NCBI GenBank assembly: GCA_965215145.1
Contig: OZ244038.1
Location: forward strand, 90,257 to 154,256
DNA from: Rhodothermales bacterium
GTDB lineage: Bacteria; Bacteroidota; Rhodothermia; Rhodothermales; JANQRZ01
DNA: 64,000 nt
Direction of reading: 5' to 3'
Part shown: piece after piece, positions 1 to 64,000 of the stretch
Layout of the letters: the number at the start of each line of letters is the position of its first letter
Numbering within the stretch: position 1 is the first letter of the stretch
Position numbers and translations under genes: made by a program
Notes under the pieces: model-generated
Seen by the model: only the letters and a program-made list of their open reading frames with translations
Databases searched by the model: none
Told to the model about the DNA's origin: nothing

Positions 1-358
1 GCGCCTTCGCCTGCCCGAGCAGGTCGCCCTGCGCGTCGCGGACGGTCATCGAGCGCGAGGTGTCGAGGACGAGCGCGGTCGAGGTCGCGACGCGCCCGCC
101 GAAGAGCCGCGCCCACCCGCTCTCGACGGTCGGTCCGGCGAAGGCGAGGACGAGGCACGCGAGGGCGAGCGTGCGGAGCGCGAGCAGCAGCCACTGCCGG
201 ATGCGGACGCGCCGCATCGTGCTCTTCTGGAGCTCCCGGAGGAACTGGAGCGAGGAGAAGTCCACCCGCCGCGGCTTGCGGAAGTTGAAGAGGTGGATCA
301 GGATGGGGATCGCCGCCGCGGCGAGGCCGAGCAGGACGAGGGGGTTCAAGAACGCCAT
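1..358 (-). CDS. BatA-like membrane protein, N-terminal double-transmembrane domain (5' portion; continues beyond window start)
   Basis: Absent from the ORF track because no stop lies in the window. The reverse strand from CAT 356-358 reads MAFLNPLVLLGLAAAAIPILIHLFNFRKPRRVDFSSLQFLRELQKSTMRRVRIRQWLLLALRTLALACLVLAFAGP... This is the PIxIHL / FSSLxFL two-helix anchor typical of BatA/aerotolerance-type proteins. Third positions are GC-rich. Confidence 0.6.
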   Translation of the reverse strand, partial: MAFLNPLVLLGLAAAAIPILIHLFNFRKPRRVDFSSLQFLRELQKSTMRRVRIRQWLLLALRTLALACLVLAFAGPTVESGWARLFGGRVATSTALVLDTSRSMTVRDAQGDLLGQAKA

Positions 359-435
359 GCCGCGCGAACGTCGGAAGGGGCCGGAATGATGCGCAGGACC
401 CTCCGCCGCACTTGTGGTCACACCCCCCGTTCCGC

Positions 436-465
436 TTGCATCCGCCAGACTCAACTCCGTATACT
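436..465 (+). promoter_or_regulatory. candidate sigma70-type promoter for mazEF
   Basis: TTGCAT (436-441), 18-nt spacer, TATACT (460-465), 26 nt before the mazE ATG at 492. It is a conspicuously AT-rich patch in a very GC-rich background. Confidence 0.4.
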
Positions 466-491
466 CAATGTAGACACCAGCCAAACGTACC

Positions 492-734
492 ATGAACACG
501 CTCGTCCAGAAGTGGGGCAACAGCCTCGCCATCCGGCTCCCGAAGGCTCTGGCGAGCGAGGCCCGCATCTGTCAGGGGTCGCTCGTCGATCTAAGCCTGG
601 AGGACGGCGCGCTGCGCATCCAACTCGTTTCCCCACCGGAGCTCACCCTCGATGCCCTACTCGCTGGAGTGACGGAGGAAAACCTGCATGAGGCCATCGA
701 CGCGACCGACGGGGTCGGGGCTGAGGTTCTGTGA
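492..734 (+). CDS. mazE: type II antitoxin MazE (AbrB/SpoVT fold)
   Basis: 80 aa. VQKWGNSLAIRLPK swapped-hairpin motif; the C-terminal VTEENLHEAID parallels E. coli MazE ITPENLHENID. 4-nt GTGA overlap with the next gene. Confidence 0.85.
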   Translation: MNTLVQKWGNSLAIRLPKALASEARICQGSLVDLSLEDGALRIQLVSPPELTLDALLAGVTEENLHEAIDATDGVGAEVL

Positions 735-1066
735 GCAGCTACGTGCCCCGCCGGGGCGATGCCGTCTGGCTCGACTTCAACCCTCAGACCGGACGCGAGC
801 AGGCCGGGCGGCGTCCGGCGTTCGTCGTCTCGCCCGTCTCCTACAACCGGAAGGTCGGCCTGTTCGTCGTCTGCCCGATCACGACGAAGCAGAAGGGGTA
901 CCCGTTCGAGGTGGAGATCCCGAGCGGCCACAAGGCGAGGGGCGTGATCCTGTCCGATCAGATCAAGAGCCTGGACTGGCGGGCGCGTAACGCCGCCCTG
1001 CTCTGCCCCCTGCCGGAGGCTGTGACGCAGGAGGTTCTTCAAAAGGTGAACGCCCTTCTGAAGTGA
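731..1066 (+). CDS. mazF: type II toxin MazF/PemK endoribonuclease
   Basis: 111 aa from GTG 731. YVPRRGDAVWLDFNPQTGREQAGRRPAFVVSP...TTKQKGYPFEV...DQIKSLDWRAR closely tracks E. coli MazF (YVPDMGDLIWVDFDPTKGSEQAGHRPAVVLSP...). Confidence 0.9.
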   Translation: MSSYVPRRGDAVWLDFNPQTGREQAGRRPAFVVSPVSYNRKVGLFVVCPITTKQKGYPFEVEIPSGHKARGVILSDQIKSLDWRARNAALLCPLPEAVTQEVLQKVNALLK

Positions 1067-1078
1067 CGCCGAGGAATA

Positions 1079-1288
1079 GGGACACCCCCCGTTCCCCGTC
1101 CCATCGCGGAGCCTGTGCTGAGCGCAGCCGAAGTGCTCAGGGGACGAGAAGCTGTCCCCCTTCCGAAGCTGCAAGTCCCGCCCTGCGGGGGGGGACAGTT
1201 TTGGGCGTGCCTGAGGGCGCAGGGACTCGTCCCGTAGCCCGATGCTGCAAGTCCCGCTCTGCGGGGCATGCCCGAAACGGGCGGTCCC
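1079..1288. repeat. modular hairpin element, copy A (left arm of an inverted pair around 1341-2894)
   Basis: The reverse complement aligns by eye along nearly its whole length with 2896-3092. One 64-bp stretch has a single mismatch, and one approximately 15-19-bp segment (ACGGGACGAGTCCCTGCGC vs CCGT) is present only here. The ends are GACACCCCCCG ... CGGGCGGTCCC. Internal hairpins include CTGTCCCCCTT..GGGGGACAG and GGGACTCGTCCC. Confidence 0.85.
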
Positions 1289-1340
1289 GTCGTAGCTTCG
1301 CCGCTAACCTCTGCTCCCGCCTCCATTACCGAGTCCTGCC

Positions 1341-2894
1341 ATGCGTTTCCTGCTCGCGGCCCTCACCCTGACGCTGGCCCTCGGGGCCAACGCGCAGAAC
1401 ACGTTCATCGAGGAGGCCGCCGTCACGAGCGGCGACTTCTCCAACGAGATCGGGGAAGCCTTCCCGATCCACATCACCGGCTCGGTAGCCGACACTACCG
1501 TGATCACCGGTAACACCATCGGCACTACTGATGTCGAGGTGTTCCGCTTCACCTGCGACATCGCGCTCGCACCTGAAGTCATCCTCGACATCCTCCACGT
1601 CAATGTGGAGGGCTTGACCTTCGACAGCGAGCTGGCGCTCGTCGTGGACGGAGAGTTCCCAGAGCGCGGTCTGGAGTTGCCGGCGGGAGGTGGATCAGGC
1701 TTCTACAGCCGAGTTCACCTGCCGTGTGGGCCGGGCGATGAGCTGATTGTGGCCTTCGGGCCGCGTGATCTCTCCTACCACACCGATCCTGACCGGGTCG
1801 AGTCTAGCGGTGCCTTCGGGTTTCCGGATCGAGACTACACTCTCTCGATCGTGCCACGCATGGACGAGCGTCACTACGTCGGTACGCAGGAGGAGAGCTT
1901 CACCATCTCCATGGCCGAAGACATCGGTGACATCACGTCGATCGACTTCTACTCGGTGTACATGCAATGGCACGAGGTGGAGCGCAAAATCATCCGCTTC
2001 ACCGTGCCAGACGAAGCTGCGGACACCTTCTCCATCAACGGCGACTGCAACACTCCAGCCTTCGCCTGGCTCATCGCGAGTGATGGTGAAGTGTTAGAGG
2101 TGCGACAAGGTGATTGGGATCAAACGGACCCGCGCGCAAGTGACTGGTGCCCTATCTTTGAAGCCGGAGTTCTGGCAGAAGAGGGTGGAGGTGACTATTA
2201 CCTTGCCTTCGGCATGGCCTCAGCGGGCTACGAAGATGGCGAACTCTGGAGTAATCCCGGACTGAGTTTCTACAACGTCCGGGCGGGAACAGTAGCGTGG
2301 CGCTTCGGTCACGCTCGCGCCGACATCACTGCGCTCACCGCCGATCAGCGTGACAACTCGTTCGCGCTGGGCTTCCAGCTCGCGGGCGACCAGCTCACCC
2401 AGGTGCGCTCGACCCTCACGGTGGACGGCGAGACGGTGCTCGATGAAACCCAGCTCACCGACTGGACCCTCGCCGCACCCCAGCCCTTCGAGGTGATCGC
2501 CGAGGACGTGCCCTCCGACGAGGAGGCCGAGTTCTGCGTCCAGGTCTACGGCCGCGGCAACTGGAGCGAGGCCGATCCCGTCGGCGAGCCGGAGTGCCTC
2601 ACCTTCCTCACCACCTCCGCCGAGGACGGCCCGGACGCCGAGGCGCTGTCGCTGAGCGTCCGCCCGAACCCGGCGCGGGGGGCGGCCGAGGTCGCCTTCC
2701 GGCTGGCGCGGCCTGGCCCCGCCGAGGTGGCGGTGTTCGACGTGCTGGGGCGGCGGGTGGCGGTGCTGGCGCGCGAGGCGGTCCCGGCGGGGGAGCACAC
2801 CCGGTCGGTGGCGGGGCTGGCGCCGGGGGTCTACGTGGTGCGGCTCACGTCGGGCGGCACGGTGCGGACGCAGCGGCTGACGGTGGTGCGGTAG
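1341..2894 (+). CDS. secreted protein of unknown function with T9SS (Por) C-terminal sorting domain
   Basis: 517 aa with signal peptide MRFLLAALTLTLALGANAQ. The last approximately 80 aa (LSVRPNPARGAAEVAFRL...VFDVLGRRVAVL...GVYVVRLTSGGTVRTQRLTVVR) form a typical T9SS CTD. The body has strings such as TDVEVFRFT, SIDFYSVYM and GGDYYLAFG, reminiscent of pre-peptidase C-terminal-like modules. Confidence 0.8.
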   Translation: MRFLLAALTLTLALGANAQNTFIEEAAVTSGDFSNEIGEAFPIHITGSVADTTVITGNTIGTTDVEVFRFTCDIALAPEVILDILHVNVEGLTFDSELALVVDGEFPERGLELPAGGGSGFYSRVHLPCGPGDELIVAFGPRDLSYHTDPDRVESSGAFGFPDRDYTLSIVPRMDERHYVGTQEESFTISMAEDIGDITSIDFYSVYMQWHEVERKIIRFTVPDEAADTFSINGDCNTPAFAWLIASDGEVLEVRQGDWDQTDPRASDWCPIFEAGVLAEEGGGDYYLAFGMASAGYEDGELWSNPGLSFYNVRAGTVAWRFGHARADITALTADQRDNSFALGFQLAGDQLTQVRSTLTVDGETVLDETQLTDWTLAAPQPFEVIAEDVPSDEEAEFCVQVYGRGNWSEADPVGEPECLTFLTTSAEDGPDAEALSLSVRPNPARGAAEVAFRLARPGPAEVAVFDVLGRRVAVLAREAVPAGEHTRSVAGLAPGVYVVRLTSGGTVRTQRLTVVR

Positions 2895-2895
2895 C

Positions 2896-3092
2896 GGACC
2901 CGGACCCCCCGTTTCGGCCGTGCCCCGCAGGGCGGGACTTGCAGCATCGGGCTCCGTCCTCAGGCACGCCCGAAACTGTCTCCCCCCCGCGAGCGGGACT
3001 TGCAGCTTCTGAGGGGGGACAGCTTCTCGTCCCTTGAGCACTTCGGCTGCGCTCAGCACAGGCTCCGCGATGGGACGAGGAGCGGGGGGTGC
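2896..3092. repeat. modular hairpin element, copy B (right arm, inverted relative to copy A)
   Basis: It starts 2 nt after the TAG stop (2892-2894) with GGACCCGGACCCCCCG and ends CGGGGGGTGC. See copy A for the alignment. Confidence 0.85.
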
Positions 3093-3204
3093 GAAACGGA
3101 GACCTGCCACCCCCGACCCCTACTCGGCTCGCAACCTGTGCCTACGTTGTGGGTACATCGCGTGACATCCCACCGGACCTCCTTCCCCCGTCGCCTACAC
3201 CGCC

Positions 3205-3465
3205 GTGAGCAAGACCGCCACGATCTCCGCCCGGATCGACCCCGACACGAAGCGGGCCGCCGAGGCCGTCTTCCGCGACCTCGGCCTCTCCGCCAGCCAG
3301 GCCATCACGCTGTTCTACCGGCAGGTCCAGCTCCGCCACGGCCTCCCCTTCGAGGTGAGGGTGCCGACCGAGAAGACGCGCGAGGCGCTCCGGCAGGCAG
3401 AAGCACGTGAGGACCTCGACAGCTTCGACTCCACCGACGCTCTCTTCGACGACCTCGGCGTGTGA
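3205..3465 (+). CDS. dinJ: type II antitoxin DinJ/RelB family
   Basis: 86 aa from GTG 3205. ISARIDPDTKRAAEAVFRDLGLSASQAITLFYRQV...LPFEV...DALFDDLGV parallels E. coli DinJ (VRARIDEDLKNQAADVLAGMGLTISD...LPFDL...DDLFDKLGI). Confidence 0.85.
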   Translation: MSKTATISARIDPDTKRAAEAVFRDLGLSASQAITLFYRQVQLRHGLPFEVRVPTEKTREALRQAEAREDLDSFDSTDALFDDLGV

Positions 3466-3749
3466 TGGCCCGGCGGGACAGGGTGTTACGTCGGACCTCG
3501 CAGTTCAAGCGCGACGCGAAGCTGGCGAAGCGGCGGGGGAAGAACCTCGGCAAGCTGCGCGAGGTGGTCGAGAAGCTGGCGGCGGGGGAGGTGCTGGAAG
3601 AGCGCTTCCGCGACCATGCGCTCCTCGGCGGATACCGGGGGAGCCGCGAGTGCCACCTCGAACCGGACTGGCTGCTGATCTACGAGGCGACGGCCGAGGA
3701 GGTGGTGCTGATCCGGACGGGGACGCACGCGGACCTGTTCAAGAAGTAG
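3465..3749 (+). CDS. yafQ: type II toxin YafQ (RelE superfamily mRNA interferase)
   Basis: 94 aa from ATG 3465 (TGATG overlap with the dinJ stop; the track starts at GTG 3462). FKRDAKLAKRRGKNLGKL...RDHALLGGYRGSRECHLEPDWLLIY...RTGTHADLF matches the YafQ pattern (YSKDVKLAQKRHKDMNKL...KDHPLQGSWKGYRDAHVEPDWILIY...RTGTHAALF). Confidence 0.85.
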   Translation: MARRDRVLRRTSQFKRDAKLAKRRGKNLGKLREVVEKLAAGEVLEERFRDHALLGGYRGSRECHLEPDWLLIYEATAEEVVLIRTGTHADLFKK

Positions 3750-3756
3750 CCGTGGC

Positions 3757-3893
3757 GGACCCCCCGCTCCTCGTCCCATCGCTCCGCTCAGAGGACGAGA
3801 AGCTGTCCCCCTTCTGAAGGGGGACAGTTTGGGTCGCGCCTGAGGGCGAAGGGACTCGTCCCGGAGCCCGATGCGCGGGATAAACGGGGGGTC
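3757..3893. repeat. modular hairpin element, copy C (shorter version, same orientation as A)
   Basis: It runs GGACCCCCCG ... CGGGGGGTC. It shares with copy A the modules CGTCCCATCGC, GACGAGAAGCTGTCCCCCTTCTGAAGGGGGACAG and CCTGAGGGCG.AGGGACTCGTCCC..AGCCCGATGC, but lacks two internal hairpin modules. It begins 8 nt after the yafQ TAG, and its right end overlaps the stop (3892-3894) of the convergent monooxygenase gene. Confidence 0.8.
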
Positions 3894-5403
3894 ACCCCGC
3901 CGTCTCCAGCCGGACGCCCGTGCGGAGGGCCTGCCGCTTCGGGCGGCGCCGGCCGAGCCGCCGCTCCCGCTCCACCGCCGCCTTGTACGGGTAGAAGTCC
4001 ACCTGCATCGTGTGCCGCTTCGAACGGTAGTAGCGCCGCGCCGTCCGCGCCTCCGCCCGCGCGATGGCCGCCTCCATCTCGGCCGGCTCCGGCAGCCCGG
4101 CCTCGCCCTCCAGCAGATCCGCGATCCACTCCGCCTGCGCCTCGGCCAGCGGCATGATGGCGCCGAGCGGCTGGACGAGTCCGAGGAAGTACAGCCCCGG
4201 CCGGCGGGGCATCACGACGTGCCGGAACAGCCGCACCCGGTTGTCTTCTACCTGCACCACCTCGTCGTCGAGGAACGGGAAGCTCACGTCGTAGCCCGTG
4301 GCGTAGACGATCACGTCCACCCCTTCCTCCGTCCCGTCGGCGAACCAGACGCGGTCACCCAGCAGGCGCTCGATGTTCGGCTTCACGGTGATGGCGCCGT
4401 GGGCGATCCGCCCGAGCAGCTCGTCGGAGATCGTGGGGTGCTCGGCGAGCAGGGGGTGCTCCGGCTCGGGCATCCCGTAGCCCGCCTGCCGGCCACGGCT
4501 GACGAGGAGCACCGCCCGTAGGAGCGCCCTCTGTAGCGGCACCGGGAGCCGCTGCGTCAGCGGCGTGGCGAGATTGTCGGCAGGGAGGCCGAAAAAGAAC
4601 TTCGGGATGACGTGGGCGCCGCGGCGGGTCGAGAGCAGCGTCCGCTCGGCCACGCGCGACGCCTCGACGGCGATGTCGCACGCCGAGTTGCCCGCGCCGA
4701 CGACGAGCACGCGCTTCCCGACGAGCCCCTCCGGCGTCTTGTAGGCGTGCGAGTGCATCGCCTCGCCGTCGAAGTGACCGGGGAAGTCGGGGAGCGACGG
4801 CTTCCAGTGGTGCCCGTTGGCGACGACGACGGCCTCGTAGCGCCGGGTGTCGGTCTCGCCGGTGTCGAGGTGGCGGGTGGTGACGAGGTAGCCGGCGCGC
4901 TCCCCTGTCGGGTCCGCCGGCTCGACGCGCTCGACGCGGGTGCGGAACGTGATCCGGTCGCGGAAGCCGAAGTGGTCCACGTAGTCCTCGAAGTAGGCGA
5001 GGATCTGGCGGTGGCTCGGGTAGTGGGGGTAGTCGGCCGGCATCGGGAAATCCGAATACGCCATCCGGTCCCGGTTCGTGTTGATGTGGAGCGAGCGGTA
5101 GGCCGCCGAGACGCCGTTGTCGTTGAGGTAGCGCCAGTTGCCGCCGATCCCGCTTCCCATCTCGAAGCACTCGAAGGGGATGCCGCGCTCGTGGAACGTC
5201 TTCGCCGCCACGATCCCCGACGAGCCGGCCCCGACGATGCAAACGCCGCCCCGGCCGGGCGCCCCGTCGCCGCCGATCTCGGGCCGGGGCGGGGTGACGG
5301 GTACTTCCGGCCGCCGGGGGCGGAGGCGCGTCCCACTCCGCCGTACCGCACCGTTCGTGGGTGCGGCAGAATCCGTCGGGTCGAGCCGGAGGTCGTCGGG
5401 CAT
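3892..5403 (-). CDS. class B flavin-containing monooxygenase (FMO/Baeyer-Villiger type)
   Basis: Up to 503 aa. IVGAGSSGIVAA (FAD), FPGHFDGEAMHSHAYK (FMO-identifying-like), VVGAGNSACDIA (NADPH). The first approximately 55 aa are low complexity, so the true start is uncertain. Confidence 0.8.
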   Translation of the reverse strand: MPDDLRLDPTDSAAPTNGAVRRSGTRLRPRRPEVPVTPPRPEIGGDGAPGRGGVCIVGAGSSGIVAAKTFHERGIPFECFEMGSGIGGNWRYLNDNGVSAAYRSLHINTNRDRMAYSDFPMPADYPHYPSHRQILAYFEDYVDHFGFRDRITFRTRVERVEPADPTGERAGYLVTTRHLDTGETDTRRYEAVVVANGHHWKPSLPDFPGHFDGEAMHSHAYKTPEGLVGKRVLVVGAGNSACDIAVEASRVAERTLLSTRRGAHVIPKFFFGLPADNLATPLTQRLPVPLQRALLRAVLLVSRGRQAGYGMPEPEHPLLAEHPTISDELLGRIAHGAITVKPNIERLLGDRVWFADGTEEGVDVIVYATGYDVSFPFLDDEVVQVEDNRVRLFRHVVMPRRPGLYFLGLVQPLGAIMPLAEAQAEWIADLLEGEAGLPEPAEMEAAIARAEARTARRYYRSKRHTMQVDFYPYKAAVERERRLGRRRPKRQALRTGVRLETAG

Positions 5404-5491
5404 CGGGAGCAGGGCGTTCAGCGCGGGCGACGGGAAAGTAAACGCGCCGCGCGGCGGGAGTGTCCCCGTGGGATCTTCCGTTTTGAAGGGT

Positions 5492-5544
5492 GTAGGGGCG
5501 TATGGCCATACGCCCTTACGGCGTTGAGCCTTACGGCGTTGAGC
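5492..5544. repeat. 28-bp near-perfect palindrome followed by a 15-bp tandem duplication
   Basis: GTAGGGGCGTATGG|CCATACGCCCTTAC (5492-5519, one mismatch), then CTTACGGCGTTGAGC twice (5515-5529, 5530-5544). It lies in the divergent FMO/uvrA intergenic region. Confidence 0.7.
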
Positions 5545-5640
5545 CCGAGCGCAGCGCCCCGTGCCACAGAGGTTTCATACCCCCGCTCGCATCTTCGCTC
5601 ACCCCGCCCGCGTTCGCCGACCGACCCTCCCGACCCCCGG

Positions 5641-8559
5641 ATGCCGAAGACGACCCGCCGCTCGAAGCCCGCCCACGCCCGCGACGGTGCCGCCCGCAAG
5701 GAGGCCCGCGCCGCCGACCGCTTTCACGGCCGCGACCTCGTCGTCAAGGGCGCGCGGCAGCACAACCTCAAGGACGTCGACCTCACCATCCCGAAGCGAA
5801 AGCTCGTCGTGTTCACCGGGCCGTCGGGGTCTGGGAAGTCGAGCTTGGTGTTCGACACGATCTACGCCGAGGGGCAGCGGCGCTACGTCGAGAGCCTGAG
5901 CGCCTACGCGCGGCAGTTCCTGGAGCGGATGGACAAGCCGGACGTGGACCTCATCACCGGCCTCGCCCCGGCCATCGCCATCGAGCAGCAGACGGGCACC
6001 AAGAACCCTCGAAGCACCGTCGCCACGCAGACGGAGATCTACGACTACCTCCGCCTCCTTTACGCCCGGATCGGGACGACGATCAGCCCCGTCTCCGGCG
6101 AGGCCGTCACCAAGGACAGCCCCCGCTCCGTCGCCGAGGAGTTGCAGGAGGGCCTGCCCGAGCGGACGCGGTTCTACCTCGGCTTCCCGCTGCCGCAGCA
6201 CAAGGGCCGCAAAAAGGCCGAGGAGCTGGCCGCCCTCCGCGCCCGCGGCTTCTTCCGCCTCCTCGCCCTCCCCACCCAGGCCGCGCGCAAGAAGGGCGAA
6301 GGGCCAGCGATCATCGATCTCAACGAGACGGAGCCGGAGGCGGTGAAAACGCCGGTGAAGCGGTTGCTGGTTCTCGTGGACCGCCTCGCCACGAAGCCCG
6401 GCGACGACGCCACCGCCACCCGCATCGCCGACTCGGTGGAGCAGGCGTTTCGGGAGGGGGATGAGCGCTGCGTCGTGATCACGGCGCCGAAGGACGGGCC
6501 GGGCGAGCGGCTGGAGTTCTCGGCCAAGTTCGAGCGCGACGGGATGACCTTCGAGGAGCCGACGCCGCAGCTCTTCTCCTTCAACTCCCCGCTCGGGGCG
6601 TGCCCGGTGTGCCAGGGGTTCGGGCGCGTGCCGGGGGTGGACGAGGACCTCGTCATCCCCAACCCCGACCTCTCGATCCGGCAGGGCGCCATCGCCCCGT
6701 TCCGCACGGAGCAGTGGAGCCGCTACCAGCGCAACCTGATCCGCGAGGCGGCCAAGAAGGGCTTCCCCATCGACACCCCGTACAGCAAGCTCTCCGAGGA
6801 CGAGCGGCGGTGGGTGTGGAACGGCTCCGGCGGCTACGACGGCGTGCGCGGCCTCTTCCGCCACCTGGAGAAGAAGAGCTACAAGATGCACTACCGCATC
6901 TTCGCCGCGCGCTTCCGGGGGTACACCCGCTGCGAGACGTGCGACGGCTACCGCCTCCGCCCCGAGGCCCTGTACGTCAGGGTCGGCGGTGACGAGGCGG
7001 GCGCCCCGGCGATGCACATCGGCGAGGTCTGCGAGTTCACGACGGCCGACGCGCTGGAGCACGTCGAGGCACTGGAGCTCACGGAGTACCAGGAGGCCGT
7101 GGCGGGGCGGGCGATGGAGGAGGTCCGCAAGCGGCTCCGCTACCTCGTCGAGGTCGGCCTCGACTACGTGACGCTCGACCGGCTGAGCATGACGCTCTCC
7201 GGCGGCGAGAGCCAGCGGATCAACCTCGCCACGAGCCTCGGCTCCTCGCTCGTCGGGAGCCTCTACGTTCTCGACGAGCCGACGGTCGGGCTGCACCCGC
7301 GCGACAACGAGCGGCTGATCCGCATCCTCGAGGGGCTCCGCGACATCGGCAACACGGTCCTCGTCGTCGAGCACGACGAGGCCATGATGCGGCGGGCCGA
7401 CCGGCTCGTGGACGTCGGCCCCGGCTCGGGCGTCCACGGCGGGGAGATCGTCTTTGAAGGGACGTTCGAGGAGGCGCTGAAAGACAAGAGGTCGCTGACG
7501 GGGCAGTACCTCTCCGGGAAAAAGAGCATCCCCGTCCCCGAGATCCGGCGGCCCGTGGATCCCGAGCGGGTGCTGACGGTCGTGAACGCGCGGCAGAACA
7601 ACCTCAAGCGGCTCGACGTGGATTTCCCGCTGGGGATGATTACGTGCGTCACGGGGGTCAGCGGCTCAGGCAAGAGCACGCTCGTCAACCAGACGCTCTA
7701 CCGGGGGATGCAGCGCCTCAAGGGCCTCGACCCGAGCGGCAAGATCGGTGCGCACGACGCCGTCCGAGGGCACGAACTCGTGGACCACATCGAGTTGGTA
7801 GACCAGAGCCCCATCGGTCGGACGCCCCGGAGCAACCCCGTCACCTACGTCAAGGCGTTCGACGCCATCCGCAGCCTGCTGGCTGGGACGCACCAGGCGA
7901 AGGTCCGCGGTTACAAGCCGGGCACGTTCTCCTTCAACGTCCCCGGCGGGCGCTGCGAGGTCTGCCAGGGGGACGGCGTCGTGAAGGTCGAGATGCAGTT
8001 CCTCGCCGACCTCTACCTCGAGTGCGAGGCGTGCGGTGGCCGGCGGTTCAAGCAGGACGTCCTCGAGATCCGTTGGAACGGGAAGAACGTGGACGACATG
8101 CTCTCGATGACGGTGGACGAGGCGGTGCCCTTCTTCGAGGGCGAGCGGCGGGTCTCGAACAAGCTGCAGGTACTCCAAGACGTCGGGCTCGGCTACCTCC
8201 AGCTCGGGCAGGCGTCGAACACGCTCTCCGGCGGGGAGGCGCAGCGGGTCAAGCTCGCCGCCCACCTCGGCCGGCCGGCCTCGGGCCACACGCTCTACCT
8301 CTTCGACGAGCCCACGACGGGCCTCCACTTCGACGACATCGAGAAGCTGCTGCGGGCGTTCAACGCGCTCGTGGACGAGGGCCACTCGGTCGTGCTCATC
8401 GAGCACAACCTCGACGTCATCAAGGCGTCGGACTACGTGCTCGACCTCGGGCCGGAGGGGGGGCGGCGCGGCGGGTTCGTCGTCGCGGCCGGGACGCCGG
8501 AGGAGGTCGCGGCGGACGCCGAGAGCCATACCGGGCGGTTCCTCCGCGACGCACTGTAG
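5641..8559 (+). CDS. uvrA: excinuclease ABC subunit A
   Basis: 972 aa from ATG 5641. The track ORF 4612-8559 is extended upstream through the antisense of the FMO gene. GARQHNLK, GPSGSGKSSL, zinc modules CPVCQG and CEVCQGDG, two ABC signatures LSGGESQRI and LSGGEAQRV. Confidence 0.95.
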   Translation: MPKTTRRSKPAHARDGAARKEARAADRFHGRDLVVKGARQHNLKDVDLTIPKRKLVVFTGPSGSGKSSLVFDTIYAEGQRRYVESLSAYARQFLERMDKPDVDLITGLAPAIAIEQQTGTKNPRSTVATQTEIYDYLRLLYARIGTTISPVSGEAVTKDSPRSVAEELQEGLPERTRFYLGFPLPQHKGRKKAEELAALRARGFFRLLALPTQAARKKGEGPAIIDLNETEPEAVKTPVKRLLVLVDRLATKPGDDATATRIADSVEQAFREGDERCVVITAPKDGPGERLEFSAKFERDGMTFEEPTPQLFSFNSPLGACPVCQGFGRVPGVDEDLVIPNPDLSIRQGAIAPFRTEQWSRYQRNLIREAAKKGFPIDTPYSKLSEDERRWVWNGSGGYDGVRGLFRHLEKKSYKMHYRIFAARFRGYTRCETCDGYRLRPEALYVRVGGDEAGAPAMHIGEVCEFTTADALEHVEALELTEYQEAVAGRAMEEVRKRLRYLVEVGLDYVTLDRLSMTLSGGESQRINLATSLGSSLVGSLYVLDEPTVGLHPRDNERLIRILEGLRDIGNTVLVVEHDEAMMRRADRLVDVGPGSGVHGGEIVFEGTFEEALKDKRSLTGQYLSGKKSIPVPEIRRPVDPERVLTVVNARQNNLKRLDVDFPLGMITCVTGVSGSGKSTLVNQTLYRGMQRLKGLDPSGKIGAHDAVRGHELVDHIELVDQSPIGRTPRSNPVTYVKAFDAIRSLLAGTHQAKVRGYKPGTFSFNVPGGRCEVCQGDGVVKVEMQFLADLYLECEACGGRRFKQDVLEIRWNGKNVDDMLSMTVDEAVPFFEGERRVSNKLQVLQDVGLGYLQLGQASNTLSGGEAQRVKLAAHLGRPASGHTLYLFDEPTTGLHFDDIEKLLRAFNALVDEGHSVVLIEHNLDVIKASDYVLDLGPEGGRRGGFVVAAGTPEEVAADAESHTGRFLRDAL

Positions 8560-8575
8560 TGCCGGGTAGCGCCGG

Positions 8576-9595
8576 TCAGGTGTACGAGCGGCGGCCTCGG
8601 CGCCGGGCCAACCCCGCGAGGTCGCGCCGCAGGAGGCTGCCCAACAGGCCGGCGGCTGCACGCAGACGGAGGCGCGGGTGCAGGGGGCCGCCGTAGAGAA
8701 GGGCCTCCGCATATGCCCTCCGAGCCTCGCCGAACCTGCGCTGCTGGAGGCGCTGCCGCCCCGTCTTCGTAAGAGCGCGGTGCCGCTTGAAGCCAGCGGC
8801 GTCGAGGAGGTCGCGTTCGGTGAGGGCGACGACCGGACGGACGGCCGCCGGCAGCGCCCCGAAGTGGTCGAGCACGAGTTGACAGCACCCCTCGACGATC
8901 TCGACAATCCGCTGCTGCGTAACCTGCGACGGGTGCTGGCGCCACCGCGCGAGGGGCTCGGGTACGAACACGAACGGCCCCCGTGTGGCGAGCGTCAGCC
9001 AGGTGGGCAGGTCCACGAGGGGGAGCCCATAGGGCTGCTGGAACCCGTCGATCTCGCGGAGTGCATCCACCCTCACGATCACGGTGGCGGTGACGACGCA
9101 GTTGTGGAGGTAGAGCTGGTTCAGGACGGCCCCGACCGGCTCGTTGCGGTAGTGCACGTTGCTGCAGCGCCCGCCCGAGAGCACGGCGCGGCGGAGATCG
9201 CCTACGTGGTCGTTGAAGCGGAAGGCGTCCGACCATGCGAGTACGCGCCGCGGGTCGGCTTCCATGAGCGGAAGCTGACGCGCCAGCTTCTCGGGCAGCC
9301 ACAGGTCGTCCCCCTCGAGGACCGCCACGAACGCGCCGCGCGCCTCGGCGAGCGCGCGGTTATACGTCTCCTGGAGGCGGTAGACGCCGACGTTGTCCTG
9401 CCGCAGCAGGCGGATGCGGCCGTCCTCGTCGGCCAGGGTCTGGACCACGGCCGCCGTCCCGTCGGTGCTGCCGTCGTCCACGACGAGCATCTCCCAGTCG
9501 GGCCGGGTCTGCGCCTGCACCGAGCGGATGCAGGCGCCGATGTAAGCCTCGTGGTTGTACGTCGGTGTGATGACGGTAACGGCCGGGGCGTCCAT
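8576..9595 (-). CDS. family 2 glycosyltransferase
   Basis: 339 aa from the ATG at 9595 (residue 223 of track ORF 8576-10261). VITPTYNHEAYIGACIRSV, LVVDDGSTDGT, LEGDDLW. Confidence 0.8.
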   Translation of the reverse strand: MDAPAVTVITPTYNHEAYIGACIRSVQAQTRPDWEMLVVDDGSTDGTAAVVQTLADEDGRIRLLRQDNVGVYRLQETYNRALAEARGAFVAVLEGDDLWLPEKLARQLPLMEADPRRVLAWSDAFRFNDHVGDLRRAVLSGGRCSNVHYRNEPVGAVLNQLYLHNCVVTATVIVRVDALREIDGFQQPYGLPLVDLPTWLTLATRGPFVFVPEPLARWRQHPSQVTQQRIVEIVEGCCQLVLDHFGALPAAVRPVVALTERDLLDAAGFKRHRALTKTGRQRLQQRRFGEARRAYAEALLYGGPLHPRLRLRAAAGLLGSLLRRDLAGLARRRGRRSYT

Positions 9596-9914
9596 ATTCG
9601 CGGAGGGCGTTTCTGTCCGGCCGAAGCTGAGGCTACCCGGGTGGAGCGGGGAGGGCCTAGCATGAAGGGTGCTCCGTATGCGCTGCCAATAAACGTCCGC
9701 TTCGCAGTTCGGATCAATACGCCGCCAGGGGTTCGAGGGCGCAGTGCTGTGGCGAAGCCGGAGTGAAGGCCGGCGTGGGGGGTTAAAGCTTCGGGTAAAT
9801 CGTTGTCTACGTCGCCGGTTTGTCCCCCGGCCAGCGGGCGGAGGGGCAACCGCACGGGGGTTCGTCGGTAGGTTCGGTTTTCGCCCGCTCCGCTCCCACA
9901 ACCGGCCGCCCTCG

Positions 9915-11333
9915 GTGACGACGCCACCACCGCCGCTCCGGGTCTTCTTCGTCTCGCACTCGTTCCCGCCCGAGGGCCGGCCGCTCGCCAACGTCGGGGG
10001 GATGCAGCGCGTGGCGACGGAGCTCCACGCCGCGCTCGCGGACACGCCCGGCGTCGCGCTCGACGCGGCGATCCTCCGGAGCACGTGGCGGTGGACGGCC
10101 GTACGCACGCTCCCGTTCCTGGCGGGGCTCCTGATGCGGCTCCCGCAGCGCGCCCGCGCCCACCGCGCCGACGTGGTCGTGTTCTCCTCCATCGTGACGG
10201 CCCTCGTGTGCTGGCCGCTCCGGCGGCGGCTCCGCGCGGCCGGCGTGGCGACGGCCGCCATCGTCCACGGTCTCGACGTGACGACGCCGGCCCCCCTCTA
10301 CCAGTGGTTCGTCCGGCAGGCGTTCCGCTCACTCGACCTCGTGCTGCCGGTCAGCCGCGCGACGGCCGCGGCGTGCGAGGCTCGCGGGCTGCCCCCGGAG
10401 CGCATCCACATCGTCCCGAACGGGGTCTCCCTCGACCGCTTCCTCAGCCCGCAGCGGGCGCTCGCCGTGCAGGCCACGCCGGGCGACGGTGCGCCCGCCC
10501 TCGCCGAGCCGGAGCTGGTGGTCCCGCCCCCCTCGTCGCCCCCCGCCTCCGTGCCGAAGCCCGTTACCCCCTGGGCCGAGGCGTTGAAGACGGAGAAGCT
10601 CGAGGCGCGGCGCCGGCTGGCCGGGCGGTTTGACGCGCCGGGCTTGCTGGAGGCCGAGACGCTCCTGCTGTGCAGCGTCGGCCGGCAGATCCCGCGGAAG
10701 GGGTTCGGCTGGTTCGTCCGCGAGGTGATGCCGCAGCTGCCCGAGAACGTCCACTACCTCCTCGCCGGCGAGGGGCCGACGGCCGAGGCCATCGAGGAGG
10801 CCGCCGCCGCCGTCGGCGTGGCCGGCCGGGTGCGGCGGCTCGGGTGCATCCCCGAGGCCGACCTCGCCACGCTGCTCCAGGCGGCCGACCTCATGGTGGT
10901 CCCGAACCGGCCCGTGCCGGACGACGTGGAGGGGTTCGGAGTCGTGATGCTGGAGGCGGGGCTGTGCGGGACGCCGTCGGTGGCCGCCGCGCTCGACGGC
11001 ATCCGCGACGTGATCGTGGACGGGCGGAACGGGCACCTCGTCCCGTCGGGCGCCGGCACCGCCTTCGCCGCGGCGATCCGGCGCTACGGGGACGACCGCC
11101 GGGCGCTGACGGCGCTGGCGGCGCGCACCCTCCGCTACACCGCCCGGACGTTCAACTGGCGGGCCGTGGCGGGGAGCTACCTGGAGGTGCTGCGGACGCG
11201 CCAGGGGCGGGCGCCGGTCGGCATCGAGCGGGGGGCCGCCCCGCCGCCCGTCGGGCTGCGCCCGGAGGGCCGCCTCGAGCGGGGCCCGGCCCGGCCCACC
11301 CTCGCGCCGACGGCCCCCTCGAACTCGACGTAG
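9915..11333 (+). CDS. GT-B fold glycosyltransferase (GT4-like)
   Basis: RVFFVSHSFPPEGRPLANVGGMQRV at the N-terminus and FGVVMLEAGLCGTPSVAA in the C-terminal half. The start is set at in-frame GTG 9915 to retain the first beta strand; ATG 10002 is the alternative. A Pro/Ser-rich insert and a low-complexity tail are present. Confidence 0.65.
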   Translation: MTTPPPPLRVFFVSHSFPPEGRPLANVGGMQRVATELHAALADTPGVALDAAILRSTWRWTAVRTLPFLAGLLMRLPQRARAHRADVVVFSSIVTALVCWPLRRRLRAAGVATAAIVHGLDVTTPAPLYQWFVRQAFRSLDLVLPVSRATAAACEARGLPPERIHIVPNGVSLDRFLSPQRALAVQATPGDGAPALAEPELVVPPPSSPPASVPKPVTPWAEALKTEKLEARRRLAGRFDAPGLLEAETLLLCSVGRQIPRKGFGWFVREVMPQLPENVHYLLAGEGPTAEAIEEAAAAVGVAGRVRRLGCIPEADLATLLQAADLMVVPNRPVPDDVEGFGVVMLEAGLCGTPSVAAALDGIRDVIVDGRNGHLVPSGAGTAFAAAIRRYGDDRRALTALAARTLRYTARTFNWRAVAGSYLEVLRTRQGRAPVGIERGAAPPPVGLRPEGRLERGPARPTLAPTAPSNST

Positions 11334-11343
11334 GCCCGCGCCC

Positions 11344-12558
11344 ATGCGAGCCCCAACCCCTCGGGGGGACGGCGGAGCCCCGCTCCGCGTCGCCCTCTTC
11401 ACCGGGAACTACAACCACATCCCCGACGGCGTCTCGCGGACGCTGAACCGGCTCGTGGCCTTCCTCGAGCGGCGGGGGGTCCCCGCGCTCGTCTTCGCGC
11501 CGACGGTGGAGGACCCGCCGATGGCGCACGCCGGCACGCTCGTCCCCGTCCCCTCAGTCCCCGCGCCAAAGCGGCCGGAGTACCGGCTCACGATGGGGTT
11601 CCCGCGCGAGGCCCGCGAGCGGCTCGAAGCCTTCGGCCCAACGCTCGTCCACATCGCCACGCCGGACCTACTGGGGTTCCGGGCGCTGCGGTGGGCCGGC
11701 ACGCAGGGCCTCCCGGTCGTGGCTTCCTACCACACCCACTTCACCTCGTACCTCAGGTACTACGGGCTCCAGTGGCTCGAAGGGGTGCTGTGGAGCTACG
11801 GGCGGTGGTTCTACGGGCAGTGCGAGCAGGTCTACGTCCCGAGCCGCTCGATGGCGGCGGTGCTGCGCAGCCACGAGATCGCGGGGGGCCTGCGGATCTG
11901 GGAGCGCGGCGTGGACACCGAGCGGTTCCACCCCCGCCACCGCGACCCCGCGTGGCGCCGCCGCCTCGGCATCTCCGACGACGAGGTCGTGGTGGCCTTC
12001 GTCAGCCGGCTCGTGTGGGAGAAGGGGCTCGACGTGTTCGCCGACGTGGTGGGGGGGCTGCGGGCGCAGGGGCTGCCGGCCCGGACGCTCGTCGTCGGCG
12101 ACGGCCCGGCGCGGGCGGAGCTCGAGGCGCGGCTCGGCGCGGGGGCCGTGTTCACGGGCCACCTCGAAGGCGACGCGCTCGCGCGGGCCTACGCCTCGGC
12201 CGACGTGTTCCTCTTCCCCTCCGACACCGAGACGTTCGGGAACGTGACGCTGGAGGCGATGGCGAGCGGGCTCCCCGCCGTCTGCGCCGACGCCACGGGG
12301 TCGAGCGAGCTCGTCCGGCACGACGTGACGGGCTTCCTCGCGCCGCCGGGCCAGAGCGCGGCCTTCCTGGACTACACCGCCCGGCTCGTCCGCGACGCCG
12401 AGCTCCGCACCCGCCTCGGCGCCCACGCCCTCGCCCGCGCCGAGCGCTTCAGCTGGGACGCCGTGCTGGAGCGCCTCCTCGGCTACTACCGCGAGGTCCT
12501 CGCCGGCCCCGCAGGCGCCCGGACCGAGCCCGTTCCCAGCCCCTCTCCCCTCTCCTGA
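11344..12558 (+). CDS. GT4 glycosyltransferase (SqdX/glycolipid-synthase-like N-terminus)
   Basis: 404 aa. LRVALFTGNYNHIPDGVSRTLNRLVAFLERRG... and FPSDTETFGNVTLEAMASGLPAV (the E-x7-E region). Confidence 0.85.
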   Translation: MRAPTPRGDGGAPLRVALFTGNYNHIPDGVSRTLNRLVAFLERRGVPALVFAPTVEDPPMAHAGTLVPVPSVPAPKRPEYRLTMGFPREARERLEAFGPTLVHIATPDLLGFRALRWAGTQGLPVVASYHTHFTSYLRYYGLQWLEGVLWSYGRWFYGQCEQVYVPSRSMAAVLRSHEIAGGLRIWERGVDTERFHPRHRDPAWRRRLGISDDEVVVAFVSRLVWEKGLDVFADVVGGLRAQGLPARTLVVGDGPARAELEARLGAGAVFTGHLEGDALARAYASADVFLFPSDTETFGNVTLEAMASGLPAVCADATGSSELVRHDVTGFLAPPGQSAAFLDYTARLVRDAELRTRLGAHALARAERFSWDAVLERLLGYYREVLAGPAGARTEPVPSPSPLS

Positions 12559-12571
12559 ATAGACCCGGCCT

Positions 12572-13819
12572 ATGCGTCTCTGCGACCTCACCCACGCCTA
12601 TACCGCGTCGAGCGGCGGCATCCGCACCTACATCGACGCCAAGCGGCAGTACATCCTCGACCGCACCGACGGGGAGCACCTCCTGATCGTCCCCGGCGAG
12701 CAGGACGAGGTCGAGGAGCGGGGGCGGCTGACGACGGTGCGCGTCGCCGGGCCGGTGATCCCCGGCGCGGCGCCGTACCGGCTGCTGCTGCGGATGGACA
12801 AGGTGAAGGCCGCGCTGCGGCGCTACCGCCCGGACCTCGTCGAGCTGACGAGCCTCTACACGTGCCCGTGGGCGGCGTTCTCGTACCGGAAGGACGCCGC
12901 CGAGGCCGGGCACCCCTGCGCCGTCTCGGCCTACTACCTCACCGACCTCCCCACGGCCTACGTCGAGCCCGCGGCGACGCGGCTGGGCGGCGAGGCCGTC
13001 GGGCAGTGGGCCAAGCAGCAGGCCACGCGCTACATGCAGGCGATCTACACCCGCCTCGACCTCGCCTTCACCTCGCACCCGGAGCACGTGGACCTCCTGC
13101 TCGGGCTCGGCGTCGAGGCGCCGGTCTACAACGTCCCGCTCGGCGTCGACCTCGACCTGTTCCACCCCCACCGCCGCAGCGACGACGTGCGGGCACGATT
13201 CGACGCCGGCCCGGACGACCTCGTGCTGCTCTACGCCGGCCGGCTCGACTCCGAGAAGTACGTCCACACGCTCGTGGACGCGCTGGAGCGGCTGCCGGCG
13301 GCGCTCCGCCCCCGCCTCGTGCTGGCCGGTGAGGGGCCGCACCGCGAGGCCCTCGAGGCGCGCGCAGCGGCGCTGGCCGCGTCGGACGAGCGGCGGCTGT
13401 TCGTGCTCCCCTACGTGCAGGACAAGCGGGAGCTCGCGGCGCTGATGGCGTCCGCCGACGTCTACCTCACGGCGGGGCCGCACGAGACGTTCGGGCTCTC
13501 GGTCGTCGAGGGGCAGGCGGCGGGGCTCCCAGTCGTCGGCGTCTACGCAGGCGCGCTGCGGGAGCGGGTGCCGGCGGGGACTGGCCTCCTCGGCCCCGTG
13601 GCTGACGCGGAAGCGATGGCCGCCAACATCGAGCGGGTGGCCGCCGAGCGTGCGGCGATGGGGGCGGCGGCGCGGGCGCACGTCGCAGCGTCGTTCTCGT
13701 GGGAGGCGTCGTTCGAGAAGATCTTCCGGGCTTACGGGCAGGTGATCCCCCGGTCGTCTCTCCCCGCACCGGGCGGAGACGGCGTCCGGCCTGCGCCGAC
13801 GGGCGTCTCTCCCGGCTGA
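12572..13819 (+). CDS. GT4 glycosyltransferase
   Basis: 415 aa. SSGGIRTYI near the N-terminus; PHETFGLSVVEGQAAGLPVVG in the C-terminal Rossmann half. Confidence 0.8.
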   Translation: MRLCDLTHAYTASSGGIRTYIDAKRQYILDRTDGEHLLIVPGEQDEVEERGRLTTVRVAGPVIPGAAPYRLLLRMDKVKAALRRYRPDLVELTSLYTCPWAAFSYRKDAAEAGHPCAVSAYYLTDLPTAYVEPAATRLGGEAVGQWAKQQATRYMQAIYTRLDLAFTSHPEHVDLLLGLGVEAPVYNVPLGVDLDLFHPHRRSDDVRARFDAGPDDLVLLYAGRLDSEKYVHTLVDALERLPAALRPRLVLAGEGPHREALEARAAALAASDERRLFVLPYVQDKRELAALMASADVYLTAGPHETFGLSVVEGQAAGLPVVGVYAGALRERVPAGTGLLGPVADAEAMAANIERVAAERAAMGAAARAHVAASFSWEASFEKIFRAYGQVIPRSSLPAPGGDGVRPAPTGVSPG

Positions 13820-14799
13820 TGGTGAGCGCCGCCCGCGGCAGCCTGGTGGAGGGTTACGTGCTAGCGAGCTATGGCGCGGAGCGCTACCTCCGCCACGCGG
13901 TCGCATCGGTGACCACGCTGCGGCGCTACGACCGCCGCCGGCCCGTGGCGCTCTACTGCCCCCCGGAACACGCCGAGGCGCTGCGACGCCACGGGCTCGA
14001 AGGCCTCTTCGACCGGGTCGAGCCGCTGCCCGAGGCGCACCGCTCGATCGTCGGGTTCAAACACCACCTCGACCGGTTCTTCCCCTTCGACCGCACCCTC
14101 TGGCTCGACGCCGACACCGTGTGGTGCCGCGACCCGGAGGGGCTGTGGGAGCAGCTCCGCCCGTACGCCTTCACCGCGACGGGCCTCCGCCGGGCCGACG
14201 TGTGGTTCGGGGCGTCGAAGGGCCTCGGCGTCGTGGCGGATGTGGCGCTGCGGCGGCGGGCGCGGACGCTGCGGCGGTTCGGGCTCACCGAGCTGCCGCG
14301 CGTGCAGTCCGGGTTGATGGCGGCCTCGGACCGGGCGCTGACGCGGCGGGTAGGCGAGGCGGCGCGGGGCTTCCTCCAGCAGCAGGACCGCACCCACTTC
14401 CGCAGCCGCCTCCGCGAGCCGGGCCGGGCGCTCGAGTCCTGCGAGTGGTCGCTGGCGATGGCGATGAGCGCGCTCCGCTTGCCGGTGCTGCCGTGGCGCC
14501 AGGGGCCGGAGAGCCCGCAGGTGGACTTCTTCGAGGCGGCGACGGACTACGACCCCGACTTCCGCAGCGTCCGCTACCGCTACCTCCGCAGCCGCTTCCT
14601 CCACGAGCTCCAGAGCGTGCCGGACGCCCGCCTCCGACGGCTCCTCGTCCAGGCAGCGCGAGCCGTCCCCGGTGCGGGCACGGCGGCGACGTTCACCCCG
14701 TACCTGCTCCACTTCGGGTGGCTTCGGGAGAAGCGGCCCTTCGAGGACTTCGCAGACCGGACGTGGCAGCGCCTCACCGCGGGCGGAGCGCAGGGCTAA
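13819..14799 (+). CDS. putative GT8-like nucleotide-diphospho-sugar transferase
   Basis: 326 aa from ATG 13819, overlapping the upstream TGA 13817-13819. YVLASYGAERYLRHAVASVTTLRRY... and the DxD segment LWLDADTVWCRDPEGLWE resemble glycogenin-type GT8 proteins. Confidence 0.5.
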   Translation: MVSAARGSLVEGYVLASYGAERYLRHAVASVTTLRRYDRRRPVALYCPPEHAEALRRHGLEGLFDRVEPLPEAHRSIVGFKHHLDRFFPFDRTLWLDADTVWCRDPEGLWEQLRPYAFTATGLRRADVWFGASKGLGVVADVALRRRARTLRRFGLTELPRVQSGLMAASDRALTRRVGEAARGFLQQQDRTHFRSRLREPGRALESCEWSLAMAMSALRLPVLPWRQGPESPQVDFFEAATDYDPDFRSVRYRYLRSRFLHELQSVPDARLRRLLVQAARAVPGAGTAATFTPYLLHFGWLREKRPFEDFADRTWQRLTAGGAQG

Positions 14800-15623
14800 G
14801 CGACCGGCTCGGGCGTGCGGACGCGGCGCGTCAGGACGGCCGTGCCGCGCGGGCTCGGCCGCATCGAGACCTCGAACGGCCCGTGCGCCTCGGCCCAACG
14901 GCGGACCGCCTCGGCCTCGTCGGCGCGGCGGGCGTCGTCGAGGATCACCACGGCGTCGGGGCCGAGGCGGTCGAACAGGAGCGGGCCGGCGGGGTGACGC
15001 GCGAGCGGGTTCGTCTCCAGCGGTGGCCCGTCGATGACCAGCAGGTCGATGCGGTCAGGCAGGTCCATCCCGTCGAGGTCGTACCAGCGGACGCGCCGGC
15101 CCTCGACCTCCTGCTCGCGGAGCGGCGCGTGGAGGACCTCCACCCGGTCCGCCAGCCCGTGCCGCGCCACCCGCCGCCGGGTCTCCTCGGCGAACGCCCC
15201 GTCGTGGTCGAGCGAGACGACCCGCCCACGCCCGACCTCTTCGAGCGCGTAGCCGAGCACGAGCGAGGACGCCCCACTGCCGAGCTCGACGACGACCCCG
15301 GGCTCCCGGTCCCACACCGCCTCGGCGAGCGTGGCGGCGAACTCGGCCGAGGCCGCCCACCGGGTCAGCGGGGGGAGCGGGGCGCGCAGCGGGAGGGCGC
15401 GGTGCAGCCACATCAGCGCCTGCGTGTGGTTGAGCCGCAGGATCTCCTCCTGCTCGGCCACGCGGTAGAGCTGGAGCTGAAGCCCGAGCACGAGCACGAG
15501 CGCGACGCCCACGGCGACGGGCAGGCTCGCCGCACCCCACAGCCACCACGCCCCCCCGCTCGCGACGGCGTACACGAGCGCGAGCGCGATGAGGAGGCGG
15601 GTGTCCTGATGCTTGAACTGCAC
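14796..15623 (-). CDS. class I SAM-dependent methyltransferase with N-terminal membrane anchor
   Basis: 275 aa. Two hydrophobic helices, then VVELGSGASSLVLGYAL (motif I) ... VVSLDHD ... IDLLVIDGP. Confidence 0.75.
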   Translation of the reverse strand: MQFKHQDTRLLIALALVYAVASGGAWWLWGAASLPVAVGVALVLVLGLQLQLYRVAEQEEILRLNHTQALMWLHRALPLRAPLPPLTRWAASAEFAATLAEAVWDREPGVVVELGSGASSLVLGYALEEVGRGRVVSLDHDGAFAEETRRRVARHGLADRVEVLHAPLREQEVEGRRVRWYDLDGMDLPDRIDLLVIDGPPLETNPLARHPAGPLLFDRLGPDAVVILDDARRADEAEAVRRWAEAHGPFEVSMRPSPRGTAVLTRRVRTPEPVA

Positions 15624-15682
15624 GGCGGCGGGAGGCGGAGCCGCGTCAAGGTAAGCGCCGGAACCCGCCCCGATGCCTCCGG

Positions 15683-16501
15683 TTGCCGCCGCAACCTCGC
15701 CCCTCCACTCTGATGCCCTCCTCCCCCACGGTGAGCTGCCTGATGGTCACGGCCGACCGGCCGGCGCTCGCGCGGCGCGCCATCCTCTCGTTCCGGGAGC
15801 AGACGTACCCCCGCAAGGAGCTCGTCGTGCTCGACAACGGGGAGCGGCAGATGGACGATCTCCTGGCGGACCTGCCCGACGCGGAGGTCCGGTACCGTCA
15901 CGTCAGGAAGGCGCCGGGGACGTGGATCGGCGCGCTGAGGAACGAGTCGCTCGGGATGGCGACGGGGGGCCTCGTGGTGCCGCAGTGGGACGACGACGAC
16001 TGGTCGCACCCGGAGCGGCTGGCGCGGCAGGCGGCGGTCCTGCTGGAGGGCTACGCCGCCTGCACGCTGCCGGGCTACCTCGTCCACCTCGACAGCCCGG
16101 ACTACTTCGAGCACCCGTTCGTCGGGCGGCTCCGCGAGGGGACCTGCCTGATGCACCGCCGCGGCGACGCCATCCGCTACCCGAACACCGAGCGCAAGAG
16201 CGACACCGCCTACGTCCGGGCGTGGCGCGAGCGCCGCCACCGCCAGCTCGCGCCCGCCGACGCGCGGCTGTACGTCCGCACCTTCCACGGCGGCAACCTC
16301 TGGGACGAGACCCACATCCTCCGGCGGATGCGGAACACCCCGGCCGACCTCCTCGCCTACGGGTGGCACCGCTACGTCCGCCGCGACGTCCTCGGCCACC
16401 CGCGCTTCCGGCTCGGCCCCGCCGCCCGCGCCTCGTTCGAGCTCTACCTCCGGCACTCCCGCGCCTGCGGCCTCTTCGCCAAGGGCGTTCCCACCGGCTA
16501 G
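15683..16501 (+). CDS. family 2 glycosyltransferase
   Basis: 272 aa. VSCLMVTADRPALARRAILSFREQTYPRKELVVLDNG and WDDDDW. Confidence 0.8.
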   Translation: MPPQPRPSTLMPSSPTVSCLMVTADRPALARRAILSFREQTYPRKELVVLDNGERQMDDLLADLPDAEVRYRHVRKAPGTWIGALRNESLGMATGGLVVPQWDDDDWSHPERLARQAAVLLEGYAACTLPGYLVHLDSPDYFEHPFVGRLREGTCLMHRRGDAIRYPNTERKSDTAYVRAWRERRHRQLAPADARLYVRTFHGGNLWDETHILRRMRNTPADLLAYGWHRYVRRDVLGHPRFRLGPAARASFELYLRHSRACGLFAKGVPTG

Positions 16502-17400
16502 TTCCACGCGAGCCGGCGGAGGCCAGCGGCGACGGCGGCGCTGCGCTCCCGGCCGAGGAGGCGGTCCAGCCACGCCGCCCACGGAAGCCCGAGCAGGATC
16601 AGCTCCCCGATCACGAACGTCGAGAGGATGTTCATCACGAGGAAGATGCCGACGTGGAGCGCGAGCACGGCCAGCACCATCGGGTAGCGGAACGGCCGCC
16701 ACCACATCAGGAACGCGAACAGCTCCGTCAGCAGCCCGAACACGAGGAAGCCCGCCGCCACGGCGTAGTGGTCCATCGCGAGCTGCTGGATCCAGCTCAG
16801 CCCGTAGACGCCGGTGTTCGAGAAGGCGTCCATGCTCTTCTCCCCGATCCACATCCACATGTGCCGCCCGTCGGCCCACAGCAGCCCCGTCCCGACGAAC
16901 TTCGAGAAGGCGGCCGACGTGTAACCGAGCCCGAGGAAGAAGTACGTGTAGCCGAGCACGAACCGGTTGCGCACGCCCTCCTCTGCAAAGAGGACCGCGC
17001 CGAGGGCGAAGCCGAGCAGCGTGACGCCGAGGAGGTGCGAGCCGTGCGGGTCGAACCCCTGCGAGAACCGCGTCACGAACTGGAAGTGGAGCAGCACGAA
17101 CCCCGCGAGGTACGCCCACCGCCACACCCGCAGGAAGCCGAGCGCGAGCAGCCCCGTCGTCAGCACCGCGCTGATGAGCGCCAGCGGCGTCCCGAAGGCG
17201 ACCGAGACGTCGAGGTAATGCGCCATCCCCAGCGGCTCGACCACGTCGCCGAGGCGGGGGATGACGCTCCCCCAGGTCCACGCGAACGAGACGCACGCGC
17301 CGACGATGTAGAGCTCGAACAGCCGGAAGAACAGGGCCTCCCCCGGGGTCTGCTCGCGGTCGGAGTCGAAGAGGTGGTGGGCGAGGGAGAGGCGGGCCAT
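16498..17400 (-). CDS. polytopic membrane protein, tentatively HTTM/SdpB-like
   Basis: 300 aa from ATG 17400 (residue 190 of track ORF 16498-17967; the upstream part is Arg/Pro junk). About 8 hydrophobic helices. LFFRLFELYIV and FVLLHFQFVTRFSQGFDPHGSHLLGV loosely resemble HTTM-domain proteins. The assignment is from pattern memory only. Confidence 0.45.
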   Translation of the reverse strand: MARLSLAHHLFDSDREQTPGEALFFRLFELYIVGACVSFAWTWGSVIPRLGDVVEPLGMAHYLDVSVAFGTPLALISAVLTTGLLALGFLRVWRWAYLAGFVLLHFQFVTRFSQGFDPHGSHLLGVTLLGFALGAVLFAEEGVRNRFVLGYTYFFLGLGYTSAAFSKFVGTGLLWADGRHMWMWIGEKSMDAFSNTGVYGLSWIQQLAMDHYAVAAGFLVFGLLTELFAFLMWWRPFRYPMVLAVLALHVGIFLVMNILSTFVIGELILLGLPWAAWLDRLLGRERSAAVAAGLRRLAWN

Positions 17401-17906
17401 CAGCGTGCGAGGGCGGGGCTGAGCACGGCCGTGTCGGCGTCGAGCACGAGGTAGGGGTAGAGCTCGACGCGGACGCCGCGCTCGTCGTCGAGCTCGCCGA
17501 CGGCGCGGAGGACGAGGAGGCGTCGGTCCGCGAGCCCCGGCCGCAGGACGGCCCGCAGCCCCTCGACCCGCTCGGCGTCCCAGACCTCCGTCTTCGAGAG
17601 GAAGTTCGAGAGGTCGAGCCGGTTGACCCCGTAGGCCCCGACGGCGAACGCCTCGCCGGGCAGCTCCTCCACGGAGACCGGCTCCCACGAGACCAGCCCT
17701 CCGGCGTCGGTCACGTCGCGGACGAGGGCGCGGCTCCACGGCTGGCCGGCCTGCGAAAACATCGGAAAGATGCTGAACGGCCAGAACTCCCCCTCGTGCG
17801 TCGCCACGAGCGCGGCGTAGGCTACGAGTACGCTCAGCAGCACCCGCAGCATCCGGCGCCGAAGCGGCGCCTGTGCCTCGGGGGGCTGTCTCTCCGTGCG
17901 GTCCAT
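17400..17906 (-). CDS. hypothetical membrane-anchored protein
   Basis: Its stop overlaps the start of the downstream membrane-protein gene by 1 nt (ATGA at 17398-17402). One N-terminal helix, LRVLLSVLVAYAALVA. Start could be 17930, 17906 (MDRTERQ) or 17852. GC3-rich. Confidence 0.5.
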   Translation of the reverse strand: MDRTERQPPEAQAPLRRRMLRVLLSVLVAYAALVATHEGEFWPFSIFPMFSQAGQPWSRALVRDVTDAGGLVSWEPVSVEELPGEAFAVGAYGVNRLDLSNFLSKTEVWDAERVEGLRAVLRPGLADRRLLVLRAVGELDDERGVRVELYPYLVLDADTAVLSPALAR

Positions 17907-17950
17907 GGGGAAGGCAATCCGGCCGCCCAAATCTACGCCCTGTCACCGCC

Positions 17951-18940
17951 GTGCGCCCGACCTTCACCCGCCTGGCTCCGCTCCGCGAGCACGTCGGCCG
18001 CGCGCTCGAAACGCGGGGGGGGCAGCGCGCGACGAAGGCGCTCCGGTGGCTCCTGCTCGGCGGCGTCCTCGCGTTCCTCCTCCACCAGCTCGCCGAGGTC
18101 GGCTGGCGGGAGCTGTGGGCGGGGCTACCGCGGACGCCGTGGTTCTACGTGCTCTCGCTGGCGATGTACCTCGTCCTGCCGCTGACGGAGGCCCTCATCT
18201 ACGGGCGGCTGTGGGGCGTGCCGCGCCGCACCCTCGTCGGGCCGAGCCTGCGCAAGCGGGTGCTCAACGCCGACGTCGTCGGGTACTCCGGCGACGTGTA
18301 CCTCTTCGTGTGGGCGAAGCACCGGCTCGGGCTCCCGGACCGGCCGGTGTGGCAGGCGCTGAAGGACAACGCCATCACGTCCTCCGCCGCGTCGCTCTCC
18401 TCGGCGGGGCTGCTGCTCGGCCTGCTCGTCCTCTCCGGCCAAGTGGCCTTTCTCGACCTTCTCGGCGACTGGGACGCGGGGTGGGTCGTGGGCGGCGTCG
18501 CCGTGGCCGCCGCGGCGTTGGGGGTCGTGTTCCGGCAGCGCCTCTTCTCGCTCCCGATGCCGACGGTGGCGGGGCTCCTCGGCGTCCACCTCGCGCGGTT
18601 CACGGTGGTCTACGTGCTCCAGATCCTCCAGTGGTGGGTCGTGCTGCCGGACGCGCCGTTCTCGGTGTGGGCGACGATGCTGGCGGTGATCGTCGTCGCC
18701 AACCGGCTCCCGCTCGTGCCCGCGCGCGACCTCGTCGGGATCGGCGCGGTGCTCGGGATGGCGGACGTGCTGGCGGCCTCGGAGGCGGCCCTCGCGGGGA
18801 TGCTCCTCGCCCGGAGCGCCTTCGACCGGCTGCTCAACGCGGGGCTGTTCGCGGGGACCTCGCTGTGGGAGCGCCGCTCGCCCCCGCTCCCCGTGGCGCC
18901 GCCGGAGGAGATGGCACCGCCGATAGAAGAGGCGGCCTGA
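17951..18940 (+). CDS. flippase-like / lysyl-phosphatidylglycerol-synthase TM-region family membrane protein (tentative)
   Basis: About 8 TM helices. The N-terminal LRWLLLGGVLAFLLHQLAEVGWRELWAGL and the following pattern resemble UPF0104-type proteins. Start uncertain (track GTG/ATG 17873, in-frame GTG 17951). Confidence 0.45.
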   Translation: MRPTFTRLAPLREHVGRALETRGGQRATKALRWLLLGGVLAFLLHQLAEVGWRELWAGLPRTPWFYVLSLAMYLVLPLTEALIYGRLWGVPRRTLVGPSLRKRVLNADVVGYSGDVYLFVWAKHRLGLPDRPVWQALKDNAITSSAASLSSAGLLLGLLVLSGQVAFLDLLGDWDAGWVVGGVAVAAAALGVVFRQRLFSLPMPTVAGLLGVHLARFTVVYVLQILQWWVVLPDAPFSVWATMLAVIVVANRLPLVPARDLVGIGAVLGMADVLAASEAALAGMLLARSAFDRLLNAGLFAGTSLWERRSPPLPVAPPEEMAPPIEEAA

Positions 18941-18961
18941 CGCCGTCCGTCCCCCCGAAGG

Positions 18962-20047
18962 TCAGTCGACCACGAGGAAATCGTAGACGAACGCGCGGCG
19001 GCGGTTGGTCTCGCCGCGCCCGCGGAAGCCGAACACCTCGCCGCCGATGTAGCGCCGCGCCAGCGACTTCCGCAGCCCGCCGAGCTCTTCGAGCGCCGAG
19101 AACTGCATCCGGTCGGCCTCCCGGTTGAGGATCGTGGGGTCGTCGCTCCCCTCGAACCGGACGGCGACCTGCCGGGGCACCGCGACGCCGAGCGCACGCC
19201 GGGTCGAGACGACCTCGATGCTGCTCGGCCGGACGAGCCGGAAGCGCCCGCCCTCGCGGCGCAGCCCGAAGCCGAGCGTCCGCTGTTCGAAGCCGCCGCG
19301 CGGCGAGATCAGCAGGGCCACCTCGGGCTCGTCGCCGTGGTGGACGTACCGGAAGGCGTGGCTGATCAGCTTCGGCGCGAACTCCGTCTGGTACGTGTGG
19401 TCCATGTAGGCCGTGCCGCGAACCCGCTTCTCCTCCCCGTTGATGGTGATGGTGCCGGCCACGCGGGCGTAGGGGATGTGGATAAACAGCCCCATCTCGT
19501 GGTCGCCGAGGCGGAACACCCCGTCGCCCCACGTCATGCCCTCGGCGATGTCGGTGAGCTCGAGGTCCACGACGTACTCGGCGCCGTCCTTGCTCCGGGC
19601 GAAGTAGACGCGGTGCCGGCCGGGCAGCGCGCCCTCGGCGTAGACCTCCGGGTGGATCTGCAGCCGCGCGGGGGTCGAGACGAGGTTCTCGGCCGGGTAC
19701 TGCTTGGCGATCCGGTACGCCTCCCCCCCGAAGTCCGTGACGGCGAACTCGGCGCCGACGGCGGGCGCCATGAAGCTGCCGAAGTTGGCGCGCCGGAGGC
19801 TGAGGAACGCCTCGGTGCCGTCGTCGAAGAGGAAGGTGTAGGACCACGCCTCGTTGAAGGCGCTGCCCCGCGCCCGCTGCGCGCGGAAGTCGGCGGCCGT
19901 GGTGGCGCGGGCCTCGCCCGAGGGGAGCTCGACCGGCTCGTCCCGCGGCGCTAGCGGCCCCGAGCTGTCCAGCGCGCTGGACGGCGCCGCCAGCAGCAGC
20001 GGCAGCAGACCGAGTGCGAGCTTCGTGGTTTTCGGACGTTGCGGCAT
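18962..20047 (-). CDS. secreted hypothetical protein (possibly AttH/CrtC-type lipocalin fold)
   Basis: 361 aa with signal peptide KLALGLLPLLLAAPSSA. GTAYMDHTYQ resembles the G-x-A-W-x-DHEW string of AttH-like proteins. It lies 66 nt downstream of the MMPL gene on the same strand. Confidence 0.5.
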   Translation of the reverse strand: MPQRPKTTKLALGLLPLLLAAPSSALDSSGPLAPRDEPVELPSGEARATTAADFRAQRARGSAFNEAWSYTFLFDDGTEAFLSLRRANFGSFMAPAVGAEFAVTDFGGEAYRIAKQYPAENLVSTPARLQIHPEVYAEGALPGRHRVYFARSKDGAEYVVDLELTDIAEGMTWGDGVFRLGDHEMGLFIHIPYARVAGTITINGEEKRVRGTAYMDHTYQTEFAPKLISHAFRYVHHGDEPEVALLISPRGGFEQRTLGFGLRREGGRFRLVRPSSIEVVSTRRALGVAVPRQVAVRFEGSDDPTILNREADRMQFSALEELGGLRKSLARRYIGGEVFGFRGRGETNRRRAFVYDFLVVD

Positions 20048-20113
20048 GGGGCCAGGCAGGAAGACAACCGAAGGGAGTAGGTCTGGGTTACAAATCTCAC
20101 ACCGTCACGGCCG

Positions 20114-22606
20114 TCACGGCGCTTCGGCCGCGGCGGGCGTCCGGTCTTCGAGCCATTGGAGCAGCGCGGGCAGGAAGACGAGCGCCGCCAGCAGCGTGGC
20201 GCCGATGCCGATCAGCGCGAGCACGCCCATCGAGCGGAGGCCGGGGTGGAAGGAGAAGAGCAGGCCGCTGAACCCGATCATCGTGGTGAGCGCGCCGACG
20301 GTGACGTGCTCGCCCGTCGAGCGCAGCACGCGGAGGACGGAGCCGGGGCCCTCCTCGCGGTAGCGGTGGACGAGGTGGACCCCGCAGTCGTTGCCGATGC
20401 CGAGCACGGCCGGGAGCACGACGAGGTTGTAGAACGTGAGGCTCACCCCCGTCAGTACCATCAGCCCGAGCATCCACAGCACCCCGACGACGAGCGGGAG
20501 CAGCGCCAGCAGCGCCCACCGCACCGAGCGGAAGAAGAGCAGCATCAGCGCCGCGATGAGCGCGAACGTGAGGCCCACCATCAGCGGGCTCTCGGCCAGC
20601 ATCAGCCGCAGCATGTCCGCCGCCACGAGCGAGGTCGAGCCGGCGTAGTAGACCCGCCCGTCCGCCGTCGTGACCGTGCCGACCCGGTCGCTGAAGGCCA
20701 TCGAGAGGCGGCCGTCGGAGAGGCCCACGGCCGGGTAGATCGTGACGAACGTGCCGACCTCGCCGGACTTCGCCGTGAACGGCCGCTTCAGCTCCTCCGG
20801 CACCTCGGCCAGCGCGATGGGGGCCGTGGTGCTCGCGGCGCGGCGGAGGCGGGCGATCTGGCCGGTGGTGTCGGCGCTGAGGAAGGGGTCCGCGGTGAGC
20901 GCGCGGACCTCGGCGATCCGCGCCAGCTTGGCCTCCGCCGCCTCCGGCGTCAGCGGGAACCGGTCCTGCACGCTCTCGACGGACTGGATGAGGGTGTCCT
21001 CGGCCGCCAGCGCCCGCACCGCGGCGACCACCGACTCGGCCTCCTCCGGGCTGCTCACGACGACGTAAGCCGGGTTGCGGCCGGCCCGCCGCCCGAAGGC
21101 CGGGTCGATCTGGCGCTGCTTCGAGCGGTAGGCTTCCAAGGGCGGCTCGAGCCGGTCGAAGTCGTACTCGAACCGCTCCTGCGGGAGCGCGAGCAGCGAG
21201 AGGCCGACGAGGACGAGGCTCGCCGCGACGACGGCGCGAGCAGCGGGGAACGGGCGGCGCCCCGCGGCGGGGGCCTCCGCCACGGCCGCCGCTTCGAGCC
21301 GCAGCAGCCCGAGCCGCTCGGCGAGCACGAGCAGCGCCGGCAGCACCGTCAGCATCGCCACGACGGCGAAGAGGATCCCCGTCCCGCCGACGAGGCCGAA
21401 CTCGCTGAACCCGCGGAAGTCCGCGGCCGTCAGCGCGAACAGCGCGACGGCCGTGGTCGTCGCGCTCACGGCGACGGCCTGCCCCGTCGAGGCGAAGGCC
21501 GTCTCGGTGGCGCCGGGCACGTCGCGGCCCCGACCGCGCTCCTCGACGTAGCGGGCGTAGTAGTGGATGCCGTAGTCGATCCCCAGCCCGAACAGCACCA
21601 GCGCCAGCGTGCTCGTCATCAGGTTCAGGCTGCCGATGGCGAGCTCGGCGAGCCCGAACGTCCACGCCAGGCTCATCAGCAGCGGCAGCCCGATCAGCAG
21701 CGCGGTGAGCGGTAACCGGGCCACCGCCCGGAGGAGGCTCGCGCCGGAGGCGCCGTTGACCTGGAGCGTCTTGTACAGGAAGTAGAGCACCACGAACAGC
21801 AGCACCGCCGTGACCCCGGCCCCGAAGCTGTCCCGGACGTCGTCCGTCACTGACTCGATCTCGACGAGTTGGCGGAGCAGCCGCCCCCCCGCCGTCACCT
21901 CCATCTCCGGGTGGAACCCCGCCGGCTGCATCCCCGCCACGAGCGAGTCCACGCGGCGGTAGGTGGCGCGGACGAACCCCACGTCGGTCTGGGCCCCGGC
22001 CGGGAGGAACCGCAAGGCCAGCACGGTCGAGTCCTCGGAGACGGAGTACTCCGACGGCTGAAGCTCCTCCAGCGACGCCGCGAGGTCGTCGTCCGCCGGC
22101 TCCTCCTCGTCCTCCAGCCCGAGGTCGTCGTCGAGGTCGAGGAAGAACGGGTTGGCCGCGAGGCGGGCGTCCTCGATCTCCGCCTCCAGCGCCTCCACCA
22201 CTCCGTCGAGCTCGCGGTCGGTGGCGAAGTAGAGCGCGTTTCGGGCAAGGAAGGTGGTGTCGCGGCGGTAGTCGTAGCGGGTGAAGAGCGGCGCCCCGTC
22301 CGGCGTCCGCAGCGCCATCATCTGCGGGATGAGCGCCTCGGCGAAGGCGCGGTTCGCCTCGAACGACGGGCTCGCGATCCCCACGTCGAGCAGCGTCTCC
22401 GAGCCGACGGTCTCGCGCAGCCGTTCGAGCGCCCGCACGCTGGGGTAGTCCTCCGGGACCAAGTTGGCGAGGTCGGTGTCGATCTCGAGCCGGAGCGCCA
22501 GCGCGAGCCCGGCTGCGGCGAGCGCGAGGGCCACGACGAGCACGGCGACGGGGCGGCGGACGAGCAGCCCGGCGAGCGGGCGGAGGGCGTCGGAGAGGCG
22601 AGACAC
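20114..22606 (-). CDS. MMPL/RND-superfamily exporter (HpnN-like)
   Basis: 830 aa from GTG 22606 (residue 130 of track ORF 20114-22993). Two 6-helix bundles separated by large loops. GIDYGIHYYARYVEE and GIGNDCGVHLVHRYREE are the paired MMPL signature segments. Confidence 0.8.
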   Translation of the reverse strand: MSRLSDALRPLAGLLVRRPVAVLVVALALAAAGLALALRLEIDTDLANLVPEDYPSVRALERLRETVGSETLLDVGIASPSFEANRAFAEALIPQMMALRTPDGAPLFTRYDYRRDTTFLARNALYFATDRELDGVVEALEAEIEDARLAANPFFLDLDDDLGLEDEEEPADDDLAASLEELQPSEYSVSEDSTVLALRFLPAGAQTDVGFVRATYRRVDSLVAGMQPAGFHPEMEVTAGGRLLRQLVEIESVTDDVRDSFGAGVTAVLLFVVLYFLYKTLQVNGASGASLLRAVARLPLTALLIGLPLLMSLAWTFGLAELAIGSLNLMTSTLALVLFGLGIDYGIHYYARYVEERGRGRDVPGATETAFASTGQAVAVSATTTAVALFALTAADFRGFSEFGLVGGTGILFAVVAMLTVLPALLVLAERLGLLRLEAAAVAEAPAAGRRPFPAARAVVAASLVLVGLSLLALPQERFEYDFDRLEPPLEAYRSKQRQIDPAFGRRAGRNPAYVVVSSPEEAESVVAAVRALAAEDTLIQSVESVQDRFPLTPEAAEAKLARIAEVRALTADPFLSADTTGQIARLRRAASTTAPIALAEVPEELKRPFTAKSGEVGTFVTIYPAVGLSDGRLSMAFSDRVGTVTTADGRVYYAGSTSLVAADMLRLMLAESPLMVGLTFALIAALMLLFFRSVRWALLALLPLVVGVLWMLGLMVLTGVSLTFYNLVVLPAVLGIGNDCGVHLVHRYREEGPGSVLRVLRSTGEHVTVGALTTMIGFSGLLFSFHPGLRSMGVLALIGIGATLLAALVFLPALLQWLEDRTPAAAEAP

Positions 22607-22763
22607 CAGGCGGGCGAGGAGGGTGGAGCAGCGTGAGGGCAACGTCGGGCCGGTAACGTACACCGCGCCGTGCAGATTCTGCGGAAGCAGCGGCGGCCCC
22701 GGCCCGGCTGCAACCGGGCCGGGCCGGGAACGGTAACCAGCCCCCTCTCCGCCCCGCCGCCCG

Positions 22764-23225
22764 ATGCCCGACGCCCCCCCGACTCCGACGGCGCCCGCCC
22801 GCCCGCCCGAAACGCCGACCGTCGAGCCCCCCGTCATCCTCTTCGACGGCGTCTGCAACCTCTGCAACGGCGCCGTCAACTTCGTCATCGACCGCGACCC
22901 GGACGCTCGGTTCAAGCTGGCCGCGCTCCAGTCCGAGCCGGGCCGGGCACTCGCCGCGCGCTGCGGCATCGACGCCGACGCGCTGGACTCCATCGTGCTC
23001 GTCGAGCGGGGACGGTGCTACACCCGCTCGGCGGCGGCGCTCCGCATCGCGCGCGGGCTCGGCGGCGCGTGGCCGCTGCTGGCCGCCCTCGAGGCCGTGC
23101 CGGCCCCGCTGCGGGACCGGATCTACGCCTGGGTCGCCGCCAACCGCTACCGGTGGTTCGGCCGGCGGGAGAGCTGCCGCGTTCCGACGCCGGAGCTGCG
23201 GGGGCGCTTCCTGCTCTCGGCCTGA
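22764..23225 (+). CDS. DCC-family thiol-disulfide oxidoreductase (DUF393)
   Basis: 153 aa. ILFDGVCNLCNGAVNFVIDRD ... IYAWVAANRYRWFG. Confidence 0.8.
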   Translation: MPDAPPTPTAPARPPETPTVEPPVILFDGVCNLCNGAVNFVIDRDPDARFKLAALQSEPGRALAARCGIDADALDSIVLVERGRCYTRSAAALRIARGLGGAWPLLAALEAVPAPLRDRIYAWVAANRYRWFGRRESCRVPTPELRGRFLLSA

Positions 23226-23455
23226 GCTGGGGGCAGTCCTGATCAGGGATGCGGCCCGGCCGTTCAGCGCGAGGATCCGTCACGCCAGGGGCTACAAGGG
23301 GGCAGGAGGACGCCCGAGGGCACCACCTTCCGCGAGTATATTCGTAGCCTGCCGAGCGCGCACCCTTTTTAAGGGACCGGTCCTTGTTGCCGGCCCGGCG
23401 AGCCGTGGCAAAGATTGCCGCCCGCCGCCCGCCCTCCACCTGCGCCTCCCCGACC

Positions 23456-24676
23456 ATGCCCTCCGTAGAGAAGCTCAACGCCCCCGCCGTCCGCCCCCGC
23501 CGCGAGGCCCCTTCCGAGAAGAAACCCGGCGCGGTGATCCGCTCGTTCCGGGAGTCGGACTGGGAGGAGCTCACGCGGTTCTACCAGAGCCGCTACCGCC
23601 CCGGCTACATCCTCTCGGGGCGCGCCTTCTTCGACTGGTGCTTCGACTCGCCGTTCCGGCCGGACGAGCGCCACGGGCAGCGCCTCGTGGTCGACGAGGG
23701 CCGCCCCGAGGGCGAGCAGATCGTCGGCAAGATCGGCGTGATGCTGTGGCCGATCCAACTCGGCGGAAAGCGCGTGCTGGCGCAGTGCCCGTTCAACACG
23801 TACCTCGACGAGGACTACCGGAAGGGCCTGCTCGCCTACCGACTCCTGACGGGCGCGCACTTCGACCTGCCGTATACGATGGCCCTCAACGTCAAGCCCG
23901 AGGTGATCCGGATGCTGATGCTGCGGCGGGCCGGCGAGAAGTACTCGTGGCTGATGCGCCGCCCCATCCGGGTCCTCGACGCCGAGGCGTGCGCGGAGAT
24001 CGTCGCGTCGTCCCCGCACATCGAGGGGATGGCCGAGACCGAGCGCGCCGACACGCTGGCGGCCGTCGCCGAGGCCGCCGCTCCGGCGGCGCCCGCGCCC
24101 GAGGGCTCCCGGCTCGAGCGCGTCGAGCGGTTCGGGGAGGAGTGGGACGCGGCCTGGGAGCGCATCCGCACGCGCTATGGCGTCACGGCTTGGCGCGACG
24201 CCGCATTCCTCAACTGGCGCTACGCGGACTACCCCTTCGAGATCTACGAGACCCACGCCCTCCGCAGCGCCGACGGCCGCATCACCGGGTTCGTCGCGCT
24301 GCGCGAAGAGACACCACCCTTCGGGACCGTGCTCCGCATCGTGGACTACGTGGCCGAGGACGGCGCCGACGCCGCGCTGCTCGCCCACGTCGAGGCCGTC
24401 GCCCGCGAGCGCGGCGCCGCCTTCATCGACTACGTCTGCTCTGGGCGCCTCAGCGAGGAGGCCCTCGCCGAGGCCGGCTACCGCGAGTGGGAGCCCGCCG
24501 AGGGCGAGAGCCTCTTCCCGATGGACTTCAACCCCCTCCGCTGGCGCACCCACAAGATCGGCGGCTTCTTCGGCCTCCCGGACATCGACGACGGCGCCGA
24601 CCCGACCAACCAGGAGATGCTAGGCGGCGACTTCTACTTCATCAAGGGCGACGCCGACCTCGACCGCGCCTTTTGA
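23456..24676 (+). CDS. hypothetical protein, possibly tandem GNAT-fold acyltransferase
   Basis: About 406 aa from ATG 23456 (track start 23384). IRSFRESDWEELTRFYQ at the N-terminus and a second similar half (ERFGEEWDAAWERI...). No catalytic motif confidently recognised. Confidence 0.45.
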   Translation: MPSVEKLNAPAVRPRREAPSEKKPGAVIRSFRESDWEELTRFYQSRYRPGYILSGRAFFDWCFDSPFRPDERHGQRLVVDEGRPEGEQIVGKIGVMLWPIQLGGKRVLAQCPFNTYLDEDYRKGLLAYRLLTGAHFDLPYTMALNVKPEVIRMLMLRRAGEKYSWLMRRPIRVLDAEACAEIVASSPHIEGMAETERADTLAAVAEAAAPAAPAPEGSRLERVERFGEEWDAAWERIRTRYGVTAWRDAAFLNWRYADYPFEIYETHALRSADGRITGFVALREETPPFGTVLRIVDYVAEDGADAALLAHVEAVARERGAAFIDYVCSGRLSEEALAEAGYREWEPAEGESLFPMDFNPLRWRTHKIGGFFGLPDIDDGADPTNQEMLGGDFYFIKGDADLDRAF

Positions 24677-24737
24677 CCCCCCTCACCCACCCCCGACGGC
24701 TGAAGCTCCCCCCTCGGGAGCTTCGTCGTATTCCGCC

Positions 24738-25166
24738 ATGATCCATACCTACGACACCATCGAGGTAGGCGATACCCGGACCTACGAACGCCACATCTCC
24801 CAGGAGGACATCCGCCGCTTCTCGGAGATCACGGGCGACGACAACCCCATCCACACCGACCCCGAGTTCGCTGCGAAGACGAAGTACAAGCAGCCCATCG
24901 CACACGGCGCGTTCCTGATCGGCCTCGTCTCGAAGATCCTCGGGCACGACTTCCCCGGCCACGGCGCCATCGCGGTCGCCCTCTCGTCGCGGTTCATCCG
25001 GCCCGTGCCGGTGGACTCCACGCTACGGCTGGAGCTCCAGGTGACGGAGAAGATCGAGAGCCGCGGGCACGTCAAGCTGCGGATCTACATGTACAACGAG
25101 GACAACCGGCTCGTGTGCGGCAACGAGGCCGTGCTCGTCCCCGCCGAGGAGCCCGCCGAGGCGTAG
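24738..25166 (+). CDS. MaoC-like (R)-specific enoyl-CoA hydratase/dehydratase
   Basis: 142 aa. Hot-dog fold signature FSEITGDDNPIHTDPEFA...IAHGAFL. Confidence 0.85.
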   Translation: MIHTYDTIEVGDTRTYERHISQEDIRRFSEITGDDNPIHTDPEFAAKTKYKQPIAHGAFLIGLVSKILGHDFPGHGAIAVALSSRFIRPVPVDSTLRLELQVTEKIESRGHVKLRIYMYNEDNRLVCGNEAVLVPAEEPAEA

Positions 25167-25174
25167 CGCCCGGC

Positions 25175-26668
25175 TCAGTCGGCCGGCAGCTTCATCTCCT
25201 CCCCGGCTGGGATCGTCTGGTTCAGCTCAACGCCGTTCATGATGGCGAGGTCGCCCTCGTCCATCCCGAGCGGCATCGTGCGGCCGTCGAGGAGCCGCTG
25301 GAACGGGGTCGCCCGCTGCACGGTCACCACCTCGAGGCGGACGGGCTGGCGGTTGAGGTAGCGGCCGTCGGTCAGTGGGGCGAAGCTCCGCATCGTCCGC
25401 AGAAACTCGCCGCGGTAGGTGCCGAGGCTGCTGGAGCCGGTGAGCCCCATGAAGCGGTACACGTTGTCGCCCTGCTCGATAAAGTAGGCGACGACGCCGA
25501 GCGCGCCCTGCTGGCTGTTGGCCGTGCCGGAGACGGTGTAGGCCGAGAAGCCGTTCACCGTCGTGCCGCCGCTCTCAGTCGCCTGGAAGCCCTGCTGGCC
25601 GGCGAAGGCGCGGCCGGCGGCTGCCGCCGAGCTCTGGTCCTGGGCGAAGGTGAACTCCATGATGGCGGCGCCGTTGGGCTCGGCGATCTGCACGGCGGCG
25701 GCGCCGTTGAAGAGCCCCCACCGGTCGGGGTAGTCAAACACGAAGCGGAGCTCGGGGTGGTAGAACCGGCCGTCCTCGGCGAAGCCCTGCCGGGGGTCGT
25801 TGCCGAGCACGATCCCGTCGATCTGGCTGAGGAACTGCTCCTCGTTGACGGCGGTGCCGGTGTCGTACTGCGCGGCGAGCTGGGGGATGGTCCGCTCGCG
25901 CTCCTCGGGGTCGGGGTGGGTCGAGAGGAACGAGGGCGGGCCGCCGCCGGCTTCCTGGCTGAGCCGCTCGAGCGAGCGGAAGAACGCCGCCGCCTCCGCG
26001 GCGTCGTAGCCCGCGTACTCGGCGTAGGCCACGCCCGCGAGGTCAGACTCCCGCTCGGCGTCGCGGCCGTACTTCAGGAAGAGGAGCTGGACCCCGGTGC
26101 CGCCGTACTCCAGCACGCCCTGCGCCACGTCCCCCCCGCCGACGACGCCGCCGAGGACCGCCGCGCCTAGGAGGCCGAGCTGGCCGAGCTGCGCCTTCGC
26201 CGCGCTGCGGGACTGGTGCCGCGCCAGCACGTGCCCGATCTCGTGGCCGAGCACGACGGCGAGCTGCGCCTCGTTCTCGAGGTGGCTCAGCAGCCCGCGG
26301 GTGACGTAGGTGTAGCCGCCCGGCAGCGCGAACGCGTTGACCACGTCGGTGTCGAGCACGCGGAAGTAGAACGGCGTGTTGCGGATCTCCGCCGGCGTCG
26401 TCGCCTCGCCGTAGGCGCTCGTCTGGAGGACGGCCTGCCCGATGCGGTCCACGTAGGCCGCCAGCCCGGGGTCGTCCACGAGCCCGAACTGCGCGACGAT
26501 CTGCCCGTCGGCCTCTTGCCCGATCTGGACCTCCTGCGCCCAGGTGTAGGCGCCGCGGGTCGTCTCGCCCGTGACGAGGTTCGTGGTCTGCGTGCCGCAG
26601 CCGGCGAGGGGGCCGAGCAGCAGTAGGACGGCGAGGAGGCGGAGGCGTGCGGACAGGAGCGGGATCAT
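25175..26668 (-). CDS. M48-family zinc metalloprotease, lipoprotein
   Basis: 497 aa. Lipobox LLGPLAGC, zinc motif HEIGHVLARH, downstream ERESD. Confidence 0.85.
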   Translation of the reverse strand: MIPLLSARLRLLAVLLLLGPLAGCGTQTTNLVTGETTRGAYTWAQEVQIGQEADGQIVAQFGLVDDPGLAAYVDRIGQAVLQTSAYGEATTPAEIRNTPFYFRVLDTDVVNAFALPGGYTYVTRGLLSHLENEAQLAVVLGHEIGHVLARHQSRSAAKAQLGQLGLLGAAVLGGVVGGGDVAQGVLEYGGTGVQLLFLKYGRDAERESDLAGVAYAEYAGYDAAEAAAFFRSLERLSQEAGGGPPSFLSTHPDPEERERTIPQLAAQYDTGTAVNEEQFLSQIDGIVLGNDPRQGFAEDGRFYHPELRFVFDYPDRWGLFNGAAAVQIAEPNGAAIMEFTFAQDQSSAAAAGRAFAGQQGFQATESGGTTVNGFSAYTVSGTANSQQGALGVVAYFIEQGDNVYRFMGLTGSSSLGTYRGEFLRTMRSFAPLTDGRYLNRQPVRLEVVTVQRATPFQRLLDGRTMPLGMDEGDLAIMNGVELNQTIPAGEEMKLPAD

Positions 26669-26718
26669 GGCTCAGAGGGGGTGGTGGAGCAGGAGGGGAG
26701 ACGGGGAGCGGGCCGGGG

Positions 26719-27867
26719 TCAGACCGCGTCGGCCCGCTCCGTCACCGCCCCGTTAACGACGCAGACCGCCCGATGCTCCGGCGCGTCGAAGTCCACCACC
26801 CCGTCGAAGGGGTCCCGGCGGGCGGCCGTGAGGAGGCTCTGCCCCACGGCGCCGCTCTGGAGCAGGCGGAGGATGACCTCCGAGCGCGCCGGGTCGAGGA
26901 TGCCGAAGACGTCGTCGAGCAGGAGGATGGGGGTCTCGTCCAGGCGGTCCTGGAGGAAGAAGAACTTCGCCAGCTTCAGCGCGAGCCCGAACGTCCGGTG
27001 CTGCCCCTGCGAGGCGTAGGGCCGGACCTCGAAGCCGTTGAGCCGGAGGACCAGCTCGTCGCGGTGCGGGCCGGCCAGCGTCCGCCCGCGCTCGCGCTCG
27101 CGGCGGCGGAGCCGGTCCAGCGCCTCCCCGAACGCCTCGGCGATGGCGGCCTCGTCAGGCTCGGCGTCGAGCGGGACGGCCGTCTGGTACTCCAGCGCCG
27201 GCTCCTCCCCCACGGCCTCGAGCCGCCGGTACGCCTCGTCGAGGAAGCCCCCGAACGTCTCGACGAACCGGCGGCGGCGGGCGATGATGCGCGCGCCGAG
27301 GCCGACGAGCTCCGCCGTCCAGGCGTCGAGCGCGGCGGGGTCCTGCACGCGGCCTCGGCGCCCGGCCAGCAGGAGCGCGTTCCGCTGCTTCAGCGCGCGG
27401 CGGTAGCGGAGGAGGTCCTGGAGGTAGGCCGGCCGTGACTGGCTGAGCGTGTTGTCGAGGAACCGCCGCCGCTCCTCCGGGCCGCCGGCCGTGAGCGCGA
27501 TGTCCTCCGGCGCCAGCACCACCACCGGCAGTACGCCGACGACGTCGGCCAGCCGCTCCAGCGGCGCCTTGTTGAGGAAGATCCGCTTCCCCTCGTCGGG
27601 GACGTAGACGAGCCGCGCCGCCAGCTCCGGCCGGTGCGCCCCCTCGAACGCCCCCTCGACCTCGAAGAACGGGCAGCCGCGCCGGAGGACGTGGGCGTCG
27701 TGGCTGGTGAGGAAGCTCTTCGAGAGGCAGAGGAGGTGGACGGCCTCCAGCAGGTTCGTCTTGCCCGCGCCGTTGGGGCCGTGGAGCAGGTTGACCTTCG
27801 GCGCGAAGGCCACCTCCGTCTCCGAGTGGGCGCGGAACGAGCGGACGCGGAGCGAGCGGAGGTGCAT
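26719..27867 (-). CDS. recF: DNA replication and repair protein RecF
   Basis: 382 aa from ATG 27867. MHLRSLRVRSFRAH...LLHGPNGAGKTNLLEAV, SQGQHRTFGLALKLA, LLLDDVFGILD. Confidence 0.9.
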   Translation of the reverse strand: MHLRSLRVRSFRAHSETEVAFAPKVNLLHGPNGAGKTNLLEAVHLLCLSKSFLTSHDAHVLRRGCPFFEVEGAFEGAHRPELAARLVYVPDEGKRIFLNKAPLERLADVVGVLPVVVLAPEDIALTAGGPEERRRFLDNTLSQSRPAYLQDLLRYRRALKQRNALLLAGRRGRVQDPAALDAWTAELVGLGARIIARRRRFVETFGGFLDEAYRRLEAVGEEPALEYQTAVPLDAEPDEAAIAEAFGEALDRLRRRERERGRTLAGPHRDELVLRLNGFEVRPYASQGQHRTFGLALKLAKFFFLQDRLDETPILLLDDVFGILDPARSEVILRLLQSGAVGQSLLTAARRDPFDGVVDFDAPEHRAVCVVNGAVTERADAV

Positions 27868-27998
27868 GGGGGCAGATCGCGGGGGGAGCATCCTACCCGC
27901 CCGCTGGAGCCCGGTTCACCCGCCCGTGCTGAGGGCGCTACCCACCTACGGGCCTCCGGCCCTATACTGACCCGTCGCTCCTCGCCGCCTCCGATCCG

Positions 27999-30710
27999 AT
28001 GCGCCCCGCTCCGCTGACCCCTCGCTCCGCCGGGCGCGCGTTCGTCTTCCTAGCGGCCTGCCTCGCTCCGCCCCAGGCGGCAGCCCAAACGCAGGCCCGC
28101 TGCGACGCCCTCTACGAAGCCGCCCGCGCCGTCGTCGAGGGCGACCGGGCCGACCAGGACGCCGCCACGTGGAGCACGGCCCTCGACCAGGCGCGGCAGG
28201 CGCAGGCCTGCTACGGCGACCGGCGCGACGCGCAGACGGCCGAGTTGAACGGCCTCGCCCTGGCCCTGCTCTACCGTTTAGGCCGGCACGAGGAGCTCCT
28301 CCAGGAGTATGAGCGCTTTGAGCAGGAGGAGCGCTCTCACGCGCCGGACTCCCTCGTTGCGGAGGCACTCGCGTGGCGGGCCGACGCGCTCGGCGCGCTC
28401 GGCCGACAGGTGGAGGCCCTGGCGAGCAACGTCGACCTCGTGCCCTACCTCCAGGGGCTGCCGCTCCGCGTCCAGGCCCGGCGCCTGATGCAACTCGGAG
28501 ATCGGTTCCGCGCCGTCAACGACGCCCGCTCGGCCATGCGCTACTACGCGGTCGCGGAGTCCCTCGCCGTCGCTCACCGTGCGGACGACCCGCGCCTGGA
28601 GGCGGTAGTAGGGACGGAGTTGCTCCAGCGCGGGCGCGACCTCCTCTTCGCGGCGGGCGAGGACGGGGGCCCGGAGCTCGCTGAGGCCGTCACCCTACTC
28701 AGCCAAGCGCGGGCCCTCTTCGCCAGCCAACCGGGCAGCCGGTTGGACCATACGCAGGCGCTCCTCCGGCTCTCGGCGGCCCGCCGGCTCCAGGGGGACT
28801 ACGAGGGCGCGCTCCGCCTGGCGACGGAGGCCGGGCGCGTCGGAGCGCCGCTCTTCGACCGCGTCGCGGGCCTCGAGAGCTGGATCCGTTCGGAGCAGGC
28901 GATGGCACTGAGCGGCCTCGACCGCCACGAGGAAGCCCGCCGGCTCCTCGAAGACGCGCTGGCCGACGACCGGGCGCGGAGGGACTATGGGGCCGCCGCG
29001 ATCTCGCTCTGGTACCTCGCGCACGTCGAGACCGTCGCGGCCGAGGCGGGCGCCACACCGGACTACGCCAGCGCCGAGGCCCTCCTGCGCGAAGCCATCG
29101 ACCTCCACGAGATCGGCCGCGCCGACCTCGGGATCTCGGAGTGGAGCGCCGCCAGCTTCGAGACCGACCAGGGGCCATACCGGGACCTCGTCCGCCTCAT
29201 GCTCCGTCAAGGCCGGCTCGCGGAGGCCCTCGCCACGCTCGACCTCACGCGGGCCCGCCACCTCCGCGACCTCCGCCTGAGCAACCGCCTGCGGAACGCG
29301 CTGGCACCGGCGGAGCGGCACGCGCTCGACAGCCTGAACGCGGTGCTCGCCGACGCCCGCTACAGCCTCCTCGCGCCGGACCTCTCGACGGAGGACCGCA
29401 GCCGAGCGCAGGGCCGGATCCTCCAGACCGAACGGGCGAGGTCGGCTCTTGTCCAGGCCGACCTCGCCCCGCCGCCGCCGCTCGACATCGGCGCCCTGCA
29501 GGAGCGGCTTCGGGACCGCGAGCAGGTCCTCGTGACGTACTTCTTCGACGGGCCGAACAGCCGCGCCCTCCTCCTGACCCCGGACACCCTCGCCGCCTTC
29601 CCGCTCCCCGCCAGCGCCGACAGCGTGAGCGCGCTGGCTGCACAGATCGCCCCGGACTCCGGCCGGAACACGGAGGACACGGTGCGCCCCGCCTCCCAGG
29701 TGGCGCCGCTCCGCGCTCTCTACGACGTGCTCATCCGGCCCGTCCAGTCCGCCCTCCCCACCGGCGCCTCCCTCGTCATCATCCCCGAGGGCCCAGCGAC
29801 GGGGGTCCCCTTCGCCGCGCTGGTGAGCGGCCCCGGCGCGCGCTACGCCTACGCGGAGCTGCCCTACCTCGTCCACGACCACGCCGTCTCCTTGGAACTC
29901 GCCGCGGCGCTGCTGCTGGACTCCGCCCTGGCGGGACCCACCGAGGCGATCCACACCAGCGAGCCGCTGCTCGCGTTCGGCCGAAGCCGGTTCGGCGGGG
30001 TGGAGTCGGGGGGGCGGCAGGACACGCTGAGCGACCTCCCCCACGTCTCCGACGAGATCCACCGGCTCCAAAGGCGGTTCCCGTCCGGCCGCTTCGCCCT
30101 CAACGACGCGGCGACCGAGGGGGCGTTCAAGCAGGCGGCCCCCTCGGCCCGCGTCGTCCACCTCGCCTCGCACGCCTTCTCCGACCCGACCTACCCCTTC
30201 CACAGCCGGATCGTGCTGAGCGCGGCGGACTCCTCCGAGGACGGCACGCTCTACCTCTACGAGCTCCAGGAGCGCCCGCTTGCCGCCGCACTCGCCGTGC
30301 TGAGCGGGTGCAGCACGGCGCGCGGCGAGTCCCGCTTGGGAGAGGGGATGATCGGGCTCCAACACGCGTTCCGCGCGGCCGGCGCGGCCAGCACCCTCGC
30401 CTCGCTCTGGCAGGTGGACGACCGCGCGATGGCCGACCTCGTGGACCGCTTCTACGGGCACCTCGCCCGCGGGCTGCCGAAGGACCGCGCCCTCCAGCGG
30501 GCCCAGCTGGATTACCTCGACCATCACGACGGCCTCGACGCGAGCCCGTTCTTCTGGGCCGCGCCCGTCCTCTACGGCGACACCGCCCCGCTCGACCTCC
30601 CCGACCGACCGCTCCTCCCGACCGCCGCCTGGCTCGTGCTCGGCCTCGGGCTGATCCTGGCCGCCTTCCTCACCGCCCGCCGCGCCCGCCTCTCTCCATC
30701 CGCCTCGTGA
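27999..30710 (+). CDS. TPR + CHAT domain protein with signal peptide and C-terminal membrane anchor
   Basis: 903 aa. N-terminal AFVFLAACLAPPQAAAQ, then a long helical-repeat region. CHAT core with VVHLASHAFSD (His) and AVLSGCSTARGE (Cys). C-terminal helix AAWLVLGLGLILAAFLTA. Confidence 0.85.
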   Translation: MRPAPLTPRSAGRAFVFLAACLAPPQAAAQTQARCDALYEAARAVVEGDRADQDAATWSTALDQARQAQACYGDRRDAQTAELNGLALALLYRLGRHEELLQEYERFEQEERSHAPDSLVAEALAWRADALGALGRQVEALASNVDLVPYLQGLPLRVQARRLMQLGDRFRAVNDARSAMRYYAVAESLAVAHRADDPRLEAVVGTELLQRGRDLLFAAGEDGGPELAEAVTLLSQARALFASQPGSRLDHTQALLRLSAARRLQGDYEGALRLATEAGRVGAPLFDRVAGLESWIRSEQAMALSGLDRHEEARRLLEDALADDRARRDYGAAAISLWYLAHVETVAAEAGATPDYASAEALLREAIDLHEIGRADLGISEWSAASFETDQGPYRDLVRLMLRQGRLAEALATLDLTRARHLRDLRLSNRLRNALAPAERHALDSLNAVLADARYSLLAPDLSTEDRSRAQGRILQTERARSALVQADLAPPPPLDIGALQERLRDREQVLVTYFFDGPNSRALLLTPDTLAAFPLPASADSVSALAAQIAPDSGRNTEDTVRPASQVAPLRALYDVLIRPVQSALPTGASLVIIPEGPATGVPFAALVSGPGARYAYAELPYLVHDHAVSLELAAALLLDSALAGPTEAIHTSEPLLAFGRSRFGGVESGGRQDTLSDLPHVSDEIHRLQRRFPSGRFALNDAATEGAFKQAAPSARVVHLASHAFSDPTYPFHSRIVLSAADSSEDGTLYLYELQERPLAAALAVLSGCSTARGESRLGEGMIGLQHAFRAAGAASTLASLWQVDDRAMADLVDRFYGHLARGLPKDRALQRAQLDYLDHHDGLDASPFFWAAPVLYGDTAPLDLPDRPLLPTAAWLVLGLGLILAAFLTARRARLSPSAS

Positions 30711-31639
30711 CCGACCGCCCTGCCCTCTTCGACCAGCTCCAGGCCCTCACCACCGAGCAGCGCAACCCCCGCTCGATGCGGATCGACGCCGCCTCGACCG
30801 AGGAGATCCTCCGGATCATCAACGACGAGGACGCCCGCGTCGCCCCCGCCGTGCGGGACCAGCTCCCCTACATGGCCGAGGCCGTGGAAACCGTGGTGGA
30901 CGCCTTCAAGCGGGGCGGGCGGCTGTTCTACGCCGGGGCCGGGACGAGCGGGCGCCTCGGCATCCTCGACGCCGCCGAGTGCCCGCCGACGTTCGGGACG
31001 CCGCCGGAGCTGGTGCAGGGGCTGATCGCCGGCGGCAAGCCCGCGGTCTTCCAGGCGCAGGAGGGCGCCGAGGACCACGAGGAGAATGGGGTCGCCGCGC
31101 TGGAGGAAGCGGGGGTGACTCCGGAGGATGTCGTCTGTGGCATTGCAGCGAGCCGACGGACGCCGTTCGTGGTCGGCGCCGTCAAGCACGCCAAGACCCT
31201 CGGTTGCCCGACGCTGTTCGTGACGTGCAACCCCCGCGAGCAGTTCGACCTCCACGAATGGGTGGACACGGCGATCTGCGTGGCCGTCGGGCCGGAGGTC
31301 ATCATGGGGTCCACGCGGATGAAGAGCGGGACGGCGCAGAAGCTCGTCCTCAACATGCTCACGACCGCGGCGATGGTGCGGATGGGGAAGGTCTACGAGA
31401 ACATGATGATCGACCTCCAGATGACCAACCAGAAACTCGTCGAGCGCTCGAAGCGGATCGTGATGACGGTCACGGGGCTGGACTACGAGGAGGCGGCGCG
31501 GGTGCTGGAGGCGGCCGGCGGCCACGTCAAGACCGCCCTCGTGATGACCCTCGCCGAGGTCGACGCCGACGCGGCGCGGGTCCGGCTGGAGCGCGCCGGC
31601 GGGTTCGTCCGGCAGGCCATCGCGGGAGAAGGCACATAG
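30707..31639 (+). CDS. murQ: N-acetylmuramic acid 6-phosphate etherase
   Basis: 310 aa from GTG 30707 (GTGA overlap with the CHAT gene stop; the track buries it in ORF 29141-31639). LTTEQRNPRS, FYAGAGTSGRLG (SIS), GSTRMKSGTAQK. Confidence 0.9.
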   Translation: MTDRPALFDQLQALTTEQRNPRSMRIDAASTEEILRIINDEDARVAPAVRDQLPYMAEAVETVVDAFKRGGRLFYAGAGTSGRLGILDAAECPPTFGTPPELVQGLIAGGKPAVFQAQEGAEDHEENGVAALEEAGVTPEDVVCGIAASRRTPFVVGAVKHAKTLGCPTLFVTCNPREQFDLHEWVDTAICVAVGPEVIMGSTRMKSGTAQKLVLNMLTTAAMVRMGKVYENMMIDLQMTNQKLVERSKRIVMTVTGLDYEEAARVLEAAGGHVKTALVMTLAEVDADAARVRLERAGGFVRQAIAGEGT

Positions 31640-31640
31640 C

Positions 31641-31758
31641 GGACCCCCCGTTTTTCTTGCGTCGCCTTCGGCTCCGGCTGCGAAAAACCGTCCCCCTTAA
31701 CAAGGGGGACAGCTCGTCCGGCCTTGAGCGCAGCGATGGCCGGACGAGCGGGGGGTCC
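31641..31758. repeat. modular hairpin element, copy D
   Basis: Starts 2 nt after the murQ TAG. Terminal inverted repeats GGACCCCCCG (31641-31650) and CGGGGGGTCC (31749-31758). Internal hairpins GTTTTTC..GAAAAAC, GTCCCCCTTAACAAGGGGGAC and CTCGTCCGGCC..GGCCGGACGAG. Confidence 0.75.
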
Positions 31759-31760
31759 CC

Positions 31761-31776
31761 GGTTTCACGTGAAGCC
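31761..31776. promoter_or_regulatory. weak parS-like sequence
   Basis: GGTTTCACGTGAAGCC matches TGTTTCACGTGAAACA at 13 of 16 positions. It directly abuts element D. Confidence 0.2.
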
Positions 31777-31838
31777 CCCGGACCCGGCGGCGGGCCGAGC
31801 CGTTTGCGCTCTCCCCTCTCCCCGTCTCGATCTCCTCC

Positions 31839-34800
31839 GTGGTCCTCGACACCATCCGCGCTCGCTTCGCCGAGGCGCCATTCGCCCATCAGTTCCGTGC
31901 CGAAGCCCAGCGCCTCCGCCCCGGCGGGGCGCTCCGCCTGAAGAACACCGTCGGCTCGACGCCCGCCTTTGCGATCACCGAAGCCCATGAGGCGCGGGGC
32001 GGGATGCTGCTCTGCCTGCTCGCCGAGGCCGAGTCGGCGGAGTACCTCCGCAGCGACCTCGAACAGCTCCTCGACGGGGGCGAGGTCCTGATCTTCCCCC
32101 CGACGGGCCAGGCGCCGTACGACCGCGAGCGGGTCGCCGAGAGCGCCGCGCTGATCCAGCGGGCCGACGTGCTCGGGCGCCTGCAAGAGGGGTTCGGGGG
32201 GATCGTGGTGGCGAGCGTGGACGCGCTCGCGGAGCTGACGCCGCCGCCGGAGACGGTCGAGACGGAGACGCTCACGGTGCGCACCGGCGACGAGGTCGGG
32301 CCGGAGGCGCTGATGGCGCGGTTCGTCGAGCAGGGGTTCGAGGCGGTCGAGTTCGTCGAGAACCCCGGTGAGGTGGCGCTCCGCGGCGGCATCCTCGACG
32401 TGTACCCCTTCGCCGGGGACTACCCCGTGCGGATCGAGTTCTTCGGCGACGAGGTGGACTCGCTGCGGGAGTTCGACCCGCAGTCGCAGCGGTCCGTGAG
32501 CCGGCTCACGCAGGCCCGCATCGTCCCCAACCTCGAAGGGGAGGCCTACGCCGAGGGCGAGCACGTCGCGCTGCTCGACTACCTCCCGGAGGAAACGCCC
32601 GTCGCGCTATTCGACGCGCTGCGGCTGGAGGAGCACGCGCAGGCGCTGTTCGAGAAGGCTAGTGCTGCCCATGCCGCGCTCGACGACGCCGACGAGCTTC
32701 CCGCGCCTGAGCGGCTGTTCCTCACCGGCACCGGCCTGACCGACCGGCTAGGCCGCTTCCCCCGGCTCCTGTTCGGGACGTTCTCGTCGGACGAGGGCGA
32801 GATCATTGAGCTGGTGGCGAAGCCGCAGCCACCGTTCAACTCCGACATCCGCGGCCTCCGCCAGCACCTCGCCGAGATCAAGCGGCGCGGCTTCGACGCC
32901 TTCATCCTCTGCGACAGCCCGAGCCAGCGGAGCCGCCTGAATGAGTTGCTGGCCCCTGACGAGACCCAGGAACCCGACGCCCGCCTCGCTGTCGAGAGCC
33001 TGCACGAGGGGTTCATCCTCCCCGAGGAGAAGCTGGCCGTCTACACCGACCACCAGGTCTTCAACCGCTACCACCGCCCGACGGCCCGGAAGCGACGCGC
33101 CAAGGGCGGCCTCTCGCTGCGCGACCTCCAGGGCCTCACCCCCGGCGACTTCGTCGTTCACGTGGACCACGGGATCGGGAAGTACGCCGGGCTCCACAAG
33201 ATCCGCGTCCGCGACGTGGTACAGGAGGCGGTCAAGCTCCGGTTCCTCGGCGGCGACGAGCTGTTCGTCAACGTCGGCGCGCTGCACCGGCTCCACAAGT
33301 ACACCGGCAAGGAGGGCCACCAGCCGCGGCTGACGAAGCTCGGCTCGGGGCAGTGGGAGCGCGCGAAGGGGAAGGCCAAGAAGCGCGTCAAGGACCTCGC
33401 CCGCGACCTGATCGCGCTCTACGCCCGCCGGAAGGAGTCGCGGGGGTTCGCCTTCCAGCCGGACTCGACGTGGCAGCACGAGATGGAGGCGAGCTTCCGC
33501 TACGAGGACACCCCGGACCAGGCCACCGCCGCCGCCGCCGTCAAGGACGACATGGAGCAGCCGACGCCGATGGACCGGCTCGTCTGCGGCGACGTCGGGT
33601 TCGGGAAGACGGAGGTCGCCGTGCGCGCGGCGTTCAAGGCCGTCCAGGACGGGAAGCAGGTCGCCGTCCTCGTCCCGACGACGATCCTCGCGCTCCAGCA
33701 CTACGAGACGTTCAGCCAGCGCCTCGCCCGCTACCCCGTCCGCATCGCGCAACTCTCCCGGTTCGTCCCACCCGACGAGCAGAAGCAAGCGCTCGCCGCG
33801 CTCGCCGCCGGCGAGGTCGACATCGTGATCGGGACGCAGCGGCTCGCGGGGAAGAAGGTCAACTTCAAGGACCTCGGGCTACTCATCATCGACGAGGAGC
33901 AGCGGTTCGGGGTGGCCGTCAAGGAGCGGCTGCGGAAGATGCGCGCCGAGGTCGACACCCTCACGCTGACCGCCACGCCGATCCCGCGGACGCTCCAGTT
34001 CTCGCTCCTCGGCGTCCGCGACCTCTCGACCATCGAAACCCCGCCGCCGAACCGGCAGCCGGTCCAGACCGAGATCCACACGTTCGACCGGGAGCTCATC
34101 CGCGACGCCGTCCTCTACGAGGTCAACCGCGGCGGGCAGGTCTTCTTCGTCCACAACCGCGTCCAGACCATCGACGAGATGGCGGCCACGCTGCGGGCGC
34201 TCGTCCCCGACGTCCGGTTCCGCGTCGGCCACGGGCAGATGAAGGCGGCCGACCTCGAGGCCGTGATGCACGGGTTCATCGAGGGGGAGTTCGACGTGCT
34301 CGTGTCCACGAACATCGTCGAGAGCGGGATCGACGTGGCGAACGCGAACACCATCATCATCAACCACGCCGAGCGGTTCGGCCTCGCCGACCTCCACCAG
34401 CTCCGGGGCCGCGTCGGGCGCAGCGACCGGAAGGCGTTCTGCTACCTCCTCGTCCCGAGCGTCCACGCGCTGACGCGCGAGGCGCGGATGCGGCTCCAGG
34501 CCGTCGAGGAGTTCAGCGACCTCGGCAGCGGGTTCCAGATCGCCATGCGCGACCTCGACATCCGCGGGGCCGGCGCGCTGCTGGGGGCGGAGCAGAGCGG
34601 GTTCATCCAGGACCTCGGCTACGAGACGTACCACAAGATCCTGGAGGAGGCCGTCCAGGAGCTGCGGCAGGAGGAGTTCTCGGACCTCTTCGGCGACCAG
34701 CCCCCGCCGAGGACGGAGAGCACGGTCGACGTCGAGACCGACGCCTTCATCCCGGCGACGTACGTCTCGAACAACACCGAGCGGATGAACCTCTACCGCC

Positions 34801-35186
34801 GCCTCGCCGACCTCGACGAGCCGGAGGCGCTGGCGCTGTTCCGGCAGGAGCTCGGCGACCGGTTCGGGCCGATCCCCCCGGAGGTGGACGCGCTGCTGAC
34901 GGCGGCCGAGATGAAGCCGCTCGCCGAGGCGCTGCGGCTGCCGCGGGTGACGTTCAAGAACAGCCGGCTCTTCCTCCAATTCCCCCAGCCCGACGAGGAT
35001 CCGGCGTTCTTCGACGCGGTGATGAACCCGCTCCTCGGCCGGCTCGAAGGGCTCGGCCGGCGGTACGTGCTGAAGGAGTCGAACCGGACGAAGCGGCTCC
35101 GGGCCATCGTGCAGGACGTGCCGGACCTCGCGGCGGCGCGCGCCGTGCTCCAGGCGCTCCAGCCCGCCGAGGCGCTGGCCGCATAA
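31839..35186 (+). CDS. mfd: transcription-repair coupling factor
   Basis: 1115 aa. GDVGFGKTEVA, IIDEEQRFGV, TATPIPRT, QLRGRVGRS, C-terminal TRG/D7 region. Confidence 0.95.
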   Translation: MVLDTIRARFAEAPFAHQFRAEAQRLRPGGALRLKNTVGSTPAFAITEAHEARGGMLLCLLAEAESAEYLRSDLEQLLDGGEVLIFPPTGQAPYDRERVAESAALIQRADVLGRLQEGFGGIVVASVDALAELTPPPETVETETLTVRTGDEVGPEALMARFVEQGFEAVEFVENPGEVALRGGILDVYPFAGDYPVRIEFFGDEVDSLREFDPQSQRSVSRLTQARIVPNLEGEAYAEGEHVALLDYLPEETPVALFDALRLEEHAQALFEKASAAHAALDDADELPAPERLFLTGTGLTDRLGRFPRLLFGTFSSDEGEIIELVAKPQPPFNSDIRGLRQHLAEIKRRGFDAFILCDSPSQRSRLNELLAPDETQEPDARLAVESLHEGFILPEEKLAVYTDHQVFNRYHRPTARKRRAKGGLSLRDLQGLTPGDFVVHVDHGIGKYAGLHKIRVRDVVQEAVKLRFLGGDELFVNVGALHRLHKYTGKEGHQPRLTKLGSGQWERAKGKAKKRVKDLARDLIALYARRKESRGFAFQPDSTWQHEMEASFRYEDTPDQATAAAAVKDDMEQPTPMDRLVCGDVGFGKTEVAVRAAFKAVQDGKQVAVLVPTTILALQHYETFSQRLARYPVRIAQLSRFVPPDEQKQALAALAAGEVDIVIGTQRLAGKKVNFKDLGLLIIDEEQRFGVAVKERLRKMRAEVDTLTLTATPIPRTLQFSLLGVRDLSTIETPPPNRQPVQTEIHTFDRELIRDAVLYEVNRGGQVFFVHNRVQTIDEMAATLRALVPDVRFRVGHGQMKAADLEAVMHGFIEGEFDVLVSTNIVESGIDVANANTIIINHAERFGLADLHQLRGRVGRSDRKAFCYLLVPSVHALTREARMRLQAVEEFSDLGSGFQIAMRDLDIRGAGALLGAEQSGFIQDLGYETYHKILEEAVQELRQEEFSDLFGDQPPPRTESTVDVETDAFIPATYVSNNTERMNLYRRLADLDEPEALALFRQELGDRFGPIPPEVDALLTAAEMKPLAEALRLPRVTFKNSRLFLQFPQPDEDPAFFDAVMNPLLGRLEGLGRRYVLKESNRTKRLRAIVQDVPDLAAARAVLQALQPAEALAA

Positions 35187-35190
35187 ACAG

Positions 35191-35228
35191 CCGCGCGCCC
35201 CGGTGGCGGAACCGACCGGGGCGCGCGG
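35191..35228. terminator. GC-rich hairpin between convergent mfd and dodecin genes
   Basis: Perfect 14-bp stem CCGCGCGCCCCGGT / ACCGGGGCGCGCGG with a 10-nt loop. On the minus strand it is followed by CTGTTTAT, so it is more convincing as the dodecin terminator than as the mfd terminator. Confidence 0.55.
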
Positions 35229-35247
35229 GGTGATGGGGGAGGAGCAG

Positions 35248-35451
35248 CTAGTCGTTGACGACGAAGGTGACCTTGCAGTGCGTGCGGAAGGTCTGCTTGC
35301 CGTCGTCGCCCACCTCGATCTCGAACGACTCAACCCAGACGTGCCGGACGTTTTTGACCGTCTTGCCGACTTCGCGGATCGCCGCCTGCGCGGCGTCGTC
35401 GAAGCTCTTGGTGGACTGCGAGGAGACCTCGATGGTCTTGGCGATGGACAT
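35248..35451 (-). CDS. dodecin-family flavin-binding protein
   Basis: 67 aa. MSIAKTIEVSSQSTKSFDDAAQAAIREVGKTVKNVRHVWVESFEIEV...KVTF matches the dodecin pattern (YKVIELIGTS..SWEDAA..A...A.KT....R...V). Confidence 0.85.
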   Translation of the reverse strand: MSIAKTIEVSSQSTKSFDDAAQAAIREVGKTVKNVRHVWVESFEIEVGDDGKQTFRTHCKVTFVVND

Positions 35452-35462
35452 GGTGCGAGGGG

Positions 35463-36161
35463 GTGATGGGTAAATGGGGAAGGGACGAGGCCACAGCTGC
35501 GACCTCGGGCGGTATTACGGCGCGAGTCCGCGGGGAGGTCCGACAGGGGTTCTACCACATCGCCTTCGCGTGGCTCCTCTCCCACGGCGAAGGGGCCGAC
35601 CGCCGCGCCTATGGCGAGCGGAAGCGGGCGTTCCTCAGCGACCTCCGCGGCACCGTCGTGGATGTGGGCGCCGGGGCCGGGGTCAATCTCTCGTACCTCG
35701 ATCCGGCGGTGCGCTACGTCGCCGTCGAGCCGAACGTGCATTTCCACCGGCGCATCCGGCGGAAGGCGAAGCGGGCCGGCATCAAAGCCGAGGTGATGGC
35801 GGGCGTGGCCGAGCGGCTCCCCCTCCCTGACGCCTCCGCCGACGCGGTCCTCTCGACGCTCGTGCTGTGCTCGGTGGACGACGTGGCCCGCTCGCTCGCG
35901 GAGGTCCAGCGGGTGCTAAAGCCGGGCGGGCGGTTCGTGTTCGTCGAGCACGTCGCGGCCCCGCGCGGGACGGCGCTCCGGGCGGCTCAGCGCCTACTCC
36001 GCGCCCCGTGGGGGCTCATCGCCGACGGCTGCAGGCCTGACCGAGAGACCGCCCGCATGATCGATAGCGCCGGCTTCACCGACCTTGCTACCGAAAAGTT
36101 TACCGTGCCTGTTTTTCCGATCAGCCCCCACGTCATAGGATCCGCCCGGAAGGTGGGGTGA
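35463..36161 (+). CDS. class I SAM-dependent methyltransferase (type 11)
   Basis: 232 aa (GTG 35463 or ATG 35466). VVDVGAGAGVNL (motif I), VEPN, DAVLSTLVLCSV, LKPGGRFVFVEH. Confidence 0.75.
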   Translation: MMGKWGRDEATAATSGGITARVRGEVRQGFYHIAFAWLLSHGEGADRRAYGERKRAFLSDLRGTVVDVGAGAGVNLSYLDPAVRYVAVEPNVHFHRRIRRKAKRAGIKAEVMAGVAERLPLPDASADAVLSTLVLCSVDDVARSLAEVQRVLKPGGRFVFVEHVAAPRGTALRAAQRLLRAPWGLIADGCRPDRETARMIDSAGFTDLATEKFTVPVFPISPHVIGSARKVG

Positions 36162-36430
36162 TCCCGACGCTCGCCACGCACGCTGCCTGGCAAGGCGCTA
36201 GAAGATCAGCACGTGGATGACGAGGATCAGCGGGACGGCGAACGTCGGCAGCAGCCCGAGCGACAGGTGCGTCAGCGGTTCGAGGAGGGTGAAGTCGGCG
36301 CGGGCGAGCCGGGTCACGCCGCCGAGGGCCACGAGGATGTCGAGGAGTCACCCGTTCTGAATCCGGCGTGGTTTCGAGGACGGGAAGTGGGGGCCGAGCC
36401 TATCCTTCCTCGCCACCCGTGCCGCTCTCC

Positions 36431-36820
36431 ATGCCCCGCAAGCCACGCCCATCGGACCAGCCTGCCTTCAAAACGTTCGAGGTCGAGGGCTACGAGGTGC
36501 TCGTCGGCGAGAGCGCGCGCGACAACGACCGCCTCACGTTCGGCATCGCCGAGCCGCTGGACCTGTGGCTCCACGTGGCCGGGACCCCCGGCAGCCACGT
36601 CGTCGTGCGGAACCCGGACGGGGGCGACATACCGCGTTCCATTGTAAAGCGGGCTGCCGAGCTCGCAGCGTTTCACTCGAAGGCGCGGGCGGCACGGGGC
36701 AAGGTCGAGGTCCACGTCTGCCGGGCGTGCGACGTACGAAAACCGCGGGGGGCCAAGTCCGGCTCGGTCACGCTCCGGAACTGGGAGGGCGTCCGGGTCT
36801 ACCCCCCCGACGCCGTCTGA
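36431..36820 (+). CDS. NFACT-R/DUF814 domain protein
   Basis: 129 aa from ATG 36431. VLVGESARDNDRLTF...DLWLHVAGTPGSHVVV...AAELAAFHSKA...VEVHVCRACDVRK. Confidence 0.7.
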   Translation: MPRKPRPSDQPAFKTFEVEGYEVLVGESARDNDRLTFGIAEPLDLWLHVAGTPGSHVVVRNPDGGDIPRSIVKRAAELAAFHSKARAARGKVEVHVCRACDVRKPRGAKSGSVTLRNWEGVRVYPPDAV

Positions 36821-36885
36821 GTAGGCCGGCTGAACCCGCCGGGCCTCCGATTCGTAGGGGGGCAACCAGCCCCCCTTCGCAGCCG

Positions 36886-38046
36886 ATGAAGCTCCTCCCC
36901 GTCCTCGCCTTCCTCGCCCTCGTCGGTTGCCGGCAGCCGGCGCAGTCGCAGGTGCCGCCGGACGGGCCGCCGCCGCAGCGCGTGGATCCACCGCCCGAGC
37001 CCGGCGTCGTCACCGACGGCATCTATTCCGGGCGCCAGACGGCCATCACCCGCGCCGTCGAGACCGCCGCGCCAGCCGTCGTCTCGATCAACGTGATCGA
37101 GGTCCAGCAGGTCCGCGTGCGGGACCCCTTCGCCGGGGACCCGTTCTTCCGGTACTTCTTCGGCGAGCGCGGCGACCGGATCCGGCAGCGGCGGGTGCAG
37201 GGCGTCGGGAGCGGGTTCGTGATCTCGCCCGACGGCTACGTCGTCACGAACGACCACGTCGCCGGCAACGCGAGCGTCATCACCGTCAGCTTCCCCGACG
37301 GGACGGAGCGCGAGGGGCGCCTGATCGGGAGCGACCCCGAGAGCGACCTCGCCCTCGTCAAGGTCGAGACGGACGAGCCGCTGCCGTACCTCGCGTTCAC
37401 CGAGGGCGAGGAGGTCTTCGTCGGTGAGTGGGCCGTCGCGCTGGGCAACCCGTTCGGGCTTTTTGAGGCCGCCGAACCCAGTGTTACGGTTGGGGTTATC
37501 AGCGCTGTCGGACGGGACTTCGCGCCCCAGGGTGGGCGCGTCTTCCGCGACATGATCCAGACCGACGCCGCCATCAACCGCGGCAACTCTGGCGGGCCGC
37601 TCGTGAACGCGCTCGGCGAGGTCGTCGGGGTGAACACGTTCATCTTCTCGCAGTCCGGCGGGAGCGTCGGGCTCGGGTTCGCGGTGCCGGCGTGGCGGGT
37701 CCGGCGCATCGTGGACGAGCTCCAGGAGACCGGGACCGTCGCGCGGCCGGCCCCACCGGGCCTCAACGTCCAGGCACTCAACGCGCGGGCCGCGCGGAGG
37801 CTCGGAATCTCGGTGAGCCAGGGCCTCCTCGTCATGAGCGTCGACGCCGGCTCGCCGGCTGAGCGGGCGGGCATCCGCCCCTACGACGTCGTCCTCGCCA
37901 TCGATGGGGAGACGGTCGTGGACGCCACCACGGCGGGCGCGCTGCTCCGCTCGTTCCGCCCCGGCGACACCATCGCGCTGACGGTGCTCCGCAACGACGA
38001 GGAGCGTGAGGTCCCCCTCGTGCTCGCCGGCCCGGCGGAGGGGTGA
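36886..38046 (+). CDS. HtrA/DegP-family serine protease with PDZ domain, lipoprotein
   Basis: 386 aa from ATG 36886 (residue 108 of the track ORF). Lipobox FLALVGC. Catalytic triad contexts TNDHV, SDLALVKV, GNSGGPLV. C-terminal PDZ-like segment. Confidence 0.85.
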   Translation: MKLLPVLAFLALVGCRQPAQSQVPPDGPPPQRVDPPPEPGVVTDGIYSGRQTAITRAVETAAPAVVSINVIEVQQVRVRDPFAGDPFFRYFFGERGDRIRQRRVQGVGSGFVISPDGYVVTNDHVAGNASVITVSFPDGTEREGRLIGSDPESDLALVKVETDEPLPYLAFTEGEEVFVGEWAVALGNPFGLFEAAEPSVTVGVISAVGRDFAPQGGRVFRDMIQTDAAINRGNSGGPLVNALGEVVGVNTFIFSQSGGSVGLGFAVPAWRVRRIVDELQETGTVARPAPPGLNVQALNARAARRLGISVSQGLLVMSVDAGSPAERAGIRPYDVVLAIDGETVVDATTAGALLRSFRPGDTIALTVLRNDEEREVPLVLAGPAEG

Positions 38047-38090
38047 GCGAAGCAATGGAAGAGAGGGAGAGAGGGAAAGAGCACGAGGGA

Positions 38091-39209
38091 ATGGTGCCGC
38101 CTGCTTGGAGGCGCGCGCTCCGCTCCTCCACCCTTCCGCTCCTCCTCGGTCTCGCTCTTAGCGGCTGCTTCCCGTCGAGCCAGCGGCAGCTCCCGAAGAC
38201 GCTCTTCCCCGCCGACTCCCTCTCGCGGCAGATCGCCGAGGCGACGGCGGTGGACACGCTGCGCGAGGTGTGGCGCGCCGAGGCCCCGCCCGAGGCCGGC
38301 CTCCGCTACGGGCTCACGCTCGCATGGCTCGGCGACCGGATCGTCGTGGCCGACGCGCAGCAGGGCGCGCTGCACACGTTCACCGACCGCGGCGAGTACG
38401 TCGGGCAGCAGGCGTTGGAGGCGTTGCCGTACCCGTTCCTCAGCGGCGCGCTCGGCGACACGATGGCCGTGCTCAGCCGGGGTGCCGAGCGGGTCGCCCT
38501 GCTTGAAATGGCGGGAGACGGGAGCGGGCGGGTCCTGCACACACGGCCCATCCCGCCGGGCCGGAACGCCGTCGCGGTGCTGACCCGGCGGGGGTTGTTC
38601 GTGAAGACGGCCGACGAGGACGCGGGCGCCGCGCTCTACCGGCTCGACGCCGACGGTGCCGTCGCGGCGGAGCACCCACTGCCCGATCCGTATTGGCGCC
38701 ACATCGGCCTCCTCCGGACGGAGGGCGACACGCTCCTCTCGCTCTCCGGATACCGCCCCGCCGCCTGGGCGATGCCGCTCGCGGCGGAGGCCGGCGTCCG
38801 GCCGGACTCGCTCCCCCTCGTCGGGCTCGACTCACCGCAGATGGGGCGGAGCCGGCTCTTCGCGCTCGGCGAGGTCGACGAGCCGCCGCTGCTGTCGCCG
38901 AGCGCCACCGCAGCCGGCGGGCTCCTGTTCGCCCTCAACGCCCGCCCCGGCTGGGTCCGCATCGACGCCTTCGCGCGCACCGCCGACGGGTTCCGACTGC
39001 GGCGCGGCCTTGTCAGCCCGAACCCCGGGCCGAGTAAGAACTTTTTCGCGTCCGACCTCGCTGCCCGCGCGATCGGTGGCGGGATCGACTTCGTGGTGCT
39101 GGAGGTGCAGCCCCGCCCGGCCCTCGTCCGCTACCGCTGGACCACCGGGGTGCCGATCAGCTCCGTGACCTCCATCAGCGCCCCTTCTCCGGCCCCCAGT
39201 TCCGACTGA
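38091..39209 (+). CDS. hypothetical lipoprotein
   Basis: Lipobox LLLGLALSGC 26 aa after ATG 38091. GTG 38043 (overlapping the protease stop) and ATG 38055 are alternatives. No motif recognised. Confidence 0.5.
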   Translation: MVPPAWRRALRSSTLPLLLGLALSGCFPSSQRQLPKTLFPADSLSRQIAEATAVDTLREVWRAEAPPEAGLRYGLTLAWLGDRIVVADAQQGALHTFTDRGEYVGQQALEALPYPFLSGALGDTMAVLSRGAERVALLEMAGDGSGRVLHTRPIPPGRNAVAVLTRRGLFVKTADEDAGAALYRLDADGAVAAEHPLPDPYWRHIGLLRTEGDTLLSLSGYRPAAWAMPLAAEAGVRPDSLPLVGLDSPQMGRSRLFALGEVDEPPLLSPSATAAGGLLFALNARPGWVRIDAFARTADGFRLRRGLVSPNPGPSKNFFASDLAARAIGGGIDFVVLEVQPRPALVRYRWTTGVPISSVTSISAPSPAPSSD

Positions 39210-40246
39210 CCCCTCCCGGCCTCGGCCGGCTCCGGCATCGTGCGGGGGAGCCGGACGGTGAACGTGCTCCCCTCCCCCTCCTCACTCTCCGCGACCACGG
39301 AGCCCCCCATGAGGTCGGCGAGCCGCTTGGTAATGGCGAGGCCGAGGCCGTTGCCCTCGTGGCTCCGCTCGAACCCCGTCGAGGCCTGCCGGAACTCGTC
39401 GAACAGGCGGGGGAGGAAGGCGGCCGGGATGCCCACGCCGGTGTCGGTGACGCGGATCGTCAGGCCCTCGGGGTCACCCCCCACCTCCGCGATGACGCCG
39501 CCGGCGTCGGTGAACTTGATGGCGTTCGAGACGAGGTTCGTCACGATTCGGTGGAGGGCGCCGGCGTCCAGACAGGCCACGGTCGGGGAGCCGGTCGCAC
39601 GGAGGCTAAGGCCCTTCTTCTGCGCCAGCGGCTCGAGCAGGCGGACGGCCTTGCGGACCTCCTCCGTGGCGTCGAGCGGGACGGGCCGAAGCCGGATCCC
39701 GTCGCTCTCGAGCTGGGCGAGGTCGAGCACGGAATTGACGGTGTCGAGCAGGCGGCGCCCGCTGTGGTGGATGAGCAGGGCGAACTCCCGATGTTCCTCC
39801 TCCACCTCCTCAGCCAGCACCTCAGCGAACCCGATGATCCCCGTCAGCGGCGTGCGGAGCTCGTGGCTCATGTTCGTCAGGACGGTGCTCTTGAGCCGGC
39901 TCATCTCCTCGGCCGCCCGCTGCGCCCGCTCCGCCTCCTCCGTCCGCGCCCGCAGCTCGGCCGCCTGCTGCTGCACGACCCCGAGCGTCCGCTGCACCTG
40001 CTCCTGCCGCTGCCCCACGAGCCACGCGAAGAGGCCGAGCCAGAACGGCGCCGAGTCGATGATCCACAGCAGCGGTGCCGCCGCCTGCACCGCGCCCGCC
40101 GAGGTGAGGCTCAGCGGTAGCCCGGCGCTCGCGATCATGGTGAGCGTGCCGAGGACGGGGAAGATCAGCCCGAAGCCCACCCCGAGCAGGGCGCACTTCA
40201 GGGCGGTGGGGCAGTGGAGCACGAGGGGTCGAGGCAGAGGGACCAC
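39131..40246 (-). CDS. membrane sensor histidine kinase (no cognate regulator adjacent)
   Basis: 371 aa. N-terminal TM helices, H-box MSHELRTPLTGIIGF, N box NAIKFT, G boxes DTGVGI and GNGLGLAI. Confidence 0.8.
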   Translation of the reverse strand: MVPLPRPLVLHCPTALKCALLGVGFGLIFPVLGTLTMIASAGLPLSLTSAGAVQAAAPLLWIIDSAPFWLGLFAWLVGQRQEQVQRTLGVVQQQAAELRARTEEAERAQRAAEEMSRLKSTVLTNMSHELRTPLTGIIGFAEVLAEEVEEEHREFALLIHHSGRRLLDTVNSVLDLAQLESDGIRLRPVPLDATEEVRKAVRLLEPLAQKKGLSLRATGSPTVACLDAGALHRIVTNLVSNAIKFTDAGGVIAEVGGDPEGLTIRVTDTGVGIPAAFLPRLFDEFRQASTGFERSHEGNGLGLAITKRLADLMGGSVVAESEEGEGSTFTVRLPRTMPEPAEAGRGQSELGAGEGALMEVTELIGTPVVQR

Positions 40247-40316
40247 CGCCTATATCGTCCATAGAAGGAAACTTTTAACTTCCGGTCGTCCGGTGGCCTC
40301 GGTCCTCCGCGTCGGA

Positions 40317-41693
40317 TCAGCCCTCCGCGTTGAAGATGCGGAACACGTCCGGCCGGCCGGCGAGCGGCAACGGCTCGCGGTTCAGGCGGAGCTCGATCAG
40401 CGTTGTCGTCGAGGGGTAGAAGAACTTGACGGCGGTGTCACGCAGCATCGGGGTGACGTTCACGGCCGCGTCCCACTTCCCCTCCTCATGGACCCTCCGC
40501 TGCCTCGGGTCCACCTTCTCGCTCCCGAACCCGTGGTAGCCGACGAGGCGCGAGCCGGACGACGCGATCACCCGGAGCCAGAGGTTCTCGAGCTTCTCGG
40601 GCTTCATCTTCGAGAGGTCCACGTGGAAGGTCCGGAGGCTCGAATCGCCGCCGTAGACGTGGACGTCCATGCTGAAATCCCTCAGGGGCTTAGGGCGCCC
40701 GTTCTCGCCATGAGTGAAGAGCTGGAGGTTGTAGTCCGGGATCGGGTCCCCGCGCTCGTCCACGGCGCGGACGACGAACTGCTGGTAGCGCCGCATCGTG
40801 CCGTGACGCTGCACGGCCGCCATCACCGCCGGGCTCTGCTGCCACCGCTCGTAGGCCGCCTTCGAGGAGACCTCCAGCGCGGAGGTCACCATCTTGACGA
40901 GGGCGGGGGCGGGCTCGCGGAGGATAGTGCCGTGGTTGTGGTCGAGCACGGGGATGAGCGACCACGGCCCCGGCGCCCACGGCTCGATGCGGAAGCGCCG
41001 GCCGGGGTCCACGCCCGGCTCGACGGTGAGGTCCACCGTGATCTTCCGGGAGTCGAGCGAGCAGCCGGCCCAGCGGACGGTGCCGTCGGTGCCGGGCTCG
41101 GAGATGAGCCGCTTGAGGCCGCCGTAGCTCTTGTCCCCGCAGAAGGTGAACACGTACGGCGTGGCGCCCGTCGGCCCGAACGTGGGGTCCCGGCGGGCGG
41201 CCTCGCCGACGAGGTCGCGGTGGGCGAGGTCCCACGTGAACCGGCTCGCGAGCTCGAGCCCGTCGAGGATGCGGTCGCCGGCCTCGAGGAAGTCGGGGCC
41301 GAACGCCTTGCGGCCTTTGAAGATGCTGCCGAGCCAGCTCCGCCCCTTGTGCGCCAGCGGCGAGCCGAACGACGCCGGCGCCAGCCCGACGAGGTGCTTC
41401 AGCCGCGAGCGCCGCTTCGCGTAGGCCGCCAGCCACGACCGGATCACCAGCATCCCCGTCGAGTGGACGATGGCGTCGAAGGGCTCGTCGGCCGAGAGCC
41501 CGACCTGCTCGCGGAGCGCGCGGTCGAAGCCCTCGGCGAGGTCGCGGATCGAGACCTCGTTGGTGAGCGTCTCGTACTCGCAGGTGTGGACGGCCGTGAC
41601 GTCGTGGCCGGCGGCGGCGAGGGCGCGGCGCCAGAGCCCGAAGGAGGCGCCCTCGTCGGAGTAGCCGTGGATGAGGACGACGGGGAGACTCAT
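40317..41693 (-). CDS. alpha/beta-hydrolase (lipase/esterase-like) with large uncharacterised C-terminal domain
   Basis: 458 aa. VVLIHGYSDEGASF and the nucleophile elbow IVHSTGMLV in the first approximately 200 aa. The remaining approximately 250 aa have no motif I recognise. Confidence 0.65.
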   Translation of the reverse strand: MSLPVVLIHGYSDEGASFGLWRRALAAAGHDVTAVHTCEYETLTNEVSIRDLAEGFDRALREQVGLSADEPFDAIVHSTGMLVIRSWLAAYAKRRSRLKHLVGLAPASFGSPLAHKGRSWLGSIFKGRKAFGPDFLEAGDRILDGLELASRFTWDLAHRDLVGEAARRDPTFGPTGATPYVFTFCGDKSYGGLKRLISEPGTDGTVRWAGCSLDSRKITVDLTVEPGVDPGRRFRIEPWAPGPWSLIPVLDHNHGTILREPAPALVKMVTSALEVSSKAAYERWQQSPAVMAAVQRHGTMRRYQQFVVRAVDERGDPIPDYNLQLFTHGENGRPKPLRDFSMDVHVYGGDSSLRTFHVDLSKMKPEKLENLWLRVIASSGSRLVGYHGFGSEKVDPRQRRVHEEGKWDAAVNVTPMLRDTAVKFFYPSTTTLIELRLNREPLPLAGRPDVFRIFNAEG

Positions 41694-41735
41694 GGCGAGA
41701 GAGGGTTGGTGTGCGGGGCGGGGCGCTCAGACCCT

Positions 41736-41871
41736 CCCCCTCCCCAGACGAGGAGGGGGTGTCCGAAGGACGGGGGTGGTTGGCCGGAGCCACGAAGCGG
41801 GTCTACCCAACCACCCCGCTCGCTCAGGGACGAGTCCCTGAGCGAGTTGCCCCTCCTTCGGCAAGGAGGGG
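41736..41871. repeat. array of four consecutive GC-rich hairpins
   Basis: 41736-41759 (CCCCCTCC/GGAGGGGG). 41774-41816 (GGGTGGTTGG/CCAACCACCC). 41819-41846 (perfect 12-bp CTCGCTCAGGGA/TCCCTGAGCGAG, loop CGAG). 41850-41871 (CCCCTCCTT/AAGGAGGGG, loop CGGC). Confidence 0.75.
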
Positions 41872-41994
41872 CGGGCCAGCATCGCTCTTCAAGACGCTAC
41901 GGACGCGGCGGCGTAACCCCGCAGCCGAAAAGGAACAGCCCCCGGCGCCTCGCGTGCCAGCCGGCCCCTCTTTCGACGCCTGCCCCCCGCCGCG

Positions 41995-43512
41995 ATGCCC
42001 GACCTCACCGACCTCACGACCCTCGGCGCGCTGAAGCAGGCCGGCTACCGGCCCCGGCCCGTCAAGGACGAGGTCCGCGAGAACCTGATCCGCAAGCTCC
42101 GCGCGGGCGAGGACGTCTTCCCCGGCATCCTCGGCTTCGACCGGACGGTGACCCCACACGTCCAGAACGCGCTGCTCGCCCGGCACGACCTGATCCTGCT
42201 CGGCCTCCGGGGGCAGGCCAAGAGCCGCATCGTCCGGATGCTCCCGACGCTGCTCGACGAGCACCTCCCCGTCGTCGCCGGGTCTGAGGTCCACGACGAC
42301 CCCTTCGCGCCGGTCTCGAAGATGGCCCGCGACCTCGTGGCCGAGCGCGGCGACGAGACCCCCATCGAGTGGGTCGGCCGGGAGGCCCGCTACGGCGAGA
42401 AGCTCGCCACGCCCGACACCTCCGTGGCCGACCTCATCGGGGACATCGACCCCATCAAGGCCGCCACGCGCAAGCTGACCTACGCCGACGAGGAGGTGAT
42501 CCACTTCGGCATCATCCCCCGGACCAACCGCGGCATCTTCGCCATCAACGAGCTGCCGGACCTCCAGCCGCGCATCCAGGTCGGGCTGCTGAACGTGATG
42601 GAGGAGCAGGACATCCAGATCCGCGGCTTCAACGTCCGCATCCCGCTGGACCTGCTGATGGTGTTCACGGCCAACCCCGAGGACTACACCAACCGCGGCT
42701 CGATCATCACCCCGCTGAAGGACCGGATCGACAGCCAGATCATCACCCACTACCCGCGCTCGCTGGAGATCGGCGTGGAGATCACGCGGCAGGAGGCGTG
42801 GCAGGAGCGCGACGGCGCCGCGGCCGTCCACCTCCCCCACGTCTTCCGGGAGGTCGTGGAGCAGGTGGCCTTCGAGGCGCGCGAGAGCGAGTACGTGGAC
42901 CAGAAGTCCGGCGTCTCGGCGCGGCTGACGCGGGCGGCGCTGGAGGCGCTCGTCTCGGCCGCCGAGCGGCGGGCGCTCCTCAACGGCGAGCCCGAGACGA
43001 CCGTCCGGGTCACCGACCTCCAGGCCGTCGAGCCGGCGGTGACGGGGAAGGTGGAGCTGGTCTACGAGGGCGAGCAGGAGGGCGCCCAGGGCGTGGCCCA
43101 CCTCCTCATCGGCCGCGCCCTCGGGGCGACGTTCAAGCGCTACTTCCCCGACCCCACCGACAAGGAGAAGGGCCGGGAGGCCTATCAGAAGGTCCTCGGG
43201 TGGTTCTCGAAGGGGAACGCCCTCGACCTCGACGCGGGGATGGCGTTCGACGCCTACGCGAAGGCGCTCGACCGGGTGGACGGGCTCCGCGAGGTCGTCG
43301 CCCAGCACACGAGCCCGGCGACGCCAGCCGAGGCGGCGAGCATGATGGAGCTCGTCGTCGAGGGGCTCCACCAGCACTCCCTCGTGGGGAAAGACCGCGT
43401 GGCCGGCGAGCTCCAGTACACCGACATCATGGGCAGCGTGCTCGGCTCCATCGGCCGGATCGAGGACGACGACGAGGACTGGGAGGACTTCCGCCGCCGC
43501 TACGGTGGCTGA
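41995..43512 (+). CDS. ChlI/MoxR-like AAA+ ATPase
   Basis: 505 aa. LILLGLRGQAKSR, GIFAINELPDLQPRIQVGLLNVMEE, MVFTANPEDY. Often annotated as magnesium-chelatase-like or sigma-54-interaction-domain ATPase. Confidence 0.7.
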   Translation: MPDLTDLTTLGALKQAGYRPRPVKDEVRENLIRKLRAGEDVFPGILGFDRTVTPHVQNALLARHDLILLGLRGQAKSRIVRMLPTLLDEHLPVVAGSEVHDDPFAPVSKMARDLVAERGDETPIEWVGREARYGEKLATPDTSVADLIGDIDPIKAATRKLTYADEEVIHFGIIPRTNRGIFAINELPDLQPRIQVGLLNVMEEQDIQIRGFNVRIPLDLLMVFTANPEDYTNRGSIITPLKDRIDSQIITHYPRSLEIGVEITRQEAWQERDGAAAVHLPHVFREVVEQVAFEARESEYVDQKSGVSARLTRAALEALVSAAERRALLNGEPETTVRVTDLQAVEPAVTGKVELVYEGEQEGAQGVAHLLIGRALGATFKRYFPDPTDKEKGREAYQKVLGWFSKGNALDLDAGMAFDAYAKALDRVDGLREVVAQHTSPATPAEAASMMELVVEGLHQHSLVGKDRVAGELQYTDIMGSVLGSIGRIEDDDEDWEDFRRRYGG

Positions 43513-43517
43513 GGGCG
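43496..43517. repeat. direct repeat, left copy (contains the ATPase stop codon)
   Basis: GCCGCTACGGTGGCTGAGGGCG. 17 of 22 positions are identical to 44316-44337. Confidence 0.7.
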
Positions 43518-43546
43518 TTAAATTGCGACAACCAGACTCAGGAGAC

Positions 43547-43831
43547 ATGGTCGACGTAAAGCAGGCGGTGCAAGCCGCTACCAGCTATTTCGAAGATTTA
43601 TACTCTCAGGAACTGGCGAGTTGGTTGCGTCTCGAAGAGGTGAAGCTCTCGGAGGACGAGAGCCAATGGCAGATTACGTTGAGCTTCGTTGACGAATCTG
43701 AGTCTCACCCGCTTAGTCCCGTCCTGGGTTCGGCACCACGGCATTATAAGATTTTTGAAATCGATGCAGACTCGGGGAAGGTCAGGTCTATGTTAATCCG
43801 CAAAATCAATGACACGTCGGTATCTCAATGA
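43547..43831 (+). CDS. small hypothetical protein (candidate partner of the PIN-like protein)
   Basis: 94 aa from ATG 43547 (the track start GTG 43505 lies inside the direct repeat). No RHH, AbrB or HTH signature seen. Overlaps the next gene by 23 nt. Confidence 0.5.
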   Translation: MVDVKQAVQAATSYFEDLYSQELASWLRLEEVKLSEDESQWQITLSFVDESESHPLSPVLGSAPRHYKIFEIDADSGKVRSMLIRKINDTSVSQ

Positions 43832-44315
43832 TTTGCTCAAGCGCTATCGGACGCGCGGAATTCTCGTCGATGCCAACCTCCTCCTACTCTACGTCGTGGG
43901 CACCCACGACGAGCGGCTAATCACCTCGTTTAAGCGCACCCGGCAGTTCACGCCGGAAGACTACCGTCTGCTTGCTAGCATCGTCGGGTACTTTGAGCGA
44001 ATCGTCACGACGCCGCACGTCCTCACTGAGGTCAACGGGCTCTCGAATCAGCTTCCCGGCCGGCTCCGCTTCGACTTCTATGGCACATTCGGAAGCGGCC
44101 TCAGGGAATGGACAGAGCAGCTGTTTCCCTCGACTGAGGCTGTCGAGAACATGGCTTTCCGGTATCTCGGGCTGACCGACGCGGCCATTGCGGAGGTAGC
44201 GAGGGGCGACGTGCTCGTGCTGAGCGTTGACCTGGACCTTATCACTCACCTCCATAAGACCGGGCGCGACGCGATCAACTTCAACAACATCCGCCCACTC
44301 GGCTGGTCGATATGA
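43809..44315 (+). CDS. PIN-like domain protein (putative nuclease/toxin)
   Basis: 168 aa. Acidic residues fall in the canonical PIN order and context: GILVDANLL (D21), HVLTEVNGL (E74), GLTDAAIAEVA (D124), VLSVDLDLI (D141/D143). Confidence 0.55.
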   Translation: MTRRYLNDLLKRYRTRGILVDANLLLLYVVGTHDERLITSFKRTRQFTPEDYRLLASIVGYFERIVTTPHVLTEVNGLSNQLPGRLRFDFYGTFGSGLREWTEQLFPSTEAVENMAFRYLGLTDAAIAEVARGDVLVLSVDLDLITHLHKTGRDAINFNNIRPLGWSI

Positions 44316-44337
44316 GCCGCTACGGCGGTTGAAGCGG
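44316..44337. repeat. direct repeat, right copy
   Basis: GCCGCTACGGCGGTTGAAGCGG begins 1 nt after the PIN-like gene stop. It also reads CGC TAC GGC GGT TGA (RYGG-stop). Confidence 0.7.
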
Positions 44338-44394
44338 GAGGCGTGAGTGCCGATGGGGTAACTTGACGTGCGCTTCTAACCCACCACACGCTTG

Positions 44395-45510
44395 ATGCGC
44401 CCCCTCCTCTTTGCCGCTCTGCTCTGCGGGGCGGTGCCCCTCGCCGCGCAACCGGCCGACTCGCTTCTCCCCCCCCCGTCCGCAGAACCCGACGAGGCCG
44501 ACCTCGCCGTCGGGGGGCAGCTCGTCGGGGCGGTCTACGAGGCGCCGCCGTTCGCCTTTAAGCACCCGGACGGGACGTGGGACGGGATCGCCGTCGAGCT
44601 GTGGCGGGACGTCGGGCGGGAGCTTGGCTTTGACGCCGAGATCCTCGAGGTCCCCGAGGCCGAGGCGCTCGCCACCGTCGCCACGGGCTCGGCCGACGTG
44701 GCCGTCGTCGCCGTGGCCGAGGCGGAGCCCGAGGCGGCCGTCGCGTTCACGCACGCCTACTACACCGCCCCGCTCGGCGTGGCCGAGAAGGGCGAGCGCG
44801 TGCCGAGCATCGGCGAGGTCATCGGCCGCGTGCTCTCGCCGACGTTTCTCTGGATCGTGCTCGGGCTGGCCGTGCTGCTGCTGGTCGTGGGGGCCCTCGT
44901 GTGGCTGGCCGAGCGGCACGAGAACTCCGACGACTTCGAGGAGGAGGCGAAGCCGGGGCTGTGGTCCGGGTTCTGGTGGGCCGGCGTCACGATGACGACG
45001 ATCGGCTACGGCGACAAAGCGCCGAAGACGGTCCCCGGCCGCGTCGTCGCGCTGTTCTGGATGCTCGTCTCGATGGGGCTCACGGCCGCGCTGACGGCGA
45101 CCATCGTCTCGGCGCTCGGGATCGGCTCGGGCGGCGGGAGCAGCAGCAACGCCAGCCTCCCCGGCGACCTCGAGGAGAAGGCCGTCGGGGTCGTCGAGCG
45201 CTCGGCGGCGGCGGAGTACCTCTCGACCATCGGCCTCTCGGCCCGCACGTTCCCCGACGAGAAGGCCGGCCTCCGCGCGCTGCGGGACGACAGCCTCGAC
45301 GCCTTCGTGGCCACGGCGCCGGTGCTGGAGCAGGCGATGAAGGACGTGGACGGGGACTTCTCGATGAGCACGACGCGGGTCGAGCCGCAGCGCTACGCCT
45401 TCGCCGTGGGCGCCGAGAGCGCGCTGCGGGACCGGCTCGGGCGGGCCGTGCTGGAGCAGACCCGCGGCGCCTCGTGGCAGGCGACGCTGGAGCGCTACCT
45501 CGGGGGGTGA
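44395..45510 (+). CDS. GluR0-type ligand-gated potassium channel (periplasmic binding domain split by a K+ channel pore)
   Basis: 371 aa from ATG 44395 (track TTG 44392). Signal peptide, then an SBP lobe (YEAPPFAFKHPDGTWDGIAVELWRDV). M1 is FLWIVLGLAVLLLVVGALVWL. Pore is WWAGVTMTTIGYGDKAP. M2 is VVALFWMLVSMGLTAALTATIV. A second SBP lobe follows. Confidence 0.75.
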   Translation: MRPLLFAALLCGAVPLAAQPADSLLPPPSAEPDEADLAVGGQLVGAVYEAPPFAFKHPDGTWDGIAVELWRDVGRELGFDAEILEVPEAEALATVATGSADVAVVAVAEAEPEAAVAFTHAYYTAPLGVAEKGERVPSIGEVIGRVLSPTFLWIVLGLAVLLLVVGALVWLAERHENSDDFEEEAKPGLWSGFWWAGVTMTTIGYGDKAPKTVPGRVVALFWMLVSMGLTAALTATIVSALGIGSGGGSSSNASLPGDLEEKAVGVVERSAAAEYLSTIGLSARTFPDEKAGLRALRDDSLDAFVATAPVLEQAMKDVDGDFSMSTTRVEPQRYAFAVGAESALRDRLGRAVLEQTRGASWQATLERYLGG

Positions 45511-45591
45511 CCGTCGGGGTCATAGCGCTGTGCCCTTGCACGTCGGCGCGGCGAGCCTTAGCCTGACCGGCAAGCCTCAGCCCTTCTAGCC

Positions 45592-47601
45592 ATGCGCCTC
45601 CTCCCGCTGCTCTTCGCCTCGCTCCTCGCCCCCGTCGCCTCGGCCCAGACGTTCAGCGACGCTTCCGACCTCCTCGACGGGGAGGGCCCCCCCACTGGCT
45701 TTTCGGGCACCAGTTCCGTCGTTGACGTCGATGGGGACGGCCGCATCGACCTCTACCGCGGTGGGCTCTTACGCCTTCAGCGGGAGGGGGTCTTCAACGC
45801 CGTCCCCGTCACCATCACCAGCAATGGCCACCCGAGCTCTATCGGCGGCGTTTTTGGGGACGCCGACGGGAATGGGCTCCCCGAGGCCTACCTCGTCGAG
45901 CTAGCCGATTCCGTCCGGGTGTGGGAGTACGCTCCGGCGCGGGAGGAACTGCGGCCTAAGGTTCGGCTCCCCGAGCCTCCGGAAGCCTTCTTCCCCCAAG
46001 GGTCGCTCTGGCTCGACGCCAATGGGGATGGGCTCCTCGACCTCTTCGTCGGGAACGACCTTGACGTAGACCTCCTTTACCTCAACCGGGGCGATGGCTC
46101 GTTTGACGATGCCAGCGATCAGCTCCCGCAGGTCTACCGCCCCGTCTACGGCACCGCCGCTGCCGACTACGACCGCGATGGCGATCCCGACATCTACGCC
46201 GGCATCTGTGCCACGTTCGCAGAGCTCTCCATAAACTTCCTGTTCGAGAACGATGGGGCCGGAGACTTCATCGACGTCGCGCCGAGGGCAGGCGTTGCCG
46301 ACAGCCTCGCCGGCTGGGGCGTCACCTGGCTCGATTACGACAACGACGGGTGGCTCGACGCCTACGTAGCCAACATGCCGGCTTCGCCGCTCGACCCGCG
46401 GCCCGGTCTAAATCGGCTGCACCGGAACCTCGGAGATGGGACGTTCGAGGAGGTCGCTGCTACGGCCGGTGTGGCCGGCGACGAGGAGGAGGACTCGTGG
46501 GACGTCTCCGCCGCCGACTTCGACAACGACGGCTGGACGGACCTCCTCGTGGCGAACTTCCCGGAGCCCCCCCGCCTCTACCGGAACGAGGGCGATGGCA
46601 CCTTCACGGACATCTGGTCGGACGCCGTCGGCGAGGAACTCCCCCACTTCGGCCACGCCGTCGGCGACGTGAACGGGGACGGCTGGGTCGACATCTTCAT
46701 TCCGGGGGGCGAGTCCCGGCTCCTCTACAATGACGGTGGAACGAACGGGTGGCTCAAGGTCCGCCTCCGCGGCACGGCGTCCAACCCCGACGGCATCGGC
46801 GCCCGCGTCGAGGTCGAGGCCGGGGGCCTCAGCATGGTGCGCGAGGTCTCGGCCGGGAGCGGGATGATCTCGCAGAACCACGCGCTCCGCGCGCACTTCG
46901 GCCTCGGCACAGCCGCCGCGGCCGACGTCACCGTCCGCTGGCCTAGCGGGGAGGTGGACGTGCTGGAGGGCCTCACGCCGAACCAGGAGGTCACGGTCGT
47001 CGAGGGGCTTGGGCGGAACGACCCGCCGGGGCCGTTCGCCCTCGTCGCCCCGGAGGACGGAGCCGGCTTCGACGAGGGCGCTCCGGTGACGCTCGTGTGG
47101 GAGGCCGCCCCCGACGCCGAGGATGACGTGAGCTACCGGGTCTACCTCGCCACGCCGGACGACGACCTCGTCTTCGAGACGGAGGCCACCACGTTCACCG
47201 TCCCGGACAGCCTGCTCGCCGAGGGGGGCGCGTTCTCGTGGGCCGTCGCGGCGACGGACGGCTACAGCACACGCACGAACGGCGGTGCGTTCAGCTTCAC
47301 TGTAGGCTCGGTGGCGGCGGAGCCCGGGCCTACTGCTGAGCCCCTCACCCTGGAGGTCTACCCAAGCCCCACGCCCGGTGGGGTGACGGTAGCCTTCACA
47401 TCGTCCGTCGCGGAGCCCCTCACGCTGGAGGTCTTCGACATGCTCGGGCGGCGGGTGCTCCAGCGTGACCTCGAAGCGCGACCGGCAGGACGGCACGCTC
47501 TGCCTCTAGGGACTGGCCTCCTGCCAGCGGGGCTCTACCACGTCCGGCTCGCCGGAGATCGGAGCGGGGCCGTCGTGCGCCCGCTCGTTCGCGTGGATTA
47601 G
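45592..47601 (+). CDS. FG-GAP/VCBS repeat protein with ASPIC/UnbV-like domain (CRTAC1 family) and T9SS C-terminal sorting domain
   Basis: 669 aa with signal peptide. Repeated DxDGDG-type loops (DVDGDGRIDL, DANGDGLLDL, DYDRDGDPDI, DYDNDGWLDA, DFDNDGWTDL, DVNGDGWVDI). NGWLKVRLRGTASNPDGIGARVEV. CTD is LTLEVFDMLGRRVL...GLYHVRLAGD. Confidence 0.8.
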   Translation: MRLLPLLFASLLAPVASAQTFSDASDLLDGEGPPTGFSGTSSVVDVDGDGRIDLYRGGLLRLQREGVFNAVPVTITSNGHPSSIGGVFGDADGNGLPEAYLVELADSVRVWEYAPAREELRPKVRLPEPPEAFFPQGSLWLDANGDGLLDLFVGNDLDVDLLYLNRGDGSFDDASDQLPQVYRPVYGTAAADYDRDGDPDIYAGICATFAELSINFLFENDGAGDFIDVAPRAGVADSLAGWGVTWLDYDNDGWLDAYVANMPASPLDPRPGLNRLHRNLGDGTFEEVAATAGVAGDEEEDSWDVSAADFDNDGWTDLLVANFPEPPRLYRNEGDGTFTDIWSDAVGEELPHFGHAVGDVNGDGWVDIFIPGGESRLLYNDGGTNGWLKVRLRGTASNPDGIGARVEVEAGGLSMVREVSAGSGMISQNHALRAHFGLGTAAAADVTVRWPSGEVDVLEGLTPNQEVTVVEGLGRNDPPGPFALVAPEDGAGFDEGAPVTLVWEAAPDAEDDVSYRVYLATPDDDLVFETEATTFTVPDSLLAEGGAFSWAVAATDGYSTRTNGGAFSFTVGSVAAEPGPTAEPLTLEVYPSPTPGGVTVAFTSSVAEPLTLEVFDMLGRRVLQRDLEARPAGRHALPLGTGLLPAGLYHVRLAGDRSGAVVRPLVRVD

Positions 47602-47664
47602 GCGGTAACGCAGGGCGAGGGTAGGTGAGGCTCGTTGTAGCTTCGCCGCCCCGACCCGCGCGTG

Positions 47665-49875
47665 ATGGCTCGCCTCGTCCTCCTGCTCCTCGTGGCCGTC
47701 GCGCTGAGTGGCGCGGCGCGGGCGCAGTACGGCGCCGTCGCCGGCACCATCACGGATCGGGAGACGGGCGAGGGGCTCGCGGGGGCGAACGTAACGCTCC
47801 GGGGCGAGGCGGGGGAGCTCGGGACGGCGGCGGACGCGGATGGGCGGTTCGCGTTCGGGCGGCTGCTGCCGGGGGAGTACGTGCTGCGCGCCTCGTTCCT
47901 CGGGTACGAGCCCTTCGCCGACACGCTGGAGGTCGGGTTCGGGGAGCGGGTCGCGGTGAGGGTCGAGCTGGGGGCGGAGGCGGCGGAGCTGGAAGCCGTG
48001 ACGGTCGAGGAGGAGGCCCCGCCGTCGAGCGCGGCCCCGGCGGGGCTGGTGCGGCTGCGCCCGGCTGACCTCGCCGCGGTCCCCACGCCGGACCTCGCCG
48101 GCGGCGACCTCGCGGGGCTGCTCACGGCGCAGCCCGGCGTCGTGACGGTCGGGGACCGCGGGGGGCAGCTCTACGTCCGCGGCGGCGAGCCGACGCAGAA
48201 CCTCGTGCTGGTCGACGGGATGCGGCTGTTCCAGCCGTTCCACATCGTCGGGTTCTACTCGGCGGTGCCGGCCGAGATCGTGCAGACGGCCGACGTCTAC
48301 GCCGGGGGGTTCGGCGCGCAGTACGGCGGGCGGATCTCGTCGGTGGTGGACGTGCAGACGCGGAACGGGAGCAAGCGGCGGTGGAGCGGGGCGCTCGCGC
48401 TGGCGCCGTTCCTGGCGTCCGCCCGCGCCGACGGGCCGCTCGTGCCGGGCCTCGTCTCGGCGGTGGTCTCGGTGCGGGAGTCGCTGGTGGAGCGGCTCGC
48501 GGCGGCGGCCGTCGGGGAGCCCCTGCCGTACCGGTTCGGCGACGCCTTCGGGAAGCTCCACGCCTTCTTCGACGCCCGCTCCTTCGTAACCGTCTCGGCC
48601 CTCGTCACCCACGACGAGGGGAGCCTCGCCGGTGCGGACGCCGAGCCCAGCCTCGACGACGACCGGGTGGGGTGGGCGAACCGCGCCGTGCAGGGCCGCT
48701 TCTTCTTCCTCCCCCGCGACTTCCCCGCCGCCCTCGACCTCTCGGCGGGCTACACCGGCTACGACGCCTCGCTGACCTCGGGCGGCGAGCGCGATCGGGA
48801 GGCGCTGGCCGAGAGCTTCGGCGGCGAGTTCGCGCTGCAGTACCTGCTCGGGCGGCAGCGGCTCCGGTTCGGGTTCGGGGCGCGGACGCTCCGATTCCAG
48901 TACCGTTTCGATGCAGGTGGGCCGGCGGCGCGGGAGGGGCTGACGGAGGGGACGGCGTTCGTCGCGGGCGAGTTCGCGCTGGGCAGCGGGGTCCGCGTCG
49001 AGCCGGGGCTGCGGGTGCAGACGTTCCCCGCGCAGCGGCAGACGGTCTCCCTCGAACCCCGGCTGCGGGCGGCGTGGACGCCGGCGGCGGCCGGGCGGCG
49101 GCACACGCTCAGCGGCGCGCTCGGCCTCTACCGGCAGGAGATCGTCGGGCTGACCGACGCGCGCGACATCGGCGACGTGTTCACGGCGTGGGCGCCGGTG
49201 GCGGCGGGGCAACCCCTCCCCCGAGCCGCGCATGCCATCGCCGGCTGGGAGGCGCGGTGGCGGCCGTGGCTCGTGACGAGCGCCGAGGTCTACACGAAGG
49301 CGCTCGCCGGGCAGGCCCTCCTCCTCGACGACCGCCTCACCCCGACCGACGGCACCGCGCGCGGGCTCGACCTCCGCGCGGAGTGGCGGCGGGCGCCGGT
49401 CTACCTCCTCCTCACCTACGGCTACGGCGCCGTCACCTACCGCGAGGGCGGACAGACGTACCGCCCGCCGCACGACCGACGGCACCGCGCCGGGCTCGTG
49501 GTCCGCTGGGCGCCGGGGCCGTGGGACTTCAGCGCGCGCGCGCAGCTCGCCTCCGGGCGGCCGTTCACCCGGATCGCCGGCTACGTCGACGTGCCGCCCC
49601 CGCCGAACCCGTCCGGCGGCCTCCCCACCGCGCCGAGCACGCCGACGGTGCTCACCGAGCAGCCGCTCTACGCCGCCGTCACGCCCGGCTACGCCCGCCT
49701 CGACCTCAGCGTCGAGCGCCGGTTCGACCTCGGCCCGGCGCTGCTGACGGTGCAGGCCGCCGCCGTGAACGCGACCGACCGCGACAACCTCTTCTACTTC
49801 GACACCCGGCAGGCACGGCGCGTGGACCAGCTCCCGCTGCTGCCGTCGCTCGGCGTGCGGGTGGACTTCGAGTGA
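47665..49875 (+). CDS. TonB-dependent receptor with N-terminal carboxypeptidase-regulatory-like domain
   Basis: 736 aa from ATG 47665. Signal peptide, then GTITDRETGEGLAGANVTL...DGRFAFGRLLPGEYVLRASFLGYE. Plug region GGQLYVRGGEPTQNLVLVDG. C-terminal beta-barrel ending VRVDFE. Confidence 0.8.
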   Translation: MARLVLLLLVAVALSGAARAQYGAVAGTITDRETGEGLAGANVTLRGEAGELGTAADADGRFAFGRLLPGEYVLRASFLGYEPFADTLEVGFGERVAVRVELGAEAAELEAVTVEEEAPPSSAAPAGLVRLRPADLAAVPTPDLAGGDLAGLLTAQPGVVTVGDRGGQLYVRGGEPTQNLVLVDGMRLFQPFHIVGFYSAVPAEIVQTADVYAGGFGAQYGGRISSVVDVQTRNGSKRRWSGALALAPFLASARADGPLVPGLVSAVVSVRESLVERLAAAAVGEPLPYRFGDAFGKLHAFFDARSFVTVSALVTHDEGSLAGADAEPSLDDDRVGWANRAVQGRFFFLPRDFPAALDLSAGYTGYDASLTSGGERDREALAESFGGEFALQYLLGRQRLRFGFGARTLRFQYRFDAGGPAAREGLTEGTAFVAGEFALGSGVRVEPGLRVQTFPAQRQTVSLEPRLRAAWTPAAAGRRHTLSGALGLYRQEIVGLTDARDIGDVFTAWAPVAAGQPLPRAAHAIAGWEARWRPWLVTSAEVYTKALAGQALLLDDRLTPTDGTARGLDLRAEWRRAPVYLLLTYGYGAVTYREGGQTYRPPHDRRHRAGLVVRWAPGPWDFSARAQLASGRPFTRIAGYVDVPPPPNPSGGLPTAPSTPTVLTEQPLYAAVTPGYARLDLSVERRFDLGPALLTVQAAAVNATDRDNLFYFDTRQARRVDQLPLLPSLGVRVDFE

Positions 49876-50717
49876 TGCGCGCGCGCCTGGGACGATGCAG
49901 GGAGCGACCGTTGGAGACTCTCTCTCTCCTCCTTCTCTGCTCCCTCCTCTCCCTCACCGGCTGCGACGAGGGTTTCGACCCCTTCGCCGAGGGGGCCGAC
50001 GGCGCGGCGCTCTCCGGCACCCTCGACGCCCGGCTCGACACGCAGTTCGTCCGCGTCGAGCCCATACGGCGTGCGCCGAATGCGGAGCCGCCGCCCCCCC
50101 TCGTCACGGCCACCGACGTCGGGAGCGGCGACGTGCTCGTCTTCCGGGACACCCTCATCACGACGAGCGACGGCGAGACGGCCCCGGCCGCCTTCAGCCT
50201 CCTCCGCCCCCTGCCGGGCCGGACCTACCGCCTCGCCGCCGAGCGCGCCGACGCGGCGGGGGCGCCTTCCGCCGTCGCCGTGCCCGTCCCCGCACGGCCG
50301 ACGTTCCGGGCCGGGTCGGTCGACTCGCTGGCCGGGGGTGAGATCGCGCAGCGGCTCACGCTGGAGGGCGCGGTGGGGCCGCCCCAGGAGGTCCGGCTCG
50401 AATACGACCTGACCGACGGGACCGGGACGGACCTCACGTCGAGCGTCCGCTACACCGCGCAGGCAGCGCCGCCGGAGGGGACCTTCACCGTCCGCGCCCT
50501 GCTCAGCCGCGACGCCGACGACCTGATCGGGCGGTTCGGCGAGGGGCTAGCGCTGCGGGGGCTCCGGCTCCGGTTCCGGCTCGTGCAGCCGCCGGTCCCC
50601 GTGGAGAACGGCCTCGGGGCCGTCGGCGCGGTGGCGGCGTTCGCGGAGCCCTACACGCTGCCGCGGGCGACGGTGCAGGAGCTCGGGTTCGAGGACGAGC
50701 AGGACCGGCGGGAATGA
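49875..50717 (+). CDS. DUF4249-like lipoprotein (usual partner of this receptor type)
   Basis: 280 aa from ATG 49875 (TGATG overlap with the receptor stop; the track hides it in ORF 48381-50717). Lipobox LLSLTGC. Confidence 0.55.
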   Translation: MRARLGRCRERPLETLSLLLLCSLLSLTGCDEGFDPFAEGADGAALSGTLDARLDTQFVRVEPIRRAPNAEPPPPLVTATDVGSGDVLVFRDTLITTSDGETAPAAFSLLRPLPGRTYRLAAERADAAGAPSAVAVPVPARPTFRAGSVDSLAGGEIAQRLTLEGAVGPPQEVRLEYDLTDGTGTDLTSSVRYTAQAAPPEGTFTVRALLSRDADDLIGRFGEGLALRGLRLRFRLVQPPVPVENGLGAVGAVAAFAEPYTLPRATVQELGFEDEQDRRE

Positions 50718-50780
50718 CGCGGCCGTGAGACCGGACGCAGCGCCGGCGCATAGCTTCCCGCCTCACCCGCTGCCCCTGCC

Positions 50781-51497
50781 CTGCGCACGCTCGTCATCAT
50801 CCCCGCCTTCAACGAGGCCCGCTCCATCGGCCGGGTCGTCGGCGACCTGCCGGACGGCGTGGGCGAGGTGGTCGTGGTGAACAACGCCTCGGCGGACGAG
50901 ACCGAGCGGAACGCCCGCGCCGCCGGCGCCACGGTGCTCCGCGAGGAGCGGCGCGGCTACGGCTGGGCCTGCCTCCGGGGGATCGCCTACGCCCGCGCGC
51001 TCCCGCCCGCGCGCCGCCCCGACGTGGTCGTCTTCCTCGACGGCGACTACTCCGACCACCCGGACGAGCTCCCGCATCTCCTCGCCCCTATCGCGCGCGG
51101 CGAGGCCGACCTCGTGATCGGGTCGCGCATCCTCGGGGCGCGCGCCGGCCGTGTCCAGCCCGGCGCGATGCTGCCGCAGGCGCGCGTCGGCAACCGCGTG
51201 GCGTGCGGGCTGATGCGGCTGCTCTGGGGCGCCCGCTTCACCGACCTCGGCCCGTTCCGCGCCATCCGCTTCGCCGACCTCCTCGCGCTCGGGATGGAGG
51301 ACCGGACCTACGGGTGGACCGTCGAGATGCAGATCAAGGCCGTCCGCGCCGGGCTCCGCTGCGCCGAGGTGCCCGTCTCGTACCGCCGGCGGATCGGGGT
51401 CTCGAAGATCACCGGCACGGTCAGCGGCACCGCCCGCGCCTCGGCCAAGATCCTCTGGACCATCGCGCGCTACGCCACCCGGCCGGTGGGCCGGTAG
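50781..51497 (+). CDS. family 2 glycosyltransferase (DPM1/GtrB-like); start codon non-canonical or unresolved
   Basis: The conserved N-terminal strand LVIIPAFNEARSIGRVV (50790-50840) lies upstream of the first ATG/GTG/TTG (GTG 50859). The in-frame stop is at 50751-50753, and the only candidates are CTG 50781 or ATC 50796/50799. Later motifs are VVFLDGDYSD and GWTVEMQIKA. Confidence 0.6.
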   Translation: MRTLVIIPAFNEARSIGRVVGDLPDGVGEVVVVNNASADETERNARAAGATVLREERRGYGWACLRGIAYARALPPARRPDVVVFLDGDYSDHPDELPHLLAPIARGEADLVIGSRILGARAGRVQPGAMLPQARVGNRVACGLMRLLWGARFTDLGPFRAIRFADLLALGMEDRTYGWTVEMQIKAVRAGLRCAEVPVSYRRRIGVSKITGTVSGTARASAKILWTIARYATRPVGR

Positions 51498-51528
51498 ACA
51501 GGGGACGGGAGACGGGGCGCTACGGCGT

Positions 51529-51668
51529 GTTCGGAAACTCCAGAAGGCTGTCATCCCGAACCCTGATCCGGGATCTCGGGGAGTCTGAGGTGGCCTTCTG
51601 AGATCCTGAACGCGAAGCCTCCCCGCAGGGAAAGAAGTTCAGGATGACACAGAGGGGAGTTTCCGAAC
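51529..51668. repeat. 140-bp nested palindromic (MITE-like) element
   Basis: Outer arms GTTCGGAAACTCC (51529-51541) / GGGAGTTTCCGAAC (51655-51668). Next layer GTCATCCCGAAC / GTTCAGGATGAC. Inner pairs GGATCTC / GAGATCC and GGGGAG / CTCCCC. Confidence 0.75.
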
Positions 51669-51686
51669 AGCGCCTAGCACTTCGCC

Positions 51687-51725
51687 GGGCGCTGAGTCAA
51701 GTTCGGGTCATTCGGCTCAGCGCCC
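51687..51725. other. stem-loop upstream of ilvE
   Basis: Perfect 10-bp stem GGGCGCTGAG / CTCAGCGCCC with a 19-nt loop. Confidence 0.5.
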
Positions 51726-51864
51726 CTACAGGCAGCGGGGGGTCTCGGGTGGCGCCAACCCTCTGCTCGCTACTCGCTGCCCGCTGGAATCGAAACCGCG
51801 CCGGGCTGACCCTGTTGATCCTGTATCTTCAGCTCCATCCCCTCTTCACCCGACGAGACCTCTG

Positions 51865-52833
51865 ATGCAGCAGCACGACATCTGGTTCGACGGCGAGCTC
51901 GTCCCCTTCGAGAAGGCCACCGTCCACGTCCTCTCCCACGTCCTCCACTACGGCTCCTCCGTGTTCGAGGGGATCCGCTGCTACGACACCGACGACGGGC
52001 CGGCCATCTTCCGCCTCCCCGAGCACCTCCAGCGCCTCGCGGACTCGGCCAAGATCCACCGGATGCAGATCCCCCACGACCTCGACGCGCTGACCGAGGC
52101 GTGCATCGACACCGTCGCGACCAGCGGGCTCGGGGCGTGCTACCTCCGCCCGCTCGTCTTCCGCGGGCAGGGGCCCATGGGCGTCAACCCGCTGAACAAC
52201 CCCGTCGTCACCATCATCGCCGTGTGGGCCTGGGGGAAGTACCTCGGCGACGAGGCGCTCGAGGAGGGCGTCGACGTGCAGGTCTCCTCCTGGAACCGGA
52301 ACGCGCCGAACACGATGCCGTCGCTGGCGAAGGCCGGCGGCAACTACCTCAACGCCTCGCTCATCAAGATGGAGGCGATCCGGAACGGCTACAGCGAGGG
52401 GATCGCGCTCTCGCCGAACGGGCTGCTCTCCGAGGGCTCCGGCGAGAACCTCTTCCTCGTCCGCTCCGGCCGCATCTACACCCCGCCGACGGGGCTCTCG
52501 GTGCTGCCCGGCATCACGCGGGACTCCGTGATCACGCTCGCCCGCGAGCGCGGCTACACCATCGAGGAGAAGCTGATCCCCCGCGAGGCGCTCTACATCG
52601 CCGACGAGATCTTCTTCACCGGCACCGCCGCCGAGGTCACCCCCGTCCGCTCGGTGGACAAGATCGCCATCGGCCGGGGCCGCCGCGGGCCGATCACCGA
52701 GGAGCTGCAGGCCGCCTACCTCGACGCCGTCCACGGCCGCTCCGATCACACCGACTGGCTCACGCCCGTGCCTGCCCGCGAAGCTGAGGCAGCACCTGCG
52801 ACCAACGGCGCCGCGCACGAGCCCGCTGTCTAA
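51865..52833 (+). CDS. ilvE: branched-chain amino acid aminotransferase
   Basis: 322 aa. [44 protein letters not shown]-type segment [34 protein letters not shown]. Confidence 0.9.
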
Positions 52834-52839
52834 CTAGGG

Positions 52840-54000
52840 CTACTCGTCCTCGTCGTCGGGAGGGGGCTCGGGGTCGCGGAGCTCCTCCTCGGCGAAGATC
52901 TCCGCCTTCGGCGCGTCGTCCTCGCCCTCCGGCCGGGCCCACGGGAGGTCCGCCGTGATGGTGTCGAGGACGGCCTTGAGGAGGCCGACGAGGATCGGGC
53001 CAAGCACGATGCCGGGGACGCCGAAGGCGTAGACGCCGGCGACGAGGCCGATGAACATCCAGTAGAAGTCGAGGACGTGGCTCTTGGCCGAGGCCAGCTT
53101 CGGGCGGATGAAGAGCGAGAGCACGACGGTGTTGACGAAGGCCCCCCCGACGACCATCCCGACGGCCTGCCACGGCGCGTCCTGGAACACGAGGAGGTAC
53201 CCCGCCACCGGGAGGTACACCGACCACGACCCGACGACGGGGAAGAACCCGATCACGAACGTCGCCAGCGCGAGCACCACCGCGAGCGGGACCCCGAACA
53301 CGAGGCACAGCACGAGGATCACCAGCGACTTCAGCGTCTGCGTCACGAGCGTCCCGTAGACGGCGCCGTAGAGCACCCCGCTGACGTTCTCCTCCATCGA
53401 CTCGGCGAGGTCGGCGTAGCGGGCCGGCACCTTCCCCCGGAGGTAGGCGATGATGGTCTCGGCGCTCGTCAGCACGTAGAACGCCGTGAAGAGGAACACC
53501 GAGGCGCCCACGGCGAACCGCGCCAGCGCGCTCTGCAGCCCCGCCGGCGCCGAGGTCGCCAGCGCCGCCGCCTCGTCGAGCAACTCGCGGATGGAGTCCT
53601 GCGCCTGCACCTGCCCCGTGAACGGGAGCCGGTCGAGCGTCGCGTCGATCTGCGCGGCGACCTCGGCCGTGTGGGCATCGAGGTACTCGGCCGCCGCACG
53701 GACCTCGAGGTAGCCGTAGATGAACAGGGCGAGGACGGGGACGATCAGCAGTACCAGCGTCACGACCGCCGCGAGCGCCTCCCGGCCCGTCCGCTCCTCG
53801 AGCCAGCAGTAGACCGGGCGGAGGTAGATCGCGACGATGGCGCCGAGCACCGCCGCCACGAAGACGCGGTGCACCATCAGCACGAACAGCGCGATCACGA
53901 CGACGAGGAACGCCACGCGCACGAACCCCCGCCGGACGTCGGTCATGGGGAGGTCGGACAGCCGGAGGCGACCGGGAGCGGAGGGGCGGCGGGTGCTCAT
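52840..54000 (-). CDS. AI-2E family (PerM/UPF0118) transporter
   Basis: 386 aa, about 8 TM helices. GFFPVVGSWSVYLPVAGYLL and a C-terminal acidic tail. Confidence 0.75.
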   Translation of the reverse strand: MSTRRPSAPGRLRLSDLPMTDVRRGFVRVAFLVVVIALFVLMVHRVFVAAVLGAIVAIYLRPVYCWLEERTGREALAAVVTLVLLIVPVLALFIYGYLEVRAAAEYLDAHTAEVAAQIDATLDRLPFTGQVQAQDSIRELLDEAAALATSAPAGLQSALARFAVGASVFLFTAFYVLTSAETIIAYLRGKVPARYADLAESMEENVSGVLYGAVYGTLVTQTLKSLVILVLCLVFGVPLAVVLALATFVIGFFPVVGSWSVYLPVAGYLLVFQDAPWQAVGMVVGGAFVNTVVLSLFIRPKLASAKSHVLDFYWMFIGLVAGVYAFGVPGIVLGPILVGLLKAVLDTITADLPWARPEGEDDAPKAEIFAEEELRDPEPPPDDEDE

Positions 54001-54767
54001 GGGCTCTGTTCCTGCGTTCGGTTCACCTCTCTATCGGCCGCCCGCCCCGCACGATACAGCGCGGCGGTCAGCGCCGCCAGCCACGCCGCCCCGACCACGG
54101 CGCCGGCCGCGACGTCGCTCGGCCAGTGCGCCCCAAGCCGCAGCCGCGCCCACCCGACGATGCCGGCGAGGGCCAGCAGGAGCGCGACGATCAGCGCTCG
54201 CTCCAGCCAGTTCCCCGAGCGTCGCGCCCACAGGAACGCGAGCAGCCCGTAGATCACCGTCGTGTTGACGGCGTGGCCGGACGGGTACGAGTCGAGGCCG
54301 GGTGCGGCGATCCCCCCCTGGACGACCTCCGGGCGCGGGCGGTCCCACACGGCCCACGCCGCGAACACGAGCAACTTGATGCCGACGTAGGCGAGGGGGA
54401 ACGAAAGGGCCAGCAGCGGGCGCCGCGCCCGCGCCGCCATCACCGTGGCTGCGAGGACCAGCGGGATCAGGACGGCCGAGCTCCCGAGGCTCTCCCACCA
54501 GATCCCCGCGTCGAACGAGAGCGGCCCCGCGATCACGCGGTCCAGCAGCCGCTCGTCCCACCCCTGCATCCCCCGTCCCATCAGCCCTCGGCCCACCCAC
54601 ACGACGGCGAAGGCGACGAGCACGGCGAGGCCGAGGCCGAGCGCGAGGGTTCCAAGCCAGACGGCCCAAACCCGCCGGGGCGTCTCGGCAGCAGCGGCTC
54701 GGAAGGTGGTCCACGTCGAGCGGGCGGCGCGGACGAGCGCCCACCGGGGTGTAGCGGAGAGGGGCAT
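53997..54767 (-). CDS. PAP2-family phosphatase
   Basis: 256 aa. YPSGHA and RLRLGAHWPSDVAAG (PAP2 motifs 2 and 3). 4-nt overlap with the downstream gene. Confidence 0.8.
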   Translation of the reverse strand: MPLSATPRWALVRAARSTWTTFRAAAAETPRRVWAVWLGTLALGLGLAVLVAFAVVWVGRGLMGRGMQGWDERLLDRVIAGPLSFDAGIWWESLGSSAVLIPLVLAATVMAARARRPLLALSFPLAYVGIKLLVFAAWAVWDRPRPEVVQGGIAAPGLDSYPSGHAVNTTVIYGLLAFLWARRSGNWLERALIVALLLALAGIVGWARLRLGAHWPSDVAAGAVVGAAWLAALTAALYRAGRAADREVNRTQEQSP

Positions 54768-54866
54768 AGGAGAAGTGGGAGAAACGGAAGCTACGGCGGA
54801 CGCACCTCAGGCGCCCCGGCTCCGTAGCATGGGCCCTCAGCCGCGCGCCCTAAACCCGCCCGAACG

Positions 54867-55406
54867 ATGGAGACCCCGCTCCGCCCTGATCCGGCTCCGG
54901 CCTACGAACGTGACGACCGTCCCTACGTCCCCGACCTCAGTGTCGGCTACCTGTTCGGCCGAGGCTGGGAGGCATTCAAGGAGCACCTCGGCGTCCTCGT
55001 CGGCGCCTTCGTCGTGCTCGTCCTCCTCAACAGCCTCCTCAACGACCTCGGCAGGGACGGCATCTCGGGGCTCGACGGCCTGCTCTCGCTGGCCTCGCTC
55101 GCGGTCTCGGGGCCGCTCACGGCGGGGATGTACTGGATGGGGCTGAAGGCCGTCCGCCGCGAGCCCGTCGAGTTCCGGGACCTGTTCAGCGGGTTCGAGG
55201 TGTTCGGCCGCGCGGCGGGGGTCTACATCCTGATGATGCTCGCCGTCATCGTCGGCCTCATCTTCCTCATCGTGCTCGGCGTCGTGCTGTCCTTCATCAC
55301 GCTCGCCGGGCTGCTCGCCCTCGTCATCGGCGTCTTCTTCACCGGGGCCTTCAGCGTGGTCGTCGCCGCGGCGGCCTACGAGGAGCTGGCCCTGGCTGAG
55401 GAATGA
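54867..55406 (+). CDS. hypothetical membrane protein
   Basis: 179 aa with 3-4 hydrophobic helices. GC3-rich. No motif recognised. Confidence 0.5.
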   Translation: METPLRPDPAPAYERDDRPYVPDLSVGYLFGRGWEAFKEHLGVLVGAFVVLVLLNSLLNDLGRDGISGLDGLLSLASLAVSGPLTAGMYWMGLKAVRREPVEFRDLFSGFEVFGRAAGVYILMMLAVIVGLIFLIVLGVVLSFITLAGLLALVIGVFFTGAFSVVVAAAAYEELALAEE

Positions 55407-55618
55407 GGAGGGCCACCGGAGGCGACACCAGGGCCGGGTCCGGATTTCACGGTGGGGTAGCCTTGCGGGCCGAGCGCGGGCGCCTTTAGATTGGCGGCCC
55501 GCCCCGACGGGTCTGAGGCGTCCTGAGCGCCGATCCCATCGGTGCCGCGTCGGGAACGACGGCCTCCGTCCCCGGCGCCCTGCGTTCCCCCGCCGCCCCT
55601 CCCGACGACGGTTCCGCT

Positions 55619-56407
55619 GTGCTCGACCTGCTGCGTGAGGCCCGAGGCACGCTGGCTCTCCAGCGCGCCCTCGCGGGCGACCTCCTCCCGGCCGCCCCTG
55701 TGGCCCCCGTACCGCCGGCCGACCCCGACGACCCCGACGCCTCCATGCCCGACCTCTTCGGCGCCCTCCCGGACCCGACCCAGGACCCCACCCTCTCCCC
55801 CTACGAGCGCGTCGAGGCCCTCATCCCCGAGGGGCACCCGGTCCGGGAGATGGACTCGCTCCAAGAGGTGTTCGACTGGATGAAGGACACCGTCCTCGTC
55901 CCCATCGACGAGAGCCGGATCAACCCCGTCCTCGGCACCGGCGACCCGGCGGCCGACCTGATGGTCATCGGCGAGGCGCCGGGCGCCGACGAGGACCGCA
56001 CCGGCGAGCCGTTCGTCGGCCGCGCGGGGCAGCTCCTGAACAAGATCCTCGCGGCCGTCAACTTCGAGCGCGAGGAGGTCTACATCACGAACATCCTCAA
56101 GAGCCGCCCGCCGAACAACCGCGACCCGCTGCCCGACGAGGTCGCGGCCCACGTCCCCGTCCTCTACAAGCAGATCGCGCTGGTCCGCCCGAAGATGCTG
56201 CTCGCCGTCGGGAAGAGCGCGGGCAACGGGCTGCTGGAGCGGAAGTCGTCGCTGGCCTCGCTGCGCGGGAAGTTTCAGGATTTCTACGGCCTCCCGCTGA
56301 TGGTGACGTACCATCCGGCGGCGCTGCTCCGCAACCCGCAGTGGAAGCGGCCGACGTGGGAGGACATGAAGCTCCTCCGCACCCGCTACGACCAGCTCAC
56401 GGGCTGA
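55619..56407 (+). CDS. family 4 uracil-DNA glycosylase
   Basis: 262 aa (GTG 55619). VIGEAPGADEDRTGEPFVGRAGQLL, ITNILKSRPPNNRDP, VTYHPAALLRNP. Confidence 0.85.
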   Translation: MLDLLREARGTLALQRALAGDLLPAAPVAPVPPADPDDPDASMPDLFGALPDPTQDPTLSPYERVEALIPEGHPVREMDSLQEVFDWMKDTVLVPIDESRINPVLGTGDPAADLMVIGEAPGADEDRTGEPFVGRAGQLLNKILAAVNFEREEVYITNILKSRPPNNRDPLPDEVAAHVPVLYKQIALVRPKMLLAVGKSAGNGLLERKSSLASLRGKFQDFYGLPLMVTYHPAALLRNPQWKRPTWEDMKLLRTRYDQLTG

Positions 56408-56465
56408 CCCCTCCGCCACCCCGCCCTCACCCACCCCCGGCCGCGCGCCGGCTCCCTCCCCCTCA

Positions 56466-58058
56466 ATGGCGGAACCCGACGACCCCCGGCAGCGACCGAT
56501 CCGTATCGACGAGAGCGCGGCGAGCATCCCGCTCGAGAAGCTGACCGCCCGGCGCGGCGCCTCGCGCGCGGCGCGGGCCAACGTGATCGCGCTCCACGAA
56601 CAGGCCGGGCGCGTGCCGCCGCAGGCGGCGGACGTCGAGCAGAGCGTGCTCGGGGCGATGCTCATCGAGCGCGAGGCGATCCCGAAGGCCATCGAGGTCC
56701 TCCCCCACGAGGCGTTCTACGACGGCCGCCACCAGCGGATCTACGAGGCCATGCTCGGGCTCTTCGAGCGCGGCAACCCCGTCGACCTCGTGACGCTGAC
56801 CGAGGAGCTCAAGCGGCGGGGGGAGTTCGAGCACATCGGGAGCTACTACCTCTCGGAGCTGACCACGCGGGTGGCGAGCGCGGCCAACGTCGAGTACCAC
56901 GCCCGGATCATCGCGGAGAAGAGCCTGCTCCGCCGGATGATCGAGACGATGACGACCGTCGTCGGCGAGGCCTACGACCCCGGCACCGACGCCTTCGACC
57001 TCCTCGACCGCGCCGAGCAGAACATCTTCCGGATCTCCGAGAGCCAGCTCCGCAAGGGCGCCCGCTCGATGCAGGACGTCGTGATGGAGACGTTCAAGCA
57101 GCTCGAGGCGCTGACCGAGCGGGAGGGCGGCATCACCGGCGTCCCGAGTGGGTTCCACGCCCTCGACCAGATGACGGGCGGCTGGCAGAACTCGGACCTC
57201 GTCATCATCGCGGCTCGACCCTCGATGGGGAAGACCGCCCTCTCGCTCGCCGTCGCCCGGAACGCGGCGAAGGACCCGCGCTACGGCGTGGGCGTGGCTT
57301 TCTTCTCGCTGGAGATGAGCGCGTCGCAGCTCGCCCAGCGGCTCCTCACGAGCGAGGCCCGCGTGGACGCGCAGGCCGCCCGCACCGGCCGGCTCTCGGA
57401 CGAGGACTGGCAGAAGCTGGCCCGCGCCGCCGGCACCCTCTCGGCCGCGCCGATCTTCGTGGACGACACGCCGGGCCTCGGCATCCTCGAGCTCCGCGCG
57501 AAGTGCCGCCGCCTCAAGGCCGAGCACGACATCGGCCTCGTGGTCGTGGACTACCTCCAGCTCATGCACGGCACGCGGGACAACCGCAACTCGAACCGCG
57601 AGCAGGAGATCGCGCAGATCTCGCGGAGCCTGAAGGCCCTCGCCAAGGAGCTCGACGTGCCGGTGATCGCGCTGGCCCAGCTCTCCCGCGCGGTCGAAAC
57701 AAGAGGAGGGGATAAACGACCGCAACTCAGTGACTTGCGCGAATCGGGATCCATCGAGCAGGACGCCGACGTGGTGGCGTTCATCTACCGCGCCGAGCGC
57801 TACGGCATCACCGTGGACGAGCACGGCAACTCGACCGAGGGGCTCGGCGAGGTCATCATCGGGAAGCAGCGGAACGGCCCCATCGGGAACGTCCGCCTCG
57901 CGTTCGTGAACCAGTACGCGCGGTTCGAGAACCTGGAGACGTATTACGGCGGCGAGCCGGGCTACGAGTTCAACGCACCGCCCGCGCTCCCCCCCGGCGG
58001 CGGGGCCTACGAGGACGTGCCGCCCCCTCCCCCGCCGTCAGGCGACGCGCCGTTCTAG
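56466..58058 (+). CDS. dnaB: replicative DNA helicase
   Basis: 530 aa. PPQAADVEQSVLGAMLI, AARPSMGKTA (Walker A), LVVVDYLQLM, SGSIEQDADVV, GKQRNGP. Confidence 0.95.
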   Translation: MAEPDDPRQRPIRIDESAASIPLEKLTARRGASRAARANVIALHEQAGRVPPQAADVEQSVLGAMLIEREAIPKAIEVLPHEAFYDGRHQRIYEAMLGLFERGNPVDLVTLTEELKRRGEFEHIGSYYLSELTTRVASAANVEYHARIIAEKSLLRRMIETMTTVVGEAYDPGTDAFDLLDRAEQNIFRISESQLRKGARSMQDVVMETFKQLEALTEREGGITGVPSGFHALDQMTGGWQNSDLVIIAARPSMGKTALSLAVARNAAKDPRYGVGVAFFSLEMSASQLAQRLLTSEARVDAQAARTGRLSDEDWQKLARAAGTLSAAPIFVDDTPGLGILELRAKCRRLKAEHDIGLVVVDYLQLMHGTRDNRNSNREQEIAQISRSLKALAKELDVPVIALAQLSRAVETRGGDKRPQLSDLRESGSIEQDADVVAFIYRAERYGITVDEHGNSTEGLGEVIIGKQRNGPIGNVRLAFVNQYARFENLETYYGGEPGYEFNAPPALPPGGGAYEDVPPPPPPSGDAPF

Positions 58059-58084
58059 ACCACGACTTGGTCGGCGGCACGCCC

Positions 58085-58537
58085 TCAGCGGATGAGGCGG
58101 TAGAACCGGAAGAGGTCGTAGTCGAGCGGGAGCACCTCGAGGTCGCGGAGGCCGGCCTCTTGCGCGTACCGGCGGAGCGTGTCGGTCCGCATCACCGTGC
58201 CGGTCGCGGCGCACGTGTGCCCCGAGCAGTCGGCGATGCCGACGGGGAGGCAGTGGAATGCGCTGAACCCGTAGAACAGCCGCTCCAGCACGTCGGCGTC
58301 GGGGGCGAACCCCTCGGCCACGCGCTCGTCCACGACGAGGACGGTGCCGTCCAGCTTCGCCAGCCGCCGCATCGTGGCGAGCGCAGCGACGGGGTGCCCC
58401 ATGTCGTGCACGCACTCGACCGCGATCACGAGGTCGTACTGCCCCTCCAGGTCGGGGTCGGCGATGTCGTGGTGATGGATCCGCACCCCCTCCTGCAGAA
58501 GCTCCGTGCAGAGCGGGTTGCTCTCGACGGCTAGGCG
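58085..58537 (-). pseudogene. 5'-truncated class I methyltransferase remnant
   Basis: Only the distal part of the fold is encoded (YDLVIAVECVHDMGHPVAALATMRRLAKLDGTVLVVDE...). The SAM-binding motif I region is missing. The in-frame upstream part of track ORF 58085-58954 is an alternate-frame reading of the WYL gene. The first usable start would be a GTG just before RIHHHD. Confidence 0.45.
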
Positions 58538-58539
58538 GT

Positions 58540-59532
58540 TCAGGTCGTTGTGGACTCTGCATAGTGCTCCGCTAGCGCGCGTGCCCGCTCCTGGAGCCTG
58601 TCGCGCAGTCCCTCCGGCTCCAGGGCGACTACGTCTGTGCCGTACCGGAGCAGCCACCGGGCCACGTAGTCGAGGTTCTCGAAGTAGAACGTGACCCGGA
58701 TGCCCTCGTCGGTCTCCACCACCTCCTCGACCTCGGCCGGGATGCTGCGCTTGGCCCAGCGGTAAGCACGGGGACGGAAGCGCAGGGTGATCCTCTCGTT
58801 GCGGGGGCTCGACCCCTTCTCCCTTAGGTACTCCTGAAGGTTGAAGGTCTCCGGAGGCTGGAACGAATCCATCAGCACCCGCATCTTGCGGATGCGGTCG
58901 AGGCGGAAGTTGCGCACGTCCCTGCGGAGGTGGTCGTAGGCGATGAGGTTCCACGAGTCCGAATAGTACACGAGCCCGAGCGGGTCCACCTTCCGCTTCG
59001 TCAGCTCATCCCGACTCGCCACGTAGTACTCCATCCACACGCTCCGCTGCCGAGCGACGGCTTCGGAGAGCTCGTACCACTGCCCCTGCTCGTCGTGACC
59101 GCCTCCGGGGTCGAGGTTGCGGACGTAGGGCGCGATCACGGTGCTCTCCTGCAACCGGTCGATGTAGACCCGGATGGGCTCGGGCAGCACAGAGCGGATC
59201 TTCAGCGCGACCTCGTCGGCGTCCGTCCGCAATGAGTTGTCGGGCTGCAGCTTTGTGAATGCGGTGCCGACGAGGAGCGTCGCCGCCTCACGGGCGGTGA
59301 ACATCAGGGGGGGGAGCTGGTAGCCCTCGAGGATCTCGTATCCACCCCCGTCGGCGTAGGTCAGTGGGACGCCGGACTCCGAAAGCGTCCGCAGGTCGCG
59401 GAAGACCGTGCGTCGGCTGACGCCGAAGTGCTCGGCGAGATCCTTCGACGTCATGCTCGGGCGGTTCTGCAAGAGCAAGACCAGGGCGAACAGACGTTCG
59501 GTCTTGTTCAGTGTGCGCTCCGACTGCGGCAT
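58540..59532 (-). CDS. HTH + WYL domain transcriptional regulator (YafY-like)
   Basis: 330 aa. RLFALVLLLQNRPSMTSKDLAEHFGVSRRTVFRDLRTL (HTH). WYL region VDPLGLVYYSDSWNLIAYDHLRRDVRNFRLDRI. C-terminal extension domain. Confidence 0.85.
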   Translation of the reverse strand: MPQSERTLNKTERLFALVLLLQNRPSMTSKDLAEHFGVSRRTVFRDLRTLSESGVPLTYADGGGYEILEGYQLPPLMFTAREAATLLVGTAFTKLQPDNSLRTDADEVALKIRSVLPEPIRVYIDRLQESTVIAPYVRNLDPGGGHDEQGQWYELSEAVARQRSVWMEYYVASRDELTKRKVDPLGLVYYSDSWNLIAYDHLRRDVRNFRLDRIRKMRVLMDSFQPPETFNLQEYLREKGSSPRNERITLRFRPRAYRWAKRSIPAEVEEVVETDEGIRVTFYFENLDYVARWLLRYGTDVVALEPEGLRDRLQERARALAEHYAESTTT

Positions 59533-59606
59533 GGGGATCTGCGGTGGGGTGACACCAAAGTGGCATCACACCAACGCCTATTACTGCCTCGGGTTGCTCC
59601 TGTCCG

Positions 59607-60272
59607 CTACGTTTGCTTCCAGCCGACGTGAACGAGTCGCTTGTTGAGGCCATGATGGCTACTCGGCAATGGGAGGTCTTCGACGACGGTGTGCGGGAAC
59701 GTGTGCATCAGCGTGATCTTCTCCTCGTCTAGGTCTCCGCCCTTCAAGGCGATCAGACCCGAGGCCCACCCCTCCTCCCCCAGCGTGTCGTTCGGAGCTA
59801 GGACTCGCTCTGTCCACCGCCACAGTTCTGCGAGAGGAGCAGTGGCTCTCGAGACGGCATATCCGGCCTCGCCGTCCCATCCCTCCGCCCTACCATGCCA
59901 AGCGCTGACGTTCTCAAGACCGAGCTCGCGTATCATGTCCCTAACGGCTCGGACCTTCTTGCCGACGCTATCGACTAGCACGAATTCTACCTCAGGAAAC
60001 GCCACAGCAAGCGGGAGACCGGGAAATCCGCCCCCAGTGCCCCAGTCGACCACCCTGGTTCCGCTTTTGAACGGGCGGACCGCTATGCAAAGGCTGTGGA
60101 GCACGTGGCGCCTCCAGAAATCTTTGGTGCTCGCTTGGGAGTAAAGGTTGAGACGCCGGTTCCAGACGAGGGCCCGCTGCATAAGGAGCTCTAGCTTCTC
60201 CCGCTGCTGCTCGTTAAGCGCTGCGGTCGGATCAGACAGTCTCACGGCTTCCCATTGTTTCATGTGAAACAC
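59607..60272 (-). CDS. rsmG: 16S rRNA (guanine527-N7)-methyltransferase
   Basis: 221 aa (GTG 60272 or ATG 60263). [38 protein letters not shown]. Confidence 0.85.
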
Positions 60273-62175
60273 CGCGCTGCCCGTCCGCTCCCCCTGGGAG
60301 TCGGCGACCTCGAAGCAGCACCATCAAGGCCGCTATGTCAGCAGGGCTCACCCCGCTGATCCTACTCGCCTGACCGAGGGTCTGAGGCCGAATACGCTCC
60401 AGCTTCTGTCGTGCCTCCGTTGAGAGTGAAGTCAGGCGGCGGTAGGCTAGGTCCTCGGGAAGGACCTCGTTCTCCACCCGCTCCATCCTCCGAACCGCCT
60501 GGTGCTCGCGCTCAATGTAGCCAGCGTACTTGAGTTCGGTCTCTACCGTCGCTGCCGTCTCTTCCATACCAGGAGACTCTACCACCACGTCCGAGGCCCC
60601 CGCCGCCTCCAGAAGTGATCGGAGCTTCACCTCCGGGCGAGCTATGAGCTTCGCAAGCCGTGACGGATGGGAGATGGGGGCCGTGCCGATCCGGCGGAGG
60701 TAAGGATTCACGCGCTCAGGCTCTACCGCCCGCTCCTCGAGCCCAGATCGGGTTGCTGCTACGGCATCCCATCGGGCTTCCATCCGACGTAGCCGCTGGA
60801 AGGAGGCGAGCCCGATCTGATACCCCAAGGGAGTGAGCCGTGAGTCGGCGTTGTCTTGGCGGAGTAGTAGACGGTGCTCTGCTCTGGAGGTGAACATCCG
60901 ATACGGCTCCTCCGTCCCCTTCGCGACCAAGTCATCAATCAGGACTCCGATGTACGCCTGGGAGCGAGGCAGAACCACAGCGGCTTCCCCCCGCAGCTGC
61001 CGGGCGGCATTAACCCCGGCGATCAGGCCCTGTGCAGCCGCCTCCTCGTACCCCGTCGTGCCGTTGATCTGGCCTGCGAAGAAGAGCCCGCTTACCCGCT
61101 TGGTCTCGAGCGAGTACCGAAGCTGGTAGGGGGGGAAGTAGTCGTACTCGATGGCGTAGCCAGGCCGAAGGAGGTGACACCGTTCGAGCCCTGACACGTG
61201 CCGAAGGGCTGTCAGCTGGACGTCCTCGGGCAGCGAGGTCGAGAAACCGTTGACGTAAACCTCGTAGGTGTTCCTGCCTTCGGGTTCGAGAAAGAGCTGG
61301 TGGCTGTCCTTGCCGGCAAACCGCTCTAGCTTGTCTTCGATGGATGGGCAATAGCGCGGCCCGACGCCTTTAATGCGTCCTTTGAACATCGGGCTGCGGC
61401 TAAAGCCAGTCCGGAGGAGACGATGCACTCCGGGGTTGGTAGAGGTCAGCCAACATGGGAGCTGCTGCTGCGGGAGAGCGTCTGTGAGGAAGGAGAAGGG
61501 GCTCGGGTGCTCGTCGCCGGGTTGCTCCTCCAGCTGGTCGTAGTCAATGGTCCGGCCGTCGATGCGAGGCGGTGTCCCCGTCTTGAGTCGGCCTGCCTCG
61601 AAACCCAGCCGCACCAGTGAGGCGGTGATCCCCGAGGCGGCACGCTCGCCGGCTCGCCCACCACCAAACTGCTGCTCACCGAGGTGAATGGTGCCGTTCA
61701 AGAAGGTGCCGTTCGTCAGCACCACCGCCGCGGCGTGGAAGACTCGCCCCGTCTGCGTCTGGATACCAGTTACAGCGCCATCCTCGGTGAGCACCTCCAC
61801 CGCCATGTCCTGACGCAAGTACAAATCGGGTAGGGACTCAAGCTCCTCGCGCACCGCCGCTGCGTAGGCGACCCGATCACTCTGCGCCCGTGGGCTCCAC
61901 ACCGCCGGCCCCTTGCTGCGGTTGAGCATGCGGAACTGGACGGCGGTTCGATCTGTGACGCGCCCCATCAATCCTCCGAGCGCATCGATCTCGCGGACGA
62001 GTTGCCCCTTTCCTACCCCGCCGATGGCCGGATTACATGACATCCGCCCGGCGGCCTCGAGGTTCATCGTGACGAGTAGGGTGTGGGCTCCCATCCGAGC
62101 CGCAGCGTGGGCAGCCTCAGCGCCAGCGTGCCCAGCACCGACTACGATCACGTCAAATCGATCAATTTCGCCCAT
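60232..62175 (-). CDS. mnmG: tRNA uridine 5-carboxymethylaminomethyl modification enzyme
   Basis: 647 aa. [69 protein letters not shown]. Confidence 0.95.
60256..60271. promoter_or_regulatory. parS-like centromere site
   Basis: TGTTTCATGTGAAACA matches the TGTTNCACGTGAAACA consensus at 15 of 16 positions. It lies inside the 3' end of mnmG and at the rsmG start. Confidence 0.6.
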
Positions 62176-62247
62176 AACGCCTCAGGATAAACTTCGAGTG
62201 GGTTGGGTTAAAACCTAACTTCTTAAGAAGTGACTACGGAGGCCGCC

Positions 62248-63702
62248 TCACTTACCGATACAGAACCGCGCGAAGATGGCCCCGAGCACGTCGTCTCTGG
62301 TCACCTCCCCCGTCACCCCCCCGAGCTCGTCCAACGCAAGGCGGAGGTCGTGTGCCACCACGTCCGGCGAACTCCGCTTCGCCAATGAGGCTCTAGAGGC
62401 GGATAAGGCACGGCGAGCGTGACTGAGGTGCTGATAGTGACGCTGGTTGAGAACAATCAAGGAGGCGGAGGCATCGGCTGCCTTTTCGAAGACGACGGAA
62501 GCAAGCCGGACACGCAGAGGGTTCAAAAGCTCGGGGGCGACGGTAGCGTCACGAGCAGAGAGTGGTAGATAGGCGGCAGCCGAGGTGACTGCTTCGGAGT
62601 CGGGTGAAGCCAGGTCCGCCTTATTACCGATAAGGAGGAGAGGGACGCTGGAGGGCTGCGCTCCGCTGAGCTCCGCATCATCTTGTTTCACGGTGAAACA
62701 GGCTGGAGGGGGGCTCGGCGAGGCGAAACGTCTCAGCCACTCTCGCTCGTCGGGGTAAAGCCCGGCTTGCAAGTCGAAGACGTAGAGTAGCAGATCGGCG
62801 TGGGTGGCGGCGTGGGTGGCGCGGCGGACGCCCTCGGCCTCGATCTCGTCCTCTGCCTCGCGCAGCCCGGCCGTGTCGACGAAGCGGAAGGCGACCCCCG
62901 CGATCTCAACCTCCGCTTCGATCTCATCGCGGGTCGTCCCCGGCGTACCACTGACGATGGCGCGGTCGTACCCGACGAGCGCGTTCAGGAGCGTGCTCTT
63001 ACCCGCGTTGGGGCGCCCCGCGATCACCACCCGCACGCCGTCGCGGACGAATGCACCGAGGCGGTAGGAACCGAGGAGCCGGTCGAGCAAAGCCTCTGCG
63101 CGGTCGATGGCTTCCAGAAGCTGCGTACGGTCGGCGAACTCGACATCTTCCTCGGTGAAATCGAGTTCCAGCTCCACCAGCGCGCAGAGGCCGAGAAGCT
63201 CCTCGCGGATTTCGGAGAGCGCGGCCGAATAGCGGCCTTCGAGATGGCCGAGCGCGACGCGGTGCGCGAGCGTGCTCTTCGCGTGGATCAGCTCGGCGAC
63301 GGCCTCGGCCTGGGCGAGGTCGAGCTTACCGTTGAGGAACGCGCGCTCGGTGAACTCGCCGGGGCGGGCGAGGCGGGCGCCACCGTCGAGCAGCGCGCGG
63401 AGGACGAGCTGTGGCGCCACGTCGCCGCCGTGGCACGAGACCTCGACCACGTCCTCCCCCGTCGCGCTGCGCGGCGCGCGGAACACCGTCGCCACAACCT
63501 GATCGAGCCGTACCCCCTCCCCCGACTCGAAGTAGCCGACGTGCGCGGTGTGGCTCTCTGCGCCCGCGAGGTCGCAGCCCGGCAGGCATCGGTCTGCGAT
63601 CACGACGGCTTCAGGCCCGGAGAGGCGGACGATGGCGAGCGCCGCCTGCCCCCGCGCCGTGGCGATCGCTGCGATGGTGTCTGTGTCCGGGAGGACCTGC
63701 AT
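62248..63702 (-). CDS. mnmE: tRNA modification GTPase
   Basis: 484 aa. TIAAIATARGQAALAIVRLSG, GRPNAGKSTLLNAL, DTAGLRE, GNKADL, C-terminal FCIGK. Confidence 0.9.
   Translation of the reverse strand: MQVLPDTDTIAAIATARGQAALAIVRLSGPEAVVIADRCLPGCDLAGAESHTAHVGYFESGEGVRLDQVVATVFRAPRSATGEDVVEVSCHGGDVAPQLVLRALLDGGARLARPGEFTERAFLNGKLDLAQAEAVAELIHAKSTLAHRVALGHLEGRYSAALSEIREELLGLCALVELELDFTEEDVEFADRTQLLEAIDRAEALLDRLLGSYRLGAFVRDGVRVVIAGRPNAGKSTLLNALVGYDRAIVSGTPGTTRDEIEAEVEIAGVAFRFVDTAGLREAEDEIEAEGVRRATHAATHADLLLYVFDLQAGLYPDEREWLRRFASPSPPPACFTVKQDDAELSGAQPSSVPLLLIGNKADLASPDSEAVTSAAAYLPLSARDATVAPELLNPLRVRLASVVFEKAADASASLIVLNQRHYQHLSHARRALSASRASLAKRSSPDVVAHDLRLALDELGGVTGEVTRDDVLGAIFARFCIGK
62684..62700. promoter_or_regulatory. 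17-bp parS-like variant (extra central base)
   Basis: TGTTTCAC-G-GTGAAACA has both parS half-sites intact with one additional central G. It lies inside mnmE codons 335-340 (CFTVKQ). Confidence 0.4.
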
Positions 63703-63725
63703 GGCGGGGCGTCTAGCTCCGGGTC

Positions 63726-63742
63726 GGTTTCACGGTGAAACA
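63726..63742. promoter_or_regulatory. 17-bp parS-like variant (extra central base)
   Basis: GGTTTCAC-G-GTGAAACA shares its last 16 nt with 62685-62700. It lies in the intergenic region between the yidC stop and the mnmE start. Confidence 0.4.
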
Positions 63743-63796
63743 AAGAGGGCGCCCCCGACCGGTGGGGACGCCCTCGAAGGTGCGGACGGAGGGGTA

Positions 63797-64000
63797 CTAC
63801 GGCCGCGCCTTCTTCGGGCGGCGCGGTTTCTTACCCTTTGCCTGCCCGTTCCGGCCGTTCGTTCGTGCGCGCCCATTCTTACCGGCGGCGCGCCCCCTCT
63901 TCCCCTGCTGCTGCTTCTCCTCCTCCACCTGCTCGTGGACCTCCTTGTTGATCAGCTTCTGCTGGACGATGGTGAGGAGGTTGAAGACGAGGTAGTAGAG
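63797..64000 (-). CDS. yidC: membrane protein insertase YidC, C-terminal end (5' part beyond window)
   Basis: Not in the track (no start in the window). The reverse strand reads LYYLVFNLLTIVQQKLINKEV... followed by a Lys/Arg-rich tail and TAG (63797-63799). Position upstream of mnmE fits the usual yidC-mnmE synteny. Confidence 0.6.
   Translation of the reverse strand, partial: LYYLVFNLLTIVQQKLINKEVHEQVEEEKQQQGKRGRAAGKNGRARTNGRNGQAKGKKPRRPKKARP

Follow-up and report, generated by a model that had tools for sequence, protein, structure and literature searches.

The window analyzed here, a 64,000-nucleotide stretch of a Rhodothermales contig, carries a gene for a CHAT-domain protein followed on the same strand by murQ, in the order M48–recF / CHAT–murQ–mfd that is conserved among related loci. 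The genes and intergenic features of this locus are as follows.

25175..27891, reverse strand: genes for an M48 peptidase (25175-26668) and recF (26719-27891), divergent from the CHAT gene (domain models, synteny)
27892..27998, no strand assigned: recF / CHAT divergent intergenic region, 107 bp, presumed promoter region of CHAT-murQ (gene map)
27999..30710 including the stop codon, forward strand: gene for a 903-aa SP-TPR-CHAT-TM protein (ORF, Pfam, orthologs)
30707..30710, forward strand: GTGA, the murQ start overlapping the CHAT stop codon (sequence, start-codon check)
30707..31639, forward strand: murQ, N-acetylmuramic acid 6-phosphate etherase, 310 aa (TIGR00274 equivalog)
31638..31662, forward strand: weak terminator-like hairpin and T-rich tail directly 3' of the murQ stop (consensus match only)
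31839..35186, forward strand: mfd, transcription-repair coupling factor, the usual downstream neighbour (model match)

The local DNA is 71% GC and contains long spurious ORFs on other frames. We took 27999-30710 as the coding frame because its GC3 is 0.93, and ruled out a 610-aa antisense ORF (28695-30527) as a high-GC artefact by GC3 and homology. The ATG at 27999 is the sole in-frame start from the upstream stop (27930) to codon 83. In an AF2 model of the product (pLDDT 88.8, pTM 0.87), a solenoid is followed by an alpha/beta domain and then by a terminal helix. The parts of the protein map to the gene as follows, where A2, A3 and A4 are alignments of 10 orthologs, 50 diverse representatives and 8 sequences, respectively.

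27999..28085, forward strand: predicted Sec-type signal peptide, residues 1-29 (sequence features, ortholog conservation)
28074..29453, forward strand: TPR-like alpha-solenoid arm, residues 26-485, ~460 aa (AF2, profile, Foldseek)
28101..28211, forward strand: conserved Cys pair, Cys35 (codon 28101-28103) and Cys71 (codon 28209-28211) (alignments, Cys census)
29487..30581, forward strand: CHAT caspase-fold protease domain, AF2 alpha/beta residues 497-860 (Pfam, AF2, Foldseek)
30171..30173, forward strand: codon of catalytic His725, motif HLASHA (VVHLASHAF), invariant in A2, A3 and A4
30309..30311, forward strand: codon of catalytic Cys771, motif LSGCSTARG (LSGCSTARGE), invariant in A2, A3 and A4
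30615..30707, forward strand: C-terminal TM helix, residues 873-898, and short basic tail (hydropathy, AF2)

The CHAT domain is defined by a match to Pfam PF12770 at residues 569-861 (E=1.3e-60, 205.8 bits vs a cutoff of 24) that spans profile positions 2-289 of 289. The top Foldseek matches of the model, all at probability 1.00, were Csx29 (3e-14), DdvA (4e-13) and separase (5e-11). All 10 orthologs and all 50 diverse family representatives keep residues H721, H725 and C771. More broadly, the motifs HLASHA, LSGCxTARG and GEGMxGLQ, the last of which follows the Cys771 motif as GEGMIGLQ in the window protein, do not vary across more than 50 diverse members with 23-45% overall identity, and the His and Cys motifs are also found in distant homologs. 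As every aligned family member retains the His725/Cys771 dyad, we presume that the CHAT protease is active. A very improbable alternative is that the TPR-CHAT ectodomain is a catalytically silent scaffold, a periplasmic interaction platform whose dyad is never aligned for catalysis. The loop at residues 773-782, beside Cys771, has low pLDDT and is modelled as flexible, and DdvA has a dyad in an incomplete active site, in a resting state (PMC11506125), both of which fit such a scaffold. However, the invariance of the dyad and its surrounding motifs across these diverged members argues for selection on catalysis.

Preceding the CHAT domain, ~22 helices, with pLDDT mostly above 90, form the arm at residues 26-485 of the model. 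The ortholog profile matched the solved TPR proteins LGN/Pins, KLC and CTPR (E=5e-11), and Foldseek aligned the LGN TPR domain to the arm with a TMt of 0.67-0.69; no Pfam TPR model matched the window protein at E<=0.01, and the orthologs gave weak or faint TPR matches. This arm is the fastest-evolving part of the protein, with a mean pairwise identity of 24-32% in comparison to 44-52% for the CHAT domain.

By rule-based assessment, every element of a Sec signal peptide (positive n-region, h-region and small residues at -3 and -1) is present and conserved at the N-terminus. The n-region contains R2, R9 and R13, the h-region is A14-A23 (AFVFLAACLA, mean KD 2.8), and the segment ends in a helix-breaking PP and then the AAA that precedes Q30, which places the predicted cleavage site after AAA29. 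An N-terminal hydrophobic segment is found in 10/10 aligned orthologs and in 92/105 family representatives. The lipobox-like LAAC21 makes processing by signal peptidase II possible in principle, but as it occurs in the window protein alone and is not kept among orthologs, we rejected a lipoprotein reading.

At the other end of the protein, a hydrophobic stretch at residues 872-893 (KD up to 2.17, core 876-893) is followed by RRAR and coincides with an AF2 helix at 873-898. The predicted cytoplasmic tail, RRARLSPSAS, is ~10 residues long, and ~12 residues link the CHAT domain to the TM helix. The helix and basic tail occur in all aligned orthologs and in 101/105 representatives. A search of NCBIfam for C-terminal sorting signals (PEP-CTERM, GlyGly-CTERM, LPXTG and T9SS CTD) matched 0 families at E<=0.01, so an exosortase, sortase or T9SS sorting tag was rejected, and no PEP, GG or LPXTG motif is conserved before the helix, where only P864 and W878 are conserved. 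Given the lack of a sorting-model match or signature motif, we read the C-terminal helix as a plain stop-transfer anchor. The proposed topology is based on hydropathy, charge and conservation.

The cysteine content of the ectodomain follows a simple pattern. Cys35 is invariant in the 10-ortholog and 50-representative alignments, and every aligned ortholog ectodomain contains exactly the N-terminal Cys pair and the catalytic Cys. Across the wider family, 93/107 representatives have exactly two Cys at the N-terminal position, 28-49 residues apart, and in 77/107 one such pair and the catalytic Cys make up the entire Cys census. In the AF2 model Cys35 and Cys71 sit in the neighbouring helices 26-48 and 55-72, and the pair probably forms a periplasmic disulfide that staples the first helical hairpin.

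Together, these analyses bear out the protein architecture proposed in the original prediction: a 903-aa ORF at 27999-30710 (by the ORF map, GC3 and start-codon check), an N-terminal signal-like segment, helical repeats, a CHAT domain with a His/Cys dyad and a C-terminal hydrophobic anchor. Its view of the product as an extracytoplasmic protease-like module gains support from the conserved export and anchor features and the invariant dyad. Judging from its sequence, the 903-aa product is probably a Sec-exported, membrane-anchored and active periplasmic TPR-CHAT cysteine protease.

The extent of this family depended on the search method. A word-indexed homolog search returned one ortholog only (P0002), and a 50-sequence family profile recovered the generic TPR-CHAT proteins again; the family became visible only with an exhaustive HMMER search and contig scans (among them a metagenome scan with the 8-sequence alignment). 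The exhaustive search matched more than 130 representatives at 50% identity with E<1e-80, and proteins with the same whole architecture form more than 100 clusters at 50% identity, within this survey in Rhodothermales. Source records are assigned to Rubricoccaceae, Rhodothermaceae or Rhodothermales, and cultivable strains that carry the family include Rubrivirga marina and Rhodothermaceae bacterium RA. We conclude that the TPR-CHAT gene is a vertically inherited, lineage-specific chromosomal resident of Rhodothermales, and that its product represents a sizeable family, unstudied so far, of uniformly built TPR-CHAT proteases with a tail anchor and a periplasmic location.

The generic exported TPR-CHAT proteins of Acidobacteriota, Myxococcota, Planctomycetota and other phyla share ~30% identity with the window protein across the CHAT domain and a portion of the TPR arm. 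Unlike the window protein, they are recognised by canonical Pfam TPR models, usually have a length of 1000-1200 aa and mostly end in ...GDWR without an anchor. They also differ in genomic context, as the genes for P0007 and P0041 adjoin ECF sigma genes and lack a murQ neighbour. Among the 120 TPR-CHAT matches of the word-indexed search, a set that includes the window protein and P0002, 87 carry a hydrophobic segment at the N-terminus, and in 8-10 this is joined by a C-terminal TM helix and basic tail. These sequence features suggest that most close TPR-CHAT homologs across several phyla, ~70% of the generic homologs, are exported. Bacterial CHAT/caspase-fold proteases are known almost entirely from cytoplasmic defence or developmental systems (Craspase, HetF), with DdvA as the only characterised envelope CHAT example. 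As most close TPR-CHAT homologs look exported, envelope caspase-like proteolysis may be much wider than the literature implies.

Comparison to characterised proteins places the window protein among caspase-fold proteases with helical-repeat arms. Its best Foldseek match, Csx29 of the type III-E CRISPR Craspase (PDB 8EEY, 7Y9X, 7Y84), has the same TPR-then-CHAT order, aligns over ~860-900 columns and is a protease known from the literature to be allosterically gated. However, Csx29 is a cytoplasmic partner of Cas7-11/gRAMP whose gene lies in CRISPR loci together with Csx30/31, whereas the window protein is predicted to be exported, and the neighbours examined include no cas genes. Separase (C50 peptidase; PDB 9HMA, 5U1T) likewise joins a helical-repeat arm to a CHAT/caspase-fold protease, but it is a far larger eukaryotic enzyme of the cytoplasm or nucleus, under the control of securin and Cdk1. 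HetF, a divisome component of Anabaena PCC 7120, resembles the window protein by published description as a membrane-associated CHAT protease with TPR and TM segments, but its domain order differs (CHAT N-terminal at 1-555, then the TM and TPR segments) and it has no murQ linkage. PatU3, its known substrate, regulates cell division and heterocyst differentiation (PMC9457339).

The closest parallel in cellular location is DdvA, an M. xanthus anti-σ factor with a solved periplasmic TPR-CHAT domain (PMC11506125; Foldseek 8rw5/8rot), which shows that a CHAT domain can function in the envelope. Like the window protein, DdvA combines a periplasmic TPR solenoid, a CHAT caspase fold with a His-Cys dyad and a single-pass inner-membrane anchor, although the structural alignment has only ~16% sequence identity. 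This likeness raises the possibility that the Rhodothermales protein is an envelope signalling or defence sensor protease, akin to DdvA or the ECF-sigma-linked exported TPR-CHAT proteins, to which the adjacency of murQ is irrelevant. Its TPR arm would detect an external or phage-derived protein, upon which its CHAT domain would make a site-1-type cut, either in its own juxtamembrane linker or in an anti-sigma factor or other membrane regulator whose gene lies elsewhere. DdvA is a proposed trigger of regulated intramembrane proteolysis (PMC11506125), distant TM-anchored TPR-CHAT genes adjoin ECF sigma genes (L040, L041), and an arm that evolves much faster than the catalytic domain is what a changing ligand would lead one to expect.

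Several features of the locus lead us to consider a sensor role of this kind unlikely. DdvA is anchored by an N-terminal TM helix that follows a cytoplasmic zinc-binding anti-sigma domain, whereas the window protein has a C-terminal anchor and a signal peptide at its N-terminus, no anti-sigma domain by Pfam or NCBIfam, and a cytoplasmic tail of only ~10 residues. Its linker between the CHAT domain and the membrane is ~12 residues in comparison to ~50 in DdvA. DdvA pairs with the ECF sigma factor DdvS and controls a CBASS/CRISPR island, but no cognate ECF sigma gene was found beside the CHAT gene in the window or in ~45 related loci, where its neighbours are recF and murQ, and no sigma, anti-sigma, CRISPR or other defence gene lies nearby among these housekeeping genes. 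The fixed chromosomal position and vertical inheritance of the gene are also unlike those of mobile defence islands. The sole PADLOC-DB 2.0 match of the window protein, BovA, is at noise level (E=0.0062, 13.6 bits); with no significant match and a housekeeping context, we rejected assignment to a defence system.

The identity of the gene downstream of CHAT is secure. The murQ product scores 388 bits against TIGR00274 (cutoff 302) and 418.8 against PRK05441 (cutoff 168), and its orthologs are 65-85% identical. The GTG at 30707 is the only start in the 207 in-frame bases scanned upstream of MurQ homology, so the GTGA stop/start overlap is real. From the sequence, CHAT and murQ are most likely co-transcribed as a two-gene unit, and translation of murQ probably re-initiates at the overlap in this genome. 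We infer that positions 27892..27998 are the promoter region of this unit. A sigma-70 consensus scan of the region found 0 sites, an outcome expected for a Bacteroidota-like lineage, comparison of recF-CHAT with recF-murQ intergenic regions revealed no alignable promoter, and an Rfam scan of 27500-32000 returned one noise match and no element. The hairpin at 31638..31662 possibly marks the end of the unit, as one of 3 terminator-like sites found in the region by consensus matching vs 0.8 expected.

Among CHAT loci with downstream sequence, an intact, same-strand murQ follows the CHAT gene in 37/42, a count that includes partly redundant loci (L023/L024, L028-L030, L031/L032 and L002/L014). Wherever a locus reaches far enough, the M48-recF block is retained. 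Stop and start overlap at 11 of the 37 junctions; 33 of them are <=100 nt, and gaps reach 328 nt. The pair is intact where downstream synteny breaks (L001, L020, L022, L024, L030). Conversely, three loci have CHAT without murQ (L003, L004, L005) and two retain only a decayed murQ remnant (L002, L014), and in all five CHAT is intact with its dyad; recF lies directly beside murQ without a CHAT gene in two relatives (L045, L047). As all loci come from one taxonomic order and have the same flanking synteny, coupling or independence of the two genes is beyond statistical test.

These data allow the linkage claims of the original prediction to be assessed. Its murQ call and GTGA overlap at 30707-30710 were correct, and the CHAT-murQ adjacency, which it had proposed to check in related genomes, is conserved. 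With the adjacency conserved, the dyad aligned and signal-peptide features present, none of the outcomes that the prediction had named against itself was observed. Translational coupling holds as an overlap in this genome but is not a property of the family, given its occurrence at 11/37 junctions. The statement that an envelope-located CHAT protein coupled to MurNAc-6-P metabolism has no obvious precedent stands for the CHAT-murQ pairing, for which the searchable literature offers no counterpart, but not for an envelope CHAT protein, where DdvA is the precedent (PMC11506125). The implied functional tie to MurNAc-6-P metabolism is weakened, as each gene is found at loci without the other and no other peptidoglycan-recycling gene (anmK, murK, nagZ, ampG or amidases) is present in any locus examined. 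The neighbours are instead recF, the M48 peptidase, mfd, methyltransferases, an SDR and a thioredoxin-like protein, so we rejected a peptidoglycan-recycling cluster.

Functional coupling to peptidoglycan turnover nevertheless deserves consideration, although we regard it as doubtful. The TPR-CHAT protein would then act on wall-associated substrates, such as wall-bound or wall-binding proteins or peptide moieties freed in turnover, or sense cell-wall fragments through its TPR arm, and co-expression with MurQ would raise envelope remodelling and cytoplasmic MurNAc-6-P catabolism together. The retention of murQ in most loci and through breaks in synteny, and the tight or overlapping junctions in many of them, are in keeping with such a role. 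HetF, alone among characterised CHAT proteins in having a link to the cell wall, interacts with FtsI and so sets a precedent for connecting a membrane CHAT protease to peptidoglycan synthesis at the septum (PMC8406250). Against this role, the two genes are separable in both directions, companion recycling genes are absent, and MurQ is cytoplasmic whereas the protease is predicted to be periplasmic. As a single vertically related lineage with conserved flanks supplies all the evidence, the adjacency may be inherited rather than selected. Clan CD peptidases, which are protein or peptide endopeptidases, are not known to act on peptidoglycan stems. It is distinctly improbable that the operon is a real pathway, in which the protease senses wall damage or turnover products or processes wall-associated proteins and is mechanistically tied to MurNAc recycling; if true, bacterial cell-wall homeostasis would gain its first assigned caspase-fold enzyme.

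We propose instead, with somewhat better than even confidence, that the window protein is a ligand-gated, type-I inner-membrane-anchored envelope endopeptidase in a shared operon with murQ and without an obligate biochemical partnership. In this model, the signal peptide would be removed after AAA29, and the C-terminal helix would stop transfer and leave the RRAR tail in the cytoplasm, as the positive-inside rule predicts. The CHAT domain would then lie ~12 residues from the membrane surface, with the TPR solenoid pointing outward in an ectodomain of ~840 residues and its first helical hairpin stapled by the putative Cys35-Cys71 disulfide, for which conservation is the basis. Separase, Craspase and DdvA suggest by analogy that the rapidly evolving TPR arm binds a protein or peptide ligand, and the presumably active His725/Cys771 dyad would cut a specific envelope protein target. 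The gene, located between the recF-divergent promoter region and murQ, would be co-transcribed with murQ. We read the CHAT-murQ pairing as a shared operon, and current evidence favours a shared promoter over shared chemistry. The operon possibly reflects co-expression with cell-wall turnover, and a link to cell-wall turnover is a testable hypothesis that it offers.

Speaking against a shared operon alone, the CHAT-murQ adjacency is more constant than the murQ-mfd adjacency and holds down to ~31% CHAT identity. This constancy exceeds what neutral expectation would necessarily produce, and leaves room for a functional link.

The window has a G+C content of ~71% and so contains long ORFs in several frames, such as an antisense 610-aa ORF at 28695-30527. 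We regard the ORF encoding the 903-aa window protein as a real gene because its GC3 is 0.93, ATG 27999 is its sole possible start (upstream stop at 27930), its product matches Pfam CHAT on residues 569-861 (E=1.3e-60), and homolog and profile searches return numerous homologs. The next ORF is murQ (NCBIfam equivalog TIGR00274, 388 bits, cutoff 302). As a scan of the 207 bases preceding the conserved MurQ N-terminus showed no start codon in that frame other than GTG 30707, the GTGA overlap between the CHAT stop and the murQ start, on which the original prediction of translational coupling was built, is real. Pfam and NCBIfam matches place these genes in the following order.

Genes around the CHAT-murQ junction
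25175-26668, minus strand: M48 metallopeptidase (497 aa), upstream of the CHAT gene
recF, minus strand: upstream of the CHAT gene
27999-30710, plus strand: CHAT gene
From 30707, plus strand: murQ, overlapping the CHAT stop at 30707-30710
mfd: downstream of murQ

Translation, hydropathy and Pfam bear out all of the sequence features previously listed for the window protein, including the His motif VVHLASHAF and the Cys motif LSGCSTARGE. An AF2 model built from a 50-sequence family alignment was confident (pLDDT 88.8, pTM 0.87) and divides the protein into four segments.

Segments of the window protein in the AF2 model
Residues 8-21: signal helix
Residues 26-485: solenoid of about 22 helices
Residues 497-860: alpha/beta domain
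Residues 873-898: terminal helix of 26 residues

The Foldseek matches of this model in the PDB were Csx29/TPR-CHAT of Craspase (E=3e-14), the Myxococcus anti-sigma DdvA (4e-13) and separases (5e-11), with isolated TPR domains such as LGN ranking after the separases. At the sequence level, a profile of the orthologs matched solved TPR proteins (E=5e-11), and Pfam TPR models gave no significant match on the window protein itself. Residues H721, H725 and C771 and the segment GEGMxGLQ show no or almost no variation across 10 orthologs and 50 diverse representatives. The predicted His/Cys dyad thus survives proper alignment in both sets, and this invariance indicates that it is genuinely present and under selection.

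The N-terminus consists of a basic n-region, the h-region AFVFLAACLA, PP, and then AAA before Q30, while hydropathy places RRAR after the terminal hydrophobic helix. In all 10 full-length orthologs, hydrophobic stretches mark both ends: a segment at the N-terminus, and at the C-terminus a helix with an Arg cluster after it. Of 105 full-length family representatives, 92 carry the N-terminal segment and 101 the C-terminal one. Each ortholog ectodomain contains exactly three Cys, namely a pair 30-43 residues apart just past the signal peptide and the catalytic Cys, and any extra Cys are confined to the signal peptide or the cytoplasmic tail. Exactly two Cys occupy the N-terminal position in 93 of 107 representatives, and 77 of the 107 have no ectodomain Cys beyond this pair and the catalytic one. 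As the members of the pair sit in adjacent antiparallel helices of the AF2 model, a conserved N-terminal disulfide, consistent with a periplasmic location, would be the natural reading. By the positive-inside rule, the RRAR tail would lie in the cytoplasm. From the export signals, the Cys pattern and this tail, the window protein is most likely anchored in the inner membrane by its tail, with type-I topology. Its CHAT domain would then lie ~12 residues from the membrane surface, and its TPR arm would point outward. The C-terminus matched no known sorting-signal model in NCBIfam.

Two smaller features of this region were also recorded. Cys-pair spacing in the family representatives P0121-P0268 takes two ranges, ~33-38 or ~42-46 residues (clusters at ~35 and ~43). 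These ranges differ by roughly two helical turns, which suggests that the first helical hairpin is shifted in register between two sub-families. The window signal peptide also carries a perfect lipobox-like L-A-A-C (residues 18-21, 28050-28061). LAAC21 is probably incidental, because it is missing from the orthologs, and the protein could conceivably be lipidated in the source organism.

In the best-supported reading, the window protein would be a periplasmic endopeptidase of caspase fold that is gated by a ligand and passed on vertically in Rhodothermales; the ligand gating and the protein substrate are proposed from analogous proteins (separase, Craspase, DdvA). A word-indexed search returned one true ortholog (P0002, 45% identity) and generic TPR-CHAT proteins at ~30% identity. 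An exhaustive profile search found more than 130 representatives (50% identity) at E<1e-80, most of them matching end to end at 860-940 aa, out of ~105,000 matches for the CHAT superfamily as a whole. Loci from genome collections belong to Rubricoccaceae, Rhodothermales or "Bacteroidota" MAGs, and the isolates include Rubrivirga marina and Rhodothermaceae bacterium RA, which represent two Rhodothermales families. Judged by identity to the respective window protein, the CHAT family protein evolves faster than its neighbors in the same loci.

Identity to the window protein within the same loci
CHAT family protein: 31-57%
MurQ: 65-83%
RecF: 51-69%
M48 peptidase: 48-68%

Within the family, divergence is faster in the TPR arm (mean pairwise identity 24-32%) than in the CHAT domain (44-52%). 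This fast-evolving arm would fit a DdvA-like signaling or defense role, the other live rival to the endopeptidase reading, as would the association of distant relatives with ECF sigma genes: outside the family, TM-anchored TPR-CHAT genes adjoin ECF sigma genes rather than murQ. The window gene itself, however, sits in a housekeeping context with no sigma or anti-sigma partner and no PADLOC match, and its product has a very short cytoplasmic tail. In the loci of the distant homologs P0007 and P0041 (L040:4101-8850 and L041:6001-10280), small proteins without annotation, perhaps anti-sigma factors, are encoded next to the ECF sigma-factor genes. This hints at a broader class of periplasmic CHAT proteases linked to sigma factors. 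A lanthipeptide-type gene (LanC-like/DUF4135) is also close by in L040.

The window M48, RecF, CHAT, MurQ and Mfd proteins were mapped on 11 genome and 26 metagenome loci, supplemented by six murQ-anchored look-ups. The order M48(-) recF(-) / CHAT(+) murQ(+) is kept wherever contigs extend, and 37 of the 42 CHAT loci with downstream sequence have an intact murQ next after CHAT, as expected if the adjacency is conserved in relatives. It is steadier than that of murQ and mfd, which is broken in five loci (L001, L020, L022, L024, L030).

Distance from CHAT stop to murQ start in 37 loci
Overlap: 11 loci
Gap of 0-30 nt: 10 loci
Gap of 31-100 nt: 12 loci
Gap of >100 nt (maximum 328): 4 loci

These distances make co-transcription plausible throughout the family. 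Translational coupling is compatible with the GTGA overlap in the window, but the overlap is limited to some members (11/37 junctions). A weak terminator-like hairpin lies 3' of murQ in the window (31638-31652, plus strand). With a second one on the opposite strand of the 199-bp murQ-mfd spacer (31692-31707, minus), it may form a bidirectional terminator that separates murQ from mfd.

The CHAT-murQ link is separable both ways. In L003-L005, mfd directly follows CHAT and the locus has no murQ, and in L002 and L014 all that is left of murQ between the intact CHAT gene and mfd is a frameshifted remnant, recognizable over residues ~172-307 (L002:8678-9066, L014:3861-4249). The CHAT genes of L002-L005 are intact and keep the dyad. 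L003-L005 are closely related to L002 and L014, and the picture looks like that of one lineage that is shedding its murQ. In the other direction, L045 (a 5.6-Mb contig) and L047 carry an M48-recF / murQ-mfd block without a CHAT gene, and their MurQ is 73-75% identical to that of the window. On these Rhodothermales-like contigs murQ lies 110-228 bp from recF (L045:6774-7000, L047:5892-6000), implying that CHAT was either inserted between murQ and its promoter or lost there. In the best-supported reading, CHAT would be transcribed together with murQ because of where it lies, between murQ and the promoter region divergent to recF. A true functional tie of the protease to cell-wall turnover is possible, given how unusually stable the adjacency is and the precedent of HetF, a membrane CHAT protease linked to septal peptidoglycan synthesis (PMC8406250). 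Against such a tie, the two genes are separable, all of the evidence comes from a single lineage, the protease and MurQ are in different compartments, and a recycling-gene neighborhood is lacking: no mapped locus contains another peptidoglycan-recycling gene, the extra neighbors being methyltransferases, an SDR, a thioredoxin-like protein and UCP028175. The most interesting reading of the locus is currently the less likely one.

The proposal that an envelope CHAT protein lacks precedent is outdated by DdvA (2024; PMC11506125), and 87 of 120 TPR-CHAT matches in the word-indexed search (including the window protein and P0002) look exported. DdvA is a dimer. TPR-CHAT proteases are already known as a kind, one of them periplasmic. 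The window-type variant appears uncharacterized in its predicted combination of cleavable signal peptide, N-terminal disulfide cap, TPR arm, CHAT and C-terminal tail anchor, together with its fixed place at a housekeeping locus, where it would form an operon with murQ. NCBIfam has no model for the family protein, and the searchable literature holds no CHAT-murQ link. The finding is clearly delimited and open to testing in strains that can be cultured, but it holds no great surprise.

Five unannotated ORFs of 355-505 aa with high GC3 (17873-18940, 18962-20047, 23384-24676, 40317-41693, 41995-43512) have no Pfam match at E<=1e-5. A small UCP028175-family gene, absent from the window, lies between murQ and mfd in Rubrivirga marina (L043:8075-8557) and the CHAT-less L047 (7127-7645). 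The M48 gene, recF's constant partner in the conserved block, resembles BepA weakly (NCBIfam 120 bits vs a cutoff of 570) and would encode a second envelope protease two genes from CHAT. An HtrA/DegP-like serine protease (Trypsin_2 and PDZ domain) is encoded about 1.4 kb 3' of mfd (36565-38046, plus strand).

Follow-up and report, generated by a model that had tools for sequence, protein, structure and literature searches.

The described systems that most closely resemble the locus analyzed here are the restriction-modification (RM) units that have entered genomes with target duplications of 30 to ~420 bp, which carry no mobility genes of their own and some of which overlap gene 3′ ends (PMC2853133). 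The double-strand-break activity of RM was proposed to underlie this footprint (Furuta, Abe and Kobayashi 2010; PMC2853133). In E. coli, when circles that carry a fragment of a locus integrate by a single crossover, duplications of 109-950 bp arise (PMC3240628). Moreover, the ParE/ParD pair of Microcystis aeruginosa PCC 7806 is fenced by two identical 152-bp direct repeats, in which case target duplication was not demonstrated (PMC7935541).

The window (the whole stretch of Rhodothermales DNA that was analyzed, 64 kb in length) contains a small islet between an ATPase gene and an ion channel gene, with the following features:

41995..43512, + strand: ATPase gene, 505 aa, AAA+ (AAA_5 / ChlI-like), with Pfam and NCBIfam matches; the target gene
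43496..43512, + strand: left direct repeat, comprising the last 14 coding bases and the stop codon of the ATPase gene
43513..43546, + strand: low-GC leader of 34 nt; the left edge of the inserted DNA, directly after the ATPase stop
43547..43831, + strand: ORF1, 94 aa, PepSY-like small protein, presumed to be the antitoxin or inhibitor partner; shares 23 nt with ORF2
43809..44315, + strand: ORF2, 168 aa, PIN-fold nuclease (VapC-like), the presumed toxin
44316..44332, + strand: right direct repeat, an extra, non-coding copy of the end of the ATPase gene
44333..45510, + strand: native spacer of 62 nt and gene of a GluR0-like ligand-gated ion channel (SBP_bac_3 and Ion_trans_2)

An earlier, sequence-only reading had described a low-GC islet between 22-bp direct repeats that both encode RYGG and a stop, the right repeat beginning 1 nt after the stop of the second gene, and had seen no integrase, transposase or terminal inverted repeats; the description was borne out throughout. 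The left copy, GCCGCTACGGTGGCTGAGGGCG, lies at 43496-43517 and includes the ATPase stop codon (TGA, 43510-43512), and the right copy, GCCGCTACGGCGGTTGAAGCGG, lies at 44316-44337, its first base directly following the ORF2 stop (44313-44315). The two are identical at 17 of 22 positions, with a meaningful core of 17 nt (15/17); both read CGC TAC GGN GGN TGA, and the two differences in the core are synonymous third positions. The computed GC of 43513-44315 was 0.562, the deepest trough of the whole window, versus 0.704 in the ATPase gene and 0.732 in the DNA that follows (flanks 0.70-0.74), and GC3 was 0.61 in ORF1 and 0.77 in ORF2, versus 0.99 in the ATPase gene and 0.97 in the channel gene. Neither of the two ORFs is a recombinase according to Pfam/NCBIfam, fold and profile matches, and a repeat search revealed no terminal inverted repeats in the islet. 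Its neighbours encode a hydrolase, the ATPase, the ion channel and an FG-GAP/T9SS protein, with no mobility gene in or beside the insert.

The fold predicted for ORF1 consists of one helix on a four-stranded sheet (AF2 pLDDT 85). Its fold matches were weak, the most telling being the C-terminal domain of YpeB; PepSY matches were also weak, occurring in 10 of 28 ORF1 members, and no DNA-binding family was matched in either family or fold searches. The single-sequence search returned ORF1 alone, and a profile built from the locus-derived ORF1s recovered 135 homologues; the ORF1 partner was kept in all 28 cassettes examined. For ORF2, 472 homologues were found, some of them labelled PIN or FCF1 by their source, among which D21, E103, D124 and D141 were invariant and E74 was conserved in at least 90% of the sequences. 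The ORF2 model (AF2 pLDDT 94.9) matched PIN/VapC structures best in Foldseek (PAE2754, VapC20, VapC4 and VapBC15), with other PIN-like nucleases next in rank. ORF2 reached the threshold of no Pfam, NCBIfam or PADLOC family, and the PADLOC and phage collections contained no cassette matches. As judged from these alignments, both islet genes are intact and the acidic site of the PIN nuclease is complete, with its catalytic residues conserved, contrary to the suggestion that the islet might be a decayed element.

The organization of the pair is that of VapBC, in that two small co-directional genes overlap, with the small partner upstream, and the PIN fold retains its conserved acidic residues. 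The distribution is likewise patchy and mobile, including plasmids and defence-gene neighbourhoods. Unlike VapBC, ORF1 is PepSY/YpeB-like and lacks an AbrB, RHH, Phd or HTH DNA-binding domain, and the presumed toxin is longer (about 167 aa) and falls below the threshold of the Pfam/NCBIfam PIN models. The pair is most likely a toxin-antitoxin-type addiction module, and it defines a PIN subfamily that has so far gone unannotated and whose PepSY-like partner is unusual.

The ATPase is conserved across the Rhodothermales (77 full-length orthologues), and its C-terminus in the window (...RRRYGG*) is of the native type, since RRRYGG* and RRYG* ends occur also in cassette-free loci. The empty site to be expected if an element had entered the 3′ end, with the ATPase gene directly before the channel gene, was found in four related loci (L002, L004, L010 and L056); the nearest genomes with such a site belong to different species, ~78% identical in the ATPase protein. 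The channel start lies 62 nt from the TGA of the right copy in the window and 64 nt from the ATPase stop in L002, and a single copy of ...CGCTACGGNGGNTAA/TAG forms the ATPase end in L002, L003 and L073. These comparisons support an insertion of the islet into an ancestral ATPase-channel arrangement; by gene order, the channel gene originally lay directly to the right of the ATPase gene. They also support the window repeat as a true duplicate of the ATPase 3′ end, with the ATPase gene itself staying whole. A functional tie between cassette and ATPase was rejected, because the ATPase is universal in the order and the cassette patchy; the occurrence of the cassette beside unrelated genes in other phyla is further evidence against it.

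The islet belongs to a widespread family of self-contained, two-gene PepSY-like and PIN cassettes, and it probably arrived at the ATPase 3′ end with no recombinase of its own, through host recombination in which part of the target is duplicated (insertion with long target duplication). In one possible route, a fragment or circle that carries the cassette together with a piece of its neighbouring gene would undergo a single crossover with the homologous gene, either of the Campbell type or as one-sided homologous plus illegitimate joining. In another, the two ends of a fragment would be joined to sister chromosomes, at positions staggered relative to each other. Both routes would leave the target gene intact, the cassette right after its stop and a spare gene end on the far side. 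The spare copy in the window would since have been trimmed or decayed to 17 nt, and the cassette would have been inherited mostly vertically in its Rhodothermales lineage. Recombination between the two repeats would restore a perfect empty site, which may account for the clean loss of the cassette in some relatives; its persistence elsewhere would be due to both genes being intact and presumably addictive.

Cassettes at the same site in relatives carry longer repeats, all of which copy the host's own sequence. They measure 42 nt in L001 (40/42 identical) and 36 nt in L166/L167 (32/36), with the right copy of L001 and of L166 at the same position as that of the window, while the repeat of L014 (~47 nt) is made of the ATPase-channel intergenic spacer. 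L001, L166 and L170 share a 30-nt leader with the same start point as in the window, and L170 is a close relative in which the right copy has been lost. A REP element was rejected as the source of the L014 repeat, as GGCGTAGGTTGAGG was present at the two flanking copies alone among 170 loci and absent from the window.

These relatives bear on a less likely but still plausible history, in which one ancient insertion into the ATPase-channel spacer was followed by ordinary vertical inheritance of an accessory operon, the repeats being a remnant whose similarity is maintained by gene conversion, now and then, with the coding copy. It differs from insertion by host recombination, as favoured here, mainly in denying later anchored transfer at the site. 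The ATPase-site cassettes are indeed monophyletic, with a tree congruent with that of the ATPase, and ORF2 divergence is roughly proportional to ATPase divergence. The mirrored phylogenies also indicate that the window cassette is an old resident rather than a recent arrival. In addition, the repeats of L001 and L166 are in the same register, and clean repeat-by-repeat loss would explain the patchy distribution. A single event is at odds with the different registers of clade A (gene end) and clade C (spacer, as in L014). Furthermore, TAC is present in both window copies and TTC in both copies of L001/L166, a lineage-specific pattern that calls for independent insertions or gene conversion. The GC3 of the cassette (0.61-0.77) remains far from equilibrium with that of the host (0.97-0.99), despite its apparent long residence. 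Overall GC is no mark of recent arrival, since, family-wide, the GC of the cassette falls ~11 points short of that of its host in 61 of the 64 loci. Finally, the last 300 nt of the window ATPase gene are 81-83% identical to the cassette-bearing L001 and 73-78% to the empty L002 and L073, versus about equal similarity to L001 and L002 in the 5′ two-thirds. This excess is a weak hint of linked transfer, and a recombination breakpoint in the gene was not accepted on that basis.

Elsewhere in the family the movement is fresher. The cassettes of L110, L113, L124 and L104 are 90-96% identical, yet L110 has no flank in common with the other three, and the homology ends exactly at the ORF2 stop codon. 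The L110 insert also brings along the final codons and the stop of the gene that lay upstream in the donor, and on either side of it stands a copy of a host gene's 3′ end, duplicated over 192 nt. The cassettes of L104 and L113 are 96% identical versus 81-84% in their flanks; L104 is joined 146 nt inside a methylase gene, the 5′ part of which is duplicated, and its right junction is that of L113. On the evidence of these alignments, near-identical cassettes have moved recently, and the question raised earlier of where else the cassette occurs is answered by such copies in unrelated flanks. The repeat of L123 spans at least 112 nt, and L143, L145 and L146 adjoin tRNA-His, a partial copy of which lies on the far side in L146.

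Across the loci, the repeats thus copy the ATPase end, the ATPase-channel spacer, the 5′ end of a methylase gene, the 3′ end of another gene or tRNA-His, and they vary in length (17-192 nt), register and sequence, the sequences being unrelated. Flanking repeats scoring at least 40 were found for 6 of 65 cassettes, versus none of 122 displaced mocks at the same loci (Fisher p=0.0015) and 2 of 504 GC-rich mock cassettes; most loci were without any repeat in this family-wide screen. An apparent repeat at L132 proved to be a dispersed element and was dropped from the evidence. No recombinase was detected in the islet or in any of ~70 related cassettes, and searches for conserved termini and for Rfam RNAs found neither. 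The varying repeats, together with the donor flank in one insert, point to recombinase-free insertion with target duplication. The sequence-only reading had proposed integration into a gene 3′ end by an element that supplies a surrogate end; the insertion and the duplicated gene end stand, but site-specific integration with an element-borne end finds no support, as the repeats differ from locus to locus.

In several respects these insertions resemble the long target duplications of RM units (Nobusato et al. 2000, Gene 259:99; PMC2853133). In both, a small addiction-type unit without mobility genes is bounded by direct repeats that are single-copy at the empty site (here, in different species), that vary in length (30 to ~420 bp for RM, 17-192 nt for the cassette family) and that in some cases overlap a tRNA or the 3′ end of the gene next to them, and the GC of the insert is often below that of the host. 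The window repeat (17 nt, or 22 nt at 17/22) is shorter than the 30-bp cut-off of the Kobayashi laboratory, whereas those of L001 (42 nt), L166 (36 nt), L014 (~47 nt), L123 (at least 112 nt), L104 (~146 nt) and L110 (192 nt) exceed it. In contrast to RM insertions, the cargo is a PIN/PepSY-like pair, such that cleavage of DNA by the cargo cannot be assumed. The edge of the cassette also coincides repeatedly with a stop codon, and the cassette stays on one anchor gene in each of two phyla (the ATPase in Rhodothermales, a DUF1156 methylase in cyanobacteria).

Campbell-type integration (PMC3240628), with which the homology-facilitated illegitimate recombination of transformable bacteria was grouped, also places duplications of homologous segments on both sides of foreign DNA, requires host recombination only, and predicts a fixed anchor gene with a varying other flank. 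It is known from laboratory constructs, and we infer its operation here; the 17-nt repeat of the window is, in its present form, too short to serve as the substrate of such a crossover. The Microcystis ParE/ParD pair is similarly chromosomal, located behind a host gene and accompanied by direct repeats but no mobility genes (PMC7935541), although it represents another toxin family and its repeats contain internal inverted repeats. IS elements, MITEs and transposons differ in their bounding inverted repeats and in a duplication of fixed short length rather than of 17-192 nt. An integron cassette was also rejected: the GTTAAAT of the leader, a match to GTTRRRY, is not repeated at other junctions, and attC cores (RYYYAAC...GTTRRRY) were not seen by eye at the 3′ end of the cassette, where the flanks are host gene sequence.

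It is unlikely that the islet is a mini-island mobilised in trans, in which the repeats would be attL and attR cores and an integrase encoded elsewhere would insert and excise the cassette at the ATPase 3′ end, in the manner of satellite islands or cis-mobilisable elements. The classic footprint of tyrosine-integrase islands is a duplicated gene or tRNA 3′ end, and, as with such islands and prophages, the target gene remains whole, with part of its 3′ end repeated on the far side of the insert. The edges of the insert are also sharp, and many Rhodothermales have the cassette at this one gene end. Unlike integrase islands, however, the cassette is only 0.8 kb in size and lacks an integrase, and none was found within ~4-5 kb on either side in the part of the window that was screened. 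Most loci lack repeats altogether, and where these occur their length and register vary, including among cassettes at the ATPase site (clade A, gene end; L014, spacer). The unrelated repeat sequences at different loci leave no att core common to independent insertions, and hence no single att site, and the L110 insert includes donor flank.

Very improbable, too, is a cassette that mobilises itself, either by an ORF1-guided PIN nuclease that makes the breaks for its own insertion or by way of an intermediate, RNA or DNA, that is processed so as to end at the ORF2 stop. Relative to that stop, the insert ends at +1 in the window, -1 in L001/L166, +1 in L014 and +7 in L146, and the break between L110 and L113 falls at +1. 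The coincidence of the right edge with the stop codon in several seemingly independent events is not predicted by random illegitimate joining, and the long duplications of variable length resemble the repair of widely staggered breaks. Nevertheless, characterised VapC-type PIN toxins are RNases. The unit has no conserved terminal sequences and no reverse transcriptase or other enzyme, and the donor flank carried in L110 also tells against self-mobilisation. A precedent exists in the proposal by Furuta et al. that RM double-strand breaks lie behind the same footprint (PMC2853133). It would be a long shot to regard the PepSY-like/PIN cassette as a hitherto unrecognised kind of autonomous selfish element, whose own nuclease pair makes widely staggered breaks or processes an intermediate that ends at its own stop, with long target duplications of variable length as the outcome; if true, this would explain the spread of "immobile" chromosomal toxin-antitoxin modules.

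As a bare repeat, the window pair is unexceptional, ranking 20th among the 37 repeat families of a 3-kb segment. The degenerate 17-mer occurs twice in the 64-kb window versus 0.12 times expected, and when 50-nt windows centred on the two stop codons were compared with 20,000 equally spaced random pairs drawn from the window, 0.5% of the latter scored as high (p ~0.005). The exceptional feature is therefore the position of the repeat, not its similarity as such. That a 17-nt similarity arose by chance in GC-rich, CGCCGC-type low-complexity DNA around a low-GC accessory operon is hardly credible: with 250-nt search windows, as good a score is obtained for 13% of mock pairs placed 800 nt apart in GC-rich DNA, and many comparable repeats lie within 3 kb, but the positional test, the in-frame TGA that ends both copies, the synonymous differences between them and, effectively refuting the idea, the unmistakable repeats at homologous positions in L001 and L166 all speak against it. 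A hairpin or terminator role was dropped as well, given the fold z-scores (-1.9 and -0.6) and searches that yielded no terminator, sigma-70 promoter-like site or Rfam match; so was a third-position bias of the repeat differences as evidence of a donor allele, since the hand count (5 of 7) covered too few differences. RecA normally needs more homology than 17 nt. Since the window repeat is of that length, the mechanism was read from the relatives and not from the window copy.

The movement of chromosomal toxin-antitoxin modules that lack mobility genes is a long-standing puzzle. The low GC of such islets is a persistent trait of the family and provides no clock for recent arrival. The footprints themselves can be arranged by age, from fresh ones of 146-192 nt with donor flank, through middle-aged ones of 36-47 nt, to the faded 17 nt of the window, and one candidate scar from cassette loss was noted within the family. 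We infer that the window copy is such a faded footprint of recombinase-free cassette entry. Together, the footprints link a toxin-antitoxin-like module with the recombinase-free long target duplication hitherto documented for RM units, and suggest a testable route for its movement, namely host recombination anchored on one neighbouring gene.

The window carries two overlapping, co-directional genes directly behind a ChlI-like ATPase gene, and the islet and its flanking repeats were found as first described from sequence (22-mers identical at 17/22 positions, with the gene-end reading in both). The features are as follows.

41995-43512, ATPase gene, ending ...CGC CGC TAC GGT GGC TGA
43496-43517, left copy of the repeat
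43547-43831, ORF1, PepSY-like, 94 aa
43809-44315, ORF2, putative PIN nuclease, 168 aa
44316-44337, right copy of the repeat, a spare ATPase gene end

The sequence GCC GCT ACG GCG GTT GA directly follows the ORF2 stop (TGA 44313-44315), and in the ATPase frame the right copy reads CGC TAC GGC GGT TGA. The repeat core is 17 nt, of which 15 are identical, both mismatches being synonymous third positions; within the window, the degenerate 17-mer occurs at only two places, namely the two copies. The bare repeat is unremarkable, as one among 37 repeat families in 3 kb of DNA with 72% GC, and 13% of mock pairs equal its score when 250-nt search windows are used. Its placement is not due to chance, since in a 50-nt search around both stop codons an equal score was reached by only 0.5% of 20,000 random pairs with the same spacing. 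Upstream, where a minus-strand hydrolase gene (40317-41693) and the ATPase gene diverge, the intergenic region contains a perfect 13-bp inverted repeat, CTCGCTCAGGGAC-GA-GTCCCTGAGCGAG (41819-41846).

The ATPase gene is conserved throughout the Rhodothermales (nearest named genome, Rubrivirga litoralis, 77%). In four related loci from other genomes (L002, L004, L010 and L056) it is followed directly by the same GluR0-like ion-channel gene, with a stop-to-start spacer of 64 nt in L002 versus 62 nt from the right-copy TGA to the channel start in the window. These empty sites bear out the proposed insertion. A homologous cassette lies directly behind the ATPase gene in nine further loci (L001, L166, L167, L170, L168, L014, L084, L006 and L009). 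The duplication of the gene end is seen at greater length in L001, with a 42-nt repeat (40/42) copied from its own ATPase end, and in L166/L167, with 36 nt (32/36); in both cases the right copy and the ORF2 stop codon overlap. L014, a clade C locus, differs in that its repeat (∼47 nt) is the spacer just past the ATPase stop, and the first base of its right copy is the base next after the ORF2 stop. L170, a close relative of L166, has lost the right copy. The RRRYGG* C-terminus is native, because it is also found in the cassette-free loci L002, L003 and L073. The differences between loci in the length, register and sequence of the repeats count against the sequence-only reading that an integrating element had supplied a surrogate gene end, at least by site-specific integration.

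In the cassette-free loci L007 and L011, the ATPase stop is immediately followed by another in-frame copy of the gene end. In L011 (5560-5610) this second copy reads ...CGCCGCTATGGATGA G CGCCGCCGCTACGGGTGA, matching at 13/15 positions with both mismatches synonymous, while in L007 (2430-2480) it is more decayed. Recombination of repeat by repeat would leave a clean empty site; deletion of the cassette between TGAG microhomologies, which occur at both window junctions, would yield the L007/L011 arrangement. The second copy is thus probably a scar of precise cassette loss.

The low GC of the islet, first counted by hand, was confirmed by computation: its GC of 0.56, versus 0.70-0.74 in the flanks, is the deepest trough of the window, and GC3 is 0.61 and 0.77 in its two genes versus 0.97-0.99 in the adjoining ones. 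Other stretches of reduced GC (0.59-0.66) occur at 1500-2400 and 58500-63000, the former within a 517-aa secreted protein (1341-2894) with a T9SS-type C-terminal tail. Low cassette GC gives no evidence of recency, because in 61 of 64 loci, drawn from many phyla, the cassette is poorer in GC than the flank on either side (mean offset, 10.7 points), and cassette GC still tracks that of the host (r=0.89). Being persistent and shared by the whole family, the offset is consistent with accessory genes that evade the process holding core-gene GC high.

In the ORF2 tree of 87 cassettes, every ATPase-site cassette falls in one clade, whose branching order mirrors that of the ATPase tree, and ORF2 identity is roughly proportional to ATPase identity. 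From these relationships, the cassette is an old resident at the ATPase site, descending mostly vertically with repeated losses, rather than a recent foreign arrival. Several details are at odds with one frozen insertion event. The repeat register is the gene end in clade A and the spacer in clade C; both window copies have TAC, where both L001/L166 copies have TTC; and, as a weak indication, the last 300 nt of the window ATPase gene are slightly nearer to cassette-bearing L001 than to empty relatives.

Among the 472 database relatives of ORF2, a few bear the name PIN or FCF1 in their sources. No Pfam, NCBIfam or PADLOC model scored above threshold. Its acidic residues D21, E103, D124 and D141 are invariant, E74 is kept in at least 90%, and its predicted model (pLDDT 94.9) matches PIN/VapC structures best and other PIN-like nucleases next. 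ORF1 is fast-evolving, such that a single-sequence search returned itself alone; a homologous small gene precedes ORF2 in all cassettes examined. Its PepSY similarity is weak (10/28 members), its predicted fold is one helix on a four-stranded sheet, and a DNA-binding domain is absent. On these grounds the two genes look like a putative toxin-antitoxin-type module in which the inhibitor-like partner is unusual. The toxin fold and the arrangement of the genes recall VapBC modules; the partner protein does not. The islet has no recombinase, in agreement with the absence of an integrase noted earlier, and no inverted repeats or Rfam RNA. Integrase island, integron cassette and transposon were each rejected, as the defining features tested for them (by eye for the integron) were not found.

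Across the family, flanking repeats scoring at least 40 were found in 6 of 65 cassettes, versus none of 122 mocks shifted to other positions in those loci (p=0.0015) and 2 of 504 mocks from GC-rich DNA. One of the six, in L132, was discounted as a dispersed repeat and not a target duplication: this ∼112-nt AT-rich sequence (L132:2453-2564 and 3555-3670) has several more copies in L132 and L115 (L115:3784-3849). The clearest cases of mobility are cyanobacterial loci L110, L113, L124 and L104, whose cassettes are 90-96% identical. L113 and L124 are orthologous, with a 142-aa gene on one side of the cassette and a DUF1156 methylase gene on the other. L110 has no flank in common with them; its homology starts 74 nt upstream of ORF1, takes in the end of the donor's 142-aa gene (the final codons plus the stop) and ends exactly at the ORF2 stop codon, and a 192-nt duplication (93% identity) of a convergent host gene's 3' end lies on both sides of the insert. 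The L104 cassette is 96% identical to that of L113, versus only 81-84% in the flanks. The right junction is shared, and the left join falls about 48 codons into the methylase gene, the first ∼146 nt of which are thereby duplicated. Between the 142-aa gene and this fragment, L104 has an extra ∼580 nt, which looks like another small insertion in the same hotspot because L113 and L124 have nothing there; it includes a 114-aa ORF (L104:1967-2311, minus strand).

Elsewhere, the repeat in L123 spans at least 112 nt (109/112) and derives from the upstream gene's 3' end. L143, L145 and L146 adjoin the 3' end of tRNA-His, and in L146 part of the tRNA is copied beyond the other edge of the cassette. Other close pairs cease to be homologous within 1-90 nt of the ORF2 stop on one side and 13-125 nt ahead of ORF1 on the other, and no conserved termini were seen across the compared junctions. 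In cyanobacteria (L113:2218-6367, L124, L104) the cassette is always 3-5 nt upstream of the methylase gene, part of a DUF499/DUF1156 cluster in a defence-like neighbourhood, and the upstream neighbour is variable. Homologues on five cyanobacterial plasmids again lie just upstream of DUF1156 genes; plasmids NC_019742.1 (L171) and NZ_CP046706.1 (L172) carry the cassette. No homologue was found in phage.

The cassette footprints are long, variable duplications of arbitrary target. Combined with the lack of element-encoded enzymes and of a common site, and with donor flank carried occasionally, they bear the hallmark of 'insertion with long target duplication', reported for restriction-modification units (PMC2853133). 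The window islet is a faded member, its 17-nt repeat being shorter than the 30-bp criterion. The L104 case fits a proposed entry by host recombination, and so does the constancy of a single anchor gene next to the cassette within each lineage: the upstream ATPase in Rhodothermales and, in cyanobacteria, the DUF1156 methylase on the downstream side. The insert end frequently coincides with the ORF2 stop codon. A fragment or circle comprising the cassette and a piece of the anchor gene would be inserted by one crossover within that piece; such single crossovers gave duplications of 109-950 bp in E. coli experiments (PMC3240628).

Follow-up and report, generated by a model that had tools for sequence, protein, structure and literature searches.

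Odd-spaced parS-like sites around mnmE as a putative selected spacing variant of the centromere site in a Rhodothermales clade

Background

What is to be made of a parS-like site whose two arms are intact but stand one base pair too far apart, and by which protein, if any, would such a site be read? The question is raised by two 17-mers around the mnmE gene of a Rhodothermales bacterium. Their 7-bp arms are identical to those of canonical chromosomal parS (TGTTTCACGTGAAACA), the site of ParB/Spo0J nucleation and CTP-dependent loading. Canonical parS is a 16-bp even palindrome in which the arms abut at a central CG step, whereas the 17-mers carry an extra G:C pair at the dyad and are therefore 17 bp long and odd. 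In B-DNA, one extra base pair shifts an arm by 3.4 Å and ~ 35 degrees. From the comparison of related sequences set out below, it appears that in one Rhodothermales clade the 17-mers are a variant of the bacterial centromere site parS whose altered spacing is under selection.

Results

The first-pass annotation had reported two +1-spaced 17-mers, one coding and one intergenic, with 16 consecutive bases in common, and this description holds throughout. In sites A and B' of the window (i.e. the whole 64-kb stretch of DNA that was analysed; Table 1) the arms GTTTCAC and GTGAAAC are perfect and a single G:C pair lies between them, positions 62685-62700 are identical to 63727-63742, and the distances given between the sites (1042, 2428 and 3470 bp) are correct, as is the placing of A within mnmE and of B' in the spacer that separates the mnmE start codon from the 3' end of yidC. 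For the third site, at 60256 (site C), the canonical spacing is borne out, but one mismatch is present.

Table 1. Coordinates of parS-like sites and neighbouring features in the window
Feature	Position	Strand	Description	Context
Site A	62684-62700	.	+1-spaced parS-like 17-mer TGTTTCAC-G-GTGAAACA = TGTTTCACGGTGAAACA	within mnmE
Site B'	63726-63742	.	+1-spaced 17-mer GGTTTCAC-G-GTGAAACA = GGTTTCACGGTGAAACA	yidC-mnmE intergenic spacer
Site C	60256-60271	.	canonical-spacing 16-mer, one central mismatch, TGTTTCATGTGAAACA	mnmG 3' end / rsmG start
Site E	31761-31776	.	weaker distal canonical-spacing parS-like GGTTTCACGTGAAGCC, 1 mismatch in 14-nt core	intergenic
mnmE	62248-63702	-	tRNA modification GTPase, 484 aa; Pfam TrmE_N, MnmE_helical, MMR_HSR1	hosts site A
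mnmG/gidA	60232-62175	-	647 aa; GIDA, E = 2.9e-162	last codons contain site C
rsmG/gidB	59607-60272	-	longest ORF; real start possibly further downstream	
Hairpin	63745-63775	-	GC-rich, terminator-like, 12-bp stem	after yidC; T-tract runs into B' left arm
yidC 3' end	63851-64000	-	58% identity to L081 YidC residues 551-599	cut by window edge

The 15-nt core GTTTCACGGTGAAAC occurs exactly twice within the 64 kb. In 100 dinucleotide-preserving shuffles of the window the mean number of core matches was 0.02, even with 2 mismatches allowed, and four strand-matches of the core were reached by 0 of the 100. When the window was scanned at spacings of 0-7 with at most 3 mismatches, A and B' were the only +1 sites returned. 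They cluster with canonical-spacing sites 2.4-3.5 kb off, in the rpmH-rnpA-yidC-mnmE-mnmG-rsmG region (the order rpmH-rnpA-yidC-mnmE in relatives also backs the yidC call). Site E lies 62 nt ahead of the longest mfd ORF start; L081 has perfect-core sites at the same SIS-gene/mfd junction, and L207 and L208 have one site each at a similar distance.

The sites were followed through a clade set of 11 genomes (the window, L001-3, L081, L083-86, L160 and L209; 261 kb of DNA in total), in which the 10 relatives have loci of ~ 21 kb each and MnmE proteins 60-66% identical to that of the window. The +1 core is found at the orthologous mnmE position in all 10 relatives (+955 to +1003), so that none of the 11 genomes lacks site A, and B or B' occurs in 9 of them with no more than one mismatch: L209 has an ortholog of B' at -15 from the mnmE start, while seven other relatives have a +1 site (B) in the mnmE-mnmG spacer instead. 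Altogether, the 261 kb hold 21 +1 sites, all between -1935 and +1473 of the mnmE start, and 23 sites of canonical (+0) spacing, which fall at +3361 to +3477 or +3785 to +3893 except for two distal ones; by chance, ~ 0.001 exact cores would be expected. Both arms are perfect in 18 of the 21 +1 sites, the central base is C or G in every one (in either orientation), and at no given position does the spacing class switch between genomes. In a phylogenetic footprint, the majority-base fraction is 0.96-0.98 in the core versus 0.49-0.68 in the 40-nt flanks.

The earlier proposal that the unusual spacing does not stem from random decay thus agrees with the conservation at orthologous positions, a check that had been suggested and that gave a strongly positive result. 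Within the 261 kb of clade DNA, the 17-mers are neither missing from relatives nor scattered, but confined to the parS cluster. Non-functional decoys, which had also been considered, are at odds with invariant cores in fully diverged flanks and with the codon-level constraint in mnmE described next.

Site A reads, on the coding strand, TGT TTC ACC GTG AAA CA (C-F-T-V-K-Q), in a variable loop of the MnmE G domain. The FTVK signature is kept in ~ 36 MnmE protein clusters, in which the residue before it is only R, C, G or S (NGT codons) and the one after it only H, R, Q or P (CNN codons), within a loop that is otherwise hypervariable in length and sequence alike. In all 9 full-length mnmE genes tested (window included) the codons are fixed as NGT TTC ACS GTG AAA, in genes with a GC3 of 0.72-0.87 and with just 7-15% NNT codons. 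Site A is maintained at the DNA level. It could be supposed that no function at this level exists, with selection on the FTVK peptide (which is indeed invariant in the clade as protein) accounting for site A, and chance or a decaying parS for the second site. However, the neighbours of FTVK vary only in such a way as to keep the DNA core, the choice among synonymous codons is invariant and runs counter to the codon bias of the genome, the loop is hypervariable elsewhere, and the identical core recurs in the non-coding spacers of 9 genomes, which makes this explanation extremely improbable.

The spacing, too, is under selection: in the intergenic sites B and B' it is kept at +1 in 9 genomes although the extra base could be freely lost there. 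Coding constraint was considered as the source of the +1 spacing of site A and rejected, since a canonical 16-mer could be encoded in two of the three frames (as V-S-R-E or F-H-V-K) within a tolerant loop, and since the +1 spacing is also retained in the intergenic sites.

The canonical-spacing sites of the cluster are conserved in a similar manner. The ortholog of site C has a perfect 14-nt core in every one of the 10 relatives, and likewise in L207 and L208, which are sister loci (+3299 to +3477), and a further 16-mer, site D, lies within rsmG in the 10 relatives and is missing from the rsmG of the window. Site D is made up of five successive codons, all ending in A or T, that encode the invariant peptide V-S-R-A-T, its single mismatch being forced by the Ala codon, and such a codon-sculpted site suggests that this clade writes parS sites into genes. 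L207 and L208, which have the same gene order, lack A, B/B' and D and retain C; from the joint absence it seems that +1 and +0 sites are gained and lost together. More distant Rhodothermales have canonical parS clusters in the same gene neighbourhood.

Candidate binders and the replication origin were looked for in the same DNA. A scan for the GERRxRA motif found no ParB gene in the window, tblastn with an approximate B. subtilis Spo0J sequence found no ParB in the Rhodothermales DNA of the window and all loci, and a DnaA-box cluster was not found in the window. Such a cluster was seen in L002 only, where the +1 site within mnmE is ~ 9.7 kb away; judged solely by gene content, the parS cluster presumably lies close to the origin. 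The WYL regulator encoded beside rsmG was dismissed as a binder, since L083 and L084 keep +1 sites without that gene there.

A metagenome scan for YGTTTCACSGTGAAACR gave at least 120 matches, and L160 is the only clade member among those listed; isolated high-GC matches look like background. The odd-spaced core is also part of a recurrent 25-bp palindrome of Gram-positive conjugative elements from the gut and rumen, where it is multi-copy, intergenic and located at gene ends between A- and T-runs. A dedicated ParB/Spo0J-family protein with two ParB_N domains is encoded in 5 of the 120 listed loci that were fetched by pattern alone, and in L118 and L131 a palindrome site lies 40-50 nt upstream of the gene for this two-ParB_N protein. 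No canonical 16-mers were found on the conjugative-element contigs. With the ParB-like protein of these elements as query, a PLSDB search gave only matches below 35% identity, and tblastn against the window and all loci gave no match in Rhodothermales DNA.

Discussion

Taken together, the sites are real and kept across the whole clade, one of them inside a protein-coding gene, and it is on this that the reading as a spacing variant is based. It must nevertheless be asked whether a DNA-binding protein is involved at all, since the 17-mer is self-complementary and could fold back on itself, as RNA or DNA, to give a terminator, attenuator or REP-like hairpin unconnected with any parS-binding protein. 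Site B' does adjoin the T-tract of the terminator-like hairpin of yidC, and the palindrome of the conjugative elements is flanked by A- and T-runs at gene ends. Dispersed repeats and intrinsic terminators, however, have many intergenic copies across the genome, with a stable hairpin and then a U-tract, whereas the +1 core is found only around mnmE in the 261 kb of clade DNA, site A is coding, and the stem reaches at most 6 bp, A/U-rich, with a 3-nt loop. Stability around B' is no greater than that of shuffled sequence (z = - 1.08), no Rfam match was obtained for positions 59000-64000 at E ≤ 1, and the arms are exactly those of the neighbouring canonical parS sites. Compensatory changes, which would keep pairing while altering the sequence of the arms, are absent among the 21 clade +1 sites. 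A hairpin function is therefore very unlikely.

With canonical parS the 17-mers have in common, besides the arms, their location in the yidC-mnmE-mnmG-rsmG neighbourhood, their low number per cluster, the possibility of lying within genes and their conservation between species; unlike canonical parS alone, a +1 variant is here maintained alongside canonical sites within one cluster. The earlier remark that no described +1-spaced parS class was known is in line with searches of the literature, in which the exact 17-mer and 13-mer strings were found in no paper and keyword searches returned no description of a +1-spaced parS. We know of no report of a ParB that uses even as well as odd spacing. 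The Noc-binding site NBS (ATTTCCCGGGAAAT) of Firmicutes, which is not known outside that group, sets the precedent of a parS-derived palindrome on the chromosome that is read by a ParB paralogue. It differs from parS in its arm bases (ATTTCCC/GGGAAAT) and not in its spacing, being of even length, whereas the 17-mers have parS-type arms and odd spacing; NBS sites are distributed chromosome-wide except towards the terminus. In the sopC repeat of the F plasmid, the site of the ParB-family protein SopB, 7-bp inverted arms are parted by 2 bases (PMC5450999), i.e. by non-palindromic central bases as in the 17-mers, but the repeat is even (16 bp), of other sequence and arranged in a plasmid tandem array.

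The closest geometrical parallel is the operator OB of the IncP plasmid RK2 (TTTAGC-G/C-GCTAAA), a palindrome of odd length centred on one S base pair. At TTTAGC-G-GCTAAA the ParB-family CTP-dependent clamp KorB is loaded (PMC11790492), which means that the ParB family can use odd spacing. OB is plasmid-borne, with 12 dispersed operators that have regulatory roles and with a dedicated KorB and its partner KorA, whereas the 17-mers have GTTTCAC/GTGAAAC arms and a chromosomal housekeeping context, with no ParB-family gene found nearby.

In line with this precedent, the reader of the +1 sites could be another member of the ParB family (a paralogue like Noc or KorB) or a different dimeric HTH protein with the same arm preference and an odd-spacer geometry, so that two systems would exist side by side. 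Two strictly position-specific spacing classes, which do not interconvert even in intergenic DNA, would likewise be expected if there were two different readers, and in L207 and L208 both +1 sites have been lost jointly while canonical site C stays. The odd-spaced core is, moreover, multi-copy in unrelated conjugative elements, some of which encode a ParB/Spo0J-family protein, and it is therefore plausible that ParB-family readers of odd spacing exist. Against a second reader, canonical-spacing site D is gained and lost with the +1 sites, which ties both classes together, the degeneracy of the flanking bases (positions 1 and 16/17) is equal in the +1 and +0 classes, and in none of the ten clade loci (~ 21 kb each) was a paralogue gene found up to ~ 10 kb from the sites. 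We regard this as rather unlikely, but a ParB paralogue is the main rival of the resident ParB, which is the most likely reader.

If the resident ParB is the reader, its dimer would bind the 17-mer with one helix-turn-helix domain per 7-bp arm (GTTTCAC). Each ParB subunit binds one half of parS without protein-protein contact between the subunits (PMC8367383), and it is proposed that the extra central G:C pair would be tolerated because the two DNA-binding domains make no contact with each other on parS. The 17-mers would then add points of ParB nucleation or loading to the cluster. We infer ParB binding and, from it, CTP-dependent loading.

Binding and loading could also be uncoupled, with the resident ParB occupying each half of the 17-mer independently and its clamp not being loaded productively, and with a local role in mnmE/mnmG transcription or in shaping the ParB domain. 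Single arms are bound by ParBs in vivo and in vitro, as is known for the half-parS heptamers of Pseudomonas aeruginosa (GTTCCAC/GTTTCAC; PMC5961200) and for Burkholderia ParBc1 (PMC5450999), where one arm suffices for specific contact, and a +1 site should for this reason at least be bound arm by arm. In the parS of an IncC plasmid a 4-bp insertion at the centre abolished ParB binding (PMC10954446), i.e. central insertions can abolish dimeric binding by another ParB, and the position of B', 24 nt (window) or ~ 15 nt (L209) before the mnmE start, and that of B, roughly 20-90 nt upstream of mnmG, would suit a local role. Yet such half-sites are single arms, hundreds per genome, mostly of unknown function and without positional conservation, whereas the +1 sites have both arms, a fixed spacer and orthologous conservation. 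Independent binding would need neither two perfect arms nor a spacer of exactly 1 bp, while most of the +1 sites have both arms perfect, and a location 1 kb inside a gene, as for site A, is improbable for an operator. We therefore consider half-site binding without loading quite improbable.

The reading that we prefer, with slightly more confidence than doubt, is that the 17-mers are putative protein-binding +1 versions of parS under purifying selection, which form one conserved cluster with the canonical 16-mers and are most likely bound by ParB. In its wider form, in which we have somewhat less than even confidence, the arms plus one extra G:C pair would constitute an undescribed 'odd parS' class, i.e. 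a selected functional ParB-family site beside even-spaced parS in the centromere cluster of this clade, read either by one ParB with two geometries or by a second reader with the same arms. The gut and rumen Gram-positive conjugative elements would then have adopted the same core independently, in multiple copies, as the operator or centromere of a ParB-family protein.

Implications

parS is thought to be a catalyst, which holds two ParB subunits in a defined geometry and thereby promotes CTP-dependent clamp closure. A naturally selected 17-mer would be a ready-made probe of the weight of this geometry in nucleation versus loading. If both spacings are used by one ParB, centromere sites are under-counted by motif searches in which mismatches are allowed and indels are not; if there is a second reader, it would be a new case of ParB-family diversification via spacing rather than base specificity. 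The locus also makes plain how coding sequence can come to contain a cis-element, by way of a tolerant protein loop and forced rare codons.

Conservation of the odd-spaced sites

Judging from sequence comparison, the two 17-mers of the window, in which the parS arms GTTTCAC and GTGAAAC are split by one extra G:C pair (+1 sites; the canonical 16-mer spacing is +0), are a conserved and selected spacing variant of parS, a finding that is real and not ordinary. The first-pass annotation had placed both 17-mers (62684 and 63726) exactly where they are read here; the former falls within mnmE and the latter in the yidC-mnmE spacer. Its remark that it knew of no described +1-spaced parS class agrees with our searches: the exact 17-mer and 13-mer strings are absent from 8 million full texts, and keyword literature searches found no +1-spaced parS. 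To our knowledge, parS surveys tolerate mismatches but not indels, a design by which +1 sites would be missed.

The 15-nt core GTTTCACGGTGAAAC occurs twice in the 64 kb, at sites A and B' only, while 0.02 core matches are expected from dinucleotide-preserving shuffles with two mismatches allowed. An arm scan of the window (two 8-bp parS arms, spacers of 0-7, at most three mismatches) returned A and B' as the only +1 sites, together with two +0 sites, at 60256 and 31761. In the window both canonical sites are mismatched in the 14-nt core and both +1 sites have perfect arms; site C is perfect in the relatives, unlike its window copy.

When species-representative genomes were scanned with MnmE, the nearest relatives were Rhodothermales MAGs (63-66% identity), and the ten related loci that were compared (L001-L003, L081, L083-L086, L160 and L209) all have the gene order rpmH-rnpA-yidC-mnmE-mnmG-rsmG. 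The clade DNA, window included (261,145 nt), holds 21 +1 sites and 23 +0 sites, with ~0.001 exact +1 cores expected by chance. The spacing class is constant at every position, and the majority base makes up a fraction of 0.96-0.98 in the core versus 0.49-0.68 in the 40-nt flanks, which have fully diverged. Orthologous positions in relatives, which the first-pass annotation had proposed to check, are indeed occupied, site A being found in all 11 clade genomes compared.

Sites and features (window positions unless a locus is named; offsets are from the mnmE start)
Feature	Position	Strand	Offset	Spacing	Context and occurrence
mnmE	62248-63702	minus			region annotation
mnmG	60232-62175	minus			region annotation
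rsmG	59607-60272	minus			region annotation
WYL-domain regulator	58540-59532	minus			region annotation
Terminator-like hairpin after yidC	63745-63775	minus			12-bp stem, 10 G-C pairs, strong
Site A, TGTTTCACGGTGAAACA	62684-62700		+955 to +1003	+1	inside mnmE; 11/11 genomes; sequence read directly
Site B			+1422 to +1473	+1	mnmE-mnmG spacer; 7 genomes, one mismatch in two
Site B', GGTTTCACGGTGAAACA	63726-63742		-39 (window), -15 (L209)	+1	yidC-mnmE spacer, between hairpin and mnmE ATG; window and L209; sequence read directly
Site C, TGTTTCATGTGAAACA	60256-60271		+3361 to +3477	+0, one mismatch in window	last codons of mnmG; 11/11; 14-nt core perfect in 10 relatives
Site D, TGTTTCACGTGCAACA	L001 13893-13908; L002 13890-13905; L081 13825-13840		+3785 to +3893	+0, fixed mismatch	inside rsmG; 10 relatives, absent from window; examples from 64-68% GC genomes
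Distal canonical site, GGTTTCACGTGAAGCC	31761-31776			+0	spacer between SIS-domain (GKRP-like) gene and mfd
25-bp palindrome copies	L118 643-659, 4922-4938, 7759-7775				further examples in L092, L148, L152, L205
Two-ParB_N protein gene	L118 694-2946; L205 3409-5358; L202 4019-5827	+; -; -
Paired odd palindromes	L123 7321-7337 and 7371-7387; L175 41-57 and 91-107

The window edge falls within yidC, and part of the T-tract TTTGTTTCAC of the yidC hairpin is contributed by the left arm of the B' 17-mer. The SIS-gene/mfd junction lies ~32 kb from mnmE in the window versus ~9.5 kb elsewhere, so that an insertion or rearrangement of ~20 kb has apparently taken place between mfd and the WYL regulator. 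A perfect-core +0 site occupies the equivalent junction in L081, and in L207 and L208 (a syntenic Rhodothermales lineage without +1 sites) such a site lies about as far from mnmE. A candidate oriC in L002 (20657-21049) comprises six DnaA-box-like 9-mers (TTxTCCACA, one mismatch each) in ~400 bp, spanning a lower-GC patch, and lies ~9.7 kb from the mnmE-internal +1 site; neither the window nor the other loci contain such a cluster.

More distant Rhodothermales have perfect canonical parS clusters a few kb downstream of mnmE, which makes the mnmE neighbourhood the usual parS region of the order. Site A codes for C-F-T-V-K-Q in MnmE, and in a neighbour-joining tree of MnmE (loop removed, without support values) the sequences with FTVK fall into two neighbouring groups, a large one with the B arrangement and that of the window with B', while a lineage without FTVK is nested beside the latter. 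In this lineage, represented by L207 and L208, gene order is unchanged but the loci have only site C and the distal canonical site near mfd, so that A, B/B' and D are present or absent together. Either one gain followed by loss or two gains would fit such a tree.

Selection on the DNA and on the spacing

Site A is located in the loop that joins motifs G3 and G4 in the GTPase domain of MnmE. Among Rhodothermales this loop is hypervariable in sequence and length, and F-T-V-K is retained there in ~36 MnmE protein clusters. The residue before it is R, C, G or S (i.e. exactly the four residues that NGT codons can specify) and the one after it H, R, Q or P (CNN codons throughout). The codons read NGT TTC AC(C/G) GTG AAA CNN in 9/9 genomes, in which GC3 is 0.72-0.87 and just 7-15% of codons end in T. 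By this codon pattern, the DNA and not the peptide is the target of selection at site A, and it is unlikely that the 17-mers lack a function at the DNA level. The loop after site A (window 62600-62700, MnmE residues ~325-355; MnmE proteins P0003, P0004, P0024 and P0027) carries acidic inserts of variable length that add up to ~30 residues and contain loose repeats of S-E-A-E-F-G-E-A-K-like units; at the DNA level, conservation in the loop is limited to the parS-like core.

Site D is likewise embedded in coding sequence: V-S-R-A-T, a peptide invariant in RsmG, is specified there by five codons in a row that end in A or T (GTT TCA CGT GCA ACA), and the single mismatch of the site is the one imposed by the Ala codon. 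At the equivalent place in the window (~59830-59850), GC-rich codons are used for V-S-R-A-T and the site is absent.

Read by hand, two of the three frames can accommodate a canonical 16-mer (giving V-S-R-E or F-H-V-K), and therefore the +1 spacing of site A is not forced by coding. It is also kept in the non-coding sites B and B', although a 1-bp deletion there would be cost-free. Together, this places the spacing itself under selection.

On the mnmE-sense strand the centre of the 21 +1 sites is C in 11 and G in 10 (A or T in none), and orthologous sites differ in which of the two they have, a variation that would agree with a symmetric dimeric reader. With a centre that is always G or C, one arm always retains its native next base (GTTTCAC-G). 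At site A this bias is of little weight, since the centre falls on a third codon position and the genome is GC-rich; across the nine intergenic sites, from genomes that are not independent, it is suggestive. A hairpin function of the 17-mers is unlikely, and no Rfam family matches the mnmE-rsmG region.

Odd-spaced palindromes outside the clade

A metagenome scan for the 17-mer returned at least 120 loci (L087-L206), and the matches listed come mostly from a population other than the Rhodothermales clade. Among the 120 matches listed, at least 44 loci (GC 0.36-0.56, from samples of rumen and human gut) share a longer palindrome of ~25 bp, AAT-S-C-GTTTCAC-S-GTGAAAC-G-S-ATT, often in 2-5 copies per contig. 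All copies are intergenic and lie 37-190 nt ahead of gene starts; no canonical 16-mers occur on these contigs. Backbone genes of Gram-positive conjugative elements (RepA_N/DUF6017, ArdA, ArdC, sortases with SpaA-type pilins, ECF sigma factors and a CHAP-domain protein) are present in 23 of these 44 listed loci. At least five loci (L118, L131, L155, L202 and L205) contain a gene for a protein of 600-750 aa that has two ParB_N domains and a long Lys/Pro/Ala-rich linker, matches TIGR00180 (ParB/RepB/Spo0J) including the DNA-binding part and has no relative above 35% identity in PLSDB. The start of this gene is preceded at 40-50 nt by a copy of the palindrome in L118 and L131. The arrangement of the palindromes in these elements looks like a KorB/OB-type operator network and provides circumstantial evidence that a ParB-family protein may read this odd-spaced core.

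Two 62% GC metagenome contigs (L123 and L175) have an altered-arm odd palindrome, TGTCTCAC-G-GTGAGACA, 50 nt from CGTTTCAC-G-GTGAAACG. On an unrelated 72% GC contig (L128), a single +1 17-mer, TGTTTCACGGTGAAACG (1530-1546), lies next to a tblastn match to an rsmG homologue (35% identical to the window RsmG), at ~70 nt from the 5' end of that match; this may be a chance occurrence or an odd-spaced parS of independent origin.

Possible readers of the 17-mers

Neither the window nor any of the Rhodothermales loci compared contains a ParB-family gene. In the crystal structure of Caulobacter ParB on parS, one half-site is bound per subunit and the subunits make no protein-protein contact (PMC8367383), single arms are bound by chromosomal ParBs (PMC5961200; PMC5450999), and KorB, a ParB-family clamp, reads an odd palindrome centred on G/C (PMC11790492). 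These three observations make binding of the 17-mers by ParB plausible; against it, a 4-bp central insertion abolished binding by IncC ParB (PMC10954446). The 17-mers might also be bound arm by arm without loading, in a local regulatory role, which we regard as improbable. A further reader dedicated to odd spacing, for which the two-ParB_N proteins of the gut and rumen elements could be a parallel, is rather improbable. The mechanism that we infer is testable: the chances are roughly even that the resident chromosomal ParB would bind the 17-mers as part of the centromere cluster.
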